DNA of 64,000 bases from a virus (taxonomy: Duplodnaviria; Caudoviricetes): IMG/VR virus record IMGVR_UViG_3300037067_003630, positions 6,495 through 70,494 of that record. One strand, given 5' to 3'. The notes beneath the pieces are model-generated. The model saw only the letters and a list, made by a program, of their open reading frames with translations. It did no database searches and was not told the origin of the DNA. Both the position numbers and the translations under genes were made by a program. The stretch's first letter is position 1. Each line of letters begins with the position of its first letter. Shown one piece after another: positions 1 to 64,000 of this stretch.

Positions 1-132
1 ACTGTCAATCTGTGCTATTTCTTTGTCGATTTCCTGATTACTGAGTTCTTCTGTTGATTTCAATGTTTCAATGGTAACGAGTGCCGGACCGTTTACTGTT
101 ATTTCCTTATTGAGTTCATTGACTTCTGACAT
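1..132 (-). CDS. Hypothetical protein, truncated by window edge
   Basis: ATG at 132 after a GGAGG SD. Open frame MSEVNELNKEITVNGPALVTIETLKS... runs off the left edge. Confidence 0.6.
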   Translation of the reverse strand, partial: MSEVNELNKEITVNGPALVTIETLKSTEELSNQEIDKEIAQIDS

Positions 133-156
133 TTTTAATCCTCCAATAAATTTATT

Positions 157-486
157 TTAATAATATTTTTTGCCAAACAAAACAAATAAAGCATACTGTA
201 TATAGCCAATAATCCGTTTAAGATATGATTCTTTTTTTGCATTTTTCCCCCATATATTTTCCTTTTTCCATTGTGCAAATTCTTCAATGAATTCCTGCAA
301 CGGTGTTTTTAGCTGTTCGGGAATTGTAATTGTGCGGGTTTTGATGAATTCTTTTATGTCAAATTGCCTGAATGTATAGTCTTTTATTGTGCCATCAGTA
401 AAGGAATATTCTTCCTGTCCAAACAATCCTTCTTTAAGTTCAGTTGCTTGGCAAATCAAACATTCTCCAGATAAATACATAATCAT
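157..486 (-). CDS. Hypothetical protein
   Basis: 109-aa ORF with SD, co-oriented with the operon. Confidence 0.6.
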   Translation of the reverse strand: MIMYLSGECLICQATELKEGLFGQEEYSFTDGTIKDYTFRQFDIKEFIKTRTITIPEQLKTPLQEFIEEFAQWKKENIWGKNAKKESYLKRIIGYIQYALFVLFGKKYY

Positions 487-516
487 CTTCCCTTCATATT
501 TTCTCCAATAATTTAT

Positions 517-804
517 TTAAGCCCATTGGCTTATATACAATTTCCATTCTTTGTAATCGATATCGTAACGCTTAAGTATCCTAGTTGCTGCCCGTTCCTG
601 CTTTCCGAACGGACTCACATTTTTAGGTTGATTAATCAATGCCATTGCGGTTGGTATAAATTGTCTTTCTTTATCCCCAAATTTCGTCACCTCAATCACA
701 TCTAATGGATATTCTTGAGTGCTCATCGCCATGGACATTCCCTCATACCTTGGAGGAAATACCATCCGTGGAGGTACCCTTGGTTCGGGTGGATATGTTG
801 CCAT
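517..804 (-). CDS. Hypothetical protein
   Basis: 95-aa ORF starting immediately after the WbqC stop, with an AAGGAG SD. Confidence 0.6.
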   Translation of the reverse strand: MATYPPEPRVPPRMVFPPRYEGMSMAMSTQEYPLDVIEVTKFGDKERQFIPTAMALINQPKNVSPFGKQERAATRILKRYDIDYKEWKLYISQWA

Positions 805-1518
805 TTATAACAACTCCTTCTTGCTTATATTCCCGGACATAATAATCTGTTTTGACTTCTCGGCGTCTACGTTAAAAAGTAAATCAATTATGCTCATGTA
901 AGGCACAAACTCGCCCCACAGTTGCGGATATACAGGGTGGTTGTAATTCTGAAAATACAATTTGATTCCTGCCCGCTCGAATGCTTCCTTGTCCGCATAT
1001 CCCTCGCCCTGACTGCCGAATATATAAACATCGGCGCCAAGCTTTTTGCACATGTCCAGAACAAGGTCTGACTTCTGTCCCTCAAAATTTAAATCTGAGG
1101 CGCGGCAATATTCAACGTTGATTTTCAGCAGGTCAAGCACCCACTTCAAAAAGTATTCGTTCAGCTCACACAGATATTGCCATTCACGCTGAAAAAGCTC
1201 ATTAAAAAAGCTCTCATATTCATCGAAATATGGAGCCTTCTTATAAGCATAATATATTGATTTTCTGTGTTTATCCCGCCATCGTTGAGAGTTGTCGATT
1301 TCAAGTTCAAAAAGTTTCTTTTCTCGATAACCCTTTGATTTCAAAGGAATTGTCAACCATATTTCACCGTTTGCGGTTTTGATTCGATTTCTGCGCTCAT
1401 AGTCGTCATTTGACATTTGAACACAATCAAAAAAAACATATTTATCGGCAAGTGAAATTTTGTGTATCAACCCCATCCACGGCAAATATGCGGTTTGATG
1501 CGCAGTTAAAATTTTCAT
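805..1518 (-). CDS. WbqC-like family protein (putative glycyl/aminoacyl transferase acting on glycans)
   Basis: N-terminal HQTAYLPWMGLIHKI...D.YVFFD.VQ, RNRIKT.NG..WLTIP and C-terminal HPVYPQLWGEFVPYMSIIDLLFN are characteristic of WbqC. Confidence 0.88.
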   Translation of the reverse strand: MKILTAHQTAYLPWMGLIHKISLADKYVFFDCVQMSNDDYERRNRIKTANGEIWLTIPLKSKGYREKKLFELEIDNSQRWRDKHRKSIYYAYKKAPYFDEYESFFNELFQREWQYLCELNEYFLKWVLDLLKINVEYCRASDLNFEGQKSDLVLDMCKKLGADVYIFGSQGEGYADKEAFERAGIKLYFQNYNHPVYPQLWGEFVPYMSIIDLLFNVDAEKSKQIIMSGNISKKELL

Positions 1519-1519
1519 A

Positions 1520-2548
1520 TCAAAAGCTCCTTAAATAATCTAAAATATGATTGAATTCCTCATCTGTCAGTGCTGGATAAATCGGAAGTGACAGGCTATG
1601 CCCTGCCACCCATTCCGCATTAGGATAATTCTCCGCGCCCAGCCCTAGCATATTATGTAGCATCTCCCGCTGTTCTATTGGTATTATTGCTGTGATTCCA
1701 TTGTCGGCAAGGTGCTGTTTGAGGCGGGAAACACAGTTGTCTTTTACTATATATCGATACCAATTAAGGTCTGAAAATAAACAATTAATTGACACTTGAT
1801 ATCTCCATCCCTTTGTTTTGCATATATCTTGATATGCCGTCGCCATTTCTCTTCTTTTCCGCAGAAATTCTGGCAATTTCTTCAATTGCTCAATCCCCAT
1901 TGCCGCCTGCAGGTCGTTCATACCGAAATTAAACGCTGGGATGTGCTTATCATAATCGATATACTCCCGCGCCTTGTCTGCCAGAGCTTTGTTATTTGTG
2001 ACTATCATCCCGCCCGAGCCGGTTGTTATCATTTTTGACGGGCCGAAGCTGAACGTTGCAATGTCACCCTGCAGGCCGACATGCTTGCCGTTGATGTATG
2101 AGCCAAGAGCCTGGGAGCAGTCCTCAATTATATATTGATTTTCGATTTTGAAATTTTCGACATCAGCAGGAACTCCAAAGGTATAAGGTATAATATAAAC
2201 TCCTTGATATGGCCGTAATTTAACCCTTATCTTTTCCATATTGAAATCGTTTTTGTTAATGTCAACTATACATGCTTGCTGATTGCTCATATCAACTGCA
2301 TTTAATACAGCAGAACATACGTATGTTGGTATCGCAATGAAAGGCATTCTGCCTAATATCTTTAATGCCACTGTCAGCGCCGCTGTCCCGCTATTCACGG
2401 CAATTGCATATTTTGCCCCGACATAATCAGCAAAGGCTTGTTCAAACTGCTTGACTTTTTCGCCAGGTGCAATCCAACAAGAGGAAATGACTTCGGTGAT
2501 GGCGGCGGATTCTTCGGAGCCGATGGAGGGTTTATTGTGAGGAATCAT
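1520..2548 (-). CDS. DegT/DnrJ/EryC1/StrS family PLP-dependent sugar aminotransferase
   Basis: AVNSGTAAL, IIEDCSQALG, FSFGPSKMITTGSGG (PLP lysine) and SLSLPIYP motifs. Confidence 0.92.
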   Translation of the reverse strand: MIPHNKPSIGSEESAAITEVISSCWIAPGEKVKQFEQAFADYVGAKYAIAVNSGTAALTVALKILGRMPFIAIPTYVCSAVLNAVDMSNQQACIVDINKNDFNMEKIRVKLRPYQGVYIIPYTFGVPADVENFKIENQYIIEDCSQALGSYINGKHVGLQGDIATFSFGPSKMITTGSGGMIVTNNKALADKAREYIDYDKHIPAFNFGMNDLQAAMGIEQLKKLPEFLRKRREMATAYQDICKTKGWRYQVSINCLFSDLNWYRYIVKDNCVSRLKQHLADNGITAIIPIEQREMLHNMLGLGAENYPNAEWVAGHSLSLPIYPALTDEEFNHILDYLRSF

Positions 2549-2805
2549 AATAGCCCGCCTTTCATTATCAGCGCAATTATCACAAGTATTATTAGTATGG
2601 CATTTGGTACTATTATTTTAATTCTGTCCTTTGTAACACATTTCTTACATACAGGGTCTGCCCACTCGTCGCGTGCGCCATGAATTATGTAATGGTGTAT
2701 TTCGTCTGATAAAATTGGTTGTCCACACCAAAAGCATTCGTCCTTTCTCCACTCTTCGCGGTTTTTGCTTTGCCATTTGGTAAATCCTATCGCATTGCTA
2801 CTCAT
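2545..2805 (-). CDS. Hypothetical protein with CxxC pairs and a C-terminal transmembrane segment
   Basis: CFWC and CKKC motifs, hydrophobic tail, coupled to flanking genes. Confidence 0.55.
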   Translation of the reverse strand: MSSNAIGFTKWQSKNREEWRKDECFWCGQPILSDEIHHYIIHGARDEWADPVCKKCVTKDRIKIIVPNAILIILVIIALIMKGGLL

Positions 2806-2819
2806 ATCTATATCCTTCC

Positions 2820-3497
2820 TTAATTTATTTTTCTTACCAACTCAAACGCTTCCGCAAGCTTTACCCCTGCCATAACCCCATAAAATTCGGCATGTGCGCG
2901 TAAACCTGCTGCACTTCGTGGATGCGGATATGGTCGTATCTCTGTGGTGTAACATTGCAAAGCCTTTATCTTTGTATCAAGGTCTGGATATGTTATTTCA
3001 ACAAAAACATTCGGTTTAAAGCTGCCGTCGCTCCATTCCGTTGATGATGGCGTTTCAAAGCAGTAGATTTCTTTGACTGTAGAGCAGTTTGGACGCAATG
3101 CCGTTGCAACTGCCTGAAACGTGATTCTGTGGTCAATATTGAGGTCACCGCCATGATGAGTATAGACAATATCGGGCTTCCATAAATAAAGGTAAAACTC
3201 AATTGATTTAATTATCGATAATAGCGAAACGGTATCAAAAGCATTATCAGGATTTGATAGAAGCTCTATATGTTTAAACCCTATTATCTCCGCTGCCGCT
3301 TTTGCATCTTTTTGTAACTCGCATAACTCTTGGCTATACGCAAATTGGCTGATAGACAATATATCGCCCTGAATATATTTTTGCATTCTTGAAGCAATAC
3401 CTTCGCCCAATATTAAGCAGTATACTTCATCCCCTGCTAAAACGTGTTTGTGGAATGTGGCACCGCCGCCAAGTAACTCATCGTCAAGGATGGGCAC
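2820..3497 (-). CDS. PIG-L/LmbE family N-acetyl-sugar deacetylase
   Basis: DDELLGGG, PDIVYTHHGGDLNIDHR, FETPSSTEW and YPHPRS motifs. The first motif is slightly degenerate (usual form HPDDE). Confidence 0.85.
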   Translation of the reverse strand: MPILDDELLGGGATFHKHVLAGDEVYCLILGEGIASRMQKYIQGDILSISQFAYSQELCELQKDAKAAAEIIGFKHIELLSNPDNAFDTVSLLSIIKSIEFYLYLWKPDIVYTHHGGDLNIDHRITFQAVATALRPNCSTVKEIYCFETPSSTEWSDGSFKPNVFVEITYPDLDTKIKALQCYTTEIRPYPHPRSAAGLRAHAEFYGVMAGVKLAEAFELVRKIN

Positions 3498-3520
3498 AAA
3501 TAATTAATATTTTCTGCACC

Positions 3521-4123
3521 CTAAACCACCTCTTTCTTTAAGCTTTTATAGCTTTTAGTATTAATCAAACAGTCGCGCCATTTTTCATATTGATATTTCT
3601 TTTTAGCTCTTAATGGGTATTCCTCAAAATGCGGAATCACAACATTTATCAAGTCCATTACTGGTTGCACTATATAAACCCATTGATTTCTTCTAACTTC
3701 TGAAACATATTTAGGGTTCCAGTTATCCATGCTTTTCTTAACATCGCGATAATAAAGTTCACCAACTCCTAAATATTCCCGTATTGTTTCAAGAATTTCC
3801 TTATCGTCTTCTCTTAAAATTATCCTAAAACAAAATCCATGTTTACCATTCCCGTTAAAATTTGCTTCCCCATCAACAAAACCGGATAACCAATTGCCAA
3901 ATTTATCATCTTTTCCACGTTCTTTAAATTGTTTGCTATGTGATTTTAATTGACATGTCCAACAAAGCTTTGTTTTTAATGCACTCTTTGGGTTTAGTGG
4001 TATCCCACATGCACTACAAGATAACGGCTCTTTTCTTGTTCTGCACGAACGACATATTTTTGGTGGTTCCTTTTTGGTATGCATAAGTGTCTTCCCGCAC
4101 TTTTCACAAATATAAGTTTTCAT
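3521..4123 (-). CDS. LAGLIDADG homing endonuclease with N-terminal Cys-rich (Zn) region
   Basis: WLSGFVDGEANF motif, HFEEYPLRAKK, multiple CxxC. Start placed at ATG 4123 behind GGAGAG. Confidence 0.82.
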   Translation of the reverse strand: MKTYICEKCGKTLMHTKKEPPKICRSCRTRKEPLSCSACGIPLNPKSALKTKLCWTCQLKSHSKQFKERGKDDKFGNWLSGFVDGEANFNGNGKHGFCFRIILREDDKEILETIREYLGVGELYYRDVKKSMDNWNPKYVSEVRRNQWVYIVQPVMDLINVVIPHFEEYPLRAKKKYQYEKWRDCLINTKSYKSLKKEVV

Positions 4124-4157
4124 TCGCACTCTCCTTTATTTCGCACCCTGTTTTTAA

Positions 4158-4216
4158 GCATAAGAAAAGGCAGGGAGTGCGTTCCTGCCTACAGTCTTGC
4201 AAAACTGCCTTATGCC
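4158..4216 (-). promoter_or_regulatory. Structured leader RNA, copy 1 (loop complementary to the downstream RBS)
   Basis: Closing stem GCATAAG/CTTATGC, TTGCAA-loop hairpin, and AGGCAGG/CCTGCCT hairpin whose loop GCACTCC can pair with GGAG(A)GTGC at the start codon. Confidence 0.6.
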
Positions 4217-4374
4217 AAATTTATTTTATTTCAAATCACTAATATCTTTTGCAACCCTTTTCATCTCCTTATTCGTCTTTATTGTCTGGTTCTATGCCAA
4301 ATGCATTTAATGGCATACCACTTAATAAATCAATTACAGGCATCAAAAGAATAACTGATATTAAAATAATCCAT

Positions 4375-4812
4375 TCAAGCGTTTCTCTTTGCATAATACC
4401 CCGACTTCACCACAAACGGATTTCCAACTATTAACGAATACGGCGGTATAATCAGTCCATCCGCTATCAGGCATGTGTGTGCTGCCACAACCGAATGATG
4501 CCCTATTTTTACCCTGCCGCCGATGAATGAATGACTGCCGACAAAAACATTATCCTCCAGGATGATGCAGCCTCTGTCAATTTCGTCTGCCAGGCCAATA
4601 CATTTTTTATGACTGTCGGCGCAGTTGATTGAAACAAAGCTTGCTATGTCGCAATTATCGCCTATCTTCACGCTCCCGCCTTTTGCGTTTATTTCGGAAA
4701 AAAGCCCGATATAGGTATTTCTGCCGATATCGGGCGTTCCGTGAATAAAGGTAAGGGGATGGTAGGGATTGGAGGAAATTTGTAAAGCTTTTAAAATTAA
4801 TTTTGTTATCAT
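4375..4812 (-). CDS. Left-handed beta-helix (hexapeptide repeat) acyltransferase
   Basis: IGRNTYIG, VKIGDNCDIA, ILEDNVFVGSHSFI and VKIGHHSVVAA repeats; IPPYSLIVGNP. Confidence 0.85.
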   Translation of the reverse strand: MITKLILKALQISSNPYHPLTFIHGTPDIGRNTYIGLFSEINAKGGSVKIGDNCDIASFVSINCADSHKKCIGLADEIDRGCIILEDNVFVGSHSFIGGRVKIGHHSVVAAHTCLIADGLIIPPYSLIVGNPFVVKSGYYAKRNA

Positions 4813-5558
4813 TTTATCACCATAACATCAGGAGTTTTAGCTTTAATAATTTTTACAATATCCAGCAAAGCTTCCTCTGCTTTGCTTGTTAGCTTATTGT
4901 TTTCGATTATATCAGCGAATGCGCGATATCTCTCAGGAACATACATCAATTGTAAAATCAACCCTTCGTCAATCTTGCTTGATACATTTAGCACTTTCGA
5001 TAATAATTCTATTGATTTTACAGCTTCCTCCATTGCTTTTATTGATTCTTCAAATATCTTTGCTGATTCTCTCAATATATCAGGAGTAATGTCTTTAATT
5101 TTATGTTCCTGACTTGTATTTATAGTTTCAGACAATAACCCATAATCACGTTCGTCAATCTTATGATTCTGCTGCATTTTTATTCGCTCCCTATTTTTAA
5201 GATTTTGATAAATGCTATCATCTTGATTTTTTTCATCCAACCATTCATCAAGTTTTTCTTTCATAAAAAATACCCTATTTCCAATTCTGAAATGAGGTAT
5301 TTCTCCGTTTCTAACCATTTGCATTAATTTTCCATAACTACATCCGATATGTTCAGCCGCTTCATTTGGCAATAATCTGGATGGACTTATTCCTGTTTGA
5401 ATTTTTTCTTGGTTTGTTTGATAACTGCTTTTTCTTCTTTCCTTGCGACACATTCTGCATTTTCCTCTTAACCCTTCCTTTGCAGTTTTATCTTTTTCAA
5501 AATATTCAAGAGTAGCAGGTAATTTTTTACCGCACTCATTGCATGTTTTTGTTTCCAT
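4809..5558 (-). CDS. DNA-binding protein: N-terminal Zn-finger-like region plus excisionase-type HTH
   Basis: KTCNECG...GLRGKCRMC followed by AAEHIGCSYGKLMQMVRNGEIPHFRIGNRVFF. Confidence 0.7.
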   Translation of the reverse strand: METKTCNECGKKLPATLEYFEKDKTAKEGLRGKCRMCRKERRKSSYQTNQEKIQTGISPSRLLPNEAAEHIGCSYGKLMQMVRNGEIPHFRIGNRVFFMKEKLDEWLDEKNQDDSIYQNLKNRERIKMQQNHKIDERDYGLLSETINTSQEHKIKDITPDILRESAKIFEESIKAMEEAVKSIELLSKVLNVSSKIDEGLILQLMYVPERYRAFADIIENNKLTSKAEEALLDIVKIIKAKTPDVMVIK

Positions 5559-5568
5559 AAAAATTCTC

Positions 5569-6252
5569 CTATTTTATTACAAGGTAATCCACCATGTGGC
5601 TTGACTGCCATATCTGCGGGTTAATCTGTTTTATTAAGCATTCACTGAATCCTGCTTTGAGAGACAAATACATCATTTCCTGCGGATTAATCCACAGGCG
5701 CGCGTTCTCCTGCTGCAATGATTCTTCTGTCTGCGGCATGCTGGCGATATGGGATTCCTTTTTGCTTAAGTCGGGATTGTGAGTCAGCAGGCATTTTCCG
5801 CCAGGCCTCATGACGTTGTATATATTTTGCAGGGCTGTCTGTACCTCGTCCATATTGGAAAGGTATTGCAGGACGCTTCCGACAAGGACTTTAGTAAATA
5901 TTGGATGTATAGGATCCACTAATTTAAATTGTTGCATTGTTAATATATCATCTTGAAATATAAAAACATTATTGAATGCTTGTGCTTGTGCTTGTGCTTT
6001 TTTAACTAATTCCGGGCTATAATCAAACATCGTCGCATTCCAAACAAATGGTGCCAAATGAAACGTTATCCATCCTGGCCCACCGCCGCAATCAAGCAAT
6101 ACGTCATTTTTGCACAGTTGGAGCGCGTTTTGCACGTCCTGGATATAAAGCAAAAACTGATACATTGTGAAGCTGTTGCCGCGTCCGGTTTGGGTAAAGT
6201 AGTTTTCAGTTTGGGCTTTAGCATCCCATAATGATTTCCAAAAATTCTCCAT
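5569..6252 (-). CDS. Class I SAM-dependent methyltransferase
   Basis: VLLDCGGGPG motif I, FDYS, and LQNIYNVMRPGGK. Confidence 0.85.
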   Translation of the reverse strand: MENFWKSLWDAKAQTENYFTQTGRGNSFTMYQFLLYIQDVQNALQLCKNDVLLDCGGGPGWITFHLAPFVWNATMFDYSPELVKKAQAQAQAFNNVFIFQDDILTMQQFKLVDPIHPIFTKVLVGSVLQYLSNMDEVQTALQNIYNVMRPGGKCLLTHNPDLSKKESHIASMPQTEESLQQENARLWINPQEMMYLSLKAGFSECLIKQINPQIWQSSHMVDYLVIK

Positions 6253-6268
6253 ATATGCTCCTTTTAAT

Positions 6269-7114
6269 TTATATTATCAAGCTTAGTTGTTGTATGGTTC
6301 CGTTATAATTAAGAAATTTTAAAATCCGTTTCTCCCTTTTCTTGTTATAAAATGGTTGTCTTTTATACCACTCAAAAAAATCAGCATCGTTTTTAGAAGT
6401 ATTACAGTTTTTACACGCTGTCACAATATTATTATGTGTATACTCGCCGCTCTTTGCAAGTGCGATAAAATGGTCTTGTTGTAATGGTTTTTCTTCTCCG
6501 CAATAAGCACATTTGTTGTTGAAATATTTTAATGTTGCATTCCACATTTCCTCAGAATAATTATCTAGTAATTCTTTTTTTCTAGTTCTCCGATTTTGTC
6601 CGTATATTCGATAATTAATGAGATGATTTTTACGATATTCTGCGCTGTGGCAGTTCGCATAATCTCTTCTTTTCTGTCTATCTCGTTCTCTATATATTTT
6701 TTCTTTTTCTTTACATTTTTCAATATTTCTCAGGCGGTAATTTTTGTGTAGTTCCCTTAATTTTTCGCAATTTTCAACGTTGTATTGTTTCCCCTTTTCT
6801 TTAATTATTTCGAGGTTTTCAATATAGTAATTCTTCCCATACTCTTTTATCCTATCTTTATTTTGTTGTCTCCAGTCATCTTTGTATTGTTTTAACTTTT
6901 CAACATTTTCTTTATAATATTGTTTCTTTTGTTCTTTTACTTTTTCGGAATTTTCTTCAAACCATTGCTTCAATTTTTCTTTATTTTTTTCTCGGTATTC
7001 CTTCTCACATTCCTTACATTTGGAATATAATCCTAATTTTCCTTTTTTGGCTTTTTTGAAGTTATTGAAAGTAGCTTCTTTTGCAATCCCGCATTTTGTA
7101 CATACTTTAGTCAT
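6269..7114 (-). CDS. HNH homing endonuclease
   Basis: CAYCG...LQQDHFIALAKSGEYTHNNIVTACKNCNTSK. Start placed at ATG 7114 behind AGGTG. Confidence 0.88.
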   Translation of the reverse strand: MTKVCTKCGIAKEATFNNFKKAKKGKLGLYSKCKECEKEYREKNKEKLKQWFEENSEKVKEQKKQYYKENVEKLKQYKDDWRQQNKDRIKEYGKNYYIENLEIIKEKGKQYNVENCEKLRELHKNYRLRNIEKCKEKEKIYRERDRQKRRDYANCHSAEYRKNHLINYRIYGQNRRTRKKELLDNYSEEMWNATLKYFNNKCAYCGEEKPLQQDHFIALAKSGEYTHNNIVTACKNCNTSKNDADFFEWYKRQPFYNKKREKRILKFLNYNGTIQQLSLII

Positions 7115-7151
7115 AATAAGCACCTCGCATTCATTTAGCACTTTATTTAAA

Positions 7152-7212
7152 GGCATAAGAAAAGGACGTAGGTGCTTCTCACGTCCTCAATGTTGCAACA
7201 TTGTCCTATGCC
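7152..7212 (-). promoter_or_regulatory. Structured leader RNA, copy 2
   Basis: Same layout as 4158-4216: GGCATAG/CTTATGCC, TTGCAA loop, AGGACGT/ACGTCCT hairpin. Loop AAGCACCT is the exact complement of AGGTGCTT at 7118-7125. Confidence 0.6.
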
Positions 7213-7219
7213 AAATTGC

Positions 7220-7948
7220 TTAAAATATAATATAACTCGCGTTCGGGCTATACTGTGAGTGTATCAACCTATAATTTTCCAATCCAAGCACTTCCTGAGC
7301 CGCCAAACTTTCCCCCGGCCAGTCAGGGTGACATAATTCATCAAAGGCAATTATGCTGCCTTTTGTCAAGTGTCCTTTTAGTGCCAGTAATGCCGCCTTT
7401 GTGGGCTCATAGATATCAAAGTCCATGAAAGCCAATGCTGCGATAGTTTCGGGATGTTTCTCAAAATATGCCGGTACAGTATTGCATGCATCCCCTTTGA
7501 CCAGTTCATACTTTTTTATCTGGCTTAATGGTGACAGATTTTCATGGCATTGCAATAATTCTTCAAGATACTCATCATAGTTATCTGTAAGCTTCATTTC
7601 GTTAAGCTCATGATCGCCATCATTTTTGTGGATGGATGGAAAGCTTTGAAAAGTGTCAAAGCCTATAATCTTCCGGCTATAATTGAATGGCTCAAGTGCG
7701 CCGCGAAACGATTCATAAAGCGCCATATTGCCGCCCCAGCGCACACCGAATTCCATTATAATTCCGTGTACCGGCAGAATCTTTTGATAAATCTCATGTA
7801 TGAAAAGGAATCGCATCATATGCTGCCGGCTTACGAAAAGTCCCATGTTGTACATTAGTTCGTCAACCGGAATCGGGCAATTTTTGTAAAGCTGCTGAAA
7901 TTTTTCTTTATCTGATAATTCCCTTTTGGATGAAATTATTTCGCTCAT
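7220..7948 (-). CDS. TylF/MycF-like sugar O-methyltransferase
   Basis: IMEFGVRWGG, IIGFDTFQSFP, LVKGD, ALAFMDFDIYEPT and GSIIAFDE motifs. Confidence 0.82.
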   Translation of the reverse strand: MSEIISSKRELSDKEKFQQLYKNCPIPVDELMYNMGLFVSRQHMMRFLFIHEIYQKILPVHGIIMEFGVRWGGNMALYESFRGALEPFNYSRKIIGFDTFQSFPSIHKNDGDHELNEMKLTDNYDEYLEELLQCHENLSPLSQIKKYELVKGDACNTVPAYFEKHPETIAALAFMDFDIYEPTKAALLALKGHLTKGSIIAFDELCHPDWPGESLAAQEVLGLENYRLIHSQYSPNASYIIF

Positions 7949-7973
7949 TTAAAAGCTCCTTTATATTTTATTT

Positions 7974-9200
7974 TTAATGCCTTTTGAACACGGGTGAAAT
8001 TTTACGCCCAAACAATATTCCTTCCGTTGAATCCTGCTCTATCGCCCTGCAAATATCACCCATTGCCTTACCTGCTGATAAAACAAAATAATCAATGTCG
8101 TCCTTGCTGTGGCTTAAGGATACAAAGCCTGTATCACTGACTATGATTCCTGAGTTCAGCATTTTTTCCTCATAAATGCTTAATAAATCGAGGTAATCAA
8201 GCTTTCCAATATCGCTAAATTTCAAGCCATTATGAGGCGGCATTCCAATAGTCGATATGCAATCGTTTAGACTGTAAAAGTTAATTGCCTGCTGTAACCC
8301 GTCAAGCATAGTTTGTCCAAGTGACCATATATGCTCATAGGTGCCGGGTTGTTCAAGAATTTCAATTACTGCCAATGCCGCCGCAATAGAGAGGCATTCG
8401 CCGCCGAATGTCGTGCTGATAAACGCCTCGCCGGTGTCGATGAGGTTTAGTATGTCGCGCCGGCCGCATACTGCACTGATGGGCATTCCTCCGCCGTAAG
8501 CCTTGCCGATACAGGTTAAGTCAGGGGTCACGCCATAGTATTCTGCCGCGCCGCCGAGTGCAAAGCGGGCACCTGTGACAACCTCATCAAATATCAATAC
8601 CGCGCCGTTTTTATGGCACAGTTCTTTTATAGCTAGGAGATATCCATTTTTCGGGCCGTTCTCCATAACGGGTTCAAGAATAACGGCGGCGATTCTGCCG
8701 TTGTAGCCATCAAACCATGACTTCAAATCATCAATGTCATTATATTTAAATTTCTTTGTCAGGTTACTTGTTCCAAACGGTATCCCTTTGGCGCCCGGTT
8801 CAATTCCAATTGTCCAATCGTCCCAGCCATGATACCCTGCCTTTAAAACAATATCTCTGCCTGTGTACGCCCGGGCAAGTTTTACCGCCGCTGTGGTTAC
8901 ATCTTTTCCGTTTTTCATGAGTTTGCAGGCTTCGCAACCGGGTATAATCTTGGTGAGCTTTCGGCATAAATCCTGCTCAATTTGCGTGGGCGTGGAAAAT
9001 GATATTCCTTTTTTGAGCTGCTTTTCAATTGCCGTGTTGATTCTTACGTCATTATGTCCGGTAAGCCCCGGGCCAAGTGCGCACGTGAAATCGCAATATT
9101 CGTTGCCTTCGGTGTCCCATACGCGAGAACCTTTGCCATGGTCAAGCATAATGTCACGGGTAAAATAGCGCATGCCTTTTGAATATGTCTGATAATGCAT
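7974..9200 (-). CDS. Class III PLP aminotransferase (glutamate-1-semialdehyde aminomutase-like)
   Basis: GKGSRVWDTEGNEYCDF, AGYHGW, AVILEP, LIFDEVVTG and GKAYGGGMPISA motifs. Confidence 0.9.
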   Translation of the reverse strand: MHYQTYSKGMRYFTRDIMLDHGKGSRVWDTEGNEYCDFTCALGPGLTGHNDVRINTAIEKQLKKGISFSTPTQIEQDLCRKLTKIIPGCEACKLMKNGKDVTTAAVKLARAYTGRDIVLKAGYHGWDDWTIGIEPGAKGIPFGTSNLTKKFKYNDIDDLKSWFDGYNGRIAAVILEPVMENGPKNGYLLAIKELCHKNGAVLIFDEVVTGARFALGGAAEYYGVTPDLTCIGKAYGGGMPISAVCGRRDILNLIDTGEAFISTTFGGECLSIAAALAVIEILEQPGTYEHIWSLGQTMLDGLQQAINFYSLNDCISTIGMPPHNGLKFSDIGKLDYLDLLSIYEEKMLNSGIIVSDTGFVSLSHSKDDIDYFVLSAGKAMGDICRAIEQDSTEGILFGRKISPVFKRH

Positions 9201-9201
9201 T

Positions 9202-9930
9202 CTATAGCCTCCATTTCCACGGATATTTTATTTCTTCCGGTACTTTCAAATCCAAAATTGCGCTTTCCAATGTCCATGGAATCCCATACCGTGTCAGTCC
9301 AATCAATTCCTGCAGCTGCTCAGCTGTGTCCACACCGACAACAACATAATCAATATACGGGTTGCCATATGTGAATAAAAATACCGCCTCTTTTCGGTTG
9401 ATTCCGTATGGCTTGATAATGCCGTCCAACCGTTCAATATATTCCTTGCCGATCGGCGGTTCATCCATAAGTAAAAGCCCTTGTAAAAACACGGATCGGG
9501 CAATGGTAGTTATTTTATATTCCTTTGCCAGCTTGAAAAACTTTGTTTTCAAAATATTGTGGTCGAACGCATTATACGGAAATTCAATTATGTTCATTTT
9601 CAGTTTTGCGGCCTTGACTGCCTCTTCCGGAGTATCAACCGAAACGCCATCCCAATCGCTGTCGTTAATCCTGCTGAATCCGTGTGCCAACTCCTGGCAA
9701 CTTCGGTAGTGAAAATAATCCTGAAATTCATTTATTTGCTTGATGAACTTTACAGGGTATGCGGTTGTATCTTCATACGCCGTTGAGGTGTCGATAAGGT
9801 GAATCCCATTGTCAATTGCTGTATGCAGTATTTTTATTCCTTCATCCCGTGGCACCTGACTTTTGCACTTCACACCATACGGCTGATAAAAATTTGCTAC
9901 GCCGAGAATCAGCTTTGTCTTGATAGCCAT
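9202..9930 (-). CDS. Aldo/keto reductase
   Basis: LILGVANF...YG, IDTSTAY, GVSVDTPEE, IARSVFLQGLL and VVGVDTAEQLQE motifs. Confidence 0.85.
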   Translation of the reverse strand: MAIKTKLILGVANFYQPYGVKCKSQVPRDEGIKILHTAIDNGIHLIDTSTAYEDTTAYPVKFIKQINEFQDYFHYRSCQELAHGFSRINDSDWDGVSVDTPEEAVKAAKLKMNIIEFPYNAFDHNILKTKFFKLAKEYKITTIARSVFLQGLLLMDEPPIGKEYIERLDGIIKPYGINRKEAVFLFTYGNPYIDYVVVGVDTAEQLQELIGLTRYGIPWTLESAILDLKVPEEIKYPWKWRL

Positions 9931-10583
9931 TTTAAAACATCCTCCATCAAAAATATTTTGCCAGGTTTATATAAAGCCTTATAAATCTGTGTGATAAATT
10001 CGTAATCCTGTTGTGTATCAAGCGTCCAGCGCAAACTAGACAAATCTTGCCCTTGCACTATAGCGAGAACTTTAAACCCGCTCCACAAAAAAAAGATATC
10101 ATATTCCTTTTCAAAAAAGTTTATCTTATAGAAATCAGGTTGTTTTAATAACCCCGCCTTGAAAACCTCCACGTCCAATCCATCCGGAAATCTTCGTCCG
10201 ATGCAGTTTGTTGTCAAATCATTATTTCCGTGATGTGAAATTATCATATCTATCAAATCCGGACAAACTAAGGCGCAATCACCTGTGATGCGGACAATTG
10301 AATCATTATTCCTTATATTATAATACTCGATAGCTTTAATGTATCTATTTTTTACATCATCCTCTGAGCCACGGAAGCAATTTATTTGTATCTGCCTGCA
10401 TAATGATTCTATTACATCGTTTTCCGGATTTGTGCTGGTGACAACTATTATCTTGTCAACCGTTTTGGCAAATCTCACGCGGTCAATTATATGTGCCAAA
10501 ACAGGTTTGCCGCATATCGGCAATAAAACTTTGCCGGGCAAACGTTGGCTTCCCATACGAGCTTGAATGAAACAATACTTCAT
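9909..10583 (-). CDS. SpsF-like acylneuraminate/nonulosonate cytidylyltransferase family protein
   Basis: IQARMGSQRLPGKVL, FRGSEDDV, VRITGDC, FPDGLDVEVF and RWTLDT motifs. Confidence 0.88.
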   Translation of the reverse strand: MKYCFIQARMGSQRLPGKVLLPICGKPVLAHIIDRVRFAKTVDKIIVVTSTNPENDVIESLCRQIQINCFRGSEDDVKNRYIKAIEYYNIRNNDSIVRITGDCALVCPDLIDMIISHHGNNDLTTNCIGRRFPDGLDVEVFKAGLLKQPDFYKINFFEKEYDIFFLWSGFKVLAIVQGQDLSSLRWTLDTQQDYEFITQIYKALYKPGKIFLMEDVLKWLSRQS

Positions 10584-10636
10584 ATTTACCTCACATAAAA
10601 ATAAGCTCCCCTCCCGGACATCTCCAACTATTTACT

Positions 10637-10645
10637 ATTATAGCA
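10637..10645 (-). promoter_or_regulatory. Extended -10 promoter (TGcTATAAT) without a correctly spaced -35; probable activator-dependent late promoter
   Basis: Minus strand reads ...TTTGCAGTAATTGACTATACTGTATTGCTATAAT. The TTGACT hexamer is only 12 nt from the -10. Confidence 0.55.
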
Positions 10646-10737
10646 ATACAGTATAGTCAATTACTGCAAAGTTTTTGTGCAGTCCAATGGCGAATTAAAA
10701 TAGTCCGTTTGTCCATAAAAACATTATCAAAATAGTG

Positions 10738-10766
10738 TTGACAACGGCGTACAACTGGAGTACAAT
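10738..10766 (+). promoter_or_regulatory. Sigma-A/70 promoter of the inverted island
   Basis: TTGACA-17 nt-TACAAT. GTACAA occurs twice (candidate operator). Confidence 0.75.
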
Positions 10767-10799
10767 AGTAATATAATAAGTAGCAGGGAGGAAAATAAT

Positions 10800-11117
10800 A
10801 TGAATGGTTTTAAAATTCTTGTAGAGTCATGTTTTAACACATGGCTCTTGACAAAGGGCGGATGCCCGACAACGCAGTTGGCAACTTATGAGCCGTCAAT
10901 GGCTCATAAGGCAGCGGAATTTATTTATTATTCTTTGCCGTTCGCGTCATGGGATGCTGGCAGGGGTGTAACGCTCTCAATGTCCATTAATGGGCTTGAA
11001 GAGTTTATCACATCAGCGATGACCGACGTGTCTGATAATGAAACAGGACAATGGCAATGGATGACGCCGGCGACTTGTTTTGTCGCCGGGTGGTTTACGG
11101 TAAAGCCCTCCGGTTAG
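10800..11117 (+). CDS. Hypothetical protein
   Basis: GGGAGG SD; first ORF after the promoter. Confidence 0.65.
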   Translation: MNGFKILVESCFNTWLLTKGGCPTTQLATYEPSMAHKAAEFIYYSLPFASWDAGRGVTLSMSINGLEEFITSAMTDVSDNETGQWQWMTPATCFVAGWFTVKPSG

Positions 11118-11134
11118 AGGACGGGGAGGCAAAG

Positions 11135-12250
11135 ATGGTTAGGAGTTTTATTTGCGAGACTTGCAAAAATGAATATTCTAGGCCGACTTATACGGCAACC
11201 GCAACCAGACAGACCAAAGAATATTGGAGGGAGCGTGAAGGTACCGAGTTTGGCACCTGTAGTGAGTGCTATAAAAAAGAGCAGGAAGAAAAGCGGCAAA
11301 AGGCAATTTCAGAAGCTGGCCTTCCTGAACTCACTGGTTCCGAAAAGCAAATCGGATGGGCTACAAAAATCCGTTTTGACAAATACGAAATTTCGAAGGA
11401 TTATACCAGCAAAATGAGTCCCAAAGGTGCCGAAGTGTACGACAGGCTGTTTGGTACGGTTGAAGCTAAATTTTGGATTGACAACAGAGACAAGAGTTTC
11501 AGAGAATTAGCTACTCTGGTTATGTCTATGGCTCCGGCAGAAGTTGAGGCAGAAATTAAAGCCGAAGAAGAAAAGGAAAGCAAAGCCAAAATGCAGGTAC
11601 TCCTGCCTGCAACACCGGTGGATGAAACGCCGGTCGAAATAAAGGTTGCTGACGTAGCCGTTATTGTCAACTCCAAAAAAGATGAGAAAATTATTGAAGT
11701 CTGCAAAAACTCCGGCTATTCATGGAAAGATGGAGCATGGAGAAAAGCGATATCCTTCCGCACCGGCACCGCAATTGATAGAGCAGCGGATATCGGCAAT
11801 AAACTTTTGAACGCAGGTTATCCGGTGGCAATTGACAACGCAGATGCGGCACAAAAAGCTGTTAGTGCAGAATTCGAACCCGAATGCACCCGGTGGGTGT
11901 CGGTTCCAAAGGGAGAAACGGGCAGATTTATGATTTATTGGAGAGGCAAAAATCAGTCCTTGTACGAAACTGCCAGATCGCTTCCACATTCTTCGTATGA
12001 TAGCCCTGACATCATGGTTCCAATTAAATATTTCCGCGAGGTTGAAGATTTTGCAGGACTGTACGGCTTTAAGTTTAGTCCGGGAGCAATAAAGGCGATT
12101 GCAGAATATAAGGCGAGTTTAGAAGTTAAAAGGGTTGTTCCGGGGAAGGCTCCTAAAGTCGAATGGTCAGATGGACTGAAAAAAATATTGGAAAGCAGCA
12201 ATGATATAATTGAGGATTTAAAGGAGAGCAATCATGAAAAAGCTAAATGA
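11135..12250 (+). CDS. Conserved phage-type hypothetical protein
   Basis: CxxC pairs then LPELTGSEKQIGWATKIR; GGGAGG SD before ATG 11135. Confidence 0.7.
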   Translation: MVRSFICETCKNEYSRPTYTATATRQTKEYWREREGTEFGTCSECYKKEQEEKRQKAISEAGLPELTGSEKQIGWATKIRFDKYEISKDYTSKMSPKGAEVYDRLFGTVEAKFWIDNRDKSFRELATLVMSMAPAEVEAEIKAEEEKESKAKMQVLLPATPVDETPVEIKVADVAVIVNSKKDEKIIEVCKNSGYSWKDGAWRKAISFRTGTAIDRAADIGNKLLNAGYPVAIDNADAAQKAVSAEFEPECTRWVSVPKGETGRFMIYWRGKNQSLYETARSLPHSSYDSPDIMVPIKYFREVEDFAGLYGFKFSPGAIKAIAEYKASLEVKRVVPGKAPKVEWSDGLKKILESSNDIIEDLKESNHEKAK

Positions 12251-12449
12251 TTTGAGCGACACCGAACTTCTGGACATGATGGATGTGCCGGAAGAAAAAC
12301 TTGAAGAAAGTGTATCTTCCAGAGTAATCAACCCGCCGGAATTGGCAGGTTTTAGCGGCGAAATGACAGATATTGTTATGGGCATCTTCGAAGAGCGCCA
12401 CGGAGAAGAGCATGCCTATCAACTATGGATGGAGCGGTTCGGAGGGTAG
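12234..12449 (+). CDS. Small acidic hypothetical protein
   Basis: AAGGAG SD; overlaps the previous stop. Confidence 0.55.
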   Translation: MKKLNDLSDTELLDMMDVPEEKLEESVSSRVINPPELAGFSGEMTDIVMGIFEERHGEEHAYQLWMERFGG

Positions 12450-12450
12450 A

Positions 12451-13863
12451 ATGAACTTTAAAACCGCTCTACTCCCACATCAACAATCGGCATATGATAA
12501 GCTCCGGTGCCTTAAGATTGGTGCCTTATATATGGATATGGGTACTGGCAAAACAAGAACGGCGTTGGAAATCATTGCGCTACGGCTTGATGCTGGCAAA
12601 ATAAATCACATCCTATGGCTCTGTCCATGCTCCGTAAAACCAACAATCAAGGCAGAGCTACAGAAGCATATTGACGGCGATTTGTCTATGTTCACTATCG
12701 AAGGCATAGAAAGCATGTCGCAGTCTGACAGGCTGTATTTGCGGTTGCTTGATTTGGTGGCTAATCAAAAGGTGTTTTTAATTGTTGATGAAAGTAACCT
12801 CGTTAAGAATCATTTTGCGAAACGCACAAAAAGGATATCGGCGCTAGCAAAGTCTTGCGCTTACAGGCTTATTTTGAACGGTACGCCGGTCAGCAAGAAT
12901 GAAGCGGATTTATTTGCACAGTGGTACATTTTAGATGAGCGCATATTGGGCTATCACTCTTTCTGGAGCTTTGCAGCGAATCATCTTGAATATGACGATT
13001 ACGGCAAAGTCAGGCGCGTTCTGAATGTGGATTATCTCACTGAAAAAATATCGCCGTACTCATACGGTGTGAAGAAGGAGGAGTGTATTGTACTACCACG
13101 CAAGCGTTATCGCGAACGTGATTTTGCGTTGACGGAAGAACAGGAATACGCATATTATGACGCAAAGGAAAAGCTGCTGGCTAATGTTGACGAGTTTGAC
13201 AGCACGACAATATACAAGCTTTTTACCGGGCTACAGCAGGTCACAAGCGGGCGCGCAATAGTTAGCATATATCCGCTTAAAAGTATACCGTTTTTCGATA
13301 ATCCGCTTGACAATCCGCGCATTAATGCCCTATTGCGAGAGGTTGACGATGTGGAAGAAAAAATCATAATCTGGTGCAAATTCAAGCATGAGATAGACGA
13401 TGTAACGGCGGTATTGCGGGACAGATACGGAGTGGACAGCGTGGCGCAGTTTTACGGCGGCATAAGTCAGAAAAGCCGCATTGCTGAAATGGAAAGGTTC
13501 AGAAACAATGCTCAGTATCTGATAGCGCACAAGGTCTGTGGTGGCTACGGTCTTAACCTGCAATTTTGCTCACGCATGATATATTATAACAATGACTTTA
13601 ACTGGGCGACAAGGGCGCAGTCAGAGGACAGAGTTCACAGGTTGGGACAGACTAAAGAGGTAATTATCGTTGACATATGCGCCGCAAGTAAAATTGATGA
13701 CAGGATTATTAATAACCTTAACTGCAAAGGCGTTCTATGTGACAGATTCAAGGATGAACTCAGGAAGAACAGGGATAACAAGGCGGCATTATCCGCCTGG
13801 ATAGATGGAGGTAGGCATGATAAAAATAGGGCTGAACCAGAGGGAGAAGCAGAGGGAAATTGA
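12451..13863 (+). CDS. SNF2-family (SF2) helicase/ATPase
   Basis: DMGTGKT (motif I), IVDES (II), LNGTP (III), GGYGLNLQ (V) and QSEDRVHRLGQ (VI). Confidence 0.9.
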   Translation: MNFKTALLPHQQSAYDKLRCLKIGALYMDMGTGKTRTALEIIALRLDAGKINHILWLCPCSVKPTIKAELQKHIDGDLSMFTIEGIESMSQSDRLYLRLLDLVANQKVFLIVDESNLVKNHFAKRTKRISALAKSCAYRLILNGTPVSKNEADLFAQWYILDERILGYHSFWSFAANHLEYDDYGKVRRVLNVDYLTEKISPYSYGVKKEECIVLPRKRYRERDFALTEEQEYAYYDAKEKLLANVDEFDSTTIYKLFTGLQQVTSGRAIVSIYPLKSIPFFDNPLDNPRINALLREVDDVEEKIIIWCKFKHEIDDVTAVLRDRYGVDSVAQFYGGISQKSRIAEMERFRNNAQYLIAHKVCGGYGLNLQFCSRMIYYNNDFNWATRAQSEDRVHRLGQTKEVIIVDICAASKIDDRIINNLNCKGVLCDRFKDELRKNRDNKAALSAWIDGGRHDKNRAEPEGEAEGN

Positions 13864-14683
13864 CAAGTGTTTAAGCAATATAAAAAAAGTGTTCTGTTTT
13901 TACTACAAGGATTTCCCTGTGAAATATAATGTAAACTGCGAAATCGAGTACGTTGAGTATGCGGACATTGAAATGTATAAGTTTTTTTACCGGCTTCTGG
14001 AAGAGATCGGCAATGATAGTTTAATCGTTATGGACGGATGTATGAGGACGCAGAACCGATCAGAACTTATTTACAATTGCGCTCATCATTACCTGAACCA
14101 AACGCCGCATAAAATCATATTTGAACACTTTCCCATTATCGATACCAAGGATGATTTCATGATTTTACTGGACTTTGAAAACAAAGGTAAATACAAAGGC
14201 AAATCTTTTGACTATCTGTTTTTGCAGCAGGAAGATATACTGATTAAGCCACATAAAGTTAAAATGGAATTGTTGCCTGCGGAAGTGTCGGGCAGTGAAA
14301 GGGTGCAGTATGACGCTAAAAAGGAAAGCTTGTTTGATAATTTGGGAGGTAAGGATCCGGACACAATCCCGCGAACATTGCAACTGTTTGCGGGAGATTT
14401 GAAAAAGAAGGCCATTCAGCCTGACAAGCTTTATGTGGCAAGAAACAAGCGGTTTAAGTTAGATAATGTGTTGAGCTATGATGAGGCTAAGAAAGGCGAA
14501 TACATCATCATAGATACTCATTACCGCCGTCTTAACATGAATGACTTCCTGAAAATTACCGGCATGGAGAAGATAAAATATCTATGTACCACGCTGCCAA
14601 TTGACAATGTAATAATCTCAGAATTTGCGGAATGGAAAGCGAGGTTGGATGCCGTCTATGCTCAATCAAGTTTATATAAATAA
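13818..14683 (+). CDS. Hypothetical protein, possibly a degenerate helicase-like partner
   Basis: Long ORF coupled to both neighbours, GGAGGT SD; no catalytic motif recognised. Confidence 0.65.
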
Positions 14684-15776
14684 AAATGTACTTGAAGCGG
14701 CCAGAGAACGTATGAAGTATATTTTTGATGAGTTTGGGAATATATGCGTAAGTGTAAGCGGCGGCAAGGACAGTACTGTTTTGGCTCATCTGGCATTGCA
14801 GGAGGCGAACCGAAGAGGGCGGAAGATAGGTATATTTTTTCTGGATGAAGAAGTCGTTTATGAAAGCACGGTAAAACAGATAAAATATATAATGGACATG
14901 TATCCTGAAAACGCCGTCAAGCTGTGGTTTCAAATTGAATTTAACCTCACCAACTCCACATCAATCAAGGATGGACAGTTGAAATGTTGGGAGCGCGGCA
15001 AGCACGAGATATGGATGCGGCCAAAAGAACCGGACAGCATACAATATAAACCGTGGGACAGGGCGAATGAAACGGTCAGGGACAAAAACAAGGGCTTCGG
15101 ATTCTATGACGCGCTGGACAACTTCCAGAACTCCCGGCGGAACACAGCTTTTCTTGTCGGCCTGAGAGCCACAGAAAGTCCTAACAGGTGGCGGGCGGTA
15201 TCAAAGAATCCGGGATACAAAGACGTTTGCTGGTGCACAAAAGGCCATAATTGCAATGTTAATTTTTATCCTCTGTATGACTGGAATTTCCATGATATCT
15301 GGAAGTACATATATGACGAACAGTTGAAGTACAGCAAGATATACGATTACCAGTACAAGAAGGGCATGGGACTACAGGAAATAAGGGTATCCAGTCTGAT
15401 ACATGAAAAATCATTTAAGGCTCTGGTGGAGTTGCCGGAGTTTGAACCCAAAACATATGACAAGCTACAGAGGCGGATTGGCGGGATAGCAGTAGGTCAT
15501 ATCTATGGCAAGGAAAACAAGATGCTCCGTGCCCGGACGTTACCGAAGAATTTCAAAAGCTGGCGGGGGTACCGGGACTTCCTGCTGGAAACTTATCCGG
15601 ACGCCAGCAAAAAAGATATTTTTGTTAAGCGTTATGTCCGATACCTGGATAACAATTATGTCGCTCGCCAGGAATGCCGGCAACTTATCCTAAATGATTA
15701 CGAGAATAACCTTCCTGTGGATAATAAACCAGATCCACGGGAGGAAACAATTAAGAAATGGAGAGAATTATTATGA
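14658..15776 (+). CDS. PAPS-reductase-like PP-loop protein (IbrA/DUF3440-like)
   Basis: SVSGGKDS PP-loop, FFLDEE, VGLRATES..R, YPLYDW...DIW and RVSSLIHE motifs. Confidence 0.87.
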   Translation: MLNQVYINKNVLEAARERMKYIFDEFGNICVSVSGGKDSTVLAHLALQEANRRGRKIGIFFLDEEVVYESTVKQIKYIMDMYPENAVKLWFQIEFNLTNSTSIKDGQLKCWERGKHEIWMRPKEPDSIQYKPWDRANETVRDKNKGFGFYDALDNFQNSRRNTAFLVGLRATESPNRWRAVSKNPGYKDVCWCTKGHNCNVNFYPLYDWNFHDIWKYIYDEQLKYSKIYDYQYKKGMGLQEIRVSSLIHEKSFKALVELPEFEPKTYDKLQRRIGGIAVGHIYGKENKMLRARTLPKNFKSWRGYRDFLLETYPDASKKDIFVKRYVRYLDNNYVARQECRQLILNDYENNLPVDNKPDPREETIKKWRELL

Positions 15777-16357
15777 GAGAGATAAAAACAGAAGAATACG
15801 GAACGTTTATAATACCGGAGGCTCCTATTATCAATACAAAGTTCGGCCCAATTAAATTAATATCCCAAACAGCTATAATAGCACCAATAGAGTTAGTACA
15901 AGCCAATAATTATAACCCAAACAGCGTGGACAGTAAAAATATGGAGCTGCTGAGGCAGTCAATCATTGATAATGGTTTTTGTTATGGGGTTGTTACGATC
16001 TGGGACGAAGATCTGCAAAAATTTATTATAGTAGACGGATACCATAGATATGATGAATTCAAAAATACTTTACAGGCTGTCGAAATTCCGATTTATGTAC
16101 TTGAACAAACCCCAGCACAAAGGATGGCTGCTACAGTCCAGTTTAACCGTGCCCGGGGAGTTCACCAAGTTGATCTCATGGGTGATCTAGTTAAAGCTTT
16201 ATTTGAGCAAGGCGAAGATGATGAGGCTATCGCAAAGCACCTAGGCATGGAGCTTGAGGAAGTATTCAGGCTTAAACAAATAACCGGCATTGCGGAGTTA
16301 TTTAAGAATCAGACATATTCCCGCTCATGGGAAATGCAGGAGGTAGAAAATGGCTGA
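15773..16357 (+). CDS. ParB/Srx-like protein (IbrB-like)
   Basis: ANNYNPN, SIIDNGF, IVDGYHRY, ATVQFNRARG and LGMELEEVFRLKQITG motifs. Confidence 0.87.
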   Translation: MREIKTEEYGTFIIPEAPIINTKFGPIKLISQTAIIAPIELVQANNYNPNSVDSKNMELLRQSIIDNGFCYGVVTIWDEDLQKFIIVDGYHRYDEFKNTLQAVEIPIYVLEQTPAQRMAATVQFNRARGVHQVDLMGDLVKALFEQGEDDEAIAKHLGMELEEVFRLKQITGIAELFKNQTYSRSWEMQEVENG

Positions 16358-16979
16358 ATACAATTATGGTAATGCTTATCTGAGACATCCATTGAGCAAA
16401 GAGCCTTATGTTTTTGGTGATGGCAGCATAGTCCAAGTGCATGACATATTTGATCCGTTGCCTGAGTTTATGAGGTTGGCAGACATGGTATTCGTAGATC
16501 CACCGTGGAATCTGGGCAACATTAATACGTTTTATATGAAAGCTGAGAAGTATGAACGGGTGGACAGTTTTGAACGATTTTATAAGCGGTTGTTTGAGTG
16601 TATTGGGACAATAGGATCACAAGTCTGTTATGTGGAAGTGGGAAAAGAACACCTTGCGGATTTTATCATGGAAATGCAGAGGCTTTATAAATATGTGACA
16701 TTTTACAACAGCACCTATTATCACAGTAAAGATAAGTTATGTTATGTAATTAGAGGAAGCAAAAAATTTAAGAAGCCCACATTGGATGGTATGGATGAGG
16801 AAGACATTATTGAGTGGATATGTGCAAACGAGGATTATAATATTATTGGTGATCTCTGCATGGGATGTGGGCTTGTTGGCCTGAATGCTTACCGGAATGG
16901 AAAACGGTTTGTAGGGACGGAATTGAACCATAAAAGGCTATCTGTATTGATAGAGAAAGTAGAGGGTGACAATGAATAA
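16350..16979 (+). CDS. Amino-methyltransferase (N6-A/N4-C DNA MTase, beta-like motif order)
   Basis: Catalytic VDPPW precedes SAM-binding GDLCMGCG and FVGTELN. Confidence 0.75.
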   Translation: MAEYNYGNAYLRHPLSKEPYVFGDGSIVQVHDIFDPLPEFMRLADMVFVDPPWNLGNINTFYMKAEKYERVDSFERFYKRLFECIGTIGSQVCYVEVGKEHLADFIMEMQRLYKYVTFYNSTYYHSKDKLCYVIRGSKKFKKPTLDGMDEEDIIEWICANEDYNIIGDLCMGCGLVGLNAYRNGKRFVGTELNHKRLSVLIEKVEGDNE

Positions 16980-17130
16980 TAGATTTCAAGTAAGGGATAC
17001 AGAGGAAGAACTTAAAAAATTAGACGAGGCTATCACAAAACTTGGATATAAAGACCGGGCTGATTGGTATCGTGATGCAAAAAGAGATACAATGAAAAAG
17101 GCACAAAAAATAAACCCCCAGATTAAATAA
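16972..17130 (+). CDS. Small ribbon-helix-helix-like regulator (not in ORF track)
   Basis: MNNRFQVRDTEEELKKLDEAITKLGYKDRADWYRD..., 52 aa, GAGGG SD. Confidence 0.6.
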   Translation: MNNRFQVRDTEEELKKLDEAITKLGYKDRADWYRDAKRDTMKKAQKINPQIK

Positions 17131-17144
17131 CTGGGGTTTATTTT
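17107..17144. terminator. Bidirectional intrinsic terminator
   Basis: AAAATAAACCCCCAG...CTGGGGTTTATTTT between convergent genes. Confidence 0.8.
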
Positions 17145-17170
17145 ATTTCAATTTAAAAAACTGTTTCGAA

Positions 17171-17596
17171 TTAAATTCGCAGTCCTCTCTCTCTTGCAAA
17201 CTCTTGGCAAGATTTATTCAGCCAATAATATATCTGCCTGATACTTGCGGGGATATGTATTTCTGCATAATGTACGCGTGTTTCAATATCACCCCATTCA
17301 AGTTCTTGCCAACAGTCTTTTTGATATACCATTTCAACTGCTTTACGTGGGTCTCTGCCGCATATAATCAATGCCTTTTCCGCCGCGTCCAGATCGGCAA
17401 GTTCGGCAGCATGTTCGCTCAATATTCTCTCTTTGTGCATCAGTGCAGCCTCAGTAGGATTGCTTACCCCATCAGACTTAGCTTGGCGTTTGTAATCATC
17501 CACAAGTTTATTAATATATTTGTCTGCGCTGCCTTCCCTGGCGAGAAAACGAAACGCCTGAGTGGCATACTCGCGATATGGCTGTCTTTTGTTCAT
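17171..17596 (-). CDS. Putative late-gene transcription activator (RinA/ArpU-like position)
   Basis: Last gene of the early operon; C-terminal HTH-like segment (SIRQIYYWLNK..FARERGL). Confidence 0.5.
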   Translation of the reverse strand: MNKRQPYREYATQAFRFLAREGSADKYINKLVDDYKRQAKSDGVSNPTEAALMHKERILSEHAAELADLDAAEKALIICGRDPRKAVEMVYQKDCWQELEWGDIETRVHYAEIHIPASIRQIYYWLNKSCQEFARERGLRI

Positions 17597-17605
17597 TGGA
17601 TTACC

Positions 17606-17959
17606 TCACCCCTCCGTCATATACCCCACAATAACTTTAACCGCCTCGCCCCATCCATAGCACACATCTACCTTGTGCCCTTGTTTTCGTAACTGTTCAA
17701 TCCACCACAGTTGATTTTCTGTCGGTTTGTTCTTACCAACTTTCATTTCGATAAACAGCCCGTGATACTCACCGCACGGAACCGGAAGGCAGATGTCCGG
17801 TACACCTGATTTTACGCCCTCTTTTTTCAGCCTTGCCGCCGTTGTAATATTGCGCTTACCGCCGTTCGGCACCGCGAACAGTAGCTTTAGTTCCGGCGTT
17901 TTCTTTGCGGCGAATTCAGCCCATTCAAATAAGGCTTGCTGTTCAGTGGATTCGCTCAT
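17606..17959 (-). CDS. VRR-NUC domain nuclease (Holliday junction resolvase-like)
   Basis: ESTEQQALFEW, AVPNGG, GVKSGVPD, FIEMK and PTENQ motifs. Confidence 0.88.
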   Translation of the reverse strand: MSESTEQQALFEWAEFAAKKTPELKLLFAVPNGGKRNITTAARLKKEGVKSGVPDICLPVPCGEYHGLFIEMKVGKNKPTENQLWWIEQLRKQGHKVDVCYGWGEAVKVIVGYMTEG

Positions 17960-17960
17960 C

Positions 17961-18347
17961 TTAGTCCCTCCTGCAATAGTCACAATGCAAGTCATTGCCT
18001 TCGTTTTTTGAGTCGTACAAGCAGCCGCATGTCTTGCATCTCTCAATATGATCGGGCAGAACGCAAGTTTGTTCTTGTAAAAACCAAATTATTCTAAATG
18101 CCATCTGCTCTGATAAATGCGGTGGGCGTTTCATGTGGATACCGTCCGGCAACTCGCCTTGAAGAAATTTATAGAATTCTTCAATCTTTTCAATTGGCAT
18201 TTCGCTGATAAAATGGCGGATAAATTGTTTCTCTCTTGGGCAGCAATCGTAGCATTTAATCGTTTCATCAATTGATAATAATTCTTTTTTTTCATCTCTA
18301 AGCATCTTTCCCGCCTCCCACCTTATTGCAATAATATGTCCGTGCAT
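17961..18347 (-). CDS. Hypothetical protein
   Basis: ORF in early operon with a Cys-rich C-terminus; start uncertain. Confidence 0.55.
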   Translation of the reverse strand: MHGHIIAIRWEAGKMLRDEKKELLSIDETIKCYDCCPREKQFIRHFISEMPIEKIEEFYKFLQGELPDGIHMKRPPHLSEQMAFRIIWFLQEQTCVLPDHIERCKTCGCLYDSKNEGNDLHCDYCRRD

Positions 18348-18481
18348 ACATGCAGGATGGTATTCTGTCCATGGTTCCTTTGTCCCTGTTGTACTTGTTG
18401 ATTATTTCTTTGTCCAGGCAAAGGCACCAATCGGCATTTTTGCGGATTGATTCCGACCTATCAAGACACCCTATACATTTT

Positions 18482-19051
18482 TTATCCATCCTGACCGCCT
18501 CCTGCCTTGTCTATTGCTGCAAGGGCTTCTCTTATCTCAACTTTAGCCTGCTCCATTGGCTTATTAGGAACAAACATTTCAAAAGCTTCCATACATGTAT
18601 CTAGCGCTTTCCTAGCCTTTGCAAGTATTACCAAATAGTCAACTATATTCCTGCAATACTCCTTTAGCATCATGTCGGACGCAACTATTTGCTTTGTGAG
18701 TTGCTCATTCGCCTTGACAAGCCGACTTACGCGGTCATTGTATAATCCGTCGTTGTGCGCTTCAAGTTTCAGTTGCTCAACCTCCTGCTGTGCCCTAATC
18801 CAATTATTTCGTGTAAACTCATATTTATTTTCATTTTTGTCACATTCTTCACTTTTGCGCCTAAGCATGTCAATTTGTCTTTCGTTTTTCTGTTTCCACT
18901 GCTCATTCTCTTCCTTCATTTTGCAAAAATCCTTGAACAGTTTGCTATGCCCTGTGTCCAGTTCCTCGTATCGTTGCTGCCAGCCGGTTATCTCCTGCCG
19001 CTGTGCCTTTATGGTTTTTTCTGCATCATCAAGCTGTGCTAAAATGCTCAT
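18482..19051 (-). CDS. Coiled-coil hypothetical protein
   Basis: 189-aa heptad-rich ORF with SD. Confidence 0.6.
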   Translation of the reverse strand: MSILAQLDDAEKTIKAQRQEITGWQQRYEELDTGHSKLFKDFCKMKEENEQWKQKNERQIDMLRRKSEECDKNENKYEFTRNNWIRAQQEVEQLKLEAHNDGLYNDRVSRLVKANEQLTKQIVASDMMLKEYCRNIVDYLVILAKARKALDTCMEAFEMFVPNKPMEQAKVEIREALAAIDKAGGGQDG

Positions 19052-19054
19052 CTC

Positions 19055-19393
19055 TCACCCCTCCAATCCTTTTAGTGATGCCGCATCCCTTTTTATCACC
19101 GCAATCTTGCGTCTTAATTCCTCGCCTAACATGCCGCGCTTTGAATGCCATCCATGTGCATAAGCAAGCCCTGTAGTCTCGCTCAGTTCGTCCGTAAGTG
19201 CCTTAACGTATTCGTCATATGCCAGTGTTATCTCTTCCAGTATTGCCCTGTACACCTTATTTCGATGATATAATTCCTCACACGTTTTAAACACTTTTGT
19301 TATATCTTTCCATACTTCCGGCGATGGTGTATTCGTGTCTTGGGTACAGCGTTTCTTTTTCCATATATCCTCAAATTCCTCATATCTCAACAT
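19055..19393 (-). CDS. Hypothetical protein
   Basis: ORF in early operon. Confidence 0.55.
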   Translation of the reverse strand: MLRYEEFEDIWKKKRCTQDTNTPSPEVWKDITKVFKTCEELYHRNKVYRAILEEITLAYDEYVKALTDELSETTGLAYAHGWHSKRGMLGEELRRKIAVIKRDAASLKGLEG

Positions 19394-19957
19394 TTAACCC
19401 TCTCCCTTCTCGTTCTTATTCCACCGTGTGCCATATCTATCTTCCACTTCCCGCCGCAAGTCCCAATACATTTGTCTGTAATTATCCCTCTCTTTTTCAG
19501 CTTGCTTTGTAATTGAGTACAATCGGTCTACTTCGTGGGGAATACTACTTTTAATCTGCTTATTAACATCCCTTGAAAGCGACCGTATAAGCGAGTTCTT
19601 TAATATTTGCTCATCTTCCCATAAAGGTTGTCGTTTAGCCCTTTTCTCACACCACCCACCGCAATATACGCCTATGTGCGCTGGTATCTCATCCTTGACC
19701 TGCTCATATAATTCTTTTGGCATGACGTAGTAATTAAAATGCCCCAGGAAGGTATTATGTGCATTGCTGTGGAAGTCTGACTTTGACATTTTAATCTCAT
19801 AGCACCGGAACACGCCTTTGCAGTCATAAGTCATGTAGTCAACTCGCTCACTGCCGAACCAGCCGATTGTGACCTCAAAGCATCCGAACACGCCCTGCTT
19901 GTGCGTTGCCTTCCATATCTGCCGTTCAAGCTGTATTGTGGCTTCTGTTTTAGCCGT
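19394..19957 (-). CDS. PD-(D/E)xK nuclease-like (MmcB-like) protein; apparent ACG start
   Basis: ERVDYMT...CYEIKMSKSDF motif. The frame extends upstream to an ACG at 19957 preceded by GGGAGAGGG. Confidence 0.6.
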   Translation of the reverse strand, partial: TAKTEATIQLERQIWKATHKQGVFGCFEVTIGWFGSERVDYMTYDCKGVFRCYEIKMSKSDFHSNAHNTFLGHFNYYVMPKELYEQVKDEIPAHIGVYCGGWCEKRAKRQPLWEDEQILKNSLIRSLSRDVNKQIKSSIPHEVDRLYSITKQAEKERDNYRQMYWDLRREVEDRYGTRWNKNEKGEG

Positions 19958-20265
19958 TCTGACCCTCTCCCTTCTCGCAAAATATCCTGATTATGTGCAA
20001 TTGTTTTTATCGTTTCCACAACCTACGAGCCATTCTTTCCCTGTCCATGTTGCAGAAGAATAATCACCTTCTACTAAATTTTCACTGTTTAATGCTACTT
20101 CCATTTTTCCGTCTTCCTTAGGTATCAGGAACAAAACAGCGCCACCCATATCCATACGAAGTGATTTTTTATTAGTACCTGTTATGCTTATTCTTGCTCC
20201 TCTAAGACACTTGTTGCACTTGGCCATATCAATAAGCCTCCTTCTCCCTCTTTTTAAATTCCGCC

Positions 20266-20631
20266 CTATTCCATCACAACAACTTTCCATTTTGGTATTC
20301 TTTCATAGTTTTGGCTCTCATCGCGATGAAATTTAGATCCGTTTCCAAAATCCTCTATGCATTTTTCGCATCCTATGTAAGTCATTATTGGACAGTGTAT
20401 GTACCCGTCCTGATATACTTCCACCGTCGCACATAAGCACTGCCGCACTGTAGAGCCTGTATATTCTTCGTAGTGTAATCCATCAGGACATACTTTCTCA
20501 TTTCTGCATCTATAAGATTCATGTTTAACGCAATGGTAACAGCGCATTGACTTTTCGTAAGCTAATTGCCGTTGAATTCTTTCGTTTGTCATTTCTTCGT
20601 CAAAGAATGTAATTTGAATATAGTTATTCAC
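20266..20631 (-). CDS. Cys-rich hypothetical protein
   Basis: ORF in early operon. Confidence 0.55.
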   Translation of the reverse strand: MNNYIQITFFDEEMTNERIQRQLAYEKSMRCYHCVKHESYRCRNEKVCPDGLHYEEYTGSTVRQCLCATVEVYQDGYIHCPIMTYIGCEKCIEDFGNGSKFHRDESQNYERIPKWKVVVME

Positions 20632-20634
20632 GCT

Positions 20635-21279
20635 TTACCCCTCCGCAAAGAATCTATGCCCACCTACCTCAAGAATAAACCGTTGCCGCTCATGAAATGC
20701 GCTCTCCACCAACGCAGGAGCATAAAAGTATATTACCTGTTCATCCGTCACTGTCTCACCCTTGTCAAATACTGCTGATACCGCCTCTTTGACATTTTTT
20801 GACGGGTTCGGCCGACGTTTGGCATATGCATACTGCATGACTATCTCTGCCGGACGCTTATTGTTCATGCGGCAGGCGTTTAGAATGCACTGACAGACAA
20901 GCATTTTACCTGTGTACGGTTCATCTTCTGCTTCTGCCATAACGACACGCTCAACGAGGTCACGCTCTGCCGTTGATAGCTCATAGCGCGGACGTTCCCC
21001 GCCCCTGCTTTTCTTGTCTATAGGCTTATCCTGCTTGCGGCCTATCTCTTCCTGCAATGCGCTGATTTGCTGCGTCAGGGCGTCGAGTTGTGCCTTATAC
21101 TGTTCAATTTCTTTGCTGCTATTGACAATTTGCAATGACAAGCCACTTATTTGCCATTTTAAGGCGGTCGTTTCTGTCAAACGTGTCTTTACCCGTTTAA
21201 CACTTGTTCCGACGGCGTACCCCATAAAAACAAGCGCACAGATATAAGATATAAGCAGTACATATGTTCTAGGTTTCAT
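20635..21279 (-). CDS. Membrane-anchored SleB/Hydrolase_2-like cell wall hydrolase
   Basis: N-terminal TM, coiled coil, then LVERVVMAEAEDEPYTGKMLV...ILN, YFYAP and VGGHRFF. Confidence 0.78.
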   Translation of the reverse strand: MKPRTYVLLISYICALVFMGYAVGTSVKRVKTRLTETTALKWQISGLSLQIVNSSKEIEQYKAQLDALTQQISALQEEIGRKQDKPIDKKSRGGERPRYELSTAERDLVERVVMAEAEDEPYTGKMLVCQCILNACRMNNKRPAEIVMQYAYAKRRPNPSKNVKEAVSAVFDKGETVTDEQVIYFYAPALVESAFHERQRFILEVGGHRFFAEG

Positions 21280-21952
21280 ATTTCACCTTCTCGAATTCGG
21301 TCACGAACACCCACGGGTTAGCCGGTCTGCCATATAAAGTAAAATCCTTTGCCTTTATGGTGTTGTGCCATACCTCATAAAACCACGCAAGGGGCTGTGT
21401 TTCGTACTTTTCAGGGCATCCTTCGGCATAGCAACCACCTAAAGTTATGTCCTGTAATCTCTCCACCCTGACGTTTGTCACCTTTAAAAAGATTCTTGCA
21501 GCGGCACGGGGCATGAAGATTGAAGGGTGCCATTTGACACCATAATCCAATCGTGCCCTGTCGCTTTCACTCCCGGGTTTTATATCAGCCCGGTATGAGA
21601 AATTCCACGGTTTGTCTGTTAGCGGATCATTACCAAAACCCATGCCGCGTAAATCTGTCCATGTTTCCCTTACCCATAAAACCATTTCAACTTCCCACGG
21701 GCATTTGATATCCCGGTAAACTTCGCCATATTCATTATTTTCAAAAGTAGCAATCAGACCTCTTTTCACTTTCGGATACGCATTTCCGTTTTTGTCGTAC
21801 GCCGTAAGTTCAGGGTCTTTCTCAAAGCTTTGCAGATTCCATTGGTCAGGATTCAAATTGATTTTATCTAATCCCCTCACTCGCCTCGTCATGCTCTTCC
21901 TACCGTCCTGTATCGCCTGTATCATAGGTGTTGAAAATAATATTGGTTTCAT
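21269..21952 (-). CDS. Conserved phage protein (ASCH/PUA-like)
   Basis: MKPILFSTPMIQAIQDGRKSMTRR, LWVRETW, WHPSIFMPR.AARIFL and ANPWVFV motifs. Confidence 0.7.
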   Translation of the reverse strand: MKPILFSTPMIQAIQDGRKSMTRRVRGLDKINLNPDQWNLQSFEKDPELTAYDKNGNAYPKVKRGLIATFENNEYGEVYRDIKCPWEVEMVLWVRETWTDLRGMGFGNDPLTDKPWNFSYRADIKPGSESDRARLDYGVKWHPSIFMPRAAARIFLKVTNVRVERLQDITLGGCYAEGCPEKYETQPLAWFYEVWHNTIKAKDFTLYGRPANPWVFVTEFEKVKYET

Positions 21953-22305
21953 TTGGTGACCTCCTGTAAAAGATTTCTCTCATACCTGTCACACCTTACC
22001 CGGTGTGTCATTCCTTCTTCACACTCATAATGCGTGCAGGTCGGACATATTTTCTCTTGGTGAAATTCCATTAGTGTTTCGTTGTCAAAGCCATCACTGC
22101 AAACATAATCCCTATAATCCTTATCGCCGGACATTACATTTATCAGGTTGTGACATTTCAGACATTCCTTGCGGTTCTGTATGTCACCCTGCCAGAAGCC
22201 GAATCCTTTTATATACCTTTCACCAACCTCAACAATCCTGCGGCACCAGAAACATTTATGCTGTTTCCGCGCTTTATGTTCGGTTTCAATATAAAAATCA
22301 CTCAT
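21949..22305 (-). CDS. Cys-rich hypothetical phage protein
   Basis: KARKQHKCFWC...GERY pattern. Confidence 0.6.
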   Translation of the reverse strand: MSDFYIETEHKARKQHKCFWCRRIVEVGERYIKGFGFWQGDIQNRKECLKCHNLINVMSGDKDYRDYVCSDGFDNETLMEFHQEKICPTCTHYECEEGMTHRVRCDRYERNLLQEVTK

Positions 22306-22667
22306 TTTGCAACCTCCTGTAAAAGTTCTGGATTATCCCACACATTACCAATTACCTCAATAAATTCATGTTCGCCCATCATAAAGCAATCGTTAATCAT
22401 GTTTTTTATTGTTATTTTGCTGTCGTGCTCCCAATAGCCTTGACAATGTTCTCCGCCCCAACAATGAACAATATACCCCTCATATATCTCTTTTCCGTTG
22501 CGGTCGTGGAGGCCTGTGTATTGTCCAACCTGCCAAACTTCGTGATATTCCCTACCACCAATAGTGTCAAATTCAATTCCAACAAACCCTTCTTTGTGAA
22601 CAAGGTCACCATAAACCCATTGACCGCTGGCTTTGCTTTTACCCCTAAACTTGTACTCTCTTTCCAT
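22302..22667 (-). CDS. YopX family protein
   Basis: REYKFRG, GQYTGLHDRNGKEIYEG and EVIGNVWDNPELL motifs. Confidence 0.88.
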   Translation of the reverse strand: MEREYKFRGKSKASGQWVYGDLVHKEGFVGIEFDTIGGREYHEVWQVGQYTGLHDRNGKEIYEGYIVHCWGGEHCQGYWEHDSKITIKNMINDCFMMGEHEFIEVIGNVWDNPELLQEVAK

Positions 22668-22769
22668 TTCTCTCCCCCCCTTCTGCGGATGAAGGCTATC
22701 CGCGTATCTGCCAGGATATTAATATAGCTCGCCTTGTTATATTCTCAGCCTGCTTCCCCGGCGTGAGTT

Positions 22770-23201
22770 TCAAACTCTAAAAATGACGATCATACTTGGG
22801 AATGGTGCGCCATGCTTTGCTCCTACAAATTTGATCCGCCCTTTTAAAAGTGAAAAGGCATAGTTTTTATAAACATATTTGTGAAACCAGATTGTATCAG
22901 TTCGGGCAGGTAGTAAAGCAAAGACAACGCAATTTCCTGTTTGACATTCTTCGTGTGCCTTTTTAATCCACTTTCCGGTTTCTGTTCTGCTGTAAGGCGG
23001 ATTCATCCAACATATTTCACCCTGCCATGACTGTTTCAGTCCGTCCTGCTCTTTAGTAAAATACCGTTCGCACTTAGCATTTTCAATGGAAGCACACACA
23101 TCAAGCGTAAATTTTCCATATTCATTTTCAAGATCCTGAATTAGTTTTCTCGGCGTTTCCCATTCATCCGTTTTACTGCTGAACATTAATTCTGTATTCA
23201 C
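22770..23201 (-). CDS. Phage DNA N6-adenine methyltransferase (Dam-like, phage type)
   Basis: DEWETP, FTLDVCAS, WMNPPYS, LLPARTDT.WFH and APFPS motifs. Confidence 0.88.
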   Translation of the reverse strand: MNTELMFSSKTDEWETPRKLIQDLENEYGKFTLDVCASIENAKCERYFTKEQDGLKQSWQGEICWMNPPYSRTETGKWIKKAHEECQTGNCVVFALLPARTDTIWFHKYVYKNYAFSLLKGRIKFVGAKHGAPFPSMIVIFRV

Positions 23202-23379
23202 TGCCTCACACCCCTTTCTAATCCCATAACTCCTGCCCCTCCCACTTCACGTACTTGCATGGCGCCTTCCACAGACTACACCTTTTACAGCAATCCTTAC
23301 ATATATGGCAGTTGCATGGCGCGCGTTCGGTTGGAGTCTTACAGTTGCGGCAAGGGTCGATTTGTTTCATGTCGTTACC

Positions 23380-23673
23380 TCACAAATAAATTACTGTCAT
23401 TTTCTTGCCTATTTTTTCAAGGTCAGAAACCTTTATAAAAAAATGTTCATGCTTAAATGGGTTCATGCCTTTTCTGTAGAATGGGAAACTCCGGTGTGTT
23501 TTTTCTAATTCCTCTTTTGTGAATTTTTCACAGTAATTTATATCCCTGTAGTATCCTGACTCGCTTCGTTCTTTTGCATCATCAGGCGTATATTTGCCCC
23601 AAAATTCAAGAAACCCATGTGTCATATGTTTTGTTGATGCTATAACATAATTTCTTTCCATTTCACACCTCAC
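23380..23673 (-). CDS. Hypothetical protein
   Basis: ORF coupled to the replication initiator. Confidence 0.55.
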   Translation of the reverse strand: MRCEMERNYVIASTKHMTHGFLEFWGKYTPDDAKERSESGYYRDINYCEKFTKEELEKTHRSFPFYRKGMNPFKHEHFFIKVSDLEKIGKKMTVIYL

Positions 23674-24437
23674 ACTTCTTTAAACATTTTGTCGAAATCG
23701 CTGTCCGTGTAATTGCGCTGGTCAAAGTTGCCTTTGTTTGGGACTCTGGATTGCTGCTGTGCTTGATTTTCATGTTCCCAAGTCCTAACTGCAGCTTTCC
23801 AATCTTTCATCTTGTTTTTGCCTATCATCCAGTTTTTTGATGTATAAAAATCGTGCCATTTTTCAGCGTCAACTTGGTTTTTTCGTTCAGTGCAATATTC
23901 TTTAACCTGTTCAATAGTGGGTGGAATAAATTTGTGTGTGTGCGGTTCATCCGCACATATATCTTTTAATTCTTTATTCTTATCATTCTTTACATTCTTG
24001 TTTATATTGTCCCCCTGCTGTTCCCTTCGCGTCTCCTTCGTAAAACCTTCGCTGTTACCTTCGTAATTGTTTAAATCTTGATAGTAGCTGTATTTAACTA
24101 CTTCATAGACAAAACCATGTGTTACCTTCGTTGTTACCATCATGTGACCTTCATTGACCCTTTCGTGCGGATTTCGTAGCCAGTCAATTATTCCAAATAT
24201 TTCTTTCTTTGTCGGTTTCTCTTTCCGGTATCCAACTTTATAGGCCATAGCCTCAATAATTTCATTTATTGAAGTCTTGTATTGCCCTCTTTTTAACCCC
24301 TTGAAGTCCGTATGTTGGGCTTTCAAAAGCAACCATATCCAGACCTTTAAATACAAGGGAGGCTTTGACATAATTTCACTTTCTATTAATTTTCTGCTTA
24401 ATAAAATACAGCCACCTGGTATTTTAGGTTCTGACAT
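23670..24437 (-). CDS. Phage replication initiator (replisome organizer)
   Basis: N-terminal winged-helix-like region (GCILLSRKL...WIWLLLKA); C-terminal FIPPTIEQVKEYC...KMKDWKAAVRTWE. Confidence 0.8.
   Translation of the reverse strand: MSEPKIPGGCILLSRKLIESEIMSKPPLYLKVWIWLLLKAQHTDFKGLKRGQYKTSINEIIEAMAYKVGYRKEKPTKKEIFGIIDWLRNPHERVNEGHMMVTTKVTHGFVYEVVKYSYYQDLNNYEGNSEGFTKETRREQQGDNINKNVKNDKNKELKDICADEPHTHKFIPPTIEQVKEYCTERKNQVDAEKWHDFYTSKNWMIGKNKMKDWKAAVRTWEHENQAQQQSRVPNKGNFDQRNYTDSDFDKMFKEV
23950..24130. repeat. Probable replication origin: CCTTCG iterons plus AT-rich tract inside the initiator gene
   Basis: CCTTCG at 24024, 24035, 24046, 24058 (11/11/12-bp spacing) and 24125, next to an AT-rich TTCTTTA-type run. 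Confidence 0.55.
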
Positions 24438-24913
24438 TAACCCACCCCTTTGCCCATATTACAATCAGTACATAAGGTTCTTAAATTATCTTTTGTACTC
24501 GTGCCACCTTTAGCTACTGGTTTTATATGGTCGATACATAATTCAACGTCTGGTGGCCTTCTACCGCATACAGTACAACGAAAATTGTCTCTTTTTAAAA
24601 TTTCATAGCGAAGTTTTAATGTCATTTCGGAACGAGTCTTTTTTTTAGTTTCCTTTTTGGTTTTGAAGTTAATGTCTGTTACACTACACGCCAACAAATA
24701 TTTATCATCGTATATGCACAACATCTCCTCAAATAGTTTATGAAAACAATTATTGCAGCCAAATCTAATATCGTTTTTATTTTGCTTTGAATAAAATACG
24801 GTTACCCTTTCTGTTCGCTTATTGCACACACTACAAATTAAATTATCAATTGTAGTATGACAACTATTGTTATTTGAAAAATTAACCCTTACATTGTTTA
24901 TTGTTTTTATCAT
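24437..24913 (-). CDS. HNH endonuclease
   Basis: LRYEILKRDNFRCTVCG...DHIKPVAKGG...NLRTLCTDCN. Confidence 0.88.
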   Translation of the reverse strand: MIKTINNVRVNFSNNNSCHTTIDNLICSVCNKRTERVTVFYSKQNKNDIRFGCNNCFHKLFEEMLCIYDDKYLLACSVTDINFKTKKETKKKTRSEMTLKLRYEILKRDNFRCTVCGRRPPDVELCIDHIKPVAKGGTSTKDNLRTLCTDCNMGKGVG

Positions 24914-25051
24914 ATCTACGCCCCCACCTTTATTACGTTCTACATATATTATACATCATTTTGTATCATAATGCAACACTTTACAAACAAATGTTCCCTA
25001 TTGCATTACTTTGTATAATAGTGTTACAATACATTCAAGGAGGTGTTTTGT

Positions 25052-25195
25052 GTGTCTAATAAGCGGGTAATGGTATCTCTCCCTGATGGCATTTATGATA
25101 AACTTCAAAAGCAAGCAGACAGTGAAAAACGGTCTTTGTCAAATTTAATCAGGCTAGCTGTTGAGAAGTACCTGGAGGAAGCCGCCCGCAAATGA
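25052..25195 (+). CDS. CopG/Arc-like ribbon-helix-helix protein (not in ORF track)
   Basis: MSNKRVMVSLPDGIYDKLQKQADSEKRSLSNLIRLAVEKYL; GGAGGT SD. Confidence 0.78.
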   Translation: MSNKRVMVSLPDGIYDKLQKQADSEKRSLSNLIRLAVEKYLEEAARK

Positions 25196-25243
25196 GCGGC
25201 TTTTCTTATATCTCTATAAAGCTTTATATAGCCAGGCATCTAA

Positions 25244-25828
25244 TCACCTGCCCCACTCATCTTTTAACCCTGCCAACTCCGCAGGTGTCATAGTCTCTAT
25301 TCCCAATTCCTTTGCCTCACTTACAACCCCATCTATCAGTACAGACATTTCCTTTGTGTCGTAGGTTGAGGATCCAAAGAAACATTGTAGTTGTATCCCC
25401 TTCTGGCCGTTTATCGTGACCTCCCCCAGTTCCCTAACAGTGCGCCATTCAGCTTTTACCCTGTCTACTACATTTGGCTTAACTACAACATGGGTAAATA
25501 CTCCATATCTCTCAAGCGCGACAAGGTATAGTTCGTCCTTGGTTGTATGTAGAACCTCAGCCATTTTAGAGAGCAGCACCCACATATAAGCGTTAGCATC
25601 AAGGCTGCGCTTGTAGCGGTATTGCTTTATTTCAACAAGCAGTTCTTTGCCCTTTAATACAATTTCCTTTAATTCTGCAACCTCGGCCTGTATCTTGCTT
25701 TTGGTCGTCAGGACAACCTCTGTATTGCCGGATTCGTCAAATTGCAGCTTAATTTTCTGAAATACTGCCCTCACAATAATTCCTCCCAAACTGCCGCATG
25801 AATTCGCTGTGTCCGTGAACGCCCTCAA
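25244..25828 (-). CDS. NinB-like recombination protein
   Basis: KRSLDANAYMWVLLSKMA, GSSTYDTKEMSVLIDGVV.EAKELGI; start uncertain. Confidence 0.7.
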   Translation of the reverse strand: MRAFTDTANSCGSLGGIIVRAVFQKIKLQFDESGNTEVVLTTKSKIQAEVAELKEIVLKGKELLVEIKQYRYKRSLDANAYMWVLLSKMAEVLHTTKDELYLVALERYGVFTHVVVKPNVVDRVKAEWRTVRELGEVTINGQKGIQLQCFFGSSTYDTKEMSVLIDGVVSEAKELGIETMTPAELAGLKDEWGR

Positions 25829-26096
25829 ACCGTTTCTGTCCCTCTTGCTTTAGTTGAGCGATTAAACCTCTGTCCAGTTCATCTGTTGTGTTCCTGTGGC
25901 ATTGTGTACACAGTGAGACGTATAAACCATATCGTTCACTGTGCTGCCTGTCAGGATTGCCACCATATATGTGGTGACGTTCGAGGTCTACGGTACGGTG
26001 ACAATTCCAGCAGTAGCCGAGCTCAAATAAACAAGGATACTTCTTCTTGCACGTCTTTTTGTATATTGGTTTAGGATATTGCTGTACCTCAAACAT
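25749..26096 (-). CDS. Small HNH-like Zn protein
   Basis: CWNC...ERHHIYGG...LCTQCH. Confidence 0.6.
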   Translation of the reverse strand: MFEVQQYPKPIYKKTCKKKYPCLFELGYCWNCHRTVDLERHHIYGGNPDRQHSERYGLYVSLCTQCHRNTTDELDRGLIAQLKQEGQKRFEGVHGHSEFMRQFGRNYCEGSISEN

Positions 26097-26769
26097 CGGG
26101 GTGAGCCGCCTTGTATCTGATGTTTAAGCAGGGCTGGCACAATTCCAACTTATGGTATTTAATTCCGTCCGCAAGAATTTGTTCACAGGTCTTTTTCTTC
26201 GTTTCCTTTATTTCATTTCCGCAATCATGACAAAGGTGTACAGAATCATCTTTGTCGTCTCGTTCAGGTTTTCCACTCAAACATTCGGAATAATCAGGTT
26301 TATCTTTTTGCGTTGGCTTGCCCAGTTTGCCTGATGTATCCTTTAGATCGGGGTCGTCCTCATCTGTGGCAATCAGAAAGGACATTTTCAAGAAATACCT
26401 TTGTGAATATGTCAACCCACTTCCCAGTGACTTTGACGCCTCATCCTGCTGCCCGAAAAAGTACCAGGGTACATATTCGCGGTCTGCCGGTTCCTCTGCG
26501 TTTATCCATGTAAAGCCCATTGTTCCCTGGGTGATGAAGTCTGTCTTATCCTTGCCGGATGAATTGGTATAGTTGAATTCTTTAAGGGTACATTCTGACA
26601 GGGTAGGGATGAGTAAGACTTTAAGCTCATTCATTTTTTCCATGATTGCGGATAAGATATTGTCAGTGCTTATGTATGGGTAATCCTTAAAACCCACCTT
26701 ACCTACCGTATCCTTTTTGAGTGCCTTGACGAGTTTGCGGATTTCTACCAGTTTTTCATGTAGAATCAT
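26089..26769 (-). CDS. ERF-family single-strand annealing protein
   Basis: GQQDEASKSLGSGLTYSQRYFL...IATDEDDPD. Confidence 0.85.
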   Translation of the reverse strand: MILHEKLVEIRKLVKALKKDTVGKVGFKDYPYISTDNILSAIMEKMNELKVLLIPTLSECTLKEFNYTNSSGKDKTDFITQGTMGFTWINAEEPADREYVPWYFFGQQDEASKSLGSGLTYSQRYFLKMSFLIATDEDDPDLKDTSGKLGKPTQKDKPDYSECLSGKPERDDKDDSVHLCHDCGNEIKETKKKTCEQILADGIKYHKLELCQPCLNIRYKAAHPDV

Positions 26770-27293
26770 AATTCTACCTCAAATATGTTCGGCCTTTCGT
26801 TCGCGGTCACACCCTCCACAACCTCACCGTCAGCCGTCAAGACCTTGCCGGACTGCACAATTACACCTTTCTTAAATTCTGCCCAATCCGCCTTTTCCTC
26901 AACTTTTACCTTGTCCTCATATCCATTTGCCTTGAGCCATTTTACAAGGTTTTTCTCGTCCCTGATAAACTCCGGCGTTCCGTATTTCAGCTTCAATGTA
27001 CCGGAAGGCAGTTTATAGGTTTCCTGCGTTTTAGTGGCTTTGTGCGGCACGGATTCAAAGTAATTCTGCAACTGCTGTTTCAGATATGCTGTCTTGGTTT
27101 CAAACCGTTCTTGCGCCTTCTGTGCCTTCATGTTGTATTCGCCCACAAATGTTTTGCAGACATTTATGTATCTCTGTGTTTCTGCTGTTTCTTCGGTAAT
27201 GATTTTCAACGCCCACTCTGCAAGGTTGTCGTTGTCGATTTTAAAGCCTTCCTGTACATCTTCCTCAATGATTTCCAGCGCCAGATTATCCAT
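26766..27293 (-). CDS. Mu Gam-like host-nuclease inhibitor (Sipho_Gp157/Gam-like)
   Basis: FKIDNDNLAEWALK, KTQETYKLPSGTLK and DWAEFKK motifs. Confidence 0.7.
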   Translation of the reverse strand: MDNLALEIIEEDVQEGFKIDNDNLAEWALKIITEETAETQRYINVCKTFVGEYNMKAQKAQERFETKTAYLKQQLQNYFESVPHKATKTQETYKLPSGTLKLKYGTPEFIRDEKNLVKWLKANGYEDKVKVEEKADWAEFKKGVIVQSGKVLTADGEVVEGVTANERPNIFEVEL

Positions 27294-27708
27294 TACTTCT
27301 TCCCCTCCCATTCCTTTAGCCATGGCTTAACCGCCTCGTGACTTTCCTTCACACCCACGCCCATTATTGCCCTATACGCCGCATATGCACTCTCATTGTC
27401 ACCTTTGATGTATGCGCTGCGTACGCGCTTCTTGGTGTTCACCAGTTCAAAGCATAGAAATTTCATACATTTACCTCCCTCAAAATTTATTTGGACACCC
27501 ATTATGATAATTTGTCAGACACAGCCAGCGTGGTTTATTGCTTTCAGAATATCCATGCCCCACGCCGCAGGCAGACCGTACAGGGCAGTTGTGCGGATGA
27601 AAACATTCCCGCGATGGACATTCCTTGCTAATAACCTCCACCAGTCTTGTTGAGCCTGCAAATTTAACTTTTACCTTCATCACACCACTTCCCTCAAAAT
27701 TAATTGAT

Positions 27709-27921
27709 TTATTGGGGCGCGTTCGGCAGATTCATCCAATGTGTAACACCCTGCGAAACATACCATTTTGTATACCGTTGTATTCCGTCTTTGATACCGG
27801 CCGTAATATCTTTAAAATAATCCTCTACATGGACCATATCCATACCGCCGTGATTGAAATAAACAAATACGGAATAATCACCCAAAGGCGGCAAACTGTC
27901 GTTTACGCTTATCCATTCCAT
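27709..27921 (-). CDS. DUF551-like phage protein
   Basis: MEWISVNDSLP ... VTHWMNLP. Confidence 0.8.
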   Translation of the reverse strand: MEWISVNDSLPPLGDYSVFVYFNHGGMDMVHVEDYFKDITAGIKDGIQRYTKWYVSQGVTHWMNLPNAPQ

Positions 27922-28030
27922 TCCTTCAACCCTCCCTCTAAAATTAATTTGCCCCCGACAGTCTAAACCCGCTGAGCTGCCAGGCCGCTTTTGACAGTAA
28001 AGGAAAGCGGGGGCAAAAGGTTAACTATCC

Positions 28031-28300
28031 CTATGGCAACTTCGCAACCCCTTTGTTAGTAGCTACTGCATATATCTTTAATTCCGGTATTGATACTTTC
28101 CATGGGAATTCTACGTCATTACGCTTATCAACATTAAGTTTCAAACTGTATTTTTCTGACAGACTTATGAGATCATCAATCATTAATTGCAAATGCCCCA
28201 TGCCACTATCATGAGTGATATCACACATTCCAACTGTAACTAGCTCCTTGTTGATGTCTAAAAAAGTATCTATTTTCTGTTTCAATTCCTCTAATTCCAT
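28031..28300 (-). CDS. Hypothetical protein
   Basis: ORF with SD in early operon. Confidence 0.55.
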   Translation of the reverse strand: MELEELKQKIDTFLDINKELVTVGMCDITHDSGMGHLQLMIDDLISLSEKYSLKLNVDKRNDVEFPWKVSIPELKIYAVATNKGVAKLP

Positions 28301-28361
28301 ACCTCTAACCCCCTTTCTGCATATTTATACATCCCACCGCATAATAACGGCGGTTTACCAG

Positions 28362-28583
28362 CTAATACAAATCTCCTACCAATTCCTTAACCTTCTCTTT
28401 AATATCCTCAATCTCAGTCAAACCGGATATTTCATCTAGCATATCTTTGATGCCATCTACTCTCTGCTCAAGACCGTCCTTCATACTATTAACAGCATCT
28501 ATCAACATAAAAACTGTGTTATTTTCAATGTCTGTCTGCTCTGCAACTACGGTGTTCTTTTCTATAAAATCACGATATTTCAT
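28362..28583 (-). CDS. Hypothetical acidic protein (paralog of 29925-30145)
   Basis: 73-aa ORF with GAGGTG SD. Confidence 0.65.
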   Translation of the reverse strand: MKYRDFIEKNTVVAEQTDIENNTVFMLIDAVNSMKDGLEQRVDGIKDMLDEISGLTEIEDIKEKVKELVGDLY

Positions 28584-28668
28584 ACCTTTATCACCTCTCT
28601 TTACTTTTCCTGTACCGCATGGTACAATGTGTATAGTTGTTGACCTCGCCGCCTTGAGCGGTATTTTT

Positions 28669-28842
28669 TTATTTCGAAAAGAATCCGCCCCAGTATAGCA
28701 AACCTAATGTAAGTAATGCTTCCACAAGCCATGCCCCTAAACTATACTTGCCGGTTCTAGGACGTCCATCAAGAATCACGTATAACACAAACGTTATTGC
28801 TATCAGGACAAGATAAATTATCTGTGGCGCTCCATAATACAA
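28669..28842 (-). CDS. Small membrane protein (not in ORF track)
   Basis: MYYGAPQIIYLVLIAITFVLYVILDGRPRTGKYSLG...LLYWGGFFSK; two hydrophobic segments. Confidence 0.6.
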   Translation of the reverse strand: MYYGAPQIIYLVLIAITFVLYVILDGRPRTGKYSLGAWLVEALLTLGLLYWGGFFSK

Positions 28843-28858
28843 ATCTCACCCCCCCCTT

Positions 28859-29551
28859 TCACTGAACCGTCCACATGCCATCCAGCATACCGGTGGAAAT
28901 GCTGTATGTTATGTTATTTCCAGATTTAACCTTTAACCAATAACCATTGACGTCATACAAGCCTTTGTCAGCAATCAGAGTGTACTTGATATTATCCAAT
29001 ACGATAAACGGTCTCTTGCCCTCTATAGCCGCCTTCCTAGCCTCCATGAAGCTGACAGGCTGGGGCTCCGGCTTGATTTCTTCAAACGTAGTTTTAGAGG
29101 TTATATAAGCACTCGTGCAATCAGGGAATATAAGACTGCCTTCTCTAACTAAAGCCACAGGACGCGCCTTGCCACTGCCATCCAAAGCGAAATATTCTAC
29201 CGTCTTGTACCGTTTCCCCTCATACCTCTGCGGATTCTCTGCCGCAAGTTTCATTAAATCGTAAGCTTTCAACTTCTTCTCCCCTTCCTCAATAAGTGTT
29301 AAATGTCTGTAGAGATTAGTCGCAATGTGTATTTTGCCGCGTTCACTGCGTAGCAAGTAAAGCGTGCCATAATAGCTAGCATGATGCTTCCCTATTGCAG
29401 CAACGGTATAATCGCCTATTGGAATAATTTCGCCATGCACCCAATCCTTCTTGAAATACTCAAGCCCATTCCTCTTGAAAAATTCGCTATAAGTTGTGAA
29501 TGAGCATCCGTTGTTTGACACGTGAACCCTGTCACCAATCTTAAAATCCAT
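28859..29551 (-). CDS. Hypothetical protein
   Basis: Long ORF in early operon; start uncertain. Confidence 0.6.
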   Translation of the reverse strand: MDFKIGDRVHVSNNGCSFTTYSEFFKRNGLEYFKKDWVHGEIIPIGDYTVAAIGKHHASYYGTLYLLRSERGKIHIATNLYRHLTLIEEGEKKLKAYDLMKLAAENPQRYEGKRYKTVEYFALDGSGKARPVALVREGSLIFPDCTSAYITSKTTFEEIKPEPQPVSFMEARKAAIEGKRPFIVLDNIKYTLIADKGLYDVNGYWLKVKSGNNITYSISTGMLDGMWTVQ

Positions 29552-29924
29552 AACCTTCACCCCTTCAAATTAATGTGCCTCTCCGAGCTCCCTAGCACCT
29601 TCTGCCGCTTCATTTCCTCAAGCTTTCTTGCCTCCTGCTTCCTGCATTCCGTTTTCGCCCAATCCCACATGCCGACAATGATGAGAGCGCAGACGATTAG
29701 TACACCTACCCAAATTGATTCATCCATGGCGTGTACCTCCCCTACCTTGTAGAATTTGCAATCTGTTCGATCCTCTGCTGCATGTTGGATGCCGGTAATT
29801 TATTTGCTCTAATGCGCGCCTCACGAAAAATGTCGAGCGAGATTGTTCGCCTTAGATAGTTCTCTACTGCCTGCCGTTGATAACCTTCAAATGCCTTTTG
29901 GTTTTTGTTCATAGCTTAACCTCC

Positions 29925-30145
29925 CTAATACAAATCCTTTGAAAGCTGTTGGGCTTTAGCCTTGATTTCATCAATCTCAGCAAGTCCAGTGATTTCATCC
30001 AGCATATCGCTGATTCCGTCAACCCTATTTTCAATATCATCTATCATTGACTTAACATCAACCAGCAGCATAAACTCTGTTTCTTCCTCAATGTCGCTTT
30101 GTTCCGCCTCAACAGTGTGTCGATAATGTACTTTCTGTAATCCAT
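29925..30145 (-). pseudogene. Frameshifted paralog of 28362-28583
   Basis: MDYRKYIID in one frame and TVEAEQSDIEEE...KDLY* in another; 221 nt versus 222 nt for the intact paralog. Confidence 0.7.
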
Positions 30146-30159
30146 GGTAAAACCTCCCC

Positions 30160-30444
30160 TTATGCGTACATCTTGACCGGATGCCGCAGATTATAGTAAT
30201 AGATAGTCCTGCGCTTCGACCTGCTCAATTTGCTGAGCTTAGTTGCCTTCCTGCGGCGTTCAATTGCAGCCTTCCTGATTGAGTCCTTTGGATTACGGAT
30301 ACCTGGAATGATTTTGCAACCCTCAAACTTACTGGTATGAACCGGATTTGCATACCTGTTGAAACCTGCTGTCATTGCGAAGATTGCCGCAAGCAGACTT
30401 TTGCCCTGTTCGTGCCCTGATACGCCTACATTTGATTTGTCCAT
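30160..30444 (-). CDS. Basic hypothetical protein
   Basis: ORF with SD. Confidence 0.55.
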   Translation of the reverse strand: MDKSNVGVSGHEQGKSLLAAIFAMTAGFNRYANPVHTSKFEGCKIIPGIRNPKDSIRKAAIERRRKATKLSKLSRSKRRTIYYYNLRHPVKMYA

Positions 30445-30464
30445 AGACTTGACCCCTCCATTCC

Positions 30465-30680
30465 CTATATAACCTTCTTCCGTGGGTCAGTTTCCCACGG
30501 CTGAACTTTGCCTAGCTTCCAGCGTATTACATCAACGTAGTACTTTGCATCTTTCAAGCTTTTGTGCTTGACTTCCCTAACGAGTTTTATTGCCTTAATT
30601 GGTTCATTTTCAAGTACCAGGTCTTTGACTTTGCGCTTTAAACTAAGCAGTTTTATTTCTACAAAATTGAAAAATACCAT
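30465..30680 (-). CDS. Protein resembling the ribosomal protein L7/L12 C-terminal domain
   Basis: EPIKAIKLVREVKHKSLKDAKYYVD resembles the KIxAIKxVRE.TGLGLKEAK..VE signature. Confidence 0.5.
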   Translation of the reverse strand: MVFFNFVEIKLLSLKRKVKDLVLENEPIKAIKLVREVKHKSLKDAKYYVDVIRWKLGKVQPWETDPRKKVI

Positions 30681-30693
30681 CGACTTTCCCCTC

Positions 30694-30906
30694 CTATAAT
30701 TTAGTTTCATTGAGAATTTTGATTAACTGCGCTTGAATTCTGGCAATACAGAAGCTTAACTCCATAGGACTCATGCAACTAATTACGGTTTTAAGGTTGT
30801 TTTCTTCAAGTGCTACTAGTAAAAACTTTTCATAAATTTTCTGTTCTTCGCCAGGATCGTTAAAAATTACAATTACACTTGCAGATTCCATATCCTTGAC
30901 CTCCAT
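30694..30906 (-). CDS. Hypothetical protein
   Basis: ORF in early operon. Confidence 0.5.
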   Translation of the reverse strand: MEVKDMESASVIVIFNDPGEEQKIYEKFLLVALEENNLKTVISCMSPMELSFCIARIQAQLIKILNETKL

Positions 30907-30976
30907 TTCATTTAGTTTCGGAGAGGAAGCTACAGACTTACCTCTCCACTGTTTGATCGTGCTGCCCGGCTGATGG

Positions 30977-31225
30977 TTATACCTTTGCCTGTACGGTTTC
31001 TAGCGTGTCACCAATTTCTTTTACCTGGCTTCTTATACAAATTAGCCTTTCTCTTAAGTTTGCTGGCGGTTCTTTCTTGTCGCACGGCGGTTGAGGACTT
31101 GAACCGTACATTCTGTTATCAATGACATTAGCAAGACTGTTTACCTTGTCAAGTATGTCAATGATTTCCTGTGCTATGTCGTTTAATAATTCGATCGGTG
31201 CTACTGCACATTTTGCCTCGTTCAT
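30977..31225 (-). CDS. Hypothetical protein
   Basis: GGAGGT SD before ATG 31225. Confidence 0.6.
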   Translation of the reverse strand: MNEAKCAVAPIELLNDIAQEIIDILDKVNSLANVIDNRMYGSSPQPPCDKKEPPANLRERLICIRSQVKEIGDTLETVQAKV

Positions 31226-31263
31226 ACATTTACCTCCTTCCGTAAATTTTGCCTTTCGGCTTG

Positions 31264-31382
31264 TGGGAAAGGTGAGAGTCGAACTCACAATACCTGTTTC
31301 CCTTGGTCTAGCAAATACGCACAATCGTCATTGTGTAGTTTGCTATTCCGCACCAGTGCGTTACCAATTTCGCTACTTCCCC
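31264..31382 (-). ncRNA. tRNA-like RNA with a 38-nt hairpin inserted in the anticodon loop
   Basis: Acceptor GGGGAAG/CTTTCCC+A, D arm GCG-AAATTGGTAA-CGC, T arm GTGAG-TTCGACT-CTCAC. The anticodon region carries TAGCAAA..CACAAT-GACG-ATTGTG..TTTGCTA. No encoded CCA. Confidence 0.7.
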
Positions 31383-31397
31383 ATATTGGCGGATATT

Positions 31398-31718
31398 TCA
31401 GTCCGCCGTTTTTGTCATAATCGCAACATACATTTCCCCCGAAAGCACCTCTGTCCCTTGACAGTCTATTTCTATCCTGCAATGCGGGTTAAAGTTAGCC
31501 ATTAACCAATCCTGCAACGGTTTTGCCAGCGCTCCCAATTCGTCATATTTTTCCTGTCCCTTTGCTTCTTCGTTCCAGCATTTTTCACAATTATGTGGCG
31601 TATAAATATCTTTAGGTGTAGGGCATCGCACATTTGGAGGGCATTCTTCCAGCATAATTGCATCTTTAACCGGGACTTGTTTCGGATTATTTTGCAGATA
31701 TAACTCTATCCTTGTCAT
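31398..31718 (-). CDS. Hypothetical protein
   Basis: ORF from ATG 31718 lying between tRNA-like elements. Confidence 0.55.
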   Translation of the reverse strand: MTRIELYLQNNPKQVPVKDAIMLEECPPNVRCPTPKDIYTPHNCEKCWNEEAKGQEKYDELGALAKPLQDWLMANFNPHCRIEIDCQGTEVLSGEMYVAIMTKTAD

Positions 31719-31835
31719 TTTTGCACATCCTTTATTTTTTATTTGCCTTTCGGCTTGCCGGATACGCTCCGGCGGGCGGCATGTGCTCACCTGATTTATA
31801 CTCTCAGTCGGTACATGCTTCGTGTGTGGAGCTTG

Positions 31836-31869
31836 CGGGAAAGGTGAGGCTGGTTACTCACTCTCTCCC
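31836..31869 (-). ncRNA. tRNA minihelix-like element (acceptor stem plus T-arm-like hairpin only)
   Basis: GGGAGAG-A-GTGAG-TAACCAGC-CTCAC-CTTTCCC-G-CAAGC; the 3' half nearly duplicates that of 31264-31382. Confidence 0.5.
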
Positions 31870-31875
31870 ATATAG

Positions 31876-31975
31876 TGGACGGAGCAGGATTTGAACCTGC
31901 ACGATTGCCTACTCTTTCGTTCGGAACTTTCACCGGATTAAGATTCCGGCGCGGCTACCATTTCGCCATCCGTCC
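31876..31975 (-). tRNA. Atypical tRNA: anticodon CTT (Lys) on a Leu/Ser-type body with a long variable region
   Basis: Acceptor GGACGGA/TCCGTCC+A, D loop GCGAAATGGTAGCCGC, anticodon stem CCGGA-ATCTTAA-TCCGG, ~30-nt variable region, T arm GCAGG-TTCAAAT-CCTGC. No encoded CCA. Confidence 0.6.
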
Positions 31976-32014
31976 ATATTAGCGGGCATCCTCGCCCGCT
32001 TTGCTTAGTGCGAA

Positions 32015-32317
32015 CTATTTTGCAAGAAAATGGCCGTCTTTCACAACTTCAAAATTGCCCTTTTTAACATACATCAGCATGCCGTCTCCGCCTTCTTCCC
32101 ACCATTCCTTCACATCTTCAACAGTTTGCCATCCCTGAACCGGATCAGTCTTATCCATGTTAAAAAGCCCTTCGTAAAATCTCGGCTGGTCAGCATCCTT
32201 GCATCCGTATACAATCAAGTCACCTACGACACCGACACGTCCAACGATGTCGATATTCTTTAAGTAATCATATGTGTCGCCGCCCGTAACCCTTGCGAAT
32301 ACTATTTTATCTGCCAT
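32015..32317 (-). CDS. Hypothetical protein
   Basis: GGAGGG SD before ATG 32317. Confidence 0.6.
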   Translation of the reverse strand: MADKIVFARVTGGDTYDYLKNIDIVGRVGVVGDLIVYGCKDADQPRFYEGLFNMDKTDPVQGWQTVEDVKEWWEEGGDGMLMYVKKGNFEVVKDGHFLAK

Positions 32318-32593
32318 TAAAATCCCTCCACTCATTTACAAATTCATTTCAACTCTCTTTCCCCCGCCCCCATTTCCCTCACCTGCACCCATTTCGCAAC
32401 CCTCAGGCATTGCAGGAATATCTCCCGTGCATCTGCCAGCGTTGTCCGGGTGCGAAACGGCAGGCGGTTGGCGCGTATGTCTGCTGTTGCCATATCGAGG
32501 GCTGTTTTGGTTAGATTAGTCATTATGGGTGAGCCTCCAGTTTCCAAATTTCTGATTATGTGGTAAAATTGTGTCGAAAGGGGGTGAATATAT

Positions 32594-32755
32594 ATGCCTA
32601 AAAAATCGCCTTGGCACTCAATCAAGCAACCTGTACATCACGACAACACCAACTGCAACACCGGTAACAACATTGAAAAGGAAAACCTGAGACAAGGAAC
32701 CGGCGGAAAACCTCTCTGTCAAGAATGCGCAGGACTAGACAAACAAGGGAAATAG
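32594..32755 (+). CDS. Small His/Cys-containing protein (not in ORF track)
   Basis: MPKKSPWHSIKQPVHHDNTNCNTGNNIEKENLRQGTGGKPLCQECAGL; strong GGGGGTGA SD; antisense to the early operon. Confidence 0.7.
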   Translation: MPKKSPWHSIKQPVHHDNTNCNTGNNIEKENLRQGTGGKPLCQECAGLDKQGK

Positions 32756-33043
32756 TCATTTGCCAGGGTGGTAAAATGTCATTTCCCAATCGGGGCCGAC
32801 AGGCTCACCGTCGATGATGGGCCATATACGCCTGAGATTTGAGGGTTTTAAATCATTTTGCAACGCGATTGCAAGTGCTTTGAAGCCCTCGCTTCTTTCC
32901 CCGTGGAATCGTACAGTAGGTTCCGGATAACAATGTCCTGGTCCGCTCTCACATGATTCATAAGTTTCTATGCCTCCTTCAGCAAGAATCTCAACTTCGC
33001 GTTCAATACCTTTGTCCAATGGCGGCGAATATTCTTTCTTCAT
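32756..33043 (-). CDS. Hypothetical protein
   Basis: GGAGG SD; stop codon abuts that of the convergent small gene. Confidence 0.65.
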   Translation of the reverse strand: MKKEYSPPLDKGIEREVEILAEGGIETYESCESGPGHCYPEPTVRFHGERSEGFKALAIALQNDLKPSNLRRIWPIIDGEPVGPDWEMTFYHPGK

Positions 33044-33132
33044 GGTGTTTCCTCCTTTGCTTACTCCTTGACCTCGCCTATGTACTCATAAAACAATTTA
33101 GGCGATATGTGATATGTCTACACTGATATGGA

Positions 33133-33858
33133 TTAGGCCGATAATGCTTTTTGTCTATCCAGTACTTTCCTGATATAGTCAAGTCCCTTCTGGTAGACTA
33201 ACGTTTTAATACTGATGCAGGTTGTTCCGTCCGGCTTCGTGTACTTCTGTTCAACTACTCTGAAATAGCCACGGTCAACATATTCCTGATAAGGCTCGTT
33301 ATTATCTCTCAATATGCCTTCTGACCGGAGAATCCTGAATAATACATTCCTGCCCTTGCCATAGTTCAGTACTTTTGCAGCCTGTGACATTTCAATAGCA
33401 TCTTTACTGTTGGCTACTGCATCAAAGAATTCAGCTTTGGGCTTCATAAGGGCTATCACTTCATCTTTGGATTCAATGAGCTTCTGAGCTTCGATGAGTG
33501 CGGTTGCTATGAGTAGTTGTGGGGTCATTTTCTGATGAAAGTAATTTTCAACCAGCATTTCATAAACTTCCCACGCCTTGTCTGTATTGAGTGATTTGGC
33601 ATGAAGCAATGTGCCCTTTTCTGTCCAGAGCATGAATTTATTGATGTTTGGCGCAAGGTAGCAATTTGATACTTCGCCCTTAAAGGCTTGTAATTCCTCG
33701 CCCTCAAGAATGAAATAATGTATGCCTAGAATGTACCTATCCTGATTCCGCATAAAGTTCTGTCTTATGCGCTCGGTCTCGGTTTCGTAACCATCTGCCA
33801 GTTGCTGAGTAGTCAATACTCTCTGATTTTTGTGTTCGATTGGTACAAGACTGTTCAT
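33133..33858 (-). CDS. Phage antirepressor (ORF6N N-terminal plus ANT/KilAC C-terminal)
   Basis: QRVLTTQQLADGYET, LWTEKGTLLHAKSLNTDKAW, MKPKAEFFDAV and TLVYQKGLDYI motifs. Confidence 0.9.
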   Translation of the reverse strand: MNSLVPIEHKNQRVLTTQQLADGYETETERIRQNFMRNQDRYILGIHYFILEGEELQAFKGEVSNCYLAPNINKFMLWTEKGTLLHAKSLNTDKAWEVYEMLVENYFHQKMTPQLLIATALIEAQKLIESKDEVIALMKPKAEFFDAVANSKDAIEMSQAAKVLNYGKGRNVLFRILRSEGILRDNNEPYQEYVDRGYFRVVEQKYTKPDGTTCISIKTLVYQKGLDYIRKVLDRQKALSA

Positions 33859-33903
33859 AGCGTTCCTCGCTTCCTATCCTTGTAAAACTTTGATATACTC
33901 CCA

Positions 33904-34116
33904 TTGAAGGGAGGCGATTCCGTGGATCCTAATTTTTGTCCATTTGCCAACGCAATGTGTAGAAAAGATTGCGTATTGTACAAAGATATTATGGTTGCTG
34001 ACCCTTGCGGGAAAGCTTCGCATTGCTGGTTGTCTATTAAAATCAAGGATATTAATGAGTACCAGCATGATGATTTAACGCTAATTCTAAATACTATGAA
34101 GAGCAAAAAGCGTTAA
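33904..34116 (+). CDS. Small Cys-rich hypothetical protein
   Basis: FCPF...CRKDCVLY...HCW; on the opposite strand within the early operon. Confidence 0.5.
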   Translation: MKGGDSVDPNFCPFANAMCRKDCVLYKDIMVADPCGKASHCWLSIKIKDINEYQHDDLTLILNTMKSKKR

Positions 34117-34368
34117 TTTTCACAATCAAATAACTTTTCTTCGGCTCTTTGTACGGTAGCTTTTTGAGATATAGAATGTTTCAGATAAATCAATATCTCC
34201 TCAGCTTCATTTACCGTGCATTTTTTTTCGGCTAATAGGTTGATAATTTCTCTTACAATTGCCTCATTCTTTGCAGTAGCATCCATTATGTGGTTCCTCC
34301 TTTCCTTAAGACTCACTTGCGTTTCCTCCGATAGGCAAGCGAACATTAGCCCCCTGTGGAGCATGGTA

Positions 34369-34593
34369 TTACGCTGGCTTCTCTCCACCAATATCAGAGC
34401 CTTTCATGTAAAGCAAGAATCTTTCTGTATTTATGTAGAAAGCCCATCTTTCCATTTCAACGCCTGTACCGAACGGAAATCTTCCCTGCTGCAATGCGAG
34501 TTGTAAAAACCTCGGGGTAACATCCATAATCGCCGCAGCATCTTGAACAGTTATTGTATAAGGCCGTTTTTGTTCCAGCTCTAGAAGGGTCAT
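34369..34593 (-). CDS. Excisionase-like/HTH protein
   Basis: ITVQDAAAIMDVTPRFLQLALQQGRFPFG..., near the start of the early operon. Confidence 0.7.
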   Translation of the reverse strand: MTLLELEQKRPYTITVQDAAAIMDVTPRFLQLALQQGRFPFGTGVEMERWAFYINTERFLLYMKGSDIGGEKPA

Positions 34594-34789
34594 AACTATT
34601 CCTCCCTTGTATTGGAATCGGCAATCATGACGGCGCCACGTAAGGTTGCTAGGACAAGTTCCTTTTGTTTATCATTTAGTTTTCCAATAAGAGAAATAAC
34701 TTCTTGAAAGTCTCTTATATTGATGCTGTCGTTTACAGAATTGCTTTCTAACATTTTGACCACCTCACCTTTAAATATCCAGCGATAAT

Positions 34790-34865
34790 TTAAGACTATC
34801 TTAATATTAATATAGATTATCCTTAAAGTCAAGGCGTTTTTAAAAATACTTATAGACAATCTATA
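34790..34865. promoter_or_regulatory. Lysis/lysogeny switch operators (three ~15-bp imperfect palindromes)
   Basis: TTAAGACTATCTTAA (34790), TATAGATTATCCTTA (34811) and TATAGACAATCTATA (34851) between divergent genes. Confidence 0.6.
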
Positions 34866-34889
34866 AAAATAAATATATAATAATGTAAA

Positions 34890-35264
34890 ATGGAGGTGGA
34901 TGAATTGAGTATAGGTGAAAGAATAAAGAGTATAAGAATGGGACAAAAAATTAAGCAAGGAGATGCGGCTGTCAAGATTGGAATTAAACAGGGAAGCCTT
35001 TCTGATATTGAAAGAGGAAAAGTTAATATAGTAACAGATAGGGTAATAAAAGATGTTTGCCGCGAATTTAATGTGAATGAAGAATGGCTTAGGACTGGCA
35101 TTGGAGAAGTGTATAACAGTTTCAATATTGACTTTGAAGAGTTCTTATTAACGAATGCTAGTCAACTTGACGAACTCGATAGAAAGATAATACAAGAGTA
35201 TATTAAATTAAAACCTAACCAAAGAAATGTTATTAAGGAATATATTAGCAAATTGACGATTTGA
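34890..35264 (+). CDS. XRE-family (CI-like) repressor
   Basis: IGERIKSIR...IKQGDAAVKIGIKQGSLSDIERGK...FNVNEEWLRTGIGE. Confidence 0.88.
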   Translation: MEVDELSIGERIKSIRMGQKIKQGDAAVKIGIKQGSLSDIERGKVNIVTDRVIKDVCREFNVNEEWLRTGIGEVYNSFNIDFEEFLLTNASQLDELDRKIIQEYIKLKPNQRNVIKEYISKLTI

Positions 35265-35274
35265 AGGTGACTAG

Positions 35275-36300
35275 ATGAAACTCCCGAACGGATATGGCAC
35301 CATATATCGATTACCCGGAAACCGCAGAAGGCCTTACATGACTCGCAAGACTATCGGCAAAACAGATACTGGAAAGCCGATTTATGAAACGATAGGGTAC
35401 TTTGAAGACAAGGAACTGGCGTTGAATGCGTTAGTAAAAAGTCACACAGAACCCATAATACCAAAAGCAGATATAACCCTAAAAGATTTATATGATGAAT
35501 GGTATCCCGATAAATATGAGTATATTTCAAAGCAAACAGAGGATTGCTATAGAGCTGCATGGAATCGCTTATCTGTATATGGCAAGGTCGAATTTAAAGA
35601 ACTAAGGACAGGTCACATTCAATCGGTCGTCAATAAGTGTCATAAGGAAGGCAAAAGCATTTCAACTATAAAAAATATTAAAATATTGGCTTCAATGCTT
35701 TACGATTATGCCCTGCAAAATGATGTGGTCAATAAAAATTATGCTGAATTTGTCAGACTTCCTAAAGTTGAAAAAGAAGAAAAAGAAATATTTACCGACT
35801 TAGAAATACAGAAACTAGAAAAGGCAGAGGGCGAACCATGGGTTGATACAATACTCATACTGATATATACAGGGTTGAGGATAAATGAACTTTTAAGTCT
35901 TACAAAATTCAGTATAAACTTTGAAAACCAAACAATAACCGGAGGACTTAAAACCGAAGCTGGTAAGAACAGGATAATACCCATACACCCAAAGATATTA
36001 AAATATATAAAAACATGGTATGACAAAAATGGTGAATATCTTATATGCAATGAAAAAGGCAAGCATTTGTCGGACAGGGTATACCGTGATACGCTTTACC
36101 TTCCGGCACTTGATGCCCATGGGGTGAGAAAACTTAATCCTCATAGTTGCCGTCATACCTGCGCCAGCTTATTGGCGAAAGCCGGAGCCGACACTCTATA
36201 TATTCAGAGGATACTCGGTCATGCTAAGTATTCTTTTACTGCCGACACTTATACTCGCACCGATATTGAGGAACTCAGGAAAGCCATTTTGAAAATTTGA
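35275..36300 (+). CDS. int: Tyrosine recombinase (phage integrase)
   Basis: MKLPNGYG arm-binding N-terminus; YTGLRINELL (R), K, HSCRH (HxxR), LGH and catalytic Y in TADTYT. Confidence 0.95.
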   Translation: MKLPNGYGTIYRLPGNRRRPYMTRKTIGKTDTGKPIYETIGYFEDKELALNALVKSHTEPIIPKADITLKDLYDEWYPDKYEYISKQTEDCYRAAWNRLSVYGKVEFKELRTGHIQSVVNKCHKEGKSISTIKNIKILASMLYDYALQNDVVNKNYAEFVRLPKVEKEEKEIFTDLEIQKLEKAEGEPWVDTILILIYTGLRINELLSLTKFSINFENQTITGGLKTEAGKNRIIPIHPKILKYIKTWYDKNGEYLICNEKGKHLSDRVYRDTLYLPALDAHGVRKLNPHSCRHTCASLLAKAGADTLYIQRILGHAKYSFTADTYTRTDIEELRKAILKI

Positions 36301-36314
36301 TGTTTGCATAAGGC

Positions 36315-36542
36315 TTGTTAGTAATTTGTTAGTAACGGAAACGATTTGCCATAGCTTACCGATACTTACTTATTGCCCATCTATTTTAATTAGATATTAA
36401 AAAGCCGCTCAATCCTTACAGACAAGCGGTTTTTCCTTGGTGAGCCATTGCGGATTCGAACCGCAGACACCTTGATTAAAAGTCAAGTGACGGATGGCTA
36501 TTTTAATGGAGTCAAAGGGTGCTTTGTTAGTTTTTTGTTAGT
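36315..36542. repeat. Integrase arm-type sites: TTGTTAGT tandem pairs flanking attP
   Basis: TTGTTAGT at 36315 and 36326, and at 36524 and 36535; 11-bp period on each side of the core. Confidence 0.65.
36438..36489 (-). other. attP core: 3' part of tRNA-Lys(UUU)
   Basis: Minus strand CACTTGA-CTTTTAA-TCAAG-GTGTC-TGCGG-TTCGAAT-CCGCA-ATGGCTC-ACCA. No D arm or 5' acceptor strand upstream; 138 bp after int. Confidence 0.88.
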
Positions 36543-36939
36543 TTTTGTGATTTGATAAGTCCTCTTGCACATCCCAGAAGACTATACAGGTTTTTAAGGG
36601 TCAATTTCCCCGTTATATTGTTAATTTCACTTAATGCTTTATCATAAGTAAATTCTTGGGATTCCGATTTTGGGTTACTCGTTAAGTTCGCCATTTATCA
36701 TTCTCCCTTTACTATTTATTCCCGCCGCCATCCGTACAAGCCATATTATATACTTTATGTCTACCTATTTCAACAAAATCGTTCGACAAACTGTGCGTTA
36801 TTTTGCATTATTTTGTCGGAATTTGCCGAATTAGAACGGCATGGGTACAAAATAGGACGATGGGACTAGAAGGCGGGTATGGGGGTATTGCATAGTGAAA
36901 AATTATGTTATATGATGGTAGCAAAATGGAGGTGTTTGC

Positions 36940-37518
36940 ATGATATGTCCAAGATGTAACAATACTATCCCGAATAATTCTGCGTTTTGTAATATGTGTG
37001 GGTTACAGTTTACCCCAGTTATAAAACAAAAGAAAAAGAATTCTGCTGCTGGTTGCCTTGTATTATTCGCGGCCATAGTTTTTATAATTGTTATAATTAA
37101 CGCTGTAAACGGAGGTGACAAAGAAGACATAGCAGTAAACGATACCACGGTTGTCAAATCAACTGCAAACCTATCAGCAACACCAGGGCCAACACTATCC
37201 CCTGAAGAAATTGAACAAAAATTACATGATGAATGGGTAATTTCACAATTCAGGTTATGGGATGGCTCCCATTCGAGGTTAGTTAAATTTGTTAAGGAAA
37301 ATATGAATGATCCGAAAAGCTTTGAGCATGTTGAAACAACATATCTTGTAATAAGCACTCAGGAACAATTGGATTTAATAGGTAAGGGCAAGATTGGCGA
37401 TTTATATGTTCATATGAAATTTAGAGGTGCAAATGCATTTGGAGGAACTATTTTATCAGAGGTTGAGGCGATTGTTGAATATGAAAATAACACATTGACA
37501 GTATTGAATGATTTTTAA
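36940..37518 (+). CDS. Zinc-ribbon plus membrane-anchored exported protein (moron-like)
   Basis: CPRCNNTIPNNSAFCNMCG, TM helix, C-terminal KFRGANAFGG. Confidence 0.7.
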   Translation: MICPRCNNTIPNNSAFCNMCGLQFTPVIKQKKKNSAAGCLVLFAAIVFIIVIINAVNGGDKEDIAVNDTTVVKSTANLSATPGPTLSPEEIEQKLHDEWVISQFRLWDGSHSRLVKFVKENMNDPKSFEHVETTYLVISTQEQLDLIGKGKIGDLYVHMKFRGANAFGGTILSEVEAIVEYENNTLTVLNDF

Positions 37519-37856
37519 GGGACAAAAATAAAAGCCCCGGTGTGGGGCGTGAAGGGTGATAGGCATCAAAAATAATAGGTGTCGCAATGCTCACAATCCT
37601 TATCTTTACAATGCTTGCATTCGTTTTCAGCCCAACAAGAGTTACATTCATCCTGCAAAGGGTTATCAAATTCATCAGTATCAGAATTAAAAGACATTCC
37701 GCATGTTTTGCATATTGTTATCATGGTATCACTCCTTTACTGGTTCAAAATCAGGACAACACCAATAATCATTTCCTTCTACCTTGCATTCTTCATTGTC
37801 ACAGATTATACACTTCCCATCAACTTTGTTTTTACACTTCATCCCCTCACTCCTTC

Positions 37857-38069
37857 CTAATCCGTAAACCCCTTGTAATGTACAACCATGCACAGATCAT
37901 TAGAGGTCTTATTCATGCGTTTAGACAGTTCCCTTCCTGTGTCAGGCCTCAGTCTTTCGCTGAATCTGCCGCCTTCTTGGGTAACATGGTAAATCATAAG
38001 CGTTTTGTCGTGTGACAGATAATAGTCGTTTTGTTTTAGTAGTTTTATTGCCTCTGCTTTGCTAATCAT
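37857..38069 (-). CDS. Hypothetical protein
   Basis: 70-aa ORF with SD. Confidence 0.5.
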   Translation of the reverse strand: MISKAEAIKLLKQNDYYLSHDKTLMIYHVTQEGGRFSERLRPDTGRELSKRMNKTSNDLCMVVHYKGFTD

Positions 38070-38308
38070 TATTCCTTTCCCCCTTCCAACTCTTTTACCC
38101 GTCTTTCCAATTCCCCAAGCCTTATGTCCTGTTCGACTAGTCGGCTAATATATGCCCCTTTTTTCTTATCCAATGATACAAGCTTATTAATTACAGCCTT
38201 GTTATGGATTGTTATAGTAAATATTTGCATGCGTCCACCTCCACTATAATTATATCACGCATCCTTAGAATAAGCAATACTTTATATCAGGATATTGCAT
38301 ATTTATCC

Positions 38309-38336
38309 TTGACATTCCCCCACAAAGTGATATACT
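38309..38336 (+). promoter_or_regulatory. Strong sigma-A promoter
   Basis: TTGACA-16 nt-TATACT with TG extended -10. Confidence 0.75.
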
Positions 38337-38364
38337 GTATATGTGTTTAGCAATTATGTTATCG

Positions 38365-38536
38365 GGTGGTAGTGGCGGAATAAAACGCACATTTATAGAA
38401 CGAGCCGAGCGGGTCTTGCTGGAAACTCATGAAACAGCGGAGTAGGCCGAATGGCTCCAATGAGTTAGAGGGAACATTATACTTTCTTAGTCTATAAATG
38501 AACAGCTTGCAGGATGAAATTTCCTGCCTACCACCT
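38365..38536 (+). ncRNA. tRNA-shaped RNA with a ~90-nt pseudoknot-capable insert in place of the anticodon loop
   Basis: GGTGGTAG/CTACCACC acceptor, GCG/CGC D-like arm, CATTTATAGA/TCTATAAATG helix, GCAGG/CCTGC T-like arm. The insert has GAGCC/GGCTC, GGTCT/AGGCC, GCTG/CAGC and AACTCAT/ATGAGTT. Confidence 0.65.
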
Positions 38537-38573
38537 AAAACTTACACCAACTGCCTACCCCTAAATATTCGGA

Positions 38574-38861
38574 ATGGGAAAGAGGGAGAAGGATATGGAT
38601 GAAATTAGTAGACTAAAACAATACCAGTCAAAAGGATTACCGGATTGCCCTCTTTGTGTGAACTGGTTTTTAGGATGTCTAAATGGACGTAACAGGTGGA
38701 CGGATAAATCCGTAAAGCCTGGATTTTGCTACACAGGGCAGAGTGGCAAGGAATATATTTCATGCGCAGATATACCGTCAGCCGAATTCCCTTTACGGAT
38801 GCATTGCAAGGCTTTTATTTGGGACCCCAATCCGGAAAGATTAGGTAGGGTAGTTCTTTAG
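38574..38861 (+). CDS. Cys-rich hypothetical protein
   Basis: ORF downstream of the tRNA-like RNA. Confidence 0.55.
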   Translation: MGKREKDMDEISRLKQYQSKGLPDCPLCVNWFLGCLNGRNRWTDKSVKPGFCYTGQSGKEYISCADIPSAEFPLRMHCKAFIWDPNPERLGRVVL

Positions 38862-38894
38862 TTTGCACAATAGCAGGAAAGGTGGAGGGAGGTA

Positions 38895-39101
38895 ATGGGG
38901 ATGTCAAGAAAGAAATATCCTACTGATCAAACGAAATGTATAGATGATATTATTTGTCCTCATTGTGGGCATAAATTTGAAGGCCAACGTGCTCTTAACT
39001 ACGATATGTGTTGTATGTTGAATGTATTTTGCCCTGAATGTAATAGAGAAATGGAAATAATGATCAGTGTTGAATATATGGCAACAGCCGTTGAAGATTA
39101 A
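38895..39101 (+). CDS. Zn-ribbon protein
   Basis: CPHCG ... CPEC. Confidence 0.6.
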   Translation: MGMSRKKYPTDQTKCIDDIICPHCGHKFEGQRALNYDMCCMLNVFCPECNREMEIMISVEYMATAVED

Positions 39102-39116
39102 AAGGGAGGTAAAATC

Positions 39117-39452
39117 ATGAAAATAAAATTTACCGGTACAGAAGACAATATATTAGAAATCATAAACGCCTTGCCGGGCAAAGCGAAAGCCATTAAAGCC
39201 TGCGGTAAGTCAATTACAATACCGACTAGCAAAGGTGCAAAACAGGTGTTTGTTGGCGATGTAGTGGTCGTTGAGGGTGAAAACGTGAGGGTGGAGGTAA
39301 CGGGGATGAAAAGTTTAAAAATTACTGAGGTAGATAAAAGATTTCATGTAGGACAGGATTGCCCTTTCTGCGATGGTAAACTGGTCGAGGTTGAAGGAAA
39401 GTTACAATGCTATCATGAGGATTGTTATTTTAATAAAGTAGAATGGAGGTAA
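39117..39452 (+). CDS. Hypothetical protein with C-terminal Zn ribbon
   Basis: GGGAGG SD; CPFCDG...CYHEDC. Confidence 0.6.
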   Translation: MKIKFTGTEDNILEIINALPGKAKAIKACGKSITIPTSKGAKQVFVGDVVVVEGENVRVEVTGMKSLKITEVDKRFHVGQDCPFCDGKLVEVEGKLQCYHEDCYFNKVEWR

Positions 39453-39641
39453 TAGGGATGAAAATTATTGAAAAAGAGTGTGTAACTTGTGATAAAAAAG
39501 AGACATGTACAACATGCAAAATTCCATATACAAAAGGTTGCGTAAATTTCATCAGTATGCGTGGGAGATCAATAAAAAGAATTGACCGAGCGCATGAAAG
39601 GAAGTAAGAGGGTAACAATTATGTAAACAGCAAAAAGTATA

Positions 39642-39884
39642 ATGTTAACGCAAAGGAGAAAAACACCCGAATTTGTCAACGCAATAGAGAAAGGAAGTGA
39701 TAAGGTGACAAAGGGTGAATTGGAAAATCTTTCAGAATTATCGCTTGATGATTTGCTGAACATATCAGAAATGCTTGATAAATATATGAAACTGTATAAC
39801 ATTATACAGGGAACAAAGAAAAATTTCACTGAGGATAGGCAAGTGATAAATAAATTCAATAGGTGTATAACGAAGGGTTTATAA
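39642..39884 (+). CDS. Hypothetical protein
   Basis: ORF in plus-strand cluster. Confidence 0.45.
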   Translation: MLTQRRKTPEFVNAIEKGSDKVTKGELENLSELSLDDLLNISEMLDKYMKLYNIIQGTKKNFTEDRQVINKFNRCITKGL

Positions 39885-39919
39885 AGGCTCCCACATAAGC
39901 AGGAAAGGAAGGTGAGAGG

Positions 39920-40123
39920 GTGACAAAAGGTGAATTGGTAAAGACGGCTGTAAAAATGCTCTATCAACTAGGAAGGGAAGAGGAGCAAGACGGATTTAAT
40001 GAGTTTCCGCAATTTTGCGAAGATTATTTAAGGGAATCAATACCAAAAATGACTAGCGTCCAATTGCATGAACTGATAAAAGAAATCAAAACCACTTCGG
40101 TAATTGGAATAAAATCCCCCTAA
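39920..40123 (+). CDS. Hypothetical protein
   Basis: ORF ending in the terminator. Confidence 0.5.
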   Translation: MTKGELVKTAVKMLYQLGREEEQDGFNEFPQFCEDYLRESIPKMTSVQLHELIKEIKTTSVIGIKSP

Positions 40124-40148
40124 TCCATGAGGACTAAGGGGATTTTTT
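40110..40148. terminator. Bidirectional intrinsic terminator
   Basis: AAAATCCCC...GGGGATTTTTT between convergent units. Confidence 0.75.
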
Positions 40149-40160
40149 GTTAATGTATTT

Positions 40161-40334
40161 TCATAACTCAGGCTTTTTATCCTTGTTGAAAAAGTATGTA
40201 AGTATCATGCCGCCGAACAGCACAATGTCCTTCGGCTCAATAGTACCTTTGATGGACAGGAAAATTATATCTGCCACTACTGCAAAGGTTACTATAGTTT
40301 TCACATCAATGAGTTTTGAAAAGCGTTCTTTCAT
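40161..40334 (-). CDS. Holin-like small membrane protein (not in ORF track)
   Basis: MKERFSKLIDVKTIVTFAVV...FGGMILTYFFNK; two TM segments; follows the endolysin. Confidence 0.65.
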   Translation of the reverse strand: MKERFSKLIDVKTIVTFAVVADIIFLSIKGTIEPKDIVLFGGMILTYFFNKDKKPEL

Positions 40335-40350
40335 ATCAATTTCTCTCCTT

Positions 40351-40902
40351 TCATATACAAATTCGCACTGGTAAAGTTTTACTTATCAGTGCTTGTACTT
40401 CGTTCATTTTTGCCTTTGTCAACTTACCTGCAATGCCGTCAGCCTCCAACCCAAACGCCTTCTGAAATTCCTTGACTGTCATTTCCAGCGGATTTTCCGG
40501 TCGTTTGCCTTTGAGTAAATCGGCTGTGGTAAGCCCCCCGGTCCATTGAAAATGAGGACGGTCTACAAAGGGTACAAGCTTTCCGTTCTTTCTGACCTTA
40601 AAATCTCCGCCCCAAGTTAAACCGAGCTTTTTGCCAATTGCTGCAGCTTTTTTGTAATCCACATTGTGCGGGAATGAACAGTCCCAAGCCAGGCCATAGT
40701 TGTGCATGGAATAGCCAGCTTTTGTGTAGCTCAATATCGCTCCCGGCTTTGTCCTGCCAATAGCGTATATATCGGTTTGCTCCTGCATGGTGCGCAGTGT
40801 GCTGGTGATAACAGGTTCCAGCCCTTTCGCCCTGCATTCTGCGGTAAACTTTTCCGCAAGGTACTTGACATACGGGTGCAGGTCGTTTAGATTTTTACTC
40901 AA
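40351..40902 (-). CDS. Endolysin, M15 (L-Ala-D-Glu peptidase-like) with C-terminal peptidoglycan-binding motif
   Basis: LRTMQEQ..IYAIGRT, SMHNYGLAWD, LTWGGDF, DRPHFQ and FQKAFGLEADGIAG motifs. Confidence 0.88.
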   Translation of the reverse strand: MSKNLNDLHPYVKYLAEKFTAECRAKGLEPVITSTLRTMQEQTDIYAIGRTKPGAILSYTKAGYSMHNYGLAWDCSFPHNVDYKKAAAIGKKLGLTWGGDFKVRKNGKLVPFVDRPHFQWTGGLTTADLLKGKRPENPLEMTVKEFQKAFGLEADGIAGKLTKAKMNEVQALISKTLPVRICI

Positions 40903-41152
40903 CTTGTTCTACCTCCTTCTTCTCTAAATCGTCTATCCGGTGATTTGCCACTTTCATTTTTTCGTCGAACACTTCGCACCGTTCCTCAAGCCTATACGTT
41001 CGCTCAATAAGGTTGTTGTGCCTGTTAACTTTGTTTTCCAATTGCTCAAGCCGATAGGCAATCAGCGCCGTACTTCTCCGTTGTGCGAAAAAGCTTCCCG
41101 ATAATGTGCCTGCAAAGGCAATTAACGCTACTATAATGCTGCCTATTTCCAT
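40895..41152 (-). CDS. Holin/XhlA-like lysis membrane protein
   Basis: N-terminal TM then LIAYRLEQLENKVNRHNNLIERTYRLE. Confidence 0.7.
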   Translation of the reverse strand: MEIGSIIVALIAFAGTLSGSFFAQRRSTALIAYRLEQLENKVNRHNNLIERTYRLEERCEVFDEKMKVANHRIDDLEKKEVEQVE

Positions 41153-41371
41153 CTTGCACCGCCCTTCTTTTTATGTAATAATATAAAGACCTTCCTTTGT
41201 CAGCACCGCCGACACTGGAAGGCAGTAAAAAGCCGGTTGGTGTTTGCGCACCTTCCGGCCTTTTGGGTTCTGCGGGTTATTTATTTATGTTTCACAGTTG
41301 CCTTGCATACAAGCCATTTTACACCGTGTATCGAAAGCCCTATTGCAACGCCTACCAAGAATGATTTCATA

Positions 41372-41734
41372 TCAATTCACCTCATTTTCCACAGCAAGGT
41401 ATGTGTGACCGGTCGGAAAGTATATCACTGCCTTATCGTCCAGCAACCCTTTATCCTGTAAAAACTGGACTATTGTTTCCGCGCTGTCACCGTCTTTGAT
41501 GGGACGGTAAACATTGATTGAAGTCTGTCCTAAAAGATTTTCGTGGTCGTTGATAGTGCAGTACATTGCTATACAGGTATTGATGCTGCGTATGCTTGTG
41601 GTATCGCTTGCTATTTTAATCTGGTCTTGTGCACCCTCCATTTTGGGTATAGTGATTAAACCGATGATACCGATGATTGAAACGACGCAAACGAGCTCTA
41701 AAATTGTAAATCCTTTCTTGCTTTTCTTTAACAT
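41372..41734 (-). CDS. Type IV pilin-like protein (prepilin N-terminal cleavage/methylation motif), copy 3
   Basis: MLKKSKKG^FTILELVCVVSIIGIIGLITIP: basic leader, G/F cleavage site, E5, hydrophobic helix. Confidence 0.88.
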   Translation of the reverse strand: MLKKSKKGFTILELVCVVSIIGIIGLITIPKMEGAQDQIKIASDTTSIRSINTCIAMYCTINDHENLLGQTSINVYRPIKDGDSAETIVQFLQDKGLLDDKAVIYFPTGHTYLAVENEVN

Positions 41735-41767
41735 ATAACTTCCTCCTAAATAATATTTGATGCTGTA

Positions 41768-41828
41768 AGTATAACACTAAATGTAACATAAAGTCAATAT
41801 TGATTTGTGTTATATTTTGTGATATACT
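41768..41828. promoter_or_regulatory. Back-to-back sigma-A promoters (pilin 3 leftward, RHH gene rightward)
   Basis: Minus: TTGACT-18-TATACT (41797-41768). Plus: TTGATT-17-TATACT (41800-41828). TATAACA/TGTAACA/TGTTATA repeats overlap both. Confidence 0.6.
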
Positions 41829-41853
41829 ATTATCAAAGGAGGTGATATAAAAT

Positions 41854-42045
41854 ATGTTTACTATGGATGATAAATTTATTGTTAAACCTAACACAACCGA
41901 ATCAACCACTCTCACTATCCGCATTGATAAAGATGTTATTGCAAGGTTTGACGATTTGGCAATCAAGTCAGGCCATTCCCGTAATTCGCTCATTAACATG
42001 GCACTTCATTATGCCTTGGAAAATCTTAAGTTTGAGGGCAAGTAA
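41854..42045 (+). CDS. Ribbon-helix-helix (CopG-like) regulator
   Basis: TTLTIRIDKDVIARFDDLAIKSGHSRNSLINMALHYAL. Confidence 0.8.
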   Translation: MFTMDDKFIVKPNTTESTTLTIRIDKDVIARFDDLAIKSGHSRNSLINMALHYALENLKFEGK

Positions 42046-42077
42046 ACAATTTAAAGCACACAGGAGGCGATTATATT

Positions 42078-42401
42078 TTGTGTATCGTTTACCGTCACTT
42101 AAACAACCAAGGTGAAGTTATTTATGTTGGTCAAACTAATAGCTTGTATACGAGGCAAGAAGGCCACAAAAATGGTCTTTCTCATATATCAGAGGAACAT
42201 CGAAATAGTATTGCAAAAATTGAGCAGTTTGAAACAACCTCGCAGGCTGATTCCGATTTATTAGAAATTTACTATATCAACAAATATCAGCCGAAATACA
42301 ATAAATCTTGGAAACATGAAAAACCTATGTCTCTTACGATAACCCATCCATTCATATGGGAAGAATATATTCCAAGAATCAAAAGACACAAAAATCATTA
42401 A
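42078..42401 (+). CDS. GIY-YIG nuclease
   Basis: IVYRHLNNQGEVIYVGQT...R...LEIYYINKYQPKYN. Confidence 0.8.
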   Translation: MCIVYRHLNNQGEVIYVGQTNSLYTRQEGHKNGLSHISEEHRNSIAKIEQFETTSQADSDLLEIYYINKYQPKYNKSWKHEKPMSLTITHPFIWEEYIPRIKRHKNH

Positions 42402-42431
42402 CTGAATACATTGCAAAGAAAAGAGCGCCGA

Positions 42432-42722
42432 TTAAAGCGCTCTTACCATTTCTATTATCCACCAGCTGTGACTTAACACAATAATCCCTTCCCCAATCAG
42501 CGCCATCCGCAAGAGCCGTTTGTACCTGTCTTTCTTGCGGAATATCAGCCAGAAGGGTATCAGTATAACCGCCATCATAACCAGTCTCGCCAACAGACTC
42601 CACCCGAATGGCAAGTTGAATAGCCACGCCATAAGCGAGTTAGCTTCATAAGCATACTGTGCGGTTACTGATATATAGGTTAGTACAAAGTCTGTAAGCA
42701 TGAGGATAATTAATACTGGCAT
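42432..42722 (-). CDS. DUF5658-like small integral membrane protein
   Basis: LTDFVLTYISV...YEANSLMAWLF; three hydrophobic segments; directly downstream of the long pilin. Confidence 0.6.
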   Translation of the reverse strand: MPVLIILMLTDFVLTYISVTAQYAYEANSLMAWLFNLPFGWSLLARLVMMAVILIPFWLIFRKKDRYKRLLRMALIGEGIIVLSHSWWIIEMVRAL

Positions 42723-42731
42723 GTTGCCTCC

Positions 42732-43754
42732 TTAATTAGCAACTATTGTTACTGCGCCATATGGTGCAATATATCCACCATACCAAGGCGTTCCGGTATT
42801 TTGTGCTGGAATAGTAATGGTATATGTCCATGTATTGGAATCTTTTGTTAAGGTAAATATTGCTGTTTTGCTAGCACTGGTATCTCTCGATGTTATATGT
42901 ATTTGGCTATTACCAGGACCACCTATATGAATATCCCCACTGACAACTGCAAATGTATATGTATCGTCCGGCCTGTTTATCTTTGGCAATAAATCTGTTG
43001 CAGTTTCTCCATAGGTGGTGCTAAAACTCAACGAAGGTGCCGGTAATGCTATTGCTGGAAATACTGCAGTAACTACTCCTGAATTAATGGGATTTGTTGC
43101 AGTCGCTCCGGATACAGTAAAGGAATTCGCGGTTACACCTGCAAATGTAAAACCAGATTTTACAGTAAGGGTAATAGTTGCTGTATAGGTTTTGCCTGCG
43201 ATAAAATGGCTATCAGCAGGTGCCCAAGATACACTACCGGTATATTGTGCAGTCTCTGGGATGGATGTTACCGGTGTTGCATCAGCTACAGGCGGGATTA
43301 CGCCAGAGATTGCGAGTAAGGTTACTACGCCGCTCGGCGTTGATGTAGATTGTTCTTGTACTGTTACGTCACCATTTGTACCAACATCAATATCATAATG
43401 GCTGGCAGGAACTTGTAAATCCCGGCCATTCAACGATACCAAGGGGTCAATTGCAGCCTCTATTTCAGGCTCTGTATATGTGTGTCCATCCCCATTTGTC
43501 CATCCGGTAGGTGTTAAATTGCCATTCTCATCCAGCACAAGTGCCGCAGGATTGATTGGAGCTTTTAAATCACCTGAGGCAATCGCCATTTCAAGTGACC
43601 TAGCTACAACATGAGCCGCTTCCTTATCAGCCGCCCTTCTCGCTGCATCAGTAAAACCGCCTAATCTTGGAACTGCAATTATCGCAAGTATGCCAAGTAT
43701 TGCTATAACAACTATCAATTCTATAAGGGTAAAGCCTTTTTTATTCTTAAACAT
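42732..43754 (-). CDS. Type IV pilin with C-terminal Ig-like/adhesin-like extension, copy 2
   Basis: MFKNKKG^FTLIELIVVIAILGILAIIAVP followed by a Thr/Ser-rich beta domain (GVIPPVADATPVTSIPETAQYTGSVSW...). Confidence 0.9.
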   Translation of the reverse strand: MFKNKKGFTLIELIVVIAILGILAIIAVPRLGGFTDAARRAADKEAAHVVARSLEMAIASGDLKAPINPAALVLDENGNLTPTGWTNGDGHTYTEPEIEAAIDPLVSLNGRDLQVPASHYDIDVGTNGDVTVQEQSTSTPSGVVTLLAISGVIPPVADATPVTSIPETAQYTGSVSWAPADSHFIAGKTYTATITLTVKSGFTFAGVTANSFTVSGATATNPINSGVVTAVFPAIALPAPSLSFSTTYGETATDLLPKINRPDDTYTFAVVSGDIHIGGPGNSQIHITSRDTSASKTAIFTLTKDSNTWTYTITIPAQNTGTPWYGGYIAPYGAVTIVAN

Positions 43755-43768
43755 TTCGATATTCCTCC

Positions 43769-44188
43769 TTACTTTTTAATTTGGTAATCGTATGCCGGGC
43801 CAATTGGATTAGTTGATGTCAATGTTACAGTTACTTCGCCATTAGGCGCGATAACAATGTTTCCATCAACTATTGCTGCTCCACCGTATTTTGCAGAAGT
43901 CAAATCCAAATCCCTGTCAAGTATCAAATTTTCTGCTTTCAATGCGGTTATCAAGCCAGTTGTGCTTGTATCAAAAGTAAATGTTGAATCTGTCTGATGT
44001 TCTGCTACATATATAGCCGTTGCATTCGCAGTCACCGCAGCCGCTTCCTTATCTGTTGCTATTTTTGCATTCTCGCTAAACCCGCCTAAACGCGGCACTG
44101 CTATAATAGCCAGTATCCCCAAAATTGCGATAACCACGATGAGTTCTATCAGCGTGAACCCTTTCCTACCTCTTAACCTCTTAAACAT
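43769..44188 (-). CDS. Type IV pilin (major-pilin size), copy 1
   Basis: MFKRLRGRKG^FTLIELIVVIAILGILAIIAVP; GGAGG SD; 139 aa. Confidence 0.9.
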   Translation of the reverse strand: MFKRLRGRKGFTLIELIVVIAILGILAIIAVPRLGGFSENAKIATDKEAAAVTANATAIYVAEHQTDSTFTFDTSTTGLITALKAENLILDRDLDLTSAKYGGAAIVDGNIVIAPNGEVTVTLTSTNPIGPAYDYQIKK

Positions 44189-44234
44189 GGTACATCCTCC
44201 TAAAATTATTGTCAGGTTTTTCCCCTGCATATAG

Positions 44235-44243
44235 GTTATACCA
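44235..44243 (-). promoter_or_regulatory. Extended -10 promoter for the pilin operon
   Basis: Minus strand TGGTATAAC with AT-rich upstream tract, ~50 nt before the pilin 1 start. Confidence 0.5.
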
Positions 44244-44340
44244 TGCAAAATTATTCTTAGACACTTTTAAAAAAATATTTTTATTTTGTACGGCAATCTG
44301 CTATAATGTGATTGCGAACATACAAATTTTACTTTTCTTT

Positions 44341-44366
44341 AGTCCCCTCGTTGGAGGGGATTTTTG
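44341..44366. terminator. Intrinsic terminator ending the tail operon upstream of the pilins
   Basis: AGTCCCCTC-GTTG-GAGGGGATTTTTG, with a T-rich tract on the left flank. Confidence 0.7.
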
Positions 44367-44390
44367 TTATGTTGCCGTTGTTTTTAATAG

Positions 44391-44672
44391 TTATGCTGTT
44401 GTGCCGTCTGCATCTACCCATCCGCCAGTAGTTGTATACCATATCGGACGGCCAAGTGTGGTGTCAAAATACATGCTGCCATCTGATAAAGAAGTTGACC
44501 GGTCTGTTGAGACTCCTGATAAATTATAAGACACTTCTGCCGCCGCGCCTGCTGAATTGAGTACATACATTTTTTCGCCTGACAAAAGATAAAGTCTTGC
44601 ATCTCCCGAATCAGGATTAGCCGGGCTTGATGATTGCTCAAGAAACGTTAATTGAATAATTTGTTGTGCCAT
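44391..44672 (-). CDS. Tail-associated small protein
   Basis: GSMYFDTTLGRPIWYTTTGGWVDADG motif typical of tail-fibre-associated proteins. Confidence 0.6.
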   Translation of the reverse strand: MAQQIIQLTFLEQSSSPANPDSGDARLYLLSGEKMYVLNSAGAAAEVSYNLSGVSTDRSTSLSDGSMYFDTTLGRPIWYTTTGGWVDADGTTA

Positions 44673-45464
44673 TTAAGCCACCTCCACCATAATTATATCC
44701 CCGTCAATGTCAAAGACTATTTCGGGGCTTGTTGTACTACCGTTTACCAAGGGTTTGAGTTTTGTTTCTCTGTGGTCATTCTGATGATTGAATGCAAGGG
44801 TTGTTTTAGTTGAATTTGTATATATATCATAGTTTGAGGCATAAATAATAAATGGAGGAACTGATATCTCTCCACCTGTGTGTATCATTGTTTGCCATTG
44901 CCCATTATTAGTGAAAAGATATAAAGAATATATATTATAAGTATTTTCACTGACGTATACTTCCTTTTCAGTTGTAAAAAGAGCAGTGCCATAACCAGGA
45001 TATAAGAAAATAATTTGATATTTTTCACCTGGATACGTTGGCGGTGTATCGGGATAATACCGCCATGTCTGTATTTGTGTCTTGTGATAATGGCTTGATA
45101 TTTCGCCTGTCAAAACCGCTTCAATATTAACTTTTGTTACCAGACTTGCATGAGTGTGTGAGGTCAATTCTCCTGTCAGTACCGCCTCAATTTCAGCCTT
45201 TGTCATTGCTGGACTAGCCGCAACATGCCAACTTGTACCGCCATCACAGCTTATTTGCCCGAAACAATTCTGTTTTATCGCCGTACTGTTTGCTGTGACT
45301 GTTCCTGCGCCATAGTTGACAATAATAGAATCAGCGAATGTATATACCGCCGCCGCTGCCGGAAAGGTTAGCGTTATCGGCGTAGCAGAGGTACATTTTA
45401 TTATTGTGTCGAACAGGTCGATATCATCTAGGGTGACAGACGATGTGACTACTTTTTGCTTCAT
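44673..45464 (-). CDS. Tail fibre/receptor-binding-like protein
   Basis: Tandem repeat (I/N)EAVLTGE(L/I)(T/S)SH; tail-tip position. Confidence 0.65.
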   Translation of the reverse strand: MKQKVVTSSVTLDDIDLFDTIIKCTSATPITLTFPAAAAVYTFADSIIVNYGAGTVTANSTAIKQNCFGQISCDGGTSWHVAASPAMTKAEIEAVLTGELTSHTHASLVTKVNIEAVLTGEISSHYHKTQIQTWRYYPDTPPTYPGEKYQIIFLYPGYGTALFTTEKEVYVSENTYNIYSLYLFTNNGQWQTMIHTGGEISVPPFIIYASNYDIYTNSTKTTLAFNHQNDHRETKLKPLVNGSTTSPEIVFDIDGDIIMVEVA

Positions 45465-46825
45465 AAGTTTATCCTCCTGTTGCTTGCTCCGTCTTTCCAA
45501 TATGCCGCTTCTACTCTCTTACCCGTCAGCGTCCCCGCGTCCGTCGTTGTCTTTGCAAAAAATACCGTTGTCAGGCTTGAACTATCATACACATCTGCAT
45601 TAGCCTGCAATAGTGTCGTATATGAGTAGTTGTCTGCATCGCTAATGTATTCCCACACGCCCGTATTAAGCTGGTATAATTTGCCTACACTTGCTGATTT
45701 GACCTGCGTATCGCCTGAAAAGTTGTAGTACCATGGTGCGGAGTTGACAACAAGGCGAATGTTTGCCCCTGCTGAAAATATGACTTGATAGGGGTATAGC
45801 GAAGTCAAAACAGGCGAATCGGGGTAGGTTGTCCATGGCTGATAGTCGGGTGCGGATAGGGTCAGATATGAGGCGTCAAGGATGCGGGTGGGGGCTAATG
45901 TTAAACCTGTTTTAATTAGCCTTGAACTAGCCGTAGCATACAGAACATCGCCTAAGCAAACCATAGAATACGAATTATTTGTAAGCCCATATTCAGATGC
46001 TCCCACAATAATCCATGAATCTACATTATCGTATTTATACAGTGCTCCGCTTTGCCCTTCTACTCCGTATAACTCATTTTTACAAACAGTAAGAGAAAAC
46101 ATTTCGCCACTCGGTAAGGGATTTGAAATTACTTCTATCCAAGAAGAAGTACCATCCCATTTATATAGTTGCTTGCCAAGATTAATTGTTGCATATACGG
46201 TTCCATTGAATTCTGCCGCACTATTAACCCAATTGCTACCTTGAGCGGAAACAATTACTACCCATGTATATATTCCATCCCAAAACAAGATTTTCCCCTT
46301 GGTTGTAACTGCATAAATACTATTATTTTTTACAAATAGTAATTTTATTATATCTTGATATTCTATATAAGGAGCCATTTCTACAAATTCATTGTTAACT
46401 ACTTTTACCAAATATCCTACACTTAATGCTAAATAAATTTCGCTATTGTAAACTATCCCCGCCGTTATACTCTCTTCAAACCATCCTATGCTATTTACGT
46501 CAATCCAGCCATTTACCCCATCCCACTTTTTTAAATATGCAGAACTCATATATGTTTGCGAACCGTAAATAGCATTGTTGTATACCAAAATAGGTACAAC
46601 ATAATCGTAGTTTGGCGTGATTGCTATTTGTTCCCACGCATCTATACCGTTATATTTAAGTAGTCCGTAAATGTCCGTACCTGCGTGTATCTCTCCGTTT
46701 AACACTATCGAAATATTCGCAGGGATACTGTCTAATTGTGGTGCAGCCAACGACCACCCGTATGGAGCCGTATCCATCCTAAACGCCGCACACCCTCCCC
46801 TTGCCATCATTGCACTTGCACCCAT
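45461..46825 (-). CDS. Putative receptor-binding protein with a ~7-bladed beta-propeller
   Basis: About seven ~43-aa repeats of the type V.N..IY...G.L.KWDG...W. Confidence 0.7.
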   Translation of the reverse strand: MGASAMMARGGCAAFRMDTAPYGWSLAAPQLDSIPANISIVLNGEIHAGTDIYGLLKYNGIDAWEQIAITPNYDYVVPILVYNNAIYGSQTYMSSAYLKKWDGVNGWIDVNSIGWFEESITAGIVYNSEIYLALSVGYLVKVVNNEFVEMAPYIEYQDIIKLLFVKNNSIYAVTTKGKILFWDGIYTWVVIVSAQGSNWVNSAAEFNGTVYATINLGKQLYKWDGTSSWIEVISNPLPSGEMFSLTVCKNELYGVEGQSGALYKYDNVDSWIIVGASEYGLTNNSYSMVCLGDVLYATASSRLIKTGLTLAPTRILDASYLTLSAPDYQPWTTYPDSPVLTSLYPYQVIFSAGANIRLVVNSAPWYYNFSGDTQVKSASVGKLYQLNTGVWEYISDADNYSYTTLLQANADVYDSSSLTTVFFAKTTTDAGTLTGKRVEAAYWKDGASNRRINL

Positions 46826-48351
46826 CAGACCACCTCCCAAGCTGTTGTAACACCTGTGCGCACCGTGACACTCTCCTGTGGGTATAGGTATTTTGTCAAC
46901 GTACCGTCCGTCACCGTCACCATGCCGTTTGCTGCGTTTGCATTATGGATACAAAACATTACAATGCCATCGTGGTCTACTGCGCTGCCTGCAATGTTTT
47001 TATCTGTGGTAGGGTCGGGCAGGGTAATTATGGTTGTGCCGGTGACATTGACTTGCCTTGCGCTCGCCCAGGTGAGAGTTGTGGCGGTGGTTATGGCGCT
47101 GCCATCGTCTATAGTGGGGTCGTCGGTGTCAACTAAAACACTTTTAGCCTTTGCTCCTGCCGGCCAATCAATGTCCACATATAAATTTGTCTGTGTTATC
47201 GCGCCCGTGCTGTCGATATAGGTATTGCTGATTCCTCCGCTTTCTTTTGCCTTTGAGACTACCTTTTCTAAATACTCCATGCCCGTCTGGTTGCCCTGAG
47301 TAGAAAAATTGTCAGACTTTCTCACGGAGCATTGAAGGGTACAATGCAGGTTCTGGTTGCCGTTGTCCTGCAAGGTGACTTCTTCAATGAGGTAGTATGT
47401 ATCCGAGCTTATCCCGAATGTCGGTAGATTGACTTTCAGTTTTGTTCCGGCAATCCAGTCGAGCGTCCATGATTTGATTGTCAGTGTTCGGGGAATTATG
47501 CCGAACTTTTTCAGTGCATTTGTTGCCGCTGTTGTAGCATCTGCCAGGAGGTCAATATTGCCATCATTTATTACTGTGCCATATACGCCCGTGCCGCCCT
47601 CTATTGCCGCCCGTGCCGTCTGTTCTGTGGTGTCCTCCTCATACGTTTGTATTGCATACCCATCGTCGCCAATGCCGCCGCGGACAAATACCTTATTCGC
47701 ATATCCGTCGAGTGACTTTTCATACGATTCAATCTCAAAGTCGGTAAACGCGCCGCCCTCAACAATGTCATGCGCTGCGGCTACCTCTGCATCATCGGCA
47801 ACAAAGTATAATGCTTTGCTGTCGTCGATATACCATTTATATCCGGAGGCTGCCGCCATTTCGTTTAGGATTTCACCGCACGATTTGCACACCGCGTCAT
47901 ATTCACCATCGCCCACAGGGTCAGCTCCTGTGGAGATAGTGCCTGCCGTAATACCTTCTGAGCTTAATACGGGGGTATAGGGTGTTACCTGACTGGCTAT
48001 CAAGTCTGTTACAACATAGCCTGCCGATTTTTGGTCATAGGGGTTTGTTATTGTCCTCCTTGACGGTATACTGCCATAGCCATTTGAGGTGATACTGAGT
48101 TGTATCTTTTTTCCTGCGCCATATCCCGCCTCCAGCTTTTCATGCTGGATTGACTGAATAACGCCGCCGAATATGACTGTAGCGCCATCTAAAACTTGCA
48201 CATCCTGTCCCACATCCGGAAGGTATGCGGAGGTAGTGACAACGGAGAATGAGCAGTCGTTTTTGTGCCCTGTCCTGCGCGTGACAGATAAAGAGCCTGC
48301 TAATAACAGGCTCGTTTTATCTATTGTTGCAATTTTTAGTGTATATGCCAT
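46825..48351 (-). CDS. Tail tip/baseplate hub protein
   Basis: Follows the tape measure gene; GQDVQVLDGATVIFGGVI, GYKWYIDDSKALYF and YANKVFVRG. Confidence 0.7.
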   Translation of the reverse strand: MAYTLKIATIDKTSLLLAGSLSVTRRTGHKNDCSFSVVTTSAYLPDVGQDVQVLDGATVIFGGVIQSIQHEKLEAGYGAGKKIQLSITSNGYGSIPSRRTITNPYDQKSAGYVVTDLIASQVTPYTPVLSSEGITAGTISTGADPVGDGEYDAVCKSCGEILNEMAAASGYKWYIDDSKALYFVADDAEVAAAHDIVEGGAFTDFEIESYEKSLDGYANKVFVRGGIGDDGYAIQTYEEDTTEQTARAAIEGGTGVYGTVINDGNIDLLADATTAATNALKKFGIIPRTLTIKSWTLDWIAGTKLKVNLPTFGISSDTYYLIEEVTLQDNGNQNLHCTLQCSVRKSDNFSTQGNQTGMEYLEKVVSKAKESGGISNTYIDSTGAITQTNLYVDIDWPAGAKAKSVLVDTDDPTIDDGSAITTATTLTWASARQVNVTGTTIITLPDPTTDKNIAGSAVDHDGIVMFCIHNANAANGMVTVTDGTLTKYLYPQESVTVRTGVTTAWEVV

Positions 48352-48365
48352 ATGGTATCACCACC

Positions 48366-48566
48366 TTAAAATGCGAATCCGGCTAATTTGAGTTTTTCAA
48401 CTATTAATGCTGCAATTGTTTCAGTGTCACTTACAGTGGAAATACTGGTAATCAATTCTGTTGCCACAGGTTTGCTTGAATTAAGTTTTTTCAATTCTCC
48501 AGCAATTTCTTCTATTCGCCATAACAATTCTTTTTCAATCCCAATCGTTACTTTTATTTCTTCCAT
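48366..48566 (-). CDS. Small hypothetical protein between tape measure and tail-tip genes
   Basis: AAGGAG SD; 66 aa. Confidence 0.5.
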   Translation of the reverse strand: MEEIKVTIGIEKELLWRIEEIAGELKKLNSSKPVATELITSISTVSDTETIAALIVEKLKLAGFAF

Positions 48567-48581
48567 CTCGTTTCTCCTTTC

Positions 48582-50882
48582 CTAGAAGGCATATCCTGCC
48601 GCCCTCAATTTCTTTACTATCGTGTTGGCTATTGCCTCTGCATCGCCCTTGCTGCCGGTCACATTCAGGATAAGCTGCTTTTCAATGACTGTTTCCGCTT
48701 TCTGATTAGCCGTGAACATTTTGGAGGACTCGCCGCCGGCAATGGAATACTTCTGATTGTATAATTTTTGATATTCCTGTAACTGTGCGCCGGACATTTT
48801 AGCAAGAGCTTTGACGGAGTCCACAGAGCCTGCGCCCATGCTTCGGAGGTCACTGATTAAGTCTGCGCTTACGCCGCGCTTTTCAAGTGTAGCCAATGAG
48901 CTGCGCCATTCACCCATGGCTTTGACTTGCGCTTTTAGGCGGGTAAGCAACCTCTCTCCCGAGACTGATTTACGCTCAAACACATCAAACAATCCGACGA
49001 AATTTGCAAAGGCTGTGGTTTGCTGTTTTATAGCGTCAATCATTGACTTGATGCTGTTTCTAAAGGTATCAACACCTTTTTCCGCTGTGTCTGCGCTTTT
49101 CGTGATTTCCTCAAGAAGCTTCTTATAATCGGCTGCTGCTTTTTTAGCCTCTTCGGATCCTGCTGCTGCTCCGTCTAATATTTTAGGCAGTTTTACATCG
49201 CCCATTGCTTTTTGAATGGCATTGCTAAAATCCGTTCCGATGCTCTTGCCGTAGTCCGGATTTTTATTTATATAGTCTAGAGTGACTTCGGCTTGAGCGC
49301 CTACACCAAAATTCTTTTTGAATCTATCTGTGTATTCCTGTATTTTGGATTCGCTCATACTGATAGAACCGGCAGCAACGCCAGGTATTTTTTCCATCAG
49401 TTTTAGTATCGAATTAACAAAATTCAAATATTTGGTATATAATCCTGTCCAAAAGTTTGCCCACCACACCTCAAGAGGCAAAAAGGTTTTAGGTATATCC
49501 ACAGCAAGGAGTTTCCACCCTGCATCCATAGCGCCTCTGACATTCTCATCCGTGTTGTACAAATAGATAAGCCCTGCAACCAATCCGGCTATTGCGATAA
49601 TTACCAGTCCCGCCGGAGTCACCAAAAAACTGAGCATACTCATTAGTCCACTGATGCCTATTGCCACCTGTCCGGCTATTATCAGGAGCGGACCGAGAGC
49701 CGCAACTATACCAAACACGGCTGCAATAAAACCTTGAGTACTTGCAGGTAAGGCCAAAAACTTGTCAACCAAACCGACAACAAAATCGATAAACTTTTTA
49801 ATGGCCGGAATTACTCTATCCTCAACAATCTTTACTATCTTTTCCATCACAGGAAGAAATTTCACCGCAATATCTGAACCTAATTTTGCAAATATCTGCT
49901 TGATTTCGTCAAATTTATCACCCATTGCATCTAGTGCGTCAAGTTCAGTTTGTGACAATACTAAATTTAAATCTTTAGCCCGTTTGAGGTATTTATCCAT
50001 TTCATCGGCGTTGGCACGGATAAGAGGAATTAAATCTTGAAAACTTTTTCCGAATATCTTACTTGCAACTTCTGCCTGCAAGGTTTCGTCACTTATTCCA
50101 CCAAGTTTTTTAATTGTTTCGAAAAACGTCTCGTTTATAGGGCGTAATGTTCCATCAGTTTCTTTCAAACTTACTTTGAGTGCTGAGAATATTTTTGCCA
50201 TCTCGCTTTTTGAGTCGTTTGCGGTTGTAAGCGCACGTGTAAACTTGGAGAAACTACCCGTTATGGTTTCAAAGGAAACGTCAACCTGTGTTGCGGCATA
50301 CTTCAATTGCTGTAAATATTCTGTGCTCATGCCCGTTGTTACTGACAGAATATTTATACTTTCAGCATATTCAGCGGCTTTTGCCGTTAATGCCACCATT
50401 GCGGTTGTTGCTGCAACCATCGAGCCGGTCACATACATAGACATTGACCTGCCCATGGAAGTCATTTTTTCGCCCGCGGTTTTTAGTTGACCGCTTACTG
50501 CAGTAAGACCGTTTTTGAAGTTCTGTAGCGGTGTGAGACCGCCGCCGATTTCCTTATTGAGTTTGGCTTGCTGGATTTGCAGGTCAAGAAGCTTGTTTTT
50601 GTAAGTCATCGCTTCTTTTGACGCCGCGCCCTTTGCTGTCGTGACTTCCTGCATCTTCTTCTTGGTAATATCTATTTGTGCCGACAATGCCGCCTGAGTG
50701 CTTGAGTTGGCTTTTGCCTGTTGTGCCAATCCCTTTAAGCTGTTACTTGCTGCATTGTTTTTGACTTTCCATAATTCAAGTTCCTTGTTGATTGAGGCGG
50801 TTGCCTGTTTGGCAATATCTATGCCCTGTTTGTAACTGGATGCGTCAAGTATCAATTTTGAAACTAATGTTTTATCTGCCAA
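48582..50882 (-). CDS. Tail tape measure protein
   Basis: ~766 aa, Ala-rich helical, hydrophobic mid-region (GIVAALGPLLIIAG); TTG start after GAGGTG. Confidence 0.88.
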   Translation of the reverse strand: MADKTLVSKLILDASSYKQGIDIAKQATASINKELELWKVKNNAASNSLKGLAQQAKANSSTQAALSAQIDITKKKMQEVTTAKGAASKEAMTYKNKLLDLQIQQAKLNKEIGGGLTPLQNFKNGLTAVSGQLKTAGEKMTSMGRSMSMYVTGSMVAATTAMVALTAKAAEYAESINILSVTTGMSTEYLQQLKYAATQVDVSFETITGSFSKFTRALTTANDSKSEMAKIFSALKVSLKETDGTLRPINETFFETIKKLGGISDETLQAEVASKIFGKSFQDLIPLIRANADEMDKYLKRAKDLNLVLSQTELDALDAMGDKFDEIKQIFAKLGSDIAVKFLPVMEKIVKIVEDRVIPAIKKFIDFVVGLVDKFLALPASTQGFIAAVFGIVAALGPLLIIAGQVAIGISGLMSMLSFLVTPAGLVIIAIAGLVAGLIYLYNTDENVRGAMDAGWKLLAVDIPKTFLPLEVWWANFWTGLYTKYLNFVNSILKLMEKIPGVAAGSISMSESKIQEYTDRFKKNFGVGAQAEVTLDYINKNPDYGKSIGTDFSNAIQKAMGDVKLPKILDGAAAGSEEAKKAAADYKKLLEEITKSADTAEKGVDTFRNSIKSMIDAIKQQTTAFANFVGLFDVFERKSVSGERLLTRLKAQVKAMGEWRSSLATLEKRGVSADLISDLRSMGAGSVDSVKALAKMSGAQLQEYQKLYNQKYSIAGGESSKMFTANQKAETVIEKQLILNVTGSKGDAEAIANTIVKKLRAAGYAF

Positions 50883-50892
50883 TTTAACCACC

Positions 50893-51303
50893 TCACTTTT
50901 TAAAGGCACTTTCTATCCCATTGAATACAACTTCCTCTATCTTTTGATATGCCTCGTCTTTGGACTCATCGAAGGCAGGGCGAATCCAAGGACGGGCAGG
51001 TTCATGGGAAGATCCGTATTCCGAGAACTTGCCATAAAATGCCTTAGTTATATCACCTTTTGAAATACCCACTATCTGCGAATACACCCCGCTTTTGAGT
51101 TTGCGGACAGTGCCTATTTTTATATTTCGCTGCAATTCACCTGTTCTTTTATGTAGCACTGAATAAACCTTGCGTTTCATGGCATCTAGAACAGGCTTTG
51201 CACCTTCATTAAGCGCCTTTTTAAAAACTGTTTCGCCTTCCTTGCCCATGTTGTCGAGGGCGTCTATCATTTCCTGGAAGCCATCTGTTTCAAGTTCAAT
51301 CAT
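50893..51303 (-). CDS. HK97 gp10-like neck/tail-completion protein
   Basis: FYGKFSEYGSSHEPARPWIRPAFD. Confidence 0.85.
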   Translation of the reverse strand: MIELETDGFQEMIDALDNMGKEGETVFKKALNEGAKPVLDAMKRKVYSVLHKRTGELQRNIKIGTVRKLKSGVYSQIVGISKGDITKAFYGKFSEYGSSHEPARPWIRPAFDESKDEAYQKIEEVVFNGIESAFKK

Positions 51304-51494
51304 AATCGCACACCCTCTTTCATAGCCATCAAGGACTTTTCCCATGCCCTTTCCTCTTCTGTTAACAGGCAATAGGCTTTCCATTCCGTGACTTCTGCTG
51401 ATGACATTCTTTCTAAAACCTCATCCCGCGTCATACAGAGCGCAAGAGCTAGACCGAAATAGAATCGCTCTTCGGGTTGCTCTCTGAGTTTTTT
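51300..51494 (-). CDS. Tail assembly chaperone -1 frameshift extension (gpGT-like)
   Basis: Slippery A AAA AAC at 51494-51488; the -1 frame reads KLREQPEERFYFGLALALCMTRDEVLERMSSAEVTEWKAY... to TGA 51300. Confidence 0.75.
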   Translation of the reverse strand, partial: KKLREQPEERFYFGLALALCMTRDEVLERMSSAEVTEWKAYCLLTEEERAWEKSLMAMKEGVRL

Positions 51495-51847
51495 GCCGCT
51501 TCCTCAACCGACTTTTCAGCCAATCCATTGAGTTTGAATACTTCCTCGCAAAGTTTTTGAATCACATCCCCATTTTTAGCAGCAAGAAGGTCTATTTCAT
51601 CATCTGTAAAAAGTCTCTTTCCTTCTTCGTCGCATAGGCTCATTGCTACCGCCCATACCTGACCGTCAAAAATGGTCTCATAATTGACATGCCCGCCGCC
51701 TTCGTCGATATTCACGGATTTACTGATATACGCGCTTCTGTCCTTCGCTGACCATTTTCTCAGATAGACTGTCCCGCCCCACTCAGGGACTTCGACTTCT
51801 TTTAAGCCAAAGTCCCTTGCGTTTAAAATTGAATCTCTGTTTAACAT
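51449..51847 (-). CDS. Tail assembly chaperone (gpG-like)
   Basis: EVEVPEWGGTVYLRKWSAKDR...SLCDEEGKRLFT; located between tail tube and tape measure genes. Confidence 0.82.
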   Translation of the reverse strand: MLNRDSILNARDFGLKEVEVPEWGGTVYLRKWSAKDRSAYISKSVNIDEGGGHVNYETIFDGQVWAVAMSLCDEEGKRLFTDDEIDLLAAKNGDVIQKLCEEVFKLNGLAEKSVEEAAKNSESNPKSDSISV

Positions 51848-51860
51848 AAAAATCCTCCCT

Positions 51861-52274
51861 TTATGCTGCAACGGTCGATAATACACTACCGCTGACAATC
51901 AAATTTGCTGAATAAGTTATTTGCCCGCCTATAGGCGCCTTGACATCATAGGATGTTACAAAGCACTCACCTTTTTTCAACACTGCACCTGTGCCGGTCG
52001 AATACGGATAGTATTCAAAAGACTTTGTATCCGAACTCCCGGCAATCCCGGCCAATACCGTGTCAACCGTGGTTGAATATTGCCCGGATATTGAACCGTT
52101 TGCGGATGGTAAACCCATTACATAATTTTTTGCCGTGTCCGTGAATCCGGTTACCTCTACTGTATCAGCAGATATTGGAAGTGATACGTCCGTCATGCCT
52201 GTAGAAATATCCGTTAGACTTCCCGCAGCGTTGTCGATGAAAAACCTTGCTGATTTGCCATGATAAAAACTCAT
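51861..52274 (-). CDS. Tail tube protein (paralog B)
   Basis: ADTVEVTGFTDTAKNYVMGL, GECFVTSYDVKAPIGG. Confidence 0.75.
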   Translation of the reverse strand: MSFYHGKSARFFIDNAAGSLTDISTGMTDVSLPISADTVEVTGFTDTAKNYVMGLPSANGSISGQYSTTVDTVLAGIAGSSDTKSFEYYPYSTGTGAVLKKGECFVTSYDVKAPIGGQITYSANLIVSGSVLSTVAA

Positions 52275-52290
52275 AAAATCATCTCCCTTT

Positions 52291-52989
52291 TTAATTTCGA
52301 TTTAGCGCCACACCAAAAGTGCAGCTCGCTGTTAACGTACATGAAGCCTTGACATACCGTCTGATTTCGCCGTCGATAGCCACCCTTTGAGCCGATGCCC
52401 CCGCAGGTGCCGTATCAAACGTTGCGACTGTAGCCCAGCTGGAACCGTCGCTTGAGTGGTCGATTACGATTGCCGCGTCGGATGTAGCCGTTGCCGTGAC
52501 CTGTAAATATCCTGCGCCGCCATTTGTGGATTTGGCAGTATTGTCCAGAGCTGCACCTGAACTGGAAGCTGTTGCCGCTGCTACCGCACGAACGCATTTG
52601 ACGGGCTCCTTGCCGACATTGGACTGACATACGGTTGCCACCCTGACAGCGCCGGAAATCGACGCCTTGACGTCATACTGTGTGTTGTAACCCTTCATCC
52701 CGTAGCCAGGCATTCCCGCAGACTCGCGCGGATACCATGTCCACACGTTGGCGTCAGTAGATATCGCATCATCAAGGTATTGGTCGATTTCACCTGTTGA
52801 ACCTGTACCGAATCCCTCCGCGTTTAGCGTCGCGCTTTTTATTCCCATGACATATTTTTTGGCTGTATCGGTGAAAACTGTTGTTTCGGCGGTATCAGCC
52901 GCCATGCTGACATTTACAGTGTCCATGTAGCTCGACATGGGATTGCCGTTTAGATAAACTTTTGAACCTTTGCCATGATAAAAACTCAT
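52291..52989 (-). CDS. Tail tube protein (paralog A) with C-terminal beta-sandwich extension
   Basis: ADTAETTVFTDTAKKYVMGI; same N-terminus as paralog B (MSFYHGK). Confidence 0.7.
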   Translation of the reverse strand: MSFYHGKGSKVYLNGNPMSSYMDTVNVSMAADTAETTVFTDTAKKYVMGIKSATLNAEGFGTGSTGEIDQYLDDAISTDANVWTWYPRESAGMPGYGMKGYNTQYDVKASISGAVRVATVCQSNVGKEPVKCVRAVAAATASSSGAALDNTAKSTNGGAGYLQVTATATSDAAIVIDHSSDGSSWATVATFDTAPAGASAQRVAIDGEIRRYVKASCTLTASCTFGVALNRN

Positions 52990-53120
52990 TCAATCACCTC
53001 CTTGACATAAAAATAACGTCCTAGTGGACGTCCATGCGCCAGAACCTATGTTTACTGCGCTTGACTCTCAAGTGCTTCTTTTGACACTGTTTGTAAACTT
53101 CTTTGATTATTTGTTTCATT

Positions 53121-53525
53121 TCACGCCTCCGTATGGTAAATTAGTAAGTCGATTACCTTCCCGAATCTTCCGGTATCATCCTCGTAACTGTCCGGGCCCT
53201 CGTCCAGCTCAATGTTTTTCACAGGCACCCCGCCAGTGCTGCCCATCGTTTGATTCATGTAGTTTTGTGTCGCTGCCCTGATTTGCTCCTGTACTGCCGA
53301 TACTCCTGTATAAGTTAAAGCCCAGGAAGTCGTTTGAATCCGCGTCATGGCTCCGATGTCTGCCGAAAATCCAGGTATTTTGGTAGAGTCTATTTTTTGC
53401 AGCGTAACTGCCGGAAGTGTCGGGGTTTGTGGCAGCTTTAAAAAATGAATCCGGTTTGAGACTAATGCAGTCAAGCCGGATTGTGCTAAAAGATAAGCCA
53501 ATAATGCTTCTTCTATTACCATCAA
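53121..53525 (-). CDS. Tail terminator (DUF3168-like)
   Basis: LTALVSNRIHFLKLPQTPTLPAVT...RIQTTSWA.TY. Confidence 0.8.
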   Translation of the reverse strand: MMVIEEALLAYLLAQSGLTALVSNRIHFLKLPQTPTLPAVTLQKIDSTKIPGFSADIGAMTRIQTTSWALTYTGVSAVQEQIRAATQNYMNQTMGSTGGVPVKNIELDEGPDSYEDDTGRFGKVIDLLIYHTEA

Positions 53526-53860
53526 ATCACTTCCTTTGCCATTATTGCGAGTTCTTTATTAGCCTCGTTCCAGTTTGAAATTCCAAGAAATTGCAGATAT
53601 CGATTTTTGTATTTTAGTCTCATTGTTGTACTGATTCCCGAACGATATCTCATTCGAATTTTATAACGCGTTTCGCTGATTCTTTCCTGTGGTGTCCACT
53701 TTTCATCACCTGCAACTGCATCTTCATTACTTCTTGAAACGTTAATACTGCACCATATAGTAACAAGGTCAGTCCATGTTTCTATATCTTCATTAAAGCT
53801 ATTTTTTGACTTCGCGGGGTATTGTATTGTACCTCTTTTGTCCAAATCTCCTGCTCTCAT
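53522..53860 (-). CDS. Head closure/head-tail adaptor (SPP1 gp16-like)
   Basis: MRAGDLDKRGTIQ, ETWTDLVTIW and YKIRMRYRSGISTTMRLKY motifs. Confidence 0.85.
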   Translation of the reverse strand: MRAGDLDKRGTIQYPAKSKNSFNEDIETWTDLVTIWCSINVSRSNEDAVAGDEKWTPQERISETRYKIRMRYRSGISTTMRLKYKNRYLQFLGISNWNEANKELAIMAKEVI

Positions 53861-54801
53861 TAAAACCACACCCTTTTATTCGCCAGCAATCTTTTAGCGG
53901 CCAATGGTATTTCTTTGAGCTCGCCGTATTTCGTATCCCGTGAGTTTTCGCGGTTTTCGTAAAGGTCACCGACAATAAGTTTCATGGCCTGCTTTATGAT
54001 TTTTGGTATGTTCGTTGACGTTCCATAACCTGCCACATATTCAATGTTAATCGGATTCACTGGATACAAAGTGTCGGAAGGCCAGCTTCCGTCGTACGGT
54101 AAAACTATTCTGCCAGGCTCTGAGTTTGTATCGACAATGTAATCGTCTGTGCTCATGGTATTAACTGTCCCGTCGCAGTCGGTATATTTTACTGAGGCAA
54201 CAGAAACTAATGGCGCATAAGGTATTTTGATATGGTCTTTGCAAGGGAATTCATCAATATAATAATTCCAAGTCTGGTTTATAAGCCTGCGGCCAATATG
54301 TCCCTCAACGGCATCCCTTGCAACTGTTATAAAACTTTCGATATCTGCATCCTCTGCTGATTCCGGCGCAACCTCAACAATATTCACACCGTACACCGCG
54401 TCGCCTGCAACAGTCGCACATGCGCGTATATATTGTTTTGTTCCGCTGTACTCAGTTTCAACAACCGAATTTTGTGTTGCTGTTGACAGGGTGGAGGTTG
54501 AGCCCACAACATCTGAATAGGTTACATTATCGTCCGATTCCTCCAGGTGGATGGTAACTGTCGCGCCTGCGTTAACTACACCTGCTATGGCATTGGCTAC
54601 AACGGAATTGCCCATTACGTCTATACCTGTACCTGTAGACGTTCCTGTTGAATATGCAGCCACATTGATTGACGGCGTTTCGGTTATCGAATCAGCGACA
54701 GTGCCCGAATCTATCCGAAGATGGTTTTTAATGTCAGTGACGCTTACCGGTTCCTCTGTCGGCTCGGTTTTAATTTTCAATGCCCATCTGTCAGGGAACA
54801 T
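53860..54801 (-). CDS. Head-tail connector (gp6/gp15-like) with a large inserted domain
   Basis: EPVSVTDIKNHLRID ... [insert] ... IESFITVARDAVEGHIGRRLINQTW ... IPKIIKQAMKLIVGDLYENRE. Confidence 0.82.
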   Translation of the reverse strand: MFPDRWALKIKTEPTEEPVSVTDIKNHLRIDSGTVADSITETPSINVAAYSTGTSTGTGIDVMGNSVVANAIAGVVNAGATVTIHLEESDDNVTYSDVVGSTSTLSTATQNSVVETEYSGTKQYIRACATVAGDAVYGVNIVEVAPESAEDADIESFITVARDAVEGHIGRRLINQTWNYYIDEFPCKDHIKIPYAPLVSVASVKYTDCDGTVNTMSTDDYIVDTNSEPGRIVLPYDGSWPSDTLYPVNPINIEYVAGYGTSTNIPKIIKQAMKLIVGDLYENRENSRDTKYGELKEIPLAAKRLLANKRVWF

Positions 54802-54805
54802 ATAA

Positions 54806-55039
54806 TCACCTCTTTCTGGTTACCGGTTTTCTTGCCGGACTCCTTGCAACTGGTTTCGGCATCATGGCGTTTTCAGGAGCACGTACCATCTGCGTTTCAA
54901 TTTTTGACATGCTGATTAATTCCGCACATCCTGATTCAATCAACTGTCTGCCTACGGAATCCTCGACATCCATAGCAGTTCCTGGCGCGCATGATATCTC
55001 TGGACTCATCCATCTTGTTTTCATTCTCACTTTGTACAT
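54806..55039 (-). CDS. Small head-associated protein
   Basis: ETQMVRAPENAM pattern; located between capsid and connector genes. Confidence 0.6.
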   Translation of the reverse strand: MYKVRMKTRWMSPEISCAPGTAMDVEDSVGRQLIESGCAELISMSKIETQMVRAPENAMMPKPVARSPARKPVTRKR

Positions 55040-55041
55040 TT

Positions 55042-55473
55042 TTAACCACCTACCAATACATGAAATGTGCCTACGCCTGTGTTATCGCCGGTGCTTGACG
55101 AGGTTGTAACCTCAAACTTGATTCTCTCCGCGCACAAAGCCACCCGATCTTTTACGCGCCGCGTTTCCATAGTTGAGGTATCGTCATAGATATTAAAATC
55201 ACCTGACGAATTGCACACATCAACACGCGGATAATAGGTTTTGCTTTCACCTGTACCGGTAAAATCAGGGACAACGCCAACGACAGGAATGCCGGAGTTT
55301 TCGCCGCTAACCTGCAAATGACAGGTAGTGGATAACCCGCCGGATGTGCTATGGATGTATCTGATTGCATGGACATAGCCATTGACAGGCTCATCGGTGT
55401 ATGCCGCCGCCGTTCCTGCGGTTGAGGTATCCATTGCCAAGTTAACAACATGCCTTGTAAAATATGACATCAA
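55042..55473 (-). CDS. Putative virion structural protein
   Basis: Thr/Ser-rich beta-type sequence in the head module. Confidence 0.6.
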   Translation of the reverse strand: MMSYFTRHVVNLAMDTSTAGTAAAYTDEPVNGYVHAIRYIHSTSGGLSTTCHLQVSGENSGIPVVGVVPDFTGTGESKTYYPRVDVCNSSGDFNIYDDTSTMETRRVKDRVALCAERIKFEVTTSSSTGDNTGVGTFHVLVGG

Positions 55474-55541
55474 AAATCACTCTCCTTCTATAAAAAATTG
55501 AATTGTTTTCATAGGGAATGGGACGGTTGCCCGTCCCTATG

Positions 55542-56054
55542 TTACGAAATTACAAATTCACTGGATTTGAATAGTGCTATCCACTGTGTTGATGTCTGTG
55601 CTATGAGTTTTACGACTCCGCCGTTATAAGTACTGGCGGTGAGCGTCACGTATGCAAGTGCAGTGCTGTAGCCTATCTGGCAACCAGTACATGTTACTAT
55701 TACCCCACCGGTTGCAAGCCCATTTGTGACAATTGTCTTTTCGATGTTTGCAATACCCGTTGGTAAATAATATGTAGCATTCGCAGCCGCGGTTGAACCT
55801 GTAACATAACTCACGCCATATGCGGTAAGCGTGGCGCTGGCATCTGCTGTTGTTTTTGATTCATATTGCTGAACTATGCGCCCGCCTGTATCGATATAGT
55901 TTGTTCCATTTATTGCCAGTACTCCACCGGACTCAACGTTAAACACACCACCGCTTTCAACAACTCCTGTACATCCAGTGGGGATTACGAACAATTTGCC
56001 GTTCAGCCTTTTATGTACGACGTTCTGATATGATTCATCTGCCACTTTAATCAT
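55542..56054 (-). CDS. Putative capsid fibre/decoration protein
   Basis: VESGGVFNVESGGVL repeats; Thr/Ala-rich; head module. Confidence 0.55.
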   Translation of the reverse strand: MIKVADESYQNVVHKRLNGKLFVIPTGCTGVVESGGVFNVESGGVLAINGTNYIDTGGRIVQQYESKTTADASATLTAYGVSYVTGSTAAANATYYLPTGIANIEKTIVTNGLATGGVIVTCTGCQIGYSTALAYVTLTASTYNGGVVKLIAQTSTQWIALFKSSEFVIS

Positions 56055-56127
56055 TCCTTTCTCAATGGTGTCTATCGCACCCTTAATGAGTAGAGGACGG
56101 TTTCCCGCCCTCTTTAATCAATTGTCG

Positions 56128-56544
56128 TTAAACTGTGCCGCTGGTTCCTACATTGACTTCATCTGCCGTTATATCCGTGGACTGGCTTACAGGCAGCACC
56201 CTTGCGCCATACTGTAAAGCCAAAACACTGTAAGCGGATTCAGTCGTTGCTATAACTACAGGTACAACATACCTGTAAGGCGGCTTAATCAAGTCGCTGG
56301 CTACCGCTGAACGGCCTGTTGATGTGGAGATTATCTCCGTATCAGTCAGGTCAACTGCGTCACCGCCGCCGCTGGATGAACCGGATTCTATGTGCATTGC
56401 AACATTTGTGCTGCCGGATGTTCCCATTTGCAAAACAAAGCAAACGGATTCATAGCCCGCCATGTCAACCACTGCCGACGTGCTGGACGTCTCAGTATTG
56501 TACAAAACAGGCAGGGACATTTTTACATTTTTAATAAGATTCAT
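56128..56544 (-). CDS. Putative capsid decoration (cement-like) protein
   Basis: Immediately after the capsid gene; VVDMAGYESVCFVL...RYVVPVV. Confidence 0.6.
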   Translation of the reverse strand: MNLIKNVKMSLPVLYNTETSSTSAVVDMAGYESVCFVLQMGTSGSTNVAMHIESGSSSGGGDAVDLTDTEIISTSTGRSAVASDLIKPPYRYVVPVVIATTESAYSVLALQYGARVLPVSQSTDITADEVNVGTSGTV

Positions 56545-56559
56545 ATTAACACCCCTTCC

Positions 56560-57795
56560 TTAAGATGCAGCAAGCTTAACGCGGGCAAATGCTTCGGATT
56601 TCTTCGGCATTCCGTCCACTTCAAGTCTTGCAAGGAATACAGTCAGGTCGTTGAGCGCTTTGAGTTCACTCAACCTCTTTATTTCAAGTGCTAACCCGTC
56701 GGCTATCAGGTAATTGCTGAAATCACCCAGTATACCGACATAAGATGATGCTGTGAATGTCGAAGGAGCCCACGAACTTGTATAAACAGGGAATCCGATA
56801 AGTGTAGGTATTCCGCTTGTCTGAATATTTTCATTCCAGACATAACGGCCTTCACCGTCTTTGAGTTTGTCTATCTGAGCTACAGCATCCATGTGGAACA
56901 TCCAAACTGCTCTAGCCCAGTAACCCTGTTTAATTGCATATTTGGCAGCTTTCAAACCATCAAACTGAATTGATGTTGCAGTGTTGCCGGTTGAAACGTC
57001 TCTGTCGGTGTCAATGCCTTTACTGGATGCCACGAAAACACCCAAAGACATGTTGACACCGGTGCCGGTCATAAAATCTTCTTCCTCAGTCTCTGAGAAT
57101 ACCCTGACAATCTCTTCTTTCAGAAGGGTTTCAGGGTCAATTGCCGCTTTTCTCATAAGTGTATTGGAAAGCATGGTATAACCTGTTATCGGGTGCGGGA
57201 ACCATTCCCTGCGTCCGAATAAAGGCTCGGTCATCTGCGGGATGTCGCCGATTTCAGTACCATGTACAGCTCCGCTCATTTTTGTCGTGATAGTCGGATA
57301 GCCAAGGCTTCCGGCCTGTCCGACAGGTCTCACGGTTGAAAGTCTGCGGATTGCCACTGCCTCATCCATATCTTTGATAATTTCAGGAATAAATTCCGCC
57401 GGTGCCGTAATGTAACCGCCTGATATGTCGAGTCCTACCTGTAGAGTCGTCCTCATTTCGGGGACTGCCTGACGGTATTCGTCGTCCCTGCCGGTTACAA
57501 TGTACTTCCTAAAGGCTAATTTCCTCGCTTCCCTTTTGACTTTTTCCTCGTCCTCGGGTTTTACCGGTGCCATAGGCGGGATGGGAGCATTTTTGAATTC
57601 CAGTTCTGCTGCCTGGAGGTCTTCTTCTCTCTTGATGTCGTCCTTAATTGCCCTTGCATCTGCCATGAGCTTGTCAAACTGTATTATTTCCTCCGGTGTC
57701 ATTGCTCTTTTTGCATTGTCGGCTGTATCCTTAACGGCATGTGCCTGTTCAATGCTTCTCATGGCTTTGTCTTTCAACTCAGCTATATTTTTCAT
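56560..57795 (-). CDS. HK97-fold major capsid protein
   Basis: N-terminal coiled delta domain, GGYITAPAEFIPEII, QIDKLKDGEGRYVW, ILGDFSNY and ARLEVDG motifs. Confidence 0.93.
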   Translation of the reverse strand: MKNIAELKDKAMRSIEQAHAVKDTADNAKRAMTPEEIIQFDKLMADARAIKDDIKREEDLQAAELEFKNAPIPPMAPVKPEDEEKVKREARKLAFRKYIVTGRDDEYRQAVPEMRTTLQVGLDISGGYITAPAEFIPEIIKDMDEAVAIRRLSTVRPVGQAGSLGYPTITTKMSGAVHGTEIGDIPQMTEPLFGRREWFPHPITGYTMLSNTLMRKAAIDPETLLKEEIVRVFSETEEEDFMTGTGVNMSLGVFVASSKGIDTDRDVSTGNTATSIQFDGLKAAKYAIKQGYWARAVWMFHMDAVAQIDKLKDGEGRYVWNENIQTSGIPTLIGFPVYTSSWAPSTFTASSYVGILGDFSNYLIADGLALEIKRLSELKALNDLTVFLARLEVDGMPKKSEAFARVKLAAS

Positions 57796-57809
57796 ATAGT
57801 CACGTCCTT

Positions 57810-58541
57810 TCACATTAATTCGAGTTCTAATTTGACTAATTCCAGACTTTGGACAATATTAAACCGCTGCGGCTCATTGTCTTTGGTCTCTGGCGCTGCG
57901 CTTGGAATATAGCCTTTTAAAACGTCGATACTGGCATTTATTAAATCCAGGTCTGACTTTTGTATTGACAGGCCTTGTTTAGCCCTGAACATTAAACCGG
58001 AAAGCTCATCATAATTGATGCCGGATTTTGTGATTATGTCCCTCACTTTTGCGTCAGTAGTCGGATAAGCTGGGAACGTCACGACCGATACATCAAATAA
58101 CGGGTCAACTTCTTTTATGGTTCGGATAGGCAATTCGCCTTTCTTTTCTTCCCATTCCTCGTCAATTACCATGAACGCAAACGACATCTGATTGAGGTCT
58201 CCGCGTTCCATCGGAGTCATAACCATATCCCTAATTAGCTGAGTGTCAGGCGGGGAGATTTCCACAGCGAGTCCGGTATCATCTTCGCTAAGAGTTAGCG
58301 TCTTGCTTGTGTTCCTTCCAAGAATCCAGTTGGAATCATGGTTGAACAAAGCGCGTACATCGGATGTTTTTAGGGTTTTCGTGAATGCGCCGGCGGCAAT
58401 TTTCTCGCGATACCACCACATATCCGTTAATACATCAAATACTGCTGCATGGCCTGATATGATAGGCTGATTTGAGTCGCCGCGTTTTTCTATTTTGATT
58501 TCTGATAAGGTAAAAAGTCTTTTTTCCATTTCCTTACTCAT
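57810..58541 (-). CDS. HK97-type prohead protease
   Basis: ISGHAAVF, ALFNHD, QMSFAF and DVSVVTFPAYP motifs. Confidence 0.93.
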   Translation of the reverse strand: MSKEMEKRLFTLSEIKIEKRGDSNQPIISGHAAVFDVLTDMWWYREKIAAGAFTKTLKTSDVRALFNHDSNWILGRNTSKTLTLSEDDTGLAVEISPPDTQLIRDMVMTPMERGDLNQMSFAFMVIDEEWEEKKGELPIRTIKEVDPLFDVSVVTFPAYPTTDAKVRDIITKSGINYDELSGLMFRAKQGLSIQKSDLDLINASIDVLKGYIPSAAPETKDNEPQRFNIVQSLELVKLELELM

Positions 58542-60150
58542 AATTCATCAACTCCTTAATTTCGTCCCGAATTCGTTCATCAGGCCATTTATCCGGCTGT
58601 TTTTCAGCCGTTTTCAATATTTCAATTGAGTTTTTAACATGTTTTTGTGCAAAATCTTTCAAAAATGCCCTTGTTTTAGCCTCAAAATCCTCATTTATAG
58701 GCTTTTGAGCCTCATTCCAGCTTACAATCAGTGAAAATAGACTGCTTTCCATGTACTCAGGCATGTTTTTGTAATGTTTTTCAAGCCAATTTTCAGCCTC
58801 CGGACTGTCCTTTTTAACCTCAAAACCGTCAATTTCGCGCTTGAAAATGCGGTCAAAGGCATCAAAAAACAGCCTTTCATATGCTTTTTTCAGGCTGTTT
58901 GTCTGGTTCGCGTCTGTTTTTGGCTTGTTTCCAGCCCCTCCCGGATTCTCAACTAGATATTCAAGTGACTGCATGTTGGATTCGACAATGTAAATCCCGC
59001 CGATTTTCCCTGGCATTGGATTCTTATTTTCTATTTCGCACCAGTCATCCCCATTGATAATTCCGTTCCGTCTTTGTATCTGTAACCCTTCCTGCCGACT
59101 CTTAAAGTCACCTCTGAGTAATCCATCTATGAGAAATTCAGCAAACCAGGCCGTTTTCTCTTCCTCGAAAAATAGTTTCCAGTTTATAACTTGTTCCCAT
59201 CTGACAAGCCAAGGCCGCAAGGAATAAATAACAAACTCCAAAGATTGCATTTCAATGTTATTATTGGTACTTTCTGTAAGTTCGGCAATTAAATGGGGTT
59301 GTATGCCGAATATTCTTGCGATTTCGTTTATGCCGAATTTCCGGCTTTCAATGAATTGTGCTTGTTCTGGCGGGATACCAATTGGGGTGTATTTCATCCC
59401 TTCTTCAAGTAGCATTGATGTATGAGCTTTACTAAGCCCGTTATATTTTTCCTCCAAATCCTTTTTTAGGTTGTCGTGTGCTTCAGGACTTAATGTTGCT
59501 GGTAATTCAAATACGCCTCCTATATTCGCACCCTGGCCGTAAAATCTAGCTGCAAATTCCTCTGTGGCTAAAGCTAATCCGACAGTTTCCATCATCATTT
59601 TGATAGGTGAATAGCCCTTCAATCCGTCAAATCCAAGTCCAGGAACATGAAAGATTTCCCATGCAGCGATCTGTCTGTCTGCGCCATCCGGAAGGTGAAT
59701 CTTATATGCTAAAGACTTTTCTTTAGTCCTATATGGTTCACACCTATCGGGATGAATCGGTATCAGTCCCGTTATCCTGCCAGCGGGGTCTCGCTGGATG
59801 TAAGAATAACAATTCCCCCACAAAACAAGGTGCGCCATCATCATTTCGCGCCAGGTAAATGAGGTCATTTCATCATTCGCCTGGTCGTGCAGGATTCTAT
59901 AAAGTCTGTGGCTTGGGTCGCGTTCTTTGCCTTTTGGTTGTAGTCTTTTGTAAACAGGTAAGGGTAGGGAGGCTAATGTCCCGGATAAAAGTTTTACGCA
60001 AGCCCAAACTGCGCTTGACTGCATAGCGGTCATTTCAGTTACCTTTACGCCTGTTTTGGTCTTTGTCCCACCACCGAACCAGTCTATCAGCCATTGGCTC
60101 GGTACTGACAAGGAATCACGTCTTTCAAGCATTTTTACCAGTACACCCAT
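58534..60150 (-). CDS. HK97-family portal protein
   Basis: SAVWACVKLLS..LASLPL, LWGNCY, IFHV.G.GFDGLKGYSPI and RPWLVRWEQ motifs. Confidence 0.93.
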   Translation of the reverse strand: MGVLVKMLERRDSLSVPSQWLIDWFGGGTKTKTGVKVTEMTAMQSSAVWACVKLLSGTLASLPLPVYKRLQPKGKERDPSHRLYRILHDQANDEMTSFTWREMMMAHLVLWGNCYSYIQRDPAGRITGLIPIHPDRCEPYRTKEKSLAYKIHLPDGADRQIAAWEIFHVPGLGFDGLKGYSPIKMMMETVGLALATEEFAARFYGQGANIGGVFELPATLSPEAHDNLKKDLEEKYNGLSKAHTSMLLEEGMKYTPIGIPPEQAQFIESRKFGINEIARIFGIQPHLIAELTESTNNNIEMQSLEFVIYSLRPWLVRWEQVINWKLFFEEEKTAWFAEFLIDGLLRGDFKSRQEGLQIQRRNGIINGDDWCEIENKNPMPGKIGGIYIVESNMQSLEYLVENPGGAGNKPKTDANQTNSLKKAYERLFFDAFDRIFKREIDGFEVKKDSPEAENWLEKHYKNMPEYMESSLFSLIVSWNEAQKPINEDFEAKTRAFLKDFAQKHVKNSIEILKTAEKQPDKWPDERIRDEIKELMNYE

Positions 60151-60309
60151 TTACTTCACCTTCTTCCCTTTAGGCCAGCCAAGATATATCAAAAATAGAC
60201 CGGGTATCATCAAAGCCAACGGAATGTAAACCATGTAAAGACCTATTGCGAGCAGGATAATTCCCGCGAGTATGCTCATATCGGGCAACCAATCTGTTAA
60301 AAATTTCAT
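60151..60309 (-). CDS. Small membrane protein preceding portal
   Basis: Two hydrophobic segments; usual position before the portal gene. Confidence 0.6.
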   Translation of the reverse strand: MKFLTDWLPDMSILAGIILLAIGLYMVYIPLALMIPGLFLIYLGWPKGKKVK

Positions 60310-60655
60310 TCTGTCACCACCTTTAAACAACAAAAAAAGAGGCCAATCCTCCCGAATTAACGGAAAGACTGGCCTCTAATGGACTCTATGTCTCTAATTT
60401 ATTTAGGAAACCTATTGTTTAGGCTCAACCGCGCCATATTCCACCTTTGCCTACTTGTATAATTCCTTTTCCTTTGCACATTTTACATTTACGTTTTAAA
60501 TGAGTTATGTTATCACAATGCTTACACCACATTACTGCCATTCTCATTCACTCCTTATAATAAACCAGCCTACACATGGCTCGATGCCACACCTTTTACG
60601 GAATTAATCGATATTACCGTATAGCCACCATTATGGTACCTCGGCTGTTTATTGC

Positions 60656-60847
60656 TTATTTTATAATCAAGCTTGTATATGTCCTGCATCTGTTACAAAG
60701 GATCCTGATTTCCGTTTCCTCATCTGCAACAAATTCTATTTCTGTACTCCTACAGACTAAAACTTTGCCCTTTTTCAGTTCAGCGAACATTTTTGATTTG
60801 TTGCCGTCAACTGCACATTCAGGATTTGCACATCGTATTTCGTTCAA
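60656..60847 (-). CDS. Small Zn-binding protein (Com-like)
   Basis: EIRCANPEC ... ILCNRCRT; TTG start after GAGGTG. Confidence 0.5.
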   Translation of the reverse strand: MNEIRCANPECAVDGNKSKMFAELKKGKVLVCRSTEIEFVADEETEIRILCNRCRTYTSLIIK

Positions 60848-60857
60848 CCTTATCACC

Positions 60858-61151
60858 TCACATAAATTTAGGTTTTCCCGTGCCGACAAAATTAAATTCA
60901 TTCGTGTCGCTCGCACAGTCCGTTACGATGATTGCGCCTATTTCTGTTTCTATGGGTTTTCCCATAATGGCCGTGGCAATATTAAAATCCAGCACACTGT
61001 TCCCATCCCATTCTTTTAAACCTTCCACGGTATGATGATTTTCCATGCCATCATAGTAACCTTCAATATTTTTATATAATTTAGCGGTTATATGTGCTTC
61101 GTTGCCGTTTAGGATTATTGTGCCACTATAGGTTTTAATTAACTCTCTCAT
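60858..61151 (-). CDS. Hypothetical protein
   Basis: GAGGTG SD; follows terminase. Confidence 0.55.
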   Translation of the reverse strand: MRELIKTYSGTIILNGNEAHITAKLYKNIEGYYDGMENHHTVEGLKEWDGNSVLDFNIATAIMGKPIETEIGAIIVTDCASDTNEFNFVGTGKPKFM

Positions 61152-61160
61152 TTTTACACC

Positions 61161-62933
61161 TCACATTGTTATTATTCCACGACTTTCATATATGGATTTT
61201 TTCTTCTTATTTACCATTACCCTAAAGTGTGCATTCATCAACGCTGCTATCGGGTCTATGCACTCGCTAGACTTCTCTTTGTCTAGCATTATATTTTTGT
61301 TATGGTCCATCTTTGTTACCGCGTTACTAATTGCCCATGCCAGAATAGGATTGTTGTCATGTATCAATTTTCTTTCGGTAACTTCTGTTGAAATATTGTA
61401 AACTATGCCCTTAAAATCCTTTGTCGGATTGCTCAACATGGTTATAATCTGAGGTACTTCCACTGATACAAATTTTCTTGTGTTCATTTCACCTTCAAGC
61501 CATGTCGCCAGGTGCCGGTCAAAGCAGGCTTCATCCCTGCGCCAGCCATTTTTTTCATACGTCTCAACAACATAATCAAGTATGGCTGCATACTCTATTT
61601 GCGCGCCGGGCGTAACGGTTAACCACCCTTCGTTTTCCCACCTGTCGAAGGGTATTTTGTGGGAAGCTTTCAGCCGTTTTTCAAATGTCTCGCGCGGCAT
61701 GAATGAATGGGATAAGACCGCTATTGTATCACCCATGTCTATCTCAAAGCCTACGCTTGCAAGGTCAATTCTGGTTGCAAGGTCAAGTCCTGCAGTGACC
61801 TTGTATTGCCTTCCATTTACATCCGGGAACGGCCGTTTTAAAGTAGCTCCACAGGATTTCCACTTTGCCATATCCATGTAGCCAAGAGGTTTCTGATTAA
61901 TCCAAATATTAAGGGTCTTAGTGAGAAAGTCACGCATTTTATCAGGCTTGTCAATGGCTTCCTGGAGGTCAATGGCTATGGATTCTTTTCCAACGTCGGT
62001 ATCACCTATTATTGGATTGGCCTTCATCCTGGCGGCATCGCTTGAAACCTCGTCAACCAGTTTCCCATCCTCATCCAGGTCTGCTTCACATATCATTACA
62101 AAGTATCGATCATTTTCGATAGGGTTATCCGGGTCAAGGATCTTTGAAACATAATCATATTCCACCGTGTAGCATGGATGGCTTAAATCAAAACCAGCTG
62201 TGGTTATAATTGATAGTAATGGTTGCGTCCTGGTTTTCATACCGGAAGTTGCAAGGTCATAATATTCTGTCGTTTCGTGAAGATGATATTCGTCAAGCAC
62301 CTCAAATTGTGGGTTAGTGCCATCGCCTGATTTTTTATCATCTTTTGAAAGTCTGGCAAAAAATGAACCGCTTTTCTTATGCAGAATTACAACTGATTGC
62401 AACTCTGTATCAAATTTCGTAACAAATTTATCTTTCAAAAGCTCAGAGTTTTTATATAGCCAACTGGCCTCACCCCACACATGACGGGTATCTGCTTTTT
62501 TAGTTGCCGCAACATATGCCTCTGCGCGCGCCTCTCCGAAAGCTGATATTTCATATAAGGCTTGTATGGCTTTGTCCATGCTCTTACTATTCTTCCTGCC
62601 TACCTGTTCATATGACCTTCTAAAACGTCGGAATCCTGTGTCTTTATGAACCCATCCATAGATGTTTCCATAAACAAATTTTTCGTAAAGCGTGGGTATT
62701 TTTTTTGTTCCTGCAAGCGGACCTTTGCTGTGTTTAAATAGTTGCATCCAGTCAAAAAATCGCTCTGCTGGTTCTTCCTCAAATATCCAGGGAAATTCTT
62801 CTGTACCCGCTTTGTCAAGGTCTCGCAGGAATCTCATGCAGCTCCATTTATGCTTACGGCAGGCTACTATTTTGCCTGAGATAATGTCGTTGCAATATTG
62901 GATTAGTTTTTTTTCTAAACTCACCATCACCAC
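61161..62933 (-). CDS. terL: Terminase large subunit
   Basis: EQVGRKNSKS (Walker A), VLDEYH (Walker B), ITTAG, GLDLATRIDLAS and IDPIAALMNA motifs. Confidence 0.95.
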   Translation of the reverse strand: MVMVSLEKKLIQYCNDIISGKIVACRKHKWSCMRFLRDLDKAGTEEFPWIFEEEPAERFFDWMQLFKHSKGPLAGTKKIPTLYEKFVYGNIYGWVHKDTGFRRFRRSYEQVGRKNSKSMDKAIQALYEISAFGEARAEAYVAATKKADTRHVWGEASWLYKNSELLKDKFVTKFDTELQSVVILHKKSGSFFARLSKDDKKSGDGTNPQFEVLDEYHLHETTEYYDLATSGMKTRTQPLLSIITTAGFDLSHPCYTVEYDYVSKILDPDNPIENDRYFVMICEADLDEDGKLVDEVSSDAARMKANPIIGDTDVGKESIAIDLQEAIDKPDKMRDFLTKTLNIWINQKPLGYMDMAKWKSCGATLKRPFPDVNGRQYKVTAGLDLATRIDLASVGFEIDMGDTIAVLSHSFMPRETFEKRLKASHKIPFDRWENEGWLTVTPGAQIEYAAILDYVVETYEKNGWRRDEACFDRHLATWLEGEMNTRKFVSVEVPQIITMLSNPTKDFKGIVYNISTEVTERKLIHDNNPILAWAISNAVTKMDHNKNIMLDKEKSSECIDPIAALMNAHFRVMVNKKKKSIYESRGIITM

Positions 62934-63020
62934 CTACAATTTGCAAAATAAAAGAAGCCTTTTGGCTTCTCTTTGTCTGTTAAGGTATCATTTCGCCCGC
63001 ATACCGCATCTACTACAATA

Positions 63021-63329
63021 TTACTCATCTTCTGCATATTTAATAACGCCCGATGTGTCAATATATCCATCATTAAAAGCCACAAACAATTTATCAAACA
63101 TATCAGTAACAAAACTTGCACCTGTTTCGGAATCTATTTCATCGCGTAAATGTTCGGCAACAAGTTCTGCAAACGCCTGTCTTTTGCCTCTTTTAATAAC
63201 CGTCCCATCTGCATTGTCTGGCATATAATTAAACGCACAAATAAGCGTAGATATTGGTATTTCAATAATGAGCTTCTTGCCATCAATGACTGTTTTATAA
63301 CCTTTTCCTTTTTCTTTAAACTGTTTCAT
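63021..63329 (-). CDS. Hypothetical protein between terminase subunits
   Basis: 102-aa ORF with SD. Confidence 0.6.
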   Translation of the reverse strand: MKQFKEKGKGYKTVIDGKKLIIEIPISTLICAFNYMPDNADGTVIKRGKRQAFAELVAEHLRDEIDSETGASFVTDMFDKLFVAFNDGYIDTSGVIKYAEDE

Positions 63330-63361
63330 AATTTTTTTCCTTTCTTCGCATTCTTTGTACT

Positions 63362-63934
63362 TTACACATTGCCAAATCCTTGTTCTTTCAGCGGGTCTTT
63401 CTTTTCTCCCGGCTTCTTTGGCACATTCCGCACTTTTGCAAGGGGATTCAGGAAGAGTCGATCTTCCATTTTAATTAGCATATCTTGTTTCTTGTTGATA
63501 GCGGTTTCAATTGTAAGTATGGCATTGATTGAAAATAGGTCTTTGAGTGCCTTTTGAACTTTATAACTATACAAATATTTGCCTTTTTCATTTGTATCTT
63601 CAATTAGTTCTTGTAACTCACCACAATCGTAATGAATCTCGCTAACCCTTTGATATGCATCCAAGAGTTCATAGTATTCACTGAACGTTTTACAGTATCG
63701 CGCCAGGTGCCCTGTATCGCCATTAGAAACAAAATCTACGTCCTTGTATAGTTCCATTATCTCCTGCCACTTTTCAAGAGCTTTTAAGTCTTTAAGGATA
63801 AAGTCCGGACATATGAATTTATTTTCGCCAAGTTTGATTTCGCCTTCTTTTCGGCGTTTCTTTTCTTCATTAGTAAGATGTTTCTTGCCTTTTGCGGCAA
63901 GCAAATCTATCGGCTGACCTCTGCGTCCTGCCAT
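63362..63934 (-). CDS. terS: Terminase small subunit (P27-like)
   Basis: MAGRRGQPIDLL..KGKKHLT..E, LARYC and LFLNPLAK motifs. Confidence 0.85.
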   Translation of the reverse strand: MAGRRGQPIDLLAAKGKKHLTNEEKKRRKEGEIKLGENKFICPDFILKDLKALEKWQEIMELYKDVDFVSNGDTGHLARYCKTFSEYYELLDAYQRVSEIHYDCGELQELIEDTNEKGKYLYSYKVQKALKDLFSINAILTIETAINKKQDMLIKMEDRLFLNPLAKVRNVPKKPGEKKDPLKEQGFGNV

Positions 63935-64000
63935 ATTATCACCTTCTTTTGAAATATTTGCATCGGAACCTTCATTTAGGGACATTTTTATGCGGAAATT

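Follow-up and report, generated by a model that had tools for sequence, protein, structure and literature searches.

Between two small genes of a phage early operon lies a tRNA-like element (element B) that we tentatively read as a degenerate tRNA body, possibly kept as an intercistronic processing module for RNase P and RNase Z and not as a decoder. The window, by which we mean the whole 64-kb stretch of DNA that was analysed, is essentially a temperate phage, and the features that bear on this reading are collected in Table 1. The tRNA-like fold of B, the family to which it belongs, the conserved ends set against an unconserved interior, the spacing to the next start codon and the gain or loss of a cassette at repeats are all directly established.

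Table 1. Coordinates of element B, its flanking parts and the other features of the window.
Feature	Position	Strand	Remarks
tRNA-like body B	31264..31382	(-)	119 nt; Rfam RF00005 45.1 bits; model R1 95.6 bits
Inserted hairpin in the anticodon loop of B	31309..31345	(-)	37 nt; found only in this phage
A/U leader AAUAU	31383..31387	(-)	single-stranded, ends in U(-1), adjoins G+1
Upstream GC hairpin of B	31388..31407	(-)	GGCGGA-CUGAAAUA-UCCGCC, read from the sequence
CAA and GNRA hairpin GCC-GAAA-GGC	31251..31263	(-)	positions 74-76 are CAA, not CCA
A/U-rich spacer, SD AGGAGG (31238-31233) and 82-aa ORF	30977..31250	(-)	ATG at 31225
106-aa ORF	31398..31718	(-)	between GNRA hairpin 2 (31745-31754) and B
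Acceptor/T-arm minihelix	31836..31869	(-)	GGGAGAG-A-GUGAG-loop-CUCAC-CUUUCCC-G; -18.3 kcal/mol, z = -3.7
Sister element A	31876..31975	(-)	Rfam 54.8 bits; missed by default ARAGORN
Antirepressor	33133-33858	(-)	early operon
Divergent promoter-like pair	near 34804-34881		
CI-like repressor	34890-35264		
Integrase	35275-36300		

The match of B to the Rfam tRNA model RF00005 covers exactly 31264-31382 (E 2e-6, model positions 1-71, gathering score 29), and the alignment places 57 nt where the model expects 11, at the place of the anticodon arm. The acceptor stem has 7 bp (GGGGAAG at 31382-31376 with CUUUCCC, including a G4-U69 wobble) and is followed by discriminator A; U8 is present, the D arm GCG-AAAUUGGUAA-CGC is Leu-like with the elbow GG kept, and the T arm GUGAG-UUCGACU-CUCAC has the canonical T loop UUCGACU with a 14-nt variable stretch before it. 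After the D arm, the 5' to 3' order is CUGGU, GCGGAA, the inserted hairpin, a single G, ACCAA and the variable stretch, with 44 nt separating CUGGU from ACCAA. The insert reads UAGCAAA-CUA-CACAAU-GACG-AUUGUG-CGUA-UUUGCUA (31345-31309), with helices of 7 bp and 6 bp on either side of a 3x4 internal loop and a GACG loop at the tip, and the 57-nt interior folds at -15.5 kcal/mol (z = -3.96), which none of 200 shuffles equals. The original prediction had described a tRNA scaffold with intact acceptor, D and T arms and an interrupted anticodon loop, and every segment it listed was found in place; the 38 nt it gave for the insert are 37 by our count. It was also right that removing the hairpin leaves a non-canonical loop (GCGGAAG, with C at 33), and no 7-nt anticodon loop with U33 is present in B. 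Its expectation of a pseudo or absent call by ARAGORN was borne out as well, since the program at default settings calls no tRNA anywhere in the 64-kb window.

Element B sits in a long minus-strand early operon that also encodes Gam, Erf and a DnaD-like loader, and it has the same direction as the 106-aa and 82-aa ORFs that flank it. No promoter-like site was found directly upstream of B. The 106-aa ORF ends 15 nt 5' of B, its stop codon TGA (31400-31398) lying inside the loop of the GC hairpin, and the start codon of the 82-aa ORF follows 38 nt past the B discriminator. Among 5.8 billion proteins, the 106-aa ORF matches only the window's own protein. A 16-mer of the 3' flank of B is repeated exactly at 31742-31757, and three matches with at most two mismatches (two of them exact) were found versus 0.09 expected. 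The GC hairpin of B, when read on the plus strand (31387-31408), runs into TTTTTG and scores as an intrinsic terminator, which might stop antisense transcription into the early operon; the upstream hairpins of the other family members, described below, have no consistent plus-strand terminator signature.

B is one of three tRNA-like units in the window, the others being element A and a bare minihelix about 500 nt upstream, and all three lie between small early-operon ORFs. Element A has the loop AUCUUAA, a 29-nt variable region and its own upstream GC hairpin with UAAUAU (31976-31999). The minihelix comes 6 nt after A, and its 3' half repeats that of B. Two mutually exclusive helices can form in the anticodon region of A, CCGGA/UCCGG (with loop AUCUUAA) versus CGGAA/UUCCG; ARAGORN with the -i option uses the second and calls Phe-GAA, and the CUUAA of A is 2 nt off its place in the tRNA-Leu(UAA) of the MAG. 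A structured stretch of about 75 nt (31757-31830, minus strand) with no Rfam family match separates the minihelix from GNRA hairpin 2. This stretch has 77-95% tblastx identity to the syntenic L188:7032-7110, where its position relative to the tRNA-like element differs, and nowhere else in the compared region is metagenome depth as high (up to 245 at 31758-31789 versus 12.5). The 306-nt region 31700-32005 folds with z = -5.3.

Adjoining the integrase is a D-arm-less tRNA-Lys(UUU) (36441-36500, minus strand, Rfam 29.5 bits), a fragment that is probably attP. A search for the corresponding attB found no MAG tRNA with its 3' part, and the only match, of 24 nt, was on C133, a phage-like contig. It is possible that the contig of the window is a mis-binned free phage genome and that the MAG is not its host; statements on the "host" are tentative because this attP-like tRNA-Lys has no matching MAG tRNA. 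The tRNA set of the MAG is normal and includes Ser-GCU, Lys-CUU and five Leu.

Comparison with other loci placed B in a small family of related elements with seven strict members (B, C77, L073, which equals L134, L131, L176, L188 and L205) and three looser relatives (L175, L184 and L189). Members besides B come from the same MAG, from viral contigs and from a metagenome contig; C77 was recognised by both flanks, which it has in common with B, and further members were found by pattern scans. The strict members are built in one order: a GC hairpin that differs in sequence, an A/U leader ending in U, an acceptor stem GGGRARG/CUUYYCC with A73, a 5-bp T stem, CAA, CUA or CCA at positions 74-76, a GCC-GNRA-GGC hairpin (loop GAAA or GCAA in the members other than B), an A/U-rich spacer, a strong SD and a start codon 35-41 nt past the discriminator (7/7). 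Their leaders are AAUAU, UAUAU, AAAAU or AACAU with U(-1) invariant, and leader and 5' acceptor together have a mean identity of 0.89. The ORFs downstream of the members are mutually unrelated.

The paired parts of these ends covary. T stems occur, for example, as GUGAG/CUCAC, GCGGG/CCCGC, GUUGG/CCAAC and GUCGG/CCGGC, and across nine sequences 98.5% of acceptor, T-stem and GNRA-stem cells are paired, with 8 of 15 pairs changing on both sides, a count made on a model-fitted alignment that leans towards structure. None of 500 shuffles reaches these values, and slid registers are 43-64% paired. The interiors, in contrast to the ends, are no more alike than shuffled sequence (identity 0.48 versus 0.47) and range in length from 33 to 87 nt, that of B being the longest. 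The original prediction was to fall if homologs had the insert unconserved, and for the insert itself this is what we found. The syntenic phage L188 has the same downstream ORF start and flanks as B around an unrelated interior, and in L073, L184 and L205 the consensus of the D arm or T loop is gone but the ends are kept. Most full-size members nevertheless retain D-arm-like and anticodon-arm-like hairpins despite unalignable sequence, and there are hints that the whole L-shape is under selection, beyond what the cut sites would need.

Several further observations concern the interiors and other odd tRNA-like elements. L131, L176, L188 and, provided that its closing A-U pair is open, A have 9-nt anticodon-like loops with no common sequence and no U33/R37. 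The MAG holds two more odd tRNA-like elements, on contigs C77 and C24; the latter (C24:7161-7266, minus strand, the same as L144:3162-3267) is 106 nt long with an Rfam score of 42.4 bits, three interior hairpins, an acceptor GCGGAAG/CUUCCGC, discriminator C and other flanks, on a contig without similarity to the window. Elsewhere, tRNA-like elements with large inserts occur at L219:1570-1683, L214:845-947, L220:2243-2368 and L198:13427-13544, on phage contigs of 55-376 kb (three of them >170 kb); L219 has about 37 nt within the D loop of an Ala-type body, and L198 has the hairpin GGUGG-UGAAAA-CCACC within the anticodon loop.

Searches beyond this family returned little. By blastn, the region 31200-32100 had no match in 50,697 phage records, and B matched only the 5' third of ordinary 84-nt class II tRNAs in 61 related genomes. 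Covariance model R1, run over 35 family genomes, scored above 90 bits only for the MAG's own copies, with ordinary tRNAs at 28-44 bits, and two pattern scans of the genome contigs returned nothing. The 16-mer CAAGCCGAAAGGCAAA alone proved too unspecific for searching, giving about 100 chance matches for one real one. No relatives of the ORFs flanking B were found among the viral contigs. Neither the MAG nor any of about 220 retrieved loci has a second copy of the insert or a sequence like it, and the idea of a mobile insert was dropped for that reason. The interiors of A and B have no complementarity of 12 nt or more to the window; an antisense target in the phage was rejected, as the longest shared words of 10-11 nt are by estimate at chance level for 64 kb.

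Environmental DNA separated the fate of the ends from that of the middle. Contigs of groundwater and landfill DNA runs (X1, X2) were compared over 31150-32100. The insert and the 106-aa ORF are covered at baseline depth (12.5 in X1, 5.5 in X2). Coverage climbs to 60-130, from a baseline of 12.5, in two places: the 5' third of B together with its hairpin, and the 3' third together with the GNRA hairpin and leader. The contigs that have these ends in common with B are 5-20 times as deep as this phage. In these two data sets, the ends of B are common to many other contigs and the insert is not; the loose ends there are other interiors, that of C77 included, joined to the ends of B. An abundant form joins 31237 directly to 31756 (depth 99 in X1 and 32 in X2) and is without the 518 nt in which the 106-aa ORF and B lie, with the break in two GCCGAAAGGC repeats. 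Because abundant relatives are without both and the junction falls in the GCCGAAAGGC repeats, this indicates that the 106-aa ORF and B behave together as a cassette that is gained or lost.

We propose the following route for how the conserved parts might be used. The early transcript would probably start at the promoter-like site 34832-34804 and cover a series of small ORFs with modules in between. Cleavage by host RNase P would fall between U(-1) and G+1 (31383/31382), leaving the GC hairpin at the end of the upstream mRNA as a possible 3' protector. On the other side, RNase Z or another enzyme with equivalent 3' endonuclease activity would be expected to cut directly behind the discriminator A (A73, 31264), since positions 74-76 are CAA and not CCA. 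The next mRNA would begin 3 nt before the GNRA hairpin, with a fixed leader of about 38 nt and a strong SD. The anticodon region would be dispensable for both cuts and, because it is not needed for them, could drift and accept insertions such as the 37-nt hairpin, which is probably a tolerated insertion and not functional. Transcription through B, both cleavages and a stabilising role of the hairpins are what we infer here.

Selection acts on the top half (in most members also on the D/T elbow), on U(-1), the free leader and A73, and on sequence just outside the predicted cuts. These are the parts that RNase P, RNase Z and the CCA-adding enzyme read, together with both flanks, which is why we read the module as putative punctuation of early mRNA. 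In support, the bare minihelix, which has the minimal shape of an RNase P substrate, lies in the same array as B, and the module has U(-1), A73 and, between its upstream hairpin and the acceptor, at least 5 nt of unpaired leader. According to a review (PMC10731613), mRNAs are also among the targets of RNase P, and cleavage is inhibited by a stem-loop that lies too near the site; the free leader of 5 nt or more fits the latter point. The MAG has a type A RNase P RNA (203.6 bits), RNase E/G and RNase Y; a gene resembling RNase Z scores below the curated cut-off. A search of the MAG for RNase J was negative, and an initial idea of protection against this enzyme was weakened to one of generic 5'-end protection. 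As counterpoints, the GNRA hairpin of only 3 bp would be a weak protector, and the conserved ends could be kept alike by frequent recombination and not by RNA function.

A somewhat unlikely alternative is that the released tRNA-shaped RNA is itself the product, a stable CCA-tailed mimic that would act as a decoy for a factor reading the top half or the L-shape (toxins of the 3'-CCA or acceptor, a synthetase, EF-Tu) or as a scaffold for the 37-nt hairpin. Most members do keep the cloverleaf topology despite their unalignable interiors, and the insert is a markedly stable hairpin for its composition by the z-score given above. A Leu-like D arm with GG and A73, which suffice for bacterial LeuRS, is found in B, A and C77, though not family-wide, and the AlaRS determinant of G3-U70 with A73 is found in 4 of 9 members, B having its wobble at 4-69 instead; some copies might be chargeable, but neither G3-U70 nor the Leu-like D arm is conserved. 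We also counted in favour of such a mimic the selection of tRNAs by their acceptor stem that is described for a toxSAS in a preprint (bioRxiv 10.1101/2024.07.05.602228). Yet nothing is conserved beyond the top half, the minihelix and the D-arm-less members cannot form an L-shape, and the insert is without relatives and without a complementary phage target. A free-standing decoy also leaves the fixed link to the leader of the next gene unexplained.

These data refine what the original prediction had proposed in the way of function. Its non-decoding mimic agrees with the lack of a canonical anticodon loop, and its specific decoy guesses do not fare as well. Anticodon nucleases, synthetases and T-box sensors as targets are unsupported, because such a decoy should conserve the anticodon region, which in this family is unconserved. 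RNase P, one item on the same list, fits: what the family conserves is the 5' leader, the acceptor and T arms and, on the 3' side, the leader of the following gene, a pattern that points to an enzyme reading the top half of a tRNA (RNase P, RNase Z or the CCA-adding enzyme). A scaffold presenting a hairpin, also proposed there, is a candidate role.

It is decidedly unlikely, in our estimate, that B is a decaying phage tRNA gene or a recombination linker without RNA-level function, its ends being alike through homologous recombination at short shared sequences. Recombination is clearly at work in this region: in abundant relatives, the cassette is lost precisely from one GCCGAAAGGC repeat to the other, L188 has its modules in another order than the window, the phage encodes the recombination proteins Erf and Gam, and the interior looks neutral. 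However, the acceptor and T stems covary at nearly complete pairing across three different T-stem sequences, the upstream hairpins differ in sequence and are all still hairpins, and the distance to the start codon varies by no more than 6 nt. Neutral decay would not predict covarying stems or kept hairpins, and neither would homogenisation of the sequence alone.

Decoding after removal of an intron is very improbable. In intron mode, ARAGORN -i does read B as a tRNA-Ser(GCU), taking out 37 nt between positions 31 and 32 and joining 31352 to 31314; two genes for the RtcB ligase are present in the MAG, and short "enigmatic" introns have been reported for tRNAs of Lak megaphages (Devoto et al. 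2019, PMC6784885). However, the 3' splice site of this reading would lie inside the 7-bp helix, and in place of a bulge-helix-bulge there is a 6-nt/1-nt asymmetric bulge followed by that helix. The spliced tRNA would carry A73 and a C27-A43 mismatch and have no variable-arm stem, so that SerRS identity elements would be lacking. For the sister elements, ARAGORN places "introns" at 33/34 and 37/38 and reads unrelated anticodons. No match to the splicing endonuclease PF01974 was found in the MAG (89.6% complete, host assignment uncertain), with archaeal controls positive in 4 of 4, and none was found among about 30 scanned phage ORFs; the MAG, moreover, already has a normal tRNA-Ser(GCU).

Known RNA classes and motifs were rejected as follows. 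As the original prediction had held, the insert is far too short for a group I intron (37-44 nt versus a core of at least 200 nt), with no Rfam intron family match and no Intron_gpI match at E<=1 in 30000-34000. A tmRNA or Y RNA (YrlA) was discarded, as the Rfam matches are to tRNA only and the ends of B pair as the acceptor stem itself, unlike the Ro-binding stem of YrlA. Judged by motif alone, the internal loop of the insert is without the tandem G-A pairs of a K-turn, and the GNRA hairpin resembles a small boxB yet is always fused to the 3' end of the tRNA-like body.

Punctuation by RNase P and RNase Z could be taken one step further, in a speculative form to which we attach little weight. 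The hollowed tRNA body, the 3'-protecting hairpin and the GNRA leader of about 38 nt would then make up a portable cassette that says "cut here" and supplies a ready-made leader, moving with single ORFs by recombination so that each early gene would sit on its own processed mRNA. In some copies, B among them, the anticodon position might have been given over to a structured RNA, here the 37-nt hairpin, that has its own function, which would make B a natural tRNA scaffold.

We know of no description of tRNA punctuation of phage early operons, and tRNA-like punctuation between phage genes was not found in print. B itself has a tRNA body of full size that is hollowed out and joined on its downstream side to a fixed leader. 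If the modules are cut as proposed, bacterial viruses punctuate polycistronic messages with tRNAs, as happens in mitochondria and in engineered tRNA-gRNA arrays. Such cutting would also explain many "pseudo-tRNA" or missed tRNA-like calls in phage genomes, give annotators a signature of hairpin, A/U leader, top half and GNRA-hairpin leader, and supply a small, naturally occurring element with which genes could be separated in the transcript.

Several known systems resemble B in part. The C4 antisense RNA of P1 and P7 and the CI RNA of P4 are phage RNAs in or near immunity or early regions that are freed from longer transcripts by host RNase P via tRNA-like features, and they act by antisense pairing; in contrast, no antisense target for the insert of B was found in the window, and the window has no Rfam match to those families. 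The stable tRNA-like RNAs of T4 and T5 are freed in the same way but lie in tRNA clusters and not between ORFs with a fixed downstream leader. Engineered tRNA scaffolds and tRNA-gRNA arrays have a foreign hairpin in place of the anticodon region, and host RNase P and RNase Z free it and separate adjoining units; these are man-made, whereas B is a candidate natural counterpart. The tRNAs of Lak megaphages, like B, have a short insert in or near the anticodon loop that is too small for group I and is missed by finders in bacterial mode, but their inserts are reported to be identical across cohorts and to leave a recognisable anticodon (PMC6784885), whereas B has a unique insert, a non-canonical loop and an interior unlike those of its sisters.

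The closest comparison is with the t-elements of plant mitochondria, non-decoding tRNA-like structures that adjoin coding genes and are thought to set the 5' and 3' ends of mRNAs via RNase P and RNase Z (Forner et al. 2007, PMC1920247). B and the t-elements are unrelated in sequence. The t-elements are organellar with mapped cleavage, whereas B belongs to a phage of bacteria with cleavage sites that are predicted only. No flanking GC hairpin or GNRA-leader module is described for t-elements, whereas the B family has both. Like a t-element, the acceptor/T-arm mimic B is intergenic and on the coding strand, and in t-elements it is likewise the top half that matters and the rest that is degenerate.

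Follow-up and report, generated by a model that had tools for sequence, protein, structure and literature searches.

Background

The closest described systems come from Pseudomonas and Xylella. In F10-like P. aeruginosa phages, the prophage-encoded subunit P-FimU enters the host pilus and blocks tip-binding phages (Sztanko et al., Cell Rep 2026, PMC12952977), and the specificity of this exclusion is tied to the tail protein PTP4 (PMC12952977). P-PilA genes have been reported in Xylella fastidiosa prophages and in some Pseudomonas phages; the Xylella P-PilA is about 50% identical to the host PilA, and superinfection exclusion by receptor-subunit replacement has been proposed for P-PilA (PMC12952977). 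Modular type IV pilins are represented by PilB and PilC of Streptococcus sanguinis (PMC8179133, PMC9934059). Among the PHROGs families, phrog_3433 is annotated as 'pilin' and classed under moron, auxiliary and host takeover functions.

Clostridia are a largely monoderm class. In this class and in other largely monoderm bacteria, type IV pili have been far less studied than in Proteobacteria and, to our knowledge, pilus-dependent phages of largely monoderm bacteria are barely known. A reading of the present locus from its sequence alone (hereafter the original prediction) proposed that a tailed phage encodes three type IV pilins, a situation not known to its author to have been characterised for siphoviruses of Firmicutes. 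The phage-pilin principle is already known from Pseudomonas phages, where P-FimU demonstrates it, and the three-pilin cassette with a modular pilin described here is a variation on that principle; for phages of monoderm hosts, no report of phage pilins was found in the literature searched.

Like the carriers of P-FimU and P-PilA, the phage studied here is a tailed phage encoding homologues of chromosomal pilus subunits and no machinery genes. One of its pilins (pilin 3) is related to Clostridia first-slot pilins at 48-55% identity, comparable to the ~50% between P-PilA and the host major pilin, and a tail-protein domain travels with the pilins, which recalls the link between P-FimU and PTP4. 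The differences are as follows. The known systems comprise one pilin, whereas three are found here, one of them modular with a surface domain, accompanied by genes for an RHH regulator and a DUF5658 membrane protein. P-FimU is a tip minor pilin, whereas the present pilins have major-pilin-type N-termini. Finally, the relatives of the present cassette are Clostridia pilus operons, and the cassette is known from its genes alone.

Three prepilin genes between tail and lysis genes

The window is the whole stretch of 64,000 nucleotides that was analysed. The 70.5-kb contig from which it comes is phage over its entire length, with an intact attP, and integrase, attP, structural and lysis modules are all found on it; the carrier is a temperate HK97-type siphovirus. 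The pilin genes lie where the original prediction placed them, with tail genes upstream and lysis genes downstream:

48582-50909, tape measure, upstream of the pilins
508-aa distal-tail-like protein, upstream of the pilins
45461-46840, minus strand, 459-aa tail protein, C-terminal ~130 residues common to tail proteins of other pilin-carrying phages
275-aa tail protein, upstream of the pilins
93-aa virion protein (phrog_20787), upstream of the pilins
43769-44188, minus strand, pilin 3 ('pilin A'), 139 aa, major-pilin-like, leader MFKRLRGRKG then FTLIE
42732-43754, minus strand, pilin 2, 340 aa, modular pilin, leader MFKNKKG then FTLIE
42432-42722, minus strand, DUF5658 small membrane protein, 96 aa (Pfam PF18902, 49.4 bits)
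42078-42401, plus strand, GIY-YIG nuclease domain protein, 107 aa, downstream of RHH
41854-42045, plus strand, RHH (CopG/Arc-like) regulator, divergent from pilin 1 (Pfam RHH_1, 25.6 bits)
41372-41734, minus strand, pilin 1 ('pilin B'), 120 aa, leader MLKKSKKG then FTILE
41281-41370, minus strand, hydrophobic 29-codon putative ORF directly after pilin 1, read from the sequence
40895-41152, XhlA-like gene, downstream of the pilins
40351-40902, M15 endolysin, downstream of the pilins
57-aa two-TM protein, downstream of the pilins

The DUF5658, GIY-YIG and RHH genes were missing from the gene list first given for this span.

All three pilin ORFs possess the anticipated class III signal peptide, with a short basic leader, G-1, F+1, E+5 and a hydrophobic helix, the cleavage junctions being KKG/FTILE in pilin 1, KKG/FTLIE in pilin 2 and RKG/FTLIE in pilin 3. 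Profile searches placed them above both curated cut-offs: against Pfam N_methyl (PF07963, cut-off 21.2 bits), pilins 1, 2 and 3 scored 24.6, 36.9 and 36.2 bits, and against TIGR02532 (cut-off 16.3 bits) 25.2, 33.9 and 36.4 bits, respectively. They also match phrog_3433 with E-values of 1e-8 to 1e-11, as does a pilin of the temperate phage L025, the match covering mainly the N-terminal 60-70 residues and little beyond the conserved helix; the family annotation says nothing on the cassette. No match was obtained for pilins 2 and 3 by tblastn in the INPHARED phage collection, or for the cassette proteins with PADLOC.

The absence of pilus machinery claimed for the window extends to the whole contig, which gave no A24 peptidase, T2SSE or T2SSF match and thus contains no PilB, PilC or PilD gene. 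Host PilD, PilB and PilC would therefore be needed. The distal tail protein of the prophage L019 is 52% identical to that of the present phage. This relative has genes for DUF5658, holin and endolysin after its tail gene, and the 15.5 kb of it that were covered contain no pilin motif. Because this matching post-tail stretch is devoid of pilins, we consider the latter accessory.

Relatives of pilin 3 and architecture of pilin 2

Pilin 3 starts with an ATG behind an AGGAGG ribosome-binding site. Its AF2 model (mean pLDDT 89) shows an extended alpha-1 helix at residues 13-64, together with a small head made of beta strands. The best VIA-align rows for this model are pilins and pseudopilins with moderate Z-scores of 6.9-5.0, all below 8, the top ones being EpsG and C. 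difficile PilJ (Z 6.9 each). Foldseek returned nothing from the PDB at E <= 0.001.

Full-length relatives of pilin 3, with 48-55% identity, occupy the first pilin slot behind PilC in pilus operons of Clostridia type, which is where the major pilin is usually found. Identity is 51-55% to the pilin of L180 (gene order PilT-like, PilC, pilin, ..., PilD), and 48% and 51% to the same-slot pilins of L196 and L199, respectively; another relative, P0241, is 88% identical and was not on record in an exact look-up. The PilC relatives are named Clostridiales, Anoxybacterium, Fonticella and Clostridium. Clostridia-type operons comprise PilN, PilB, PilT, PilC, first pilin, DUF7305, minor pilins, an Ig-domain pilin and PilD, and those with pilin 3 relatives contain PilB/PilT/PilC, PilD, DUF7305, minor pilins and modular pilins with Ig domains (Big_2, Big_4). 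The first 45 residues of pilin 3 are nearly the same as those of the first pilin, whereas the phage copy comes without the machinery, DUF7305 and the degenerate-motif minor pilins, and is located between tail and lysis genes.

Pilin 2 is, judging by its sequence and model, a modular pilin in which a pilin module is joined to an independently folded extra domain. An N-module of the major-pilin type is followed by a ~90-aa beta-sandwich repeat domain and by a C-terminal part for which the model is poor. Over the first 55 residues, identity to the L180 chromosomal pilin of the first-pilin slot is 67%. In the model the helix is present and the head is of low confidence, while residues ~141-240 are all-beta with a pLDDT of 94-97. 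Matches to the beta-sandwich domain, at 50-67% identity, were obtained in hundreds of surface proteins, including another pilin, P0082; its other carriers are cell-surface proteins with DUF1566, FGE-sulfatase, LCP or Big_2 domains. Foldseek of the pilin 2 model against the PDB gave no match at E <= 0.001, leaving the beta-sandwich with no significant solved-structure match, and a search of IMG/VR with pilin 2 retrieved no relative. As in S. sanguinis PilB and PilC, the folded domain lies on the C-terminal side of the pilin module; it is a vWA or lectin domain there and an unnamed beta-sandwich repeat here, and pilin 2 differs further in being phage-encoded and in having a major-pilin-type module. 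In an alignment made with the pilin 3 model, not with that of pilin 2, the minor pilin PilB of S. sanguinis (7b7p) scored no more than Z 3.6.

The surface domain of pilin 2 suggests adhesion at least as much as masking. Lysogenic conversion for adhesion, in which pilin 2 would display the beta-sandwich on host pili in the manner of S. sanguinis PilB and PilC and lysogens would stick to substrate, partner cells or polymer, is possible but doubtful; it is compatible with an exclusion of other phages through pilus remodelling. The succession of a pilin module and a confidently folded domain common to so many cell-surface proteins speaks for it, the Ig-domain modular pilins of the chromosomal operons offer a parallel, and modular pilins are established adhesins (PMC8179133). 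Pilin 2 is, however, missing in L022, L194 and L025, three loci discussed below, and hence outside the conserved core, and its beta-sandwich has neither a significant solved-structure match nor a known ligand.

Promoter-like sites, hairpins and possible time of expression

The signals found around the pilin genes are the following:

44341-44362, plus strand, hairpin between tail genes and pilin 3, terminator-like for plus-strand transcripts only
44232-44245, minus strand, putative promoter of the original prediction ahead of pilin 3: TGgTATAAC, extended -10-like, preceded by an AT-rich tract (read from the sequence)
42421-42444, minus strand, intrinsic-terminator-like hairpin ending the pilin 3 / pilin 2 / DUF5658 unit (-14.6 kcal/mol, then UUUCUUU)
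41768-41828, divergent promoter-like region between pilin 1 and RHH (consensus matches)
41226-41264, minus strand, terminator-like hairpin and UUUUU between the pilin 1 unit and the lysis genes (-20.1 kcal/mol, z -3.9)

A terminator at 44341-44366 had been taken to insulate the pilins from the tail operon. The hairpin is real, but it has its T-run on the plus strand. Read along the pilin strand (minus), the stem continues into CUAAAGAAAAG, so that no insulation from late transcription is provided. Given this orientation, late transcription may read through into pilins 3 and 2, and since no coding-strand terminator separates the tail genes from pilin 3, the pilins could be late lytic products instead of being expressed in the lysogen. 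As to the promoters of their own also ascribed to the pilins, promoter-like sites are indeed found before pilin 3 and pilin 1, but as consensus matches only. Near pilin 3, the consensus promoter scan detected only a 9/12 site (44215-44187). The site of pilin 1 reads TTGACT-18-TATACT with TG on the minus strand and that of RHH TTGATT-17-TATACT with TG on the plus strand, and an inverted repeat (41767-41780 / 41804-41817) encloses this divergent region. Together with the terminator-like hairpins downstream, the promoter-like sites delimit two units, with DUF5658 closing the pilin 3 / pilin 2 unit. No RNA run was listed as containing the cassette stretch.

These observations bear on a late lytic function, in which pilins made with the tail genes would block pilus-mediated superinfection or the loss of progeny on the pili of lysing cells. 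The pilins share the orientation of the late operon and follow it directly, the interval between pilin 3 and the 93-aa virion gene lacks a minus-strand terminator, and virulent Pseudomonas phages also have PilA-like genes (PMC12952977). We nevertheless judge such a function distinctly unlikely in view of the promoter-like sites before pilins 3 and 1, of the RHH gene divergent from pilin 1, and of the L025 pilin, which is found after the lysis genes, adjoining integrase and repressor, in a typical moron position. A part in virion assembly is much less likely again, type IV pilins undergoing membrane insertion and PilD cleavage, which sit poorly with assembly of virions in the cytoplasm.

Recurrence of the cassette and of a tail domain

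The set formed by pilin A, DUF5658, a divergent RHH and pilin B is also present in L022 (G045), a CheckV-complete 55-kb phage, and in L194, a fragment, the RHH-like gene having the same position and orientation in both. In full-length comparison, pilin 1 shares 53% identity with the second pilin of L022 and 55% with its L194 counterpart; as far as sequence relatives tell, this pilin type is known so far only from these phage loci. In L025, the pilin lies beside DUF5658 and next to an integrase 60% identical to that of the present phage. The GIY-YIG gene is found in the variants of the present phage, L016 and L017, and is absent from L022 and L194.

An assembly chimera, which would have refuted the original prediction, is ruled out by matches on several contigs: an identical pilin 2 with the same neighbours is found on one JGI contig and one ENA contig, and contigs from a groundwater run and a landfill run, belonging to different studies, match parts of the cassette with zero differences. 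The similarity of pilin 3 and of the pilin 2 N-module to first-slot chromosomal pilins might also be accounted for by host pilin genes recently acquired through imprecise recombination and devoid of phage function. Such unselected cargo is highly improbable: the genes have intact reading frames, two habitats yielded the identical cassette, the multi-gene arrangement is conserved in several otherwise different phages, and pilin 1 belongs to a phage-specific lineage with only 53-55% identity between phages.

The pilin-carrying phages otherwise have few genes in common, yet they have the same C-terminal domain in a tail protein. The 459-aa tail protein matches two parts of the 963-aa tail protein of L022 (57% and 35% identity) and the C-terminus of a 597-aa L025 protein (34% identity). 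This common domain may be a mere structural module. A more ambitious reading, which we hold to be rather unlikely, is that a mobile, self-contained pilus-remodelling system specific to phages of Clostridia-like hosts would be made up of pilin A, DUF5658, the divergent RHH and pilin B. DUF5658 would then be a dedicated membrane partner, for instance steering or processing phage pilins or favouring them over host pilins, and the co-travelling tail domain a pilus-binding receptor domain. If so, receptor use and receptor masking would be inherited together.

Probable host

The relatives of the portal and of pilin 3, as well as the tRNA half of attP, agree with the Firmicute (Bacillota) host of the original prediction. 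Because portal relatives, the tRNA-Lys half of attP and pilin relatives point to Clostridia, the host is probably a member of this class. In the genome-contig collection, the portal searched as a single protein had no match, and the portal alignment retrieved relatives of at most 52% identity, whose 10-kb flanks stop short of the tail-lysis regions.

The bin organism was also considered as a host and rejected as unsupported; it is probably not the host. The tetranucleotide correlation of the contig with the bin is 0.87, versus 0.97-0.99 for core contigs, no related portal was found in 40 relatives of the bin organism (0/40), and 14 of 45 positions are different between the tRNA-Lys(UUU) of the bin and the attP half. 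The organism's own pilins are GspG-like, a type unlike the phage pilins. An A24 peptidase is absent from the bin (89.6% complete) and present in 39/40 of its relatives, so that a gap in the bin is likely.

Proposed pilus remodelling by phage pilins

By analogy with the described systems and from sequence relationships, we tentatively favour a reading that is quite plausible while falling short of probable: the cassette would supply extra type IV pilins to host pili, and the remodelled surface would exclude related pilus-binding phages. In the lysogen, the phage prepilins would be expressed and enter the host membrane, host PilD would cut and methylate them, and host PilB and PilC would build them into host pili. 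Pilin 3 would serve as an alternative subunit of major-pilin type, pilin 2 as a shaft or tip subunit displaying the beta-sandwich domain, and pilin 1 as a phage-specific subunit under the small RHH regulator. If pili are the receptor of these phages, the remodelled pilus would most likely block adsorption of related pilus-binding phages, i.e. superinfection exclusion with the receptor subunit replaced; a gain in adhesion may accompany or replace this effect.

The same pilins might instead act in a dominant-negative manner, poisoning elongation or retraction and switching off functional pili as phage receptor and in DNA uptake. We regard this as unlikely, even though the authors of the P-FimU paper raised jamming for truncated phage PilA proteins (PMC12952977) and pilin 1, divergent, phage-specific and under its own repressor-like regulator, could be suited to it: the full-length, well-folded pilin 3 with its intact E+5 and head fits a functional subunit better, and two or three different conserved pilins are more than jamming needs.

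If pilus remodelling with exclusion holds true, receptor-subunit replacement, of which a Pseudomonas tip pilin is so far the only demonstrated case, would reach another pilus architecture and another phylum. The cassette also points to a candidate pilus-binding tail domain, and it provides a setting in which hypotheses on DUF5658, a family associated with viruses and of unknown function, can be tested. Unless the host is found, practical benefits are modest.

As regards DUF5658 itself, a role as general pilin partner was rejected, no pilin motif being detected within ~7 kb in the 14 Clostridia loci fetched. The family is present in 15 of 300 sampled Clostridia genomes; by tblastn, these Clostridia loci have no lysis or tail genes in common with the present phages, and single DUF5658 proteins searched against IMG/VR returned the known locus only. 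In DUF5658, residues D11, T15, E26, N28, H85 and W88 are invariant.

Prepilin genes and cassette content

The pilin genes of the window lie together with three genes absent from the original prediction, which encode a DUF5658 membrane protein, a GIY-YIG domain protein and an RHH protein.

Genes of the pilin cassette
41372-41734, minus strand: pilin 1 (pilin B), 120 aa, class III signal peptide
41854-42045, plus strand: RHH protein
42078-42401, plus strand: GIY-YIG domain protein
42432-42722, minus strand: DUF5658 membrane protein
42732-43754, minus strand: pilin 2, 340 aa, class III signal peptide
43769-44188, minus strand: pilin 3 (pilin A), 139 aa counted from the ATG behind an AGGAGG site, class III signal peptide

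The three predicted prepilin ORFs proved to be real: each contains Gly-1, Phe+1 and Glu+5, and all score above the curated thresholds for Pfam N_methyl and NCBIfam TIGR02532. Pilin 3 is longer in the mechanical ORF list, where it starts at a TTG at 44248. The cassette is also real DNA. One JGI contig and one ENA contig carry an identical pilin 2 with unchanged neighbours, and contigs from two separate studies, one a groundwater run and the other a landfill run, match pieces of the cassette with zero differences.

Relationships of the pilins

An exhaustive HMMER search retrieved full-length relatives of pilin 3 at 48-57% identity. Those with retrievable context occupy the first pilin slot of chromosomal pilus operons ordered PilN, SLH protein, PilB, PilT, PilC, (sigma factor), pilin, DUF7305, minor pilin and Ig-domain modular pilin, closed in one case by PilD and neighboured by Rnf and FolC-like genes. 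For the PilC of the closest such operon, the relatives that carry names belong to Clostridiales, Anoxybacterium, Fonticella and Clostridium. AF2 modelled pilin 3 with confidence (pLDDT 89), and the structures most similar to the model are those of pilins and pseudopilins, with moderate Z values of 5-6.9.

The N-module of pilin 2 is of the major-pilin type (67% identity over 55 residues to the first-slot pilin of L180, a chromosomal Clostridia-type pilus operon). It is followed by a modelled beta-sandwich of about 90 aa (pLDDT 94-97), a promiscuous repeat of environmental surface proteins also found on another pilin, P0082. Pilin 2 is modular in the sense of the S. sanguinis pilins PilB and PilC (PMC8179133). 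Adhesion via pilin 2 is a live rival to the best-supported reading given below. Pilin 1 is of a type separate from pilins 2 and 3.

Recurrence of the cassette in other phages

The second pilin of the IMG/VR phage L022 (55,321 bp, CheckV 100%) shares 53% identity with pilin 1 across the full length of the latter, and a pilin on the fragment L194 shares 55%. Both loci present pilin A, DUF5658, an opposite-strand RHH-like gene and pilin B in that order; the window has this order plus the additional pilin 2 and the GIY-YIG gene. The L022 cassette is flanked by a tail endopeptidase on one side and a holin on the other. In the temperate phage L025, a pilin follows the endolysin; next to it, on the opposite strand, is a DUF5658 gene 45% identical to that of the window, and after this comes an integrase 60% identical to the window's.

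A comparison of 40 loci that bear pilins (39 viral contigs from IMG/VR plus the metagenome contig L195) detected DUF5658 only in L022 and L025. Its presence does not imply pilins, since it occurs without them in the related prophage L019 and in 14 Clostridia loci. L019 carries two copies (12439-12768 and 15244-15537). DUF5658, a four-helix membrane protein of small size in which D, T, E-x-N, H and W residues are invariant, is repeatedly located at the phage tail-lysis junction; its Atlas clusters are largely viral, and it was found in 5% of sampled Clostridia genomes.

The window, L022 and L025 have few other genes in common. A C-terminal tail-protein segment of ~130 residues is nonetheless present in all three (57%, 35% and 34% identity; in the window it belongs to the 459-aa protein), and this tail module may be repeated within the tail-end proteins of the window phage. 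A YPD(T/S)P...Y(Q)(I/V)IF-type segment is present in both the 275-aa (44673-45500) and the 459-aa (45461-46840) tail proteins.

Separately, some two dozen mostly large IMG/VR contigs (L029-L047, L052-L057) encode prepilin-type proteins of ~320 aa with the signature LLPAVQ(S/Q)ARE, typical of DUF1559-like proteins of Planctomycetota/Verrucomicrobiota; they may be true phage genes or may stem from host DNA within viral bins.

Transcription signals

The original prediction placed between the tail operon and the pilins a terminator insulating the latter. The hairpin concerned (44341-44362) folds well on either strand, but a U-run follows the stem on the plus strand only, the wrong direction for such a role; on the pilin strand the stem is followed by CUAAAGAAAAG. 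Judged from this orientation, it would end antisense transcription into the tail genes and not late transcription into the pilins.

Pilin 3 is preceded by an extended -10-like TGgTATAAC with an AT-rich tract before it, and a canonical minus-strand terminator (42444-42421) follows pilin 3, pilin 2 and DUF5658. Pilin 1 has its own promoter-like site (TTGACT-18-TATACT, TG upstream) and is followed by a strong hairpin and UUUUU at ~41264-41226. The RHH gene is divergent from pilin 1, and the promoter-like sites of these two genes lie inside an inverted repeat (41767-41817). Given these promoter-like sites and downstream terminators, the predicted status of independent morons is plausible for both units (pilin 3/pilin 2/DUF5658 and pilin 1), yet with the hairpin so oriented, read-through from the late operon could still reach pilins 3 and 2. 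A late lytic role for the pilins is accordingly kept as a live rival. A hydrophobic ORF of 29 codons (41281-41370, minus strand) begins 1 nt past the pilin 1 stop, ahead of the terminator.

Phage genome and host

Upstream of the pilins, on the same strand, are the genes for the large terminase, portal, major head protein, adaptors, major tail protein, chaperone, tape measure and four tail-end proteins; downstream are those for an XhlA-like protein, an M15 endolysin with a PG_binding_1 domain and a 57-aa two-TM protein. Antirepressor and ERF recombinase genes are likewise on the contig, together with an integration module.

Integration module
35275-36300, plus strand: integrase
36437-36490, minus-strand sense: tRNA-Lys(UUU) 3' half, directly after the integrase

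The tRNA half is flanked on both sides by phage genes and thus corresponds to an intact attP. The remaining part of the 70,494-bp contig carries sugar-modifying genes with homing-endonuclease-like genes interspersed, and an HNH gene lies at the contig end opposite the small terminase. With an intact attP and phage genes throughout, the contig represents a phage genome that is nearly complete, unintegrated and free of host flanks.

Metagenome contigs that have other flanks accumulate at 36452-36659, where depth reaches 130 compared with ~15 for the phage; attB or junction forms could be among them, as could different elements that use this tRNA. Upstream of the packaging genes, window 1-10583 and the preceding 6,494 nt of the contig (C2:1-6494) hold, inside the phage genome, an extended series of genes for sugar-nucleotide-modifying enzymes (aminotransferases, methyltransferases, deacetylase, acyltransferase, cytidylyltransferase, epimerase) with HNH-/LAGLIDADG-like genes between them; a tie to pilin or virion glycosylation is conceivable. 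In the early region, two minus-strand elements (31264-31382 and 31876-31975) score 45.1 and 54.8 bits with the Rfam tRNA model, above its gathering threshold, although ARAGORN called zero tRNA in the window. They are unusual tRNA-like genes.

The genome bin in which the contig was placed (G000; 1.69 Mb, 175 contigs) encodes PilB/PilT-like ATPases, PilC and GspG-like pilins; no A24 peptidase was found in this bin, which is 89.6% complete. The bin organism is probably not the host. The phage contig is a tetranucleotide outlier within the bin (0.87 versus 0.97-0.99), a related portal was found in 0 of 40 relatives of the bin, and the bin's tRNA-Lys(UUU) mismatches the attP half at 14 of 45 positions. 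Bacillota account for most of the named portal relatives (Eubacteriales, Clostridium, Paenibacillus, Syntrophomonadaceae and others), alongside a few MAGs from other phyla, and a tRNA-Lys 3' half at most 2-3 mismatches from the attP half is present in 4 of the 401 Clostridia genomes sampled. Portal relatives, tRNA-Lys halves and the pilin relatives in Clostridia-type operons point to a host of the class Clostridia. Another contig of the same bin (C133, 3.8 kb) carries at 3030-3082 a different tRNA-Lys 3'-half-like fragment, 83% identical to that of attP, and may be a fragment of another phage with the same integration strategy.

Proposed role of the phage pilins

The best-supported reading is that the phage would feed alternative subunits into the host pilus machine and so alter the pilus surface. 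P-FimU is a direct precedent for such a change: it is built into the pili of P. aeruginosa without loss of motility and blocks F10-like phages that bind the tip, sensitivity being determined by a tail protein (PMC12952977). The tail domain co-travelling with the pilins would be consistent with the P-FimU/tail-protein picture. Jamming of pilus assembly by the phage pilins is a further live rival to this surface change.

The original prediction knew of no characterisation of such pilins for Firmicute siphoviruses. The principle is published with P-FimU, in a study that also describes P-PilA genes of Xylella prophages with ~50% identity to host PilA (PMC12952977), and a pilin moron family exists in PHROGs. 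Our literature search found no report of such pilins for phages of monoderm hosts. New here are the multi-pilin cassette, combining major-pilin-type subunits with a modular pilin, the recurrence of DUF5658 and RHH as its partners, and the tail domain that travels with it.
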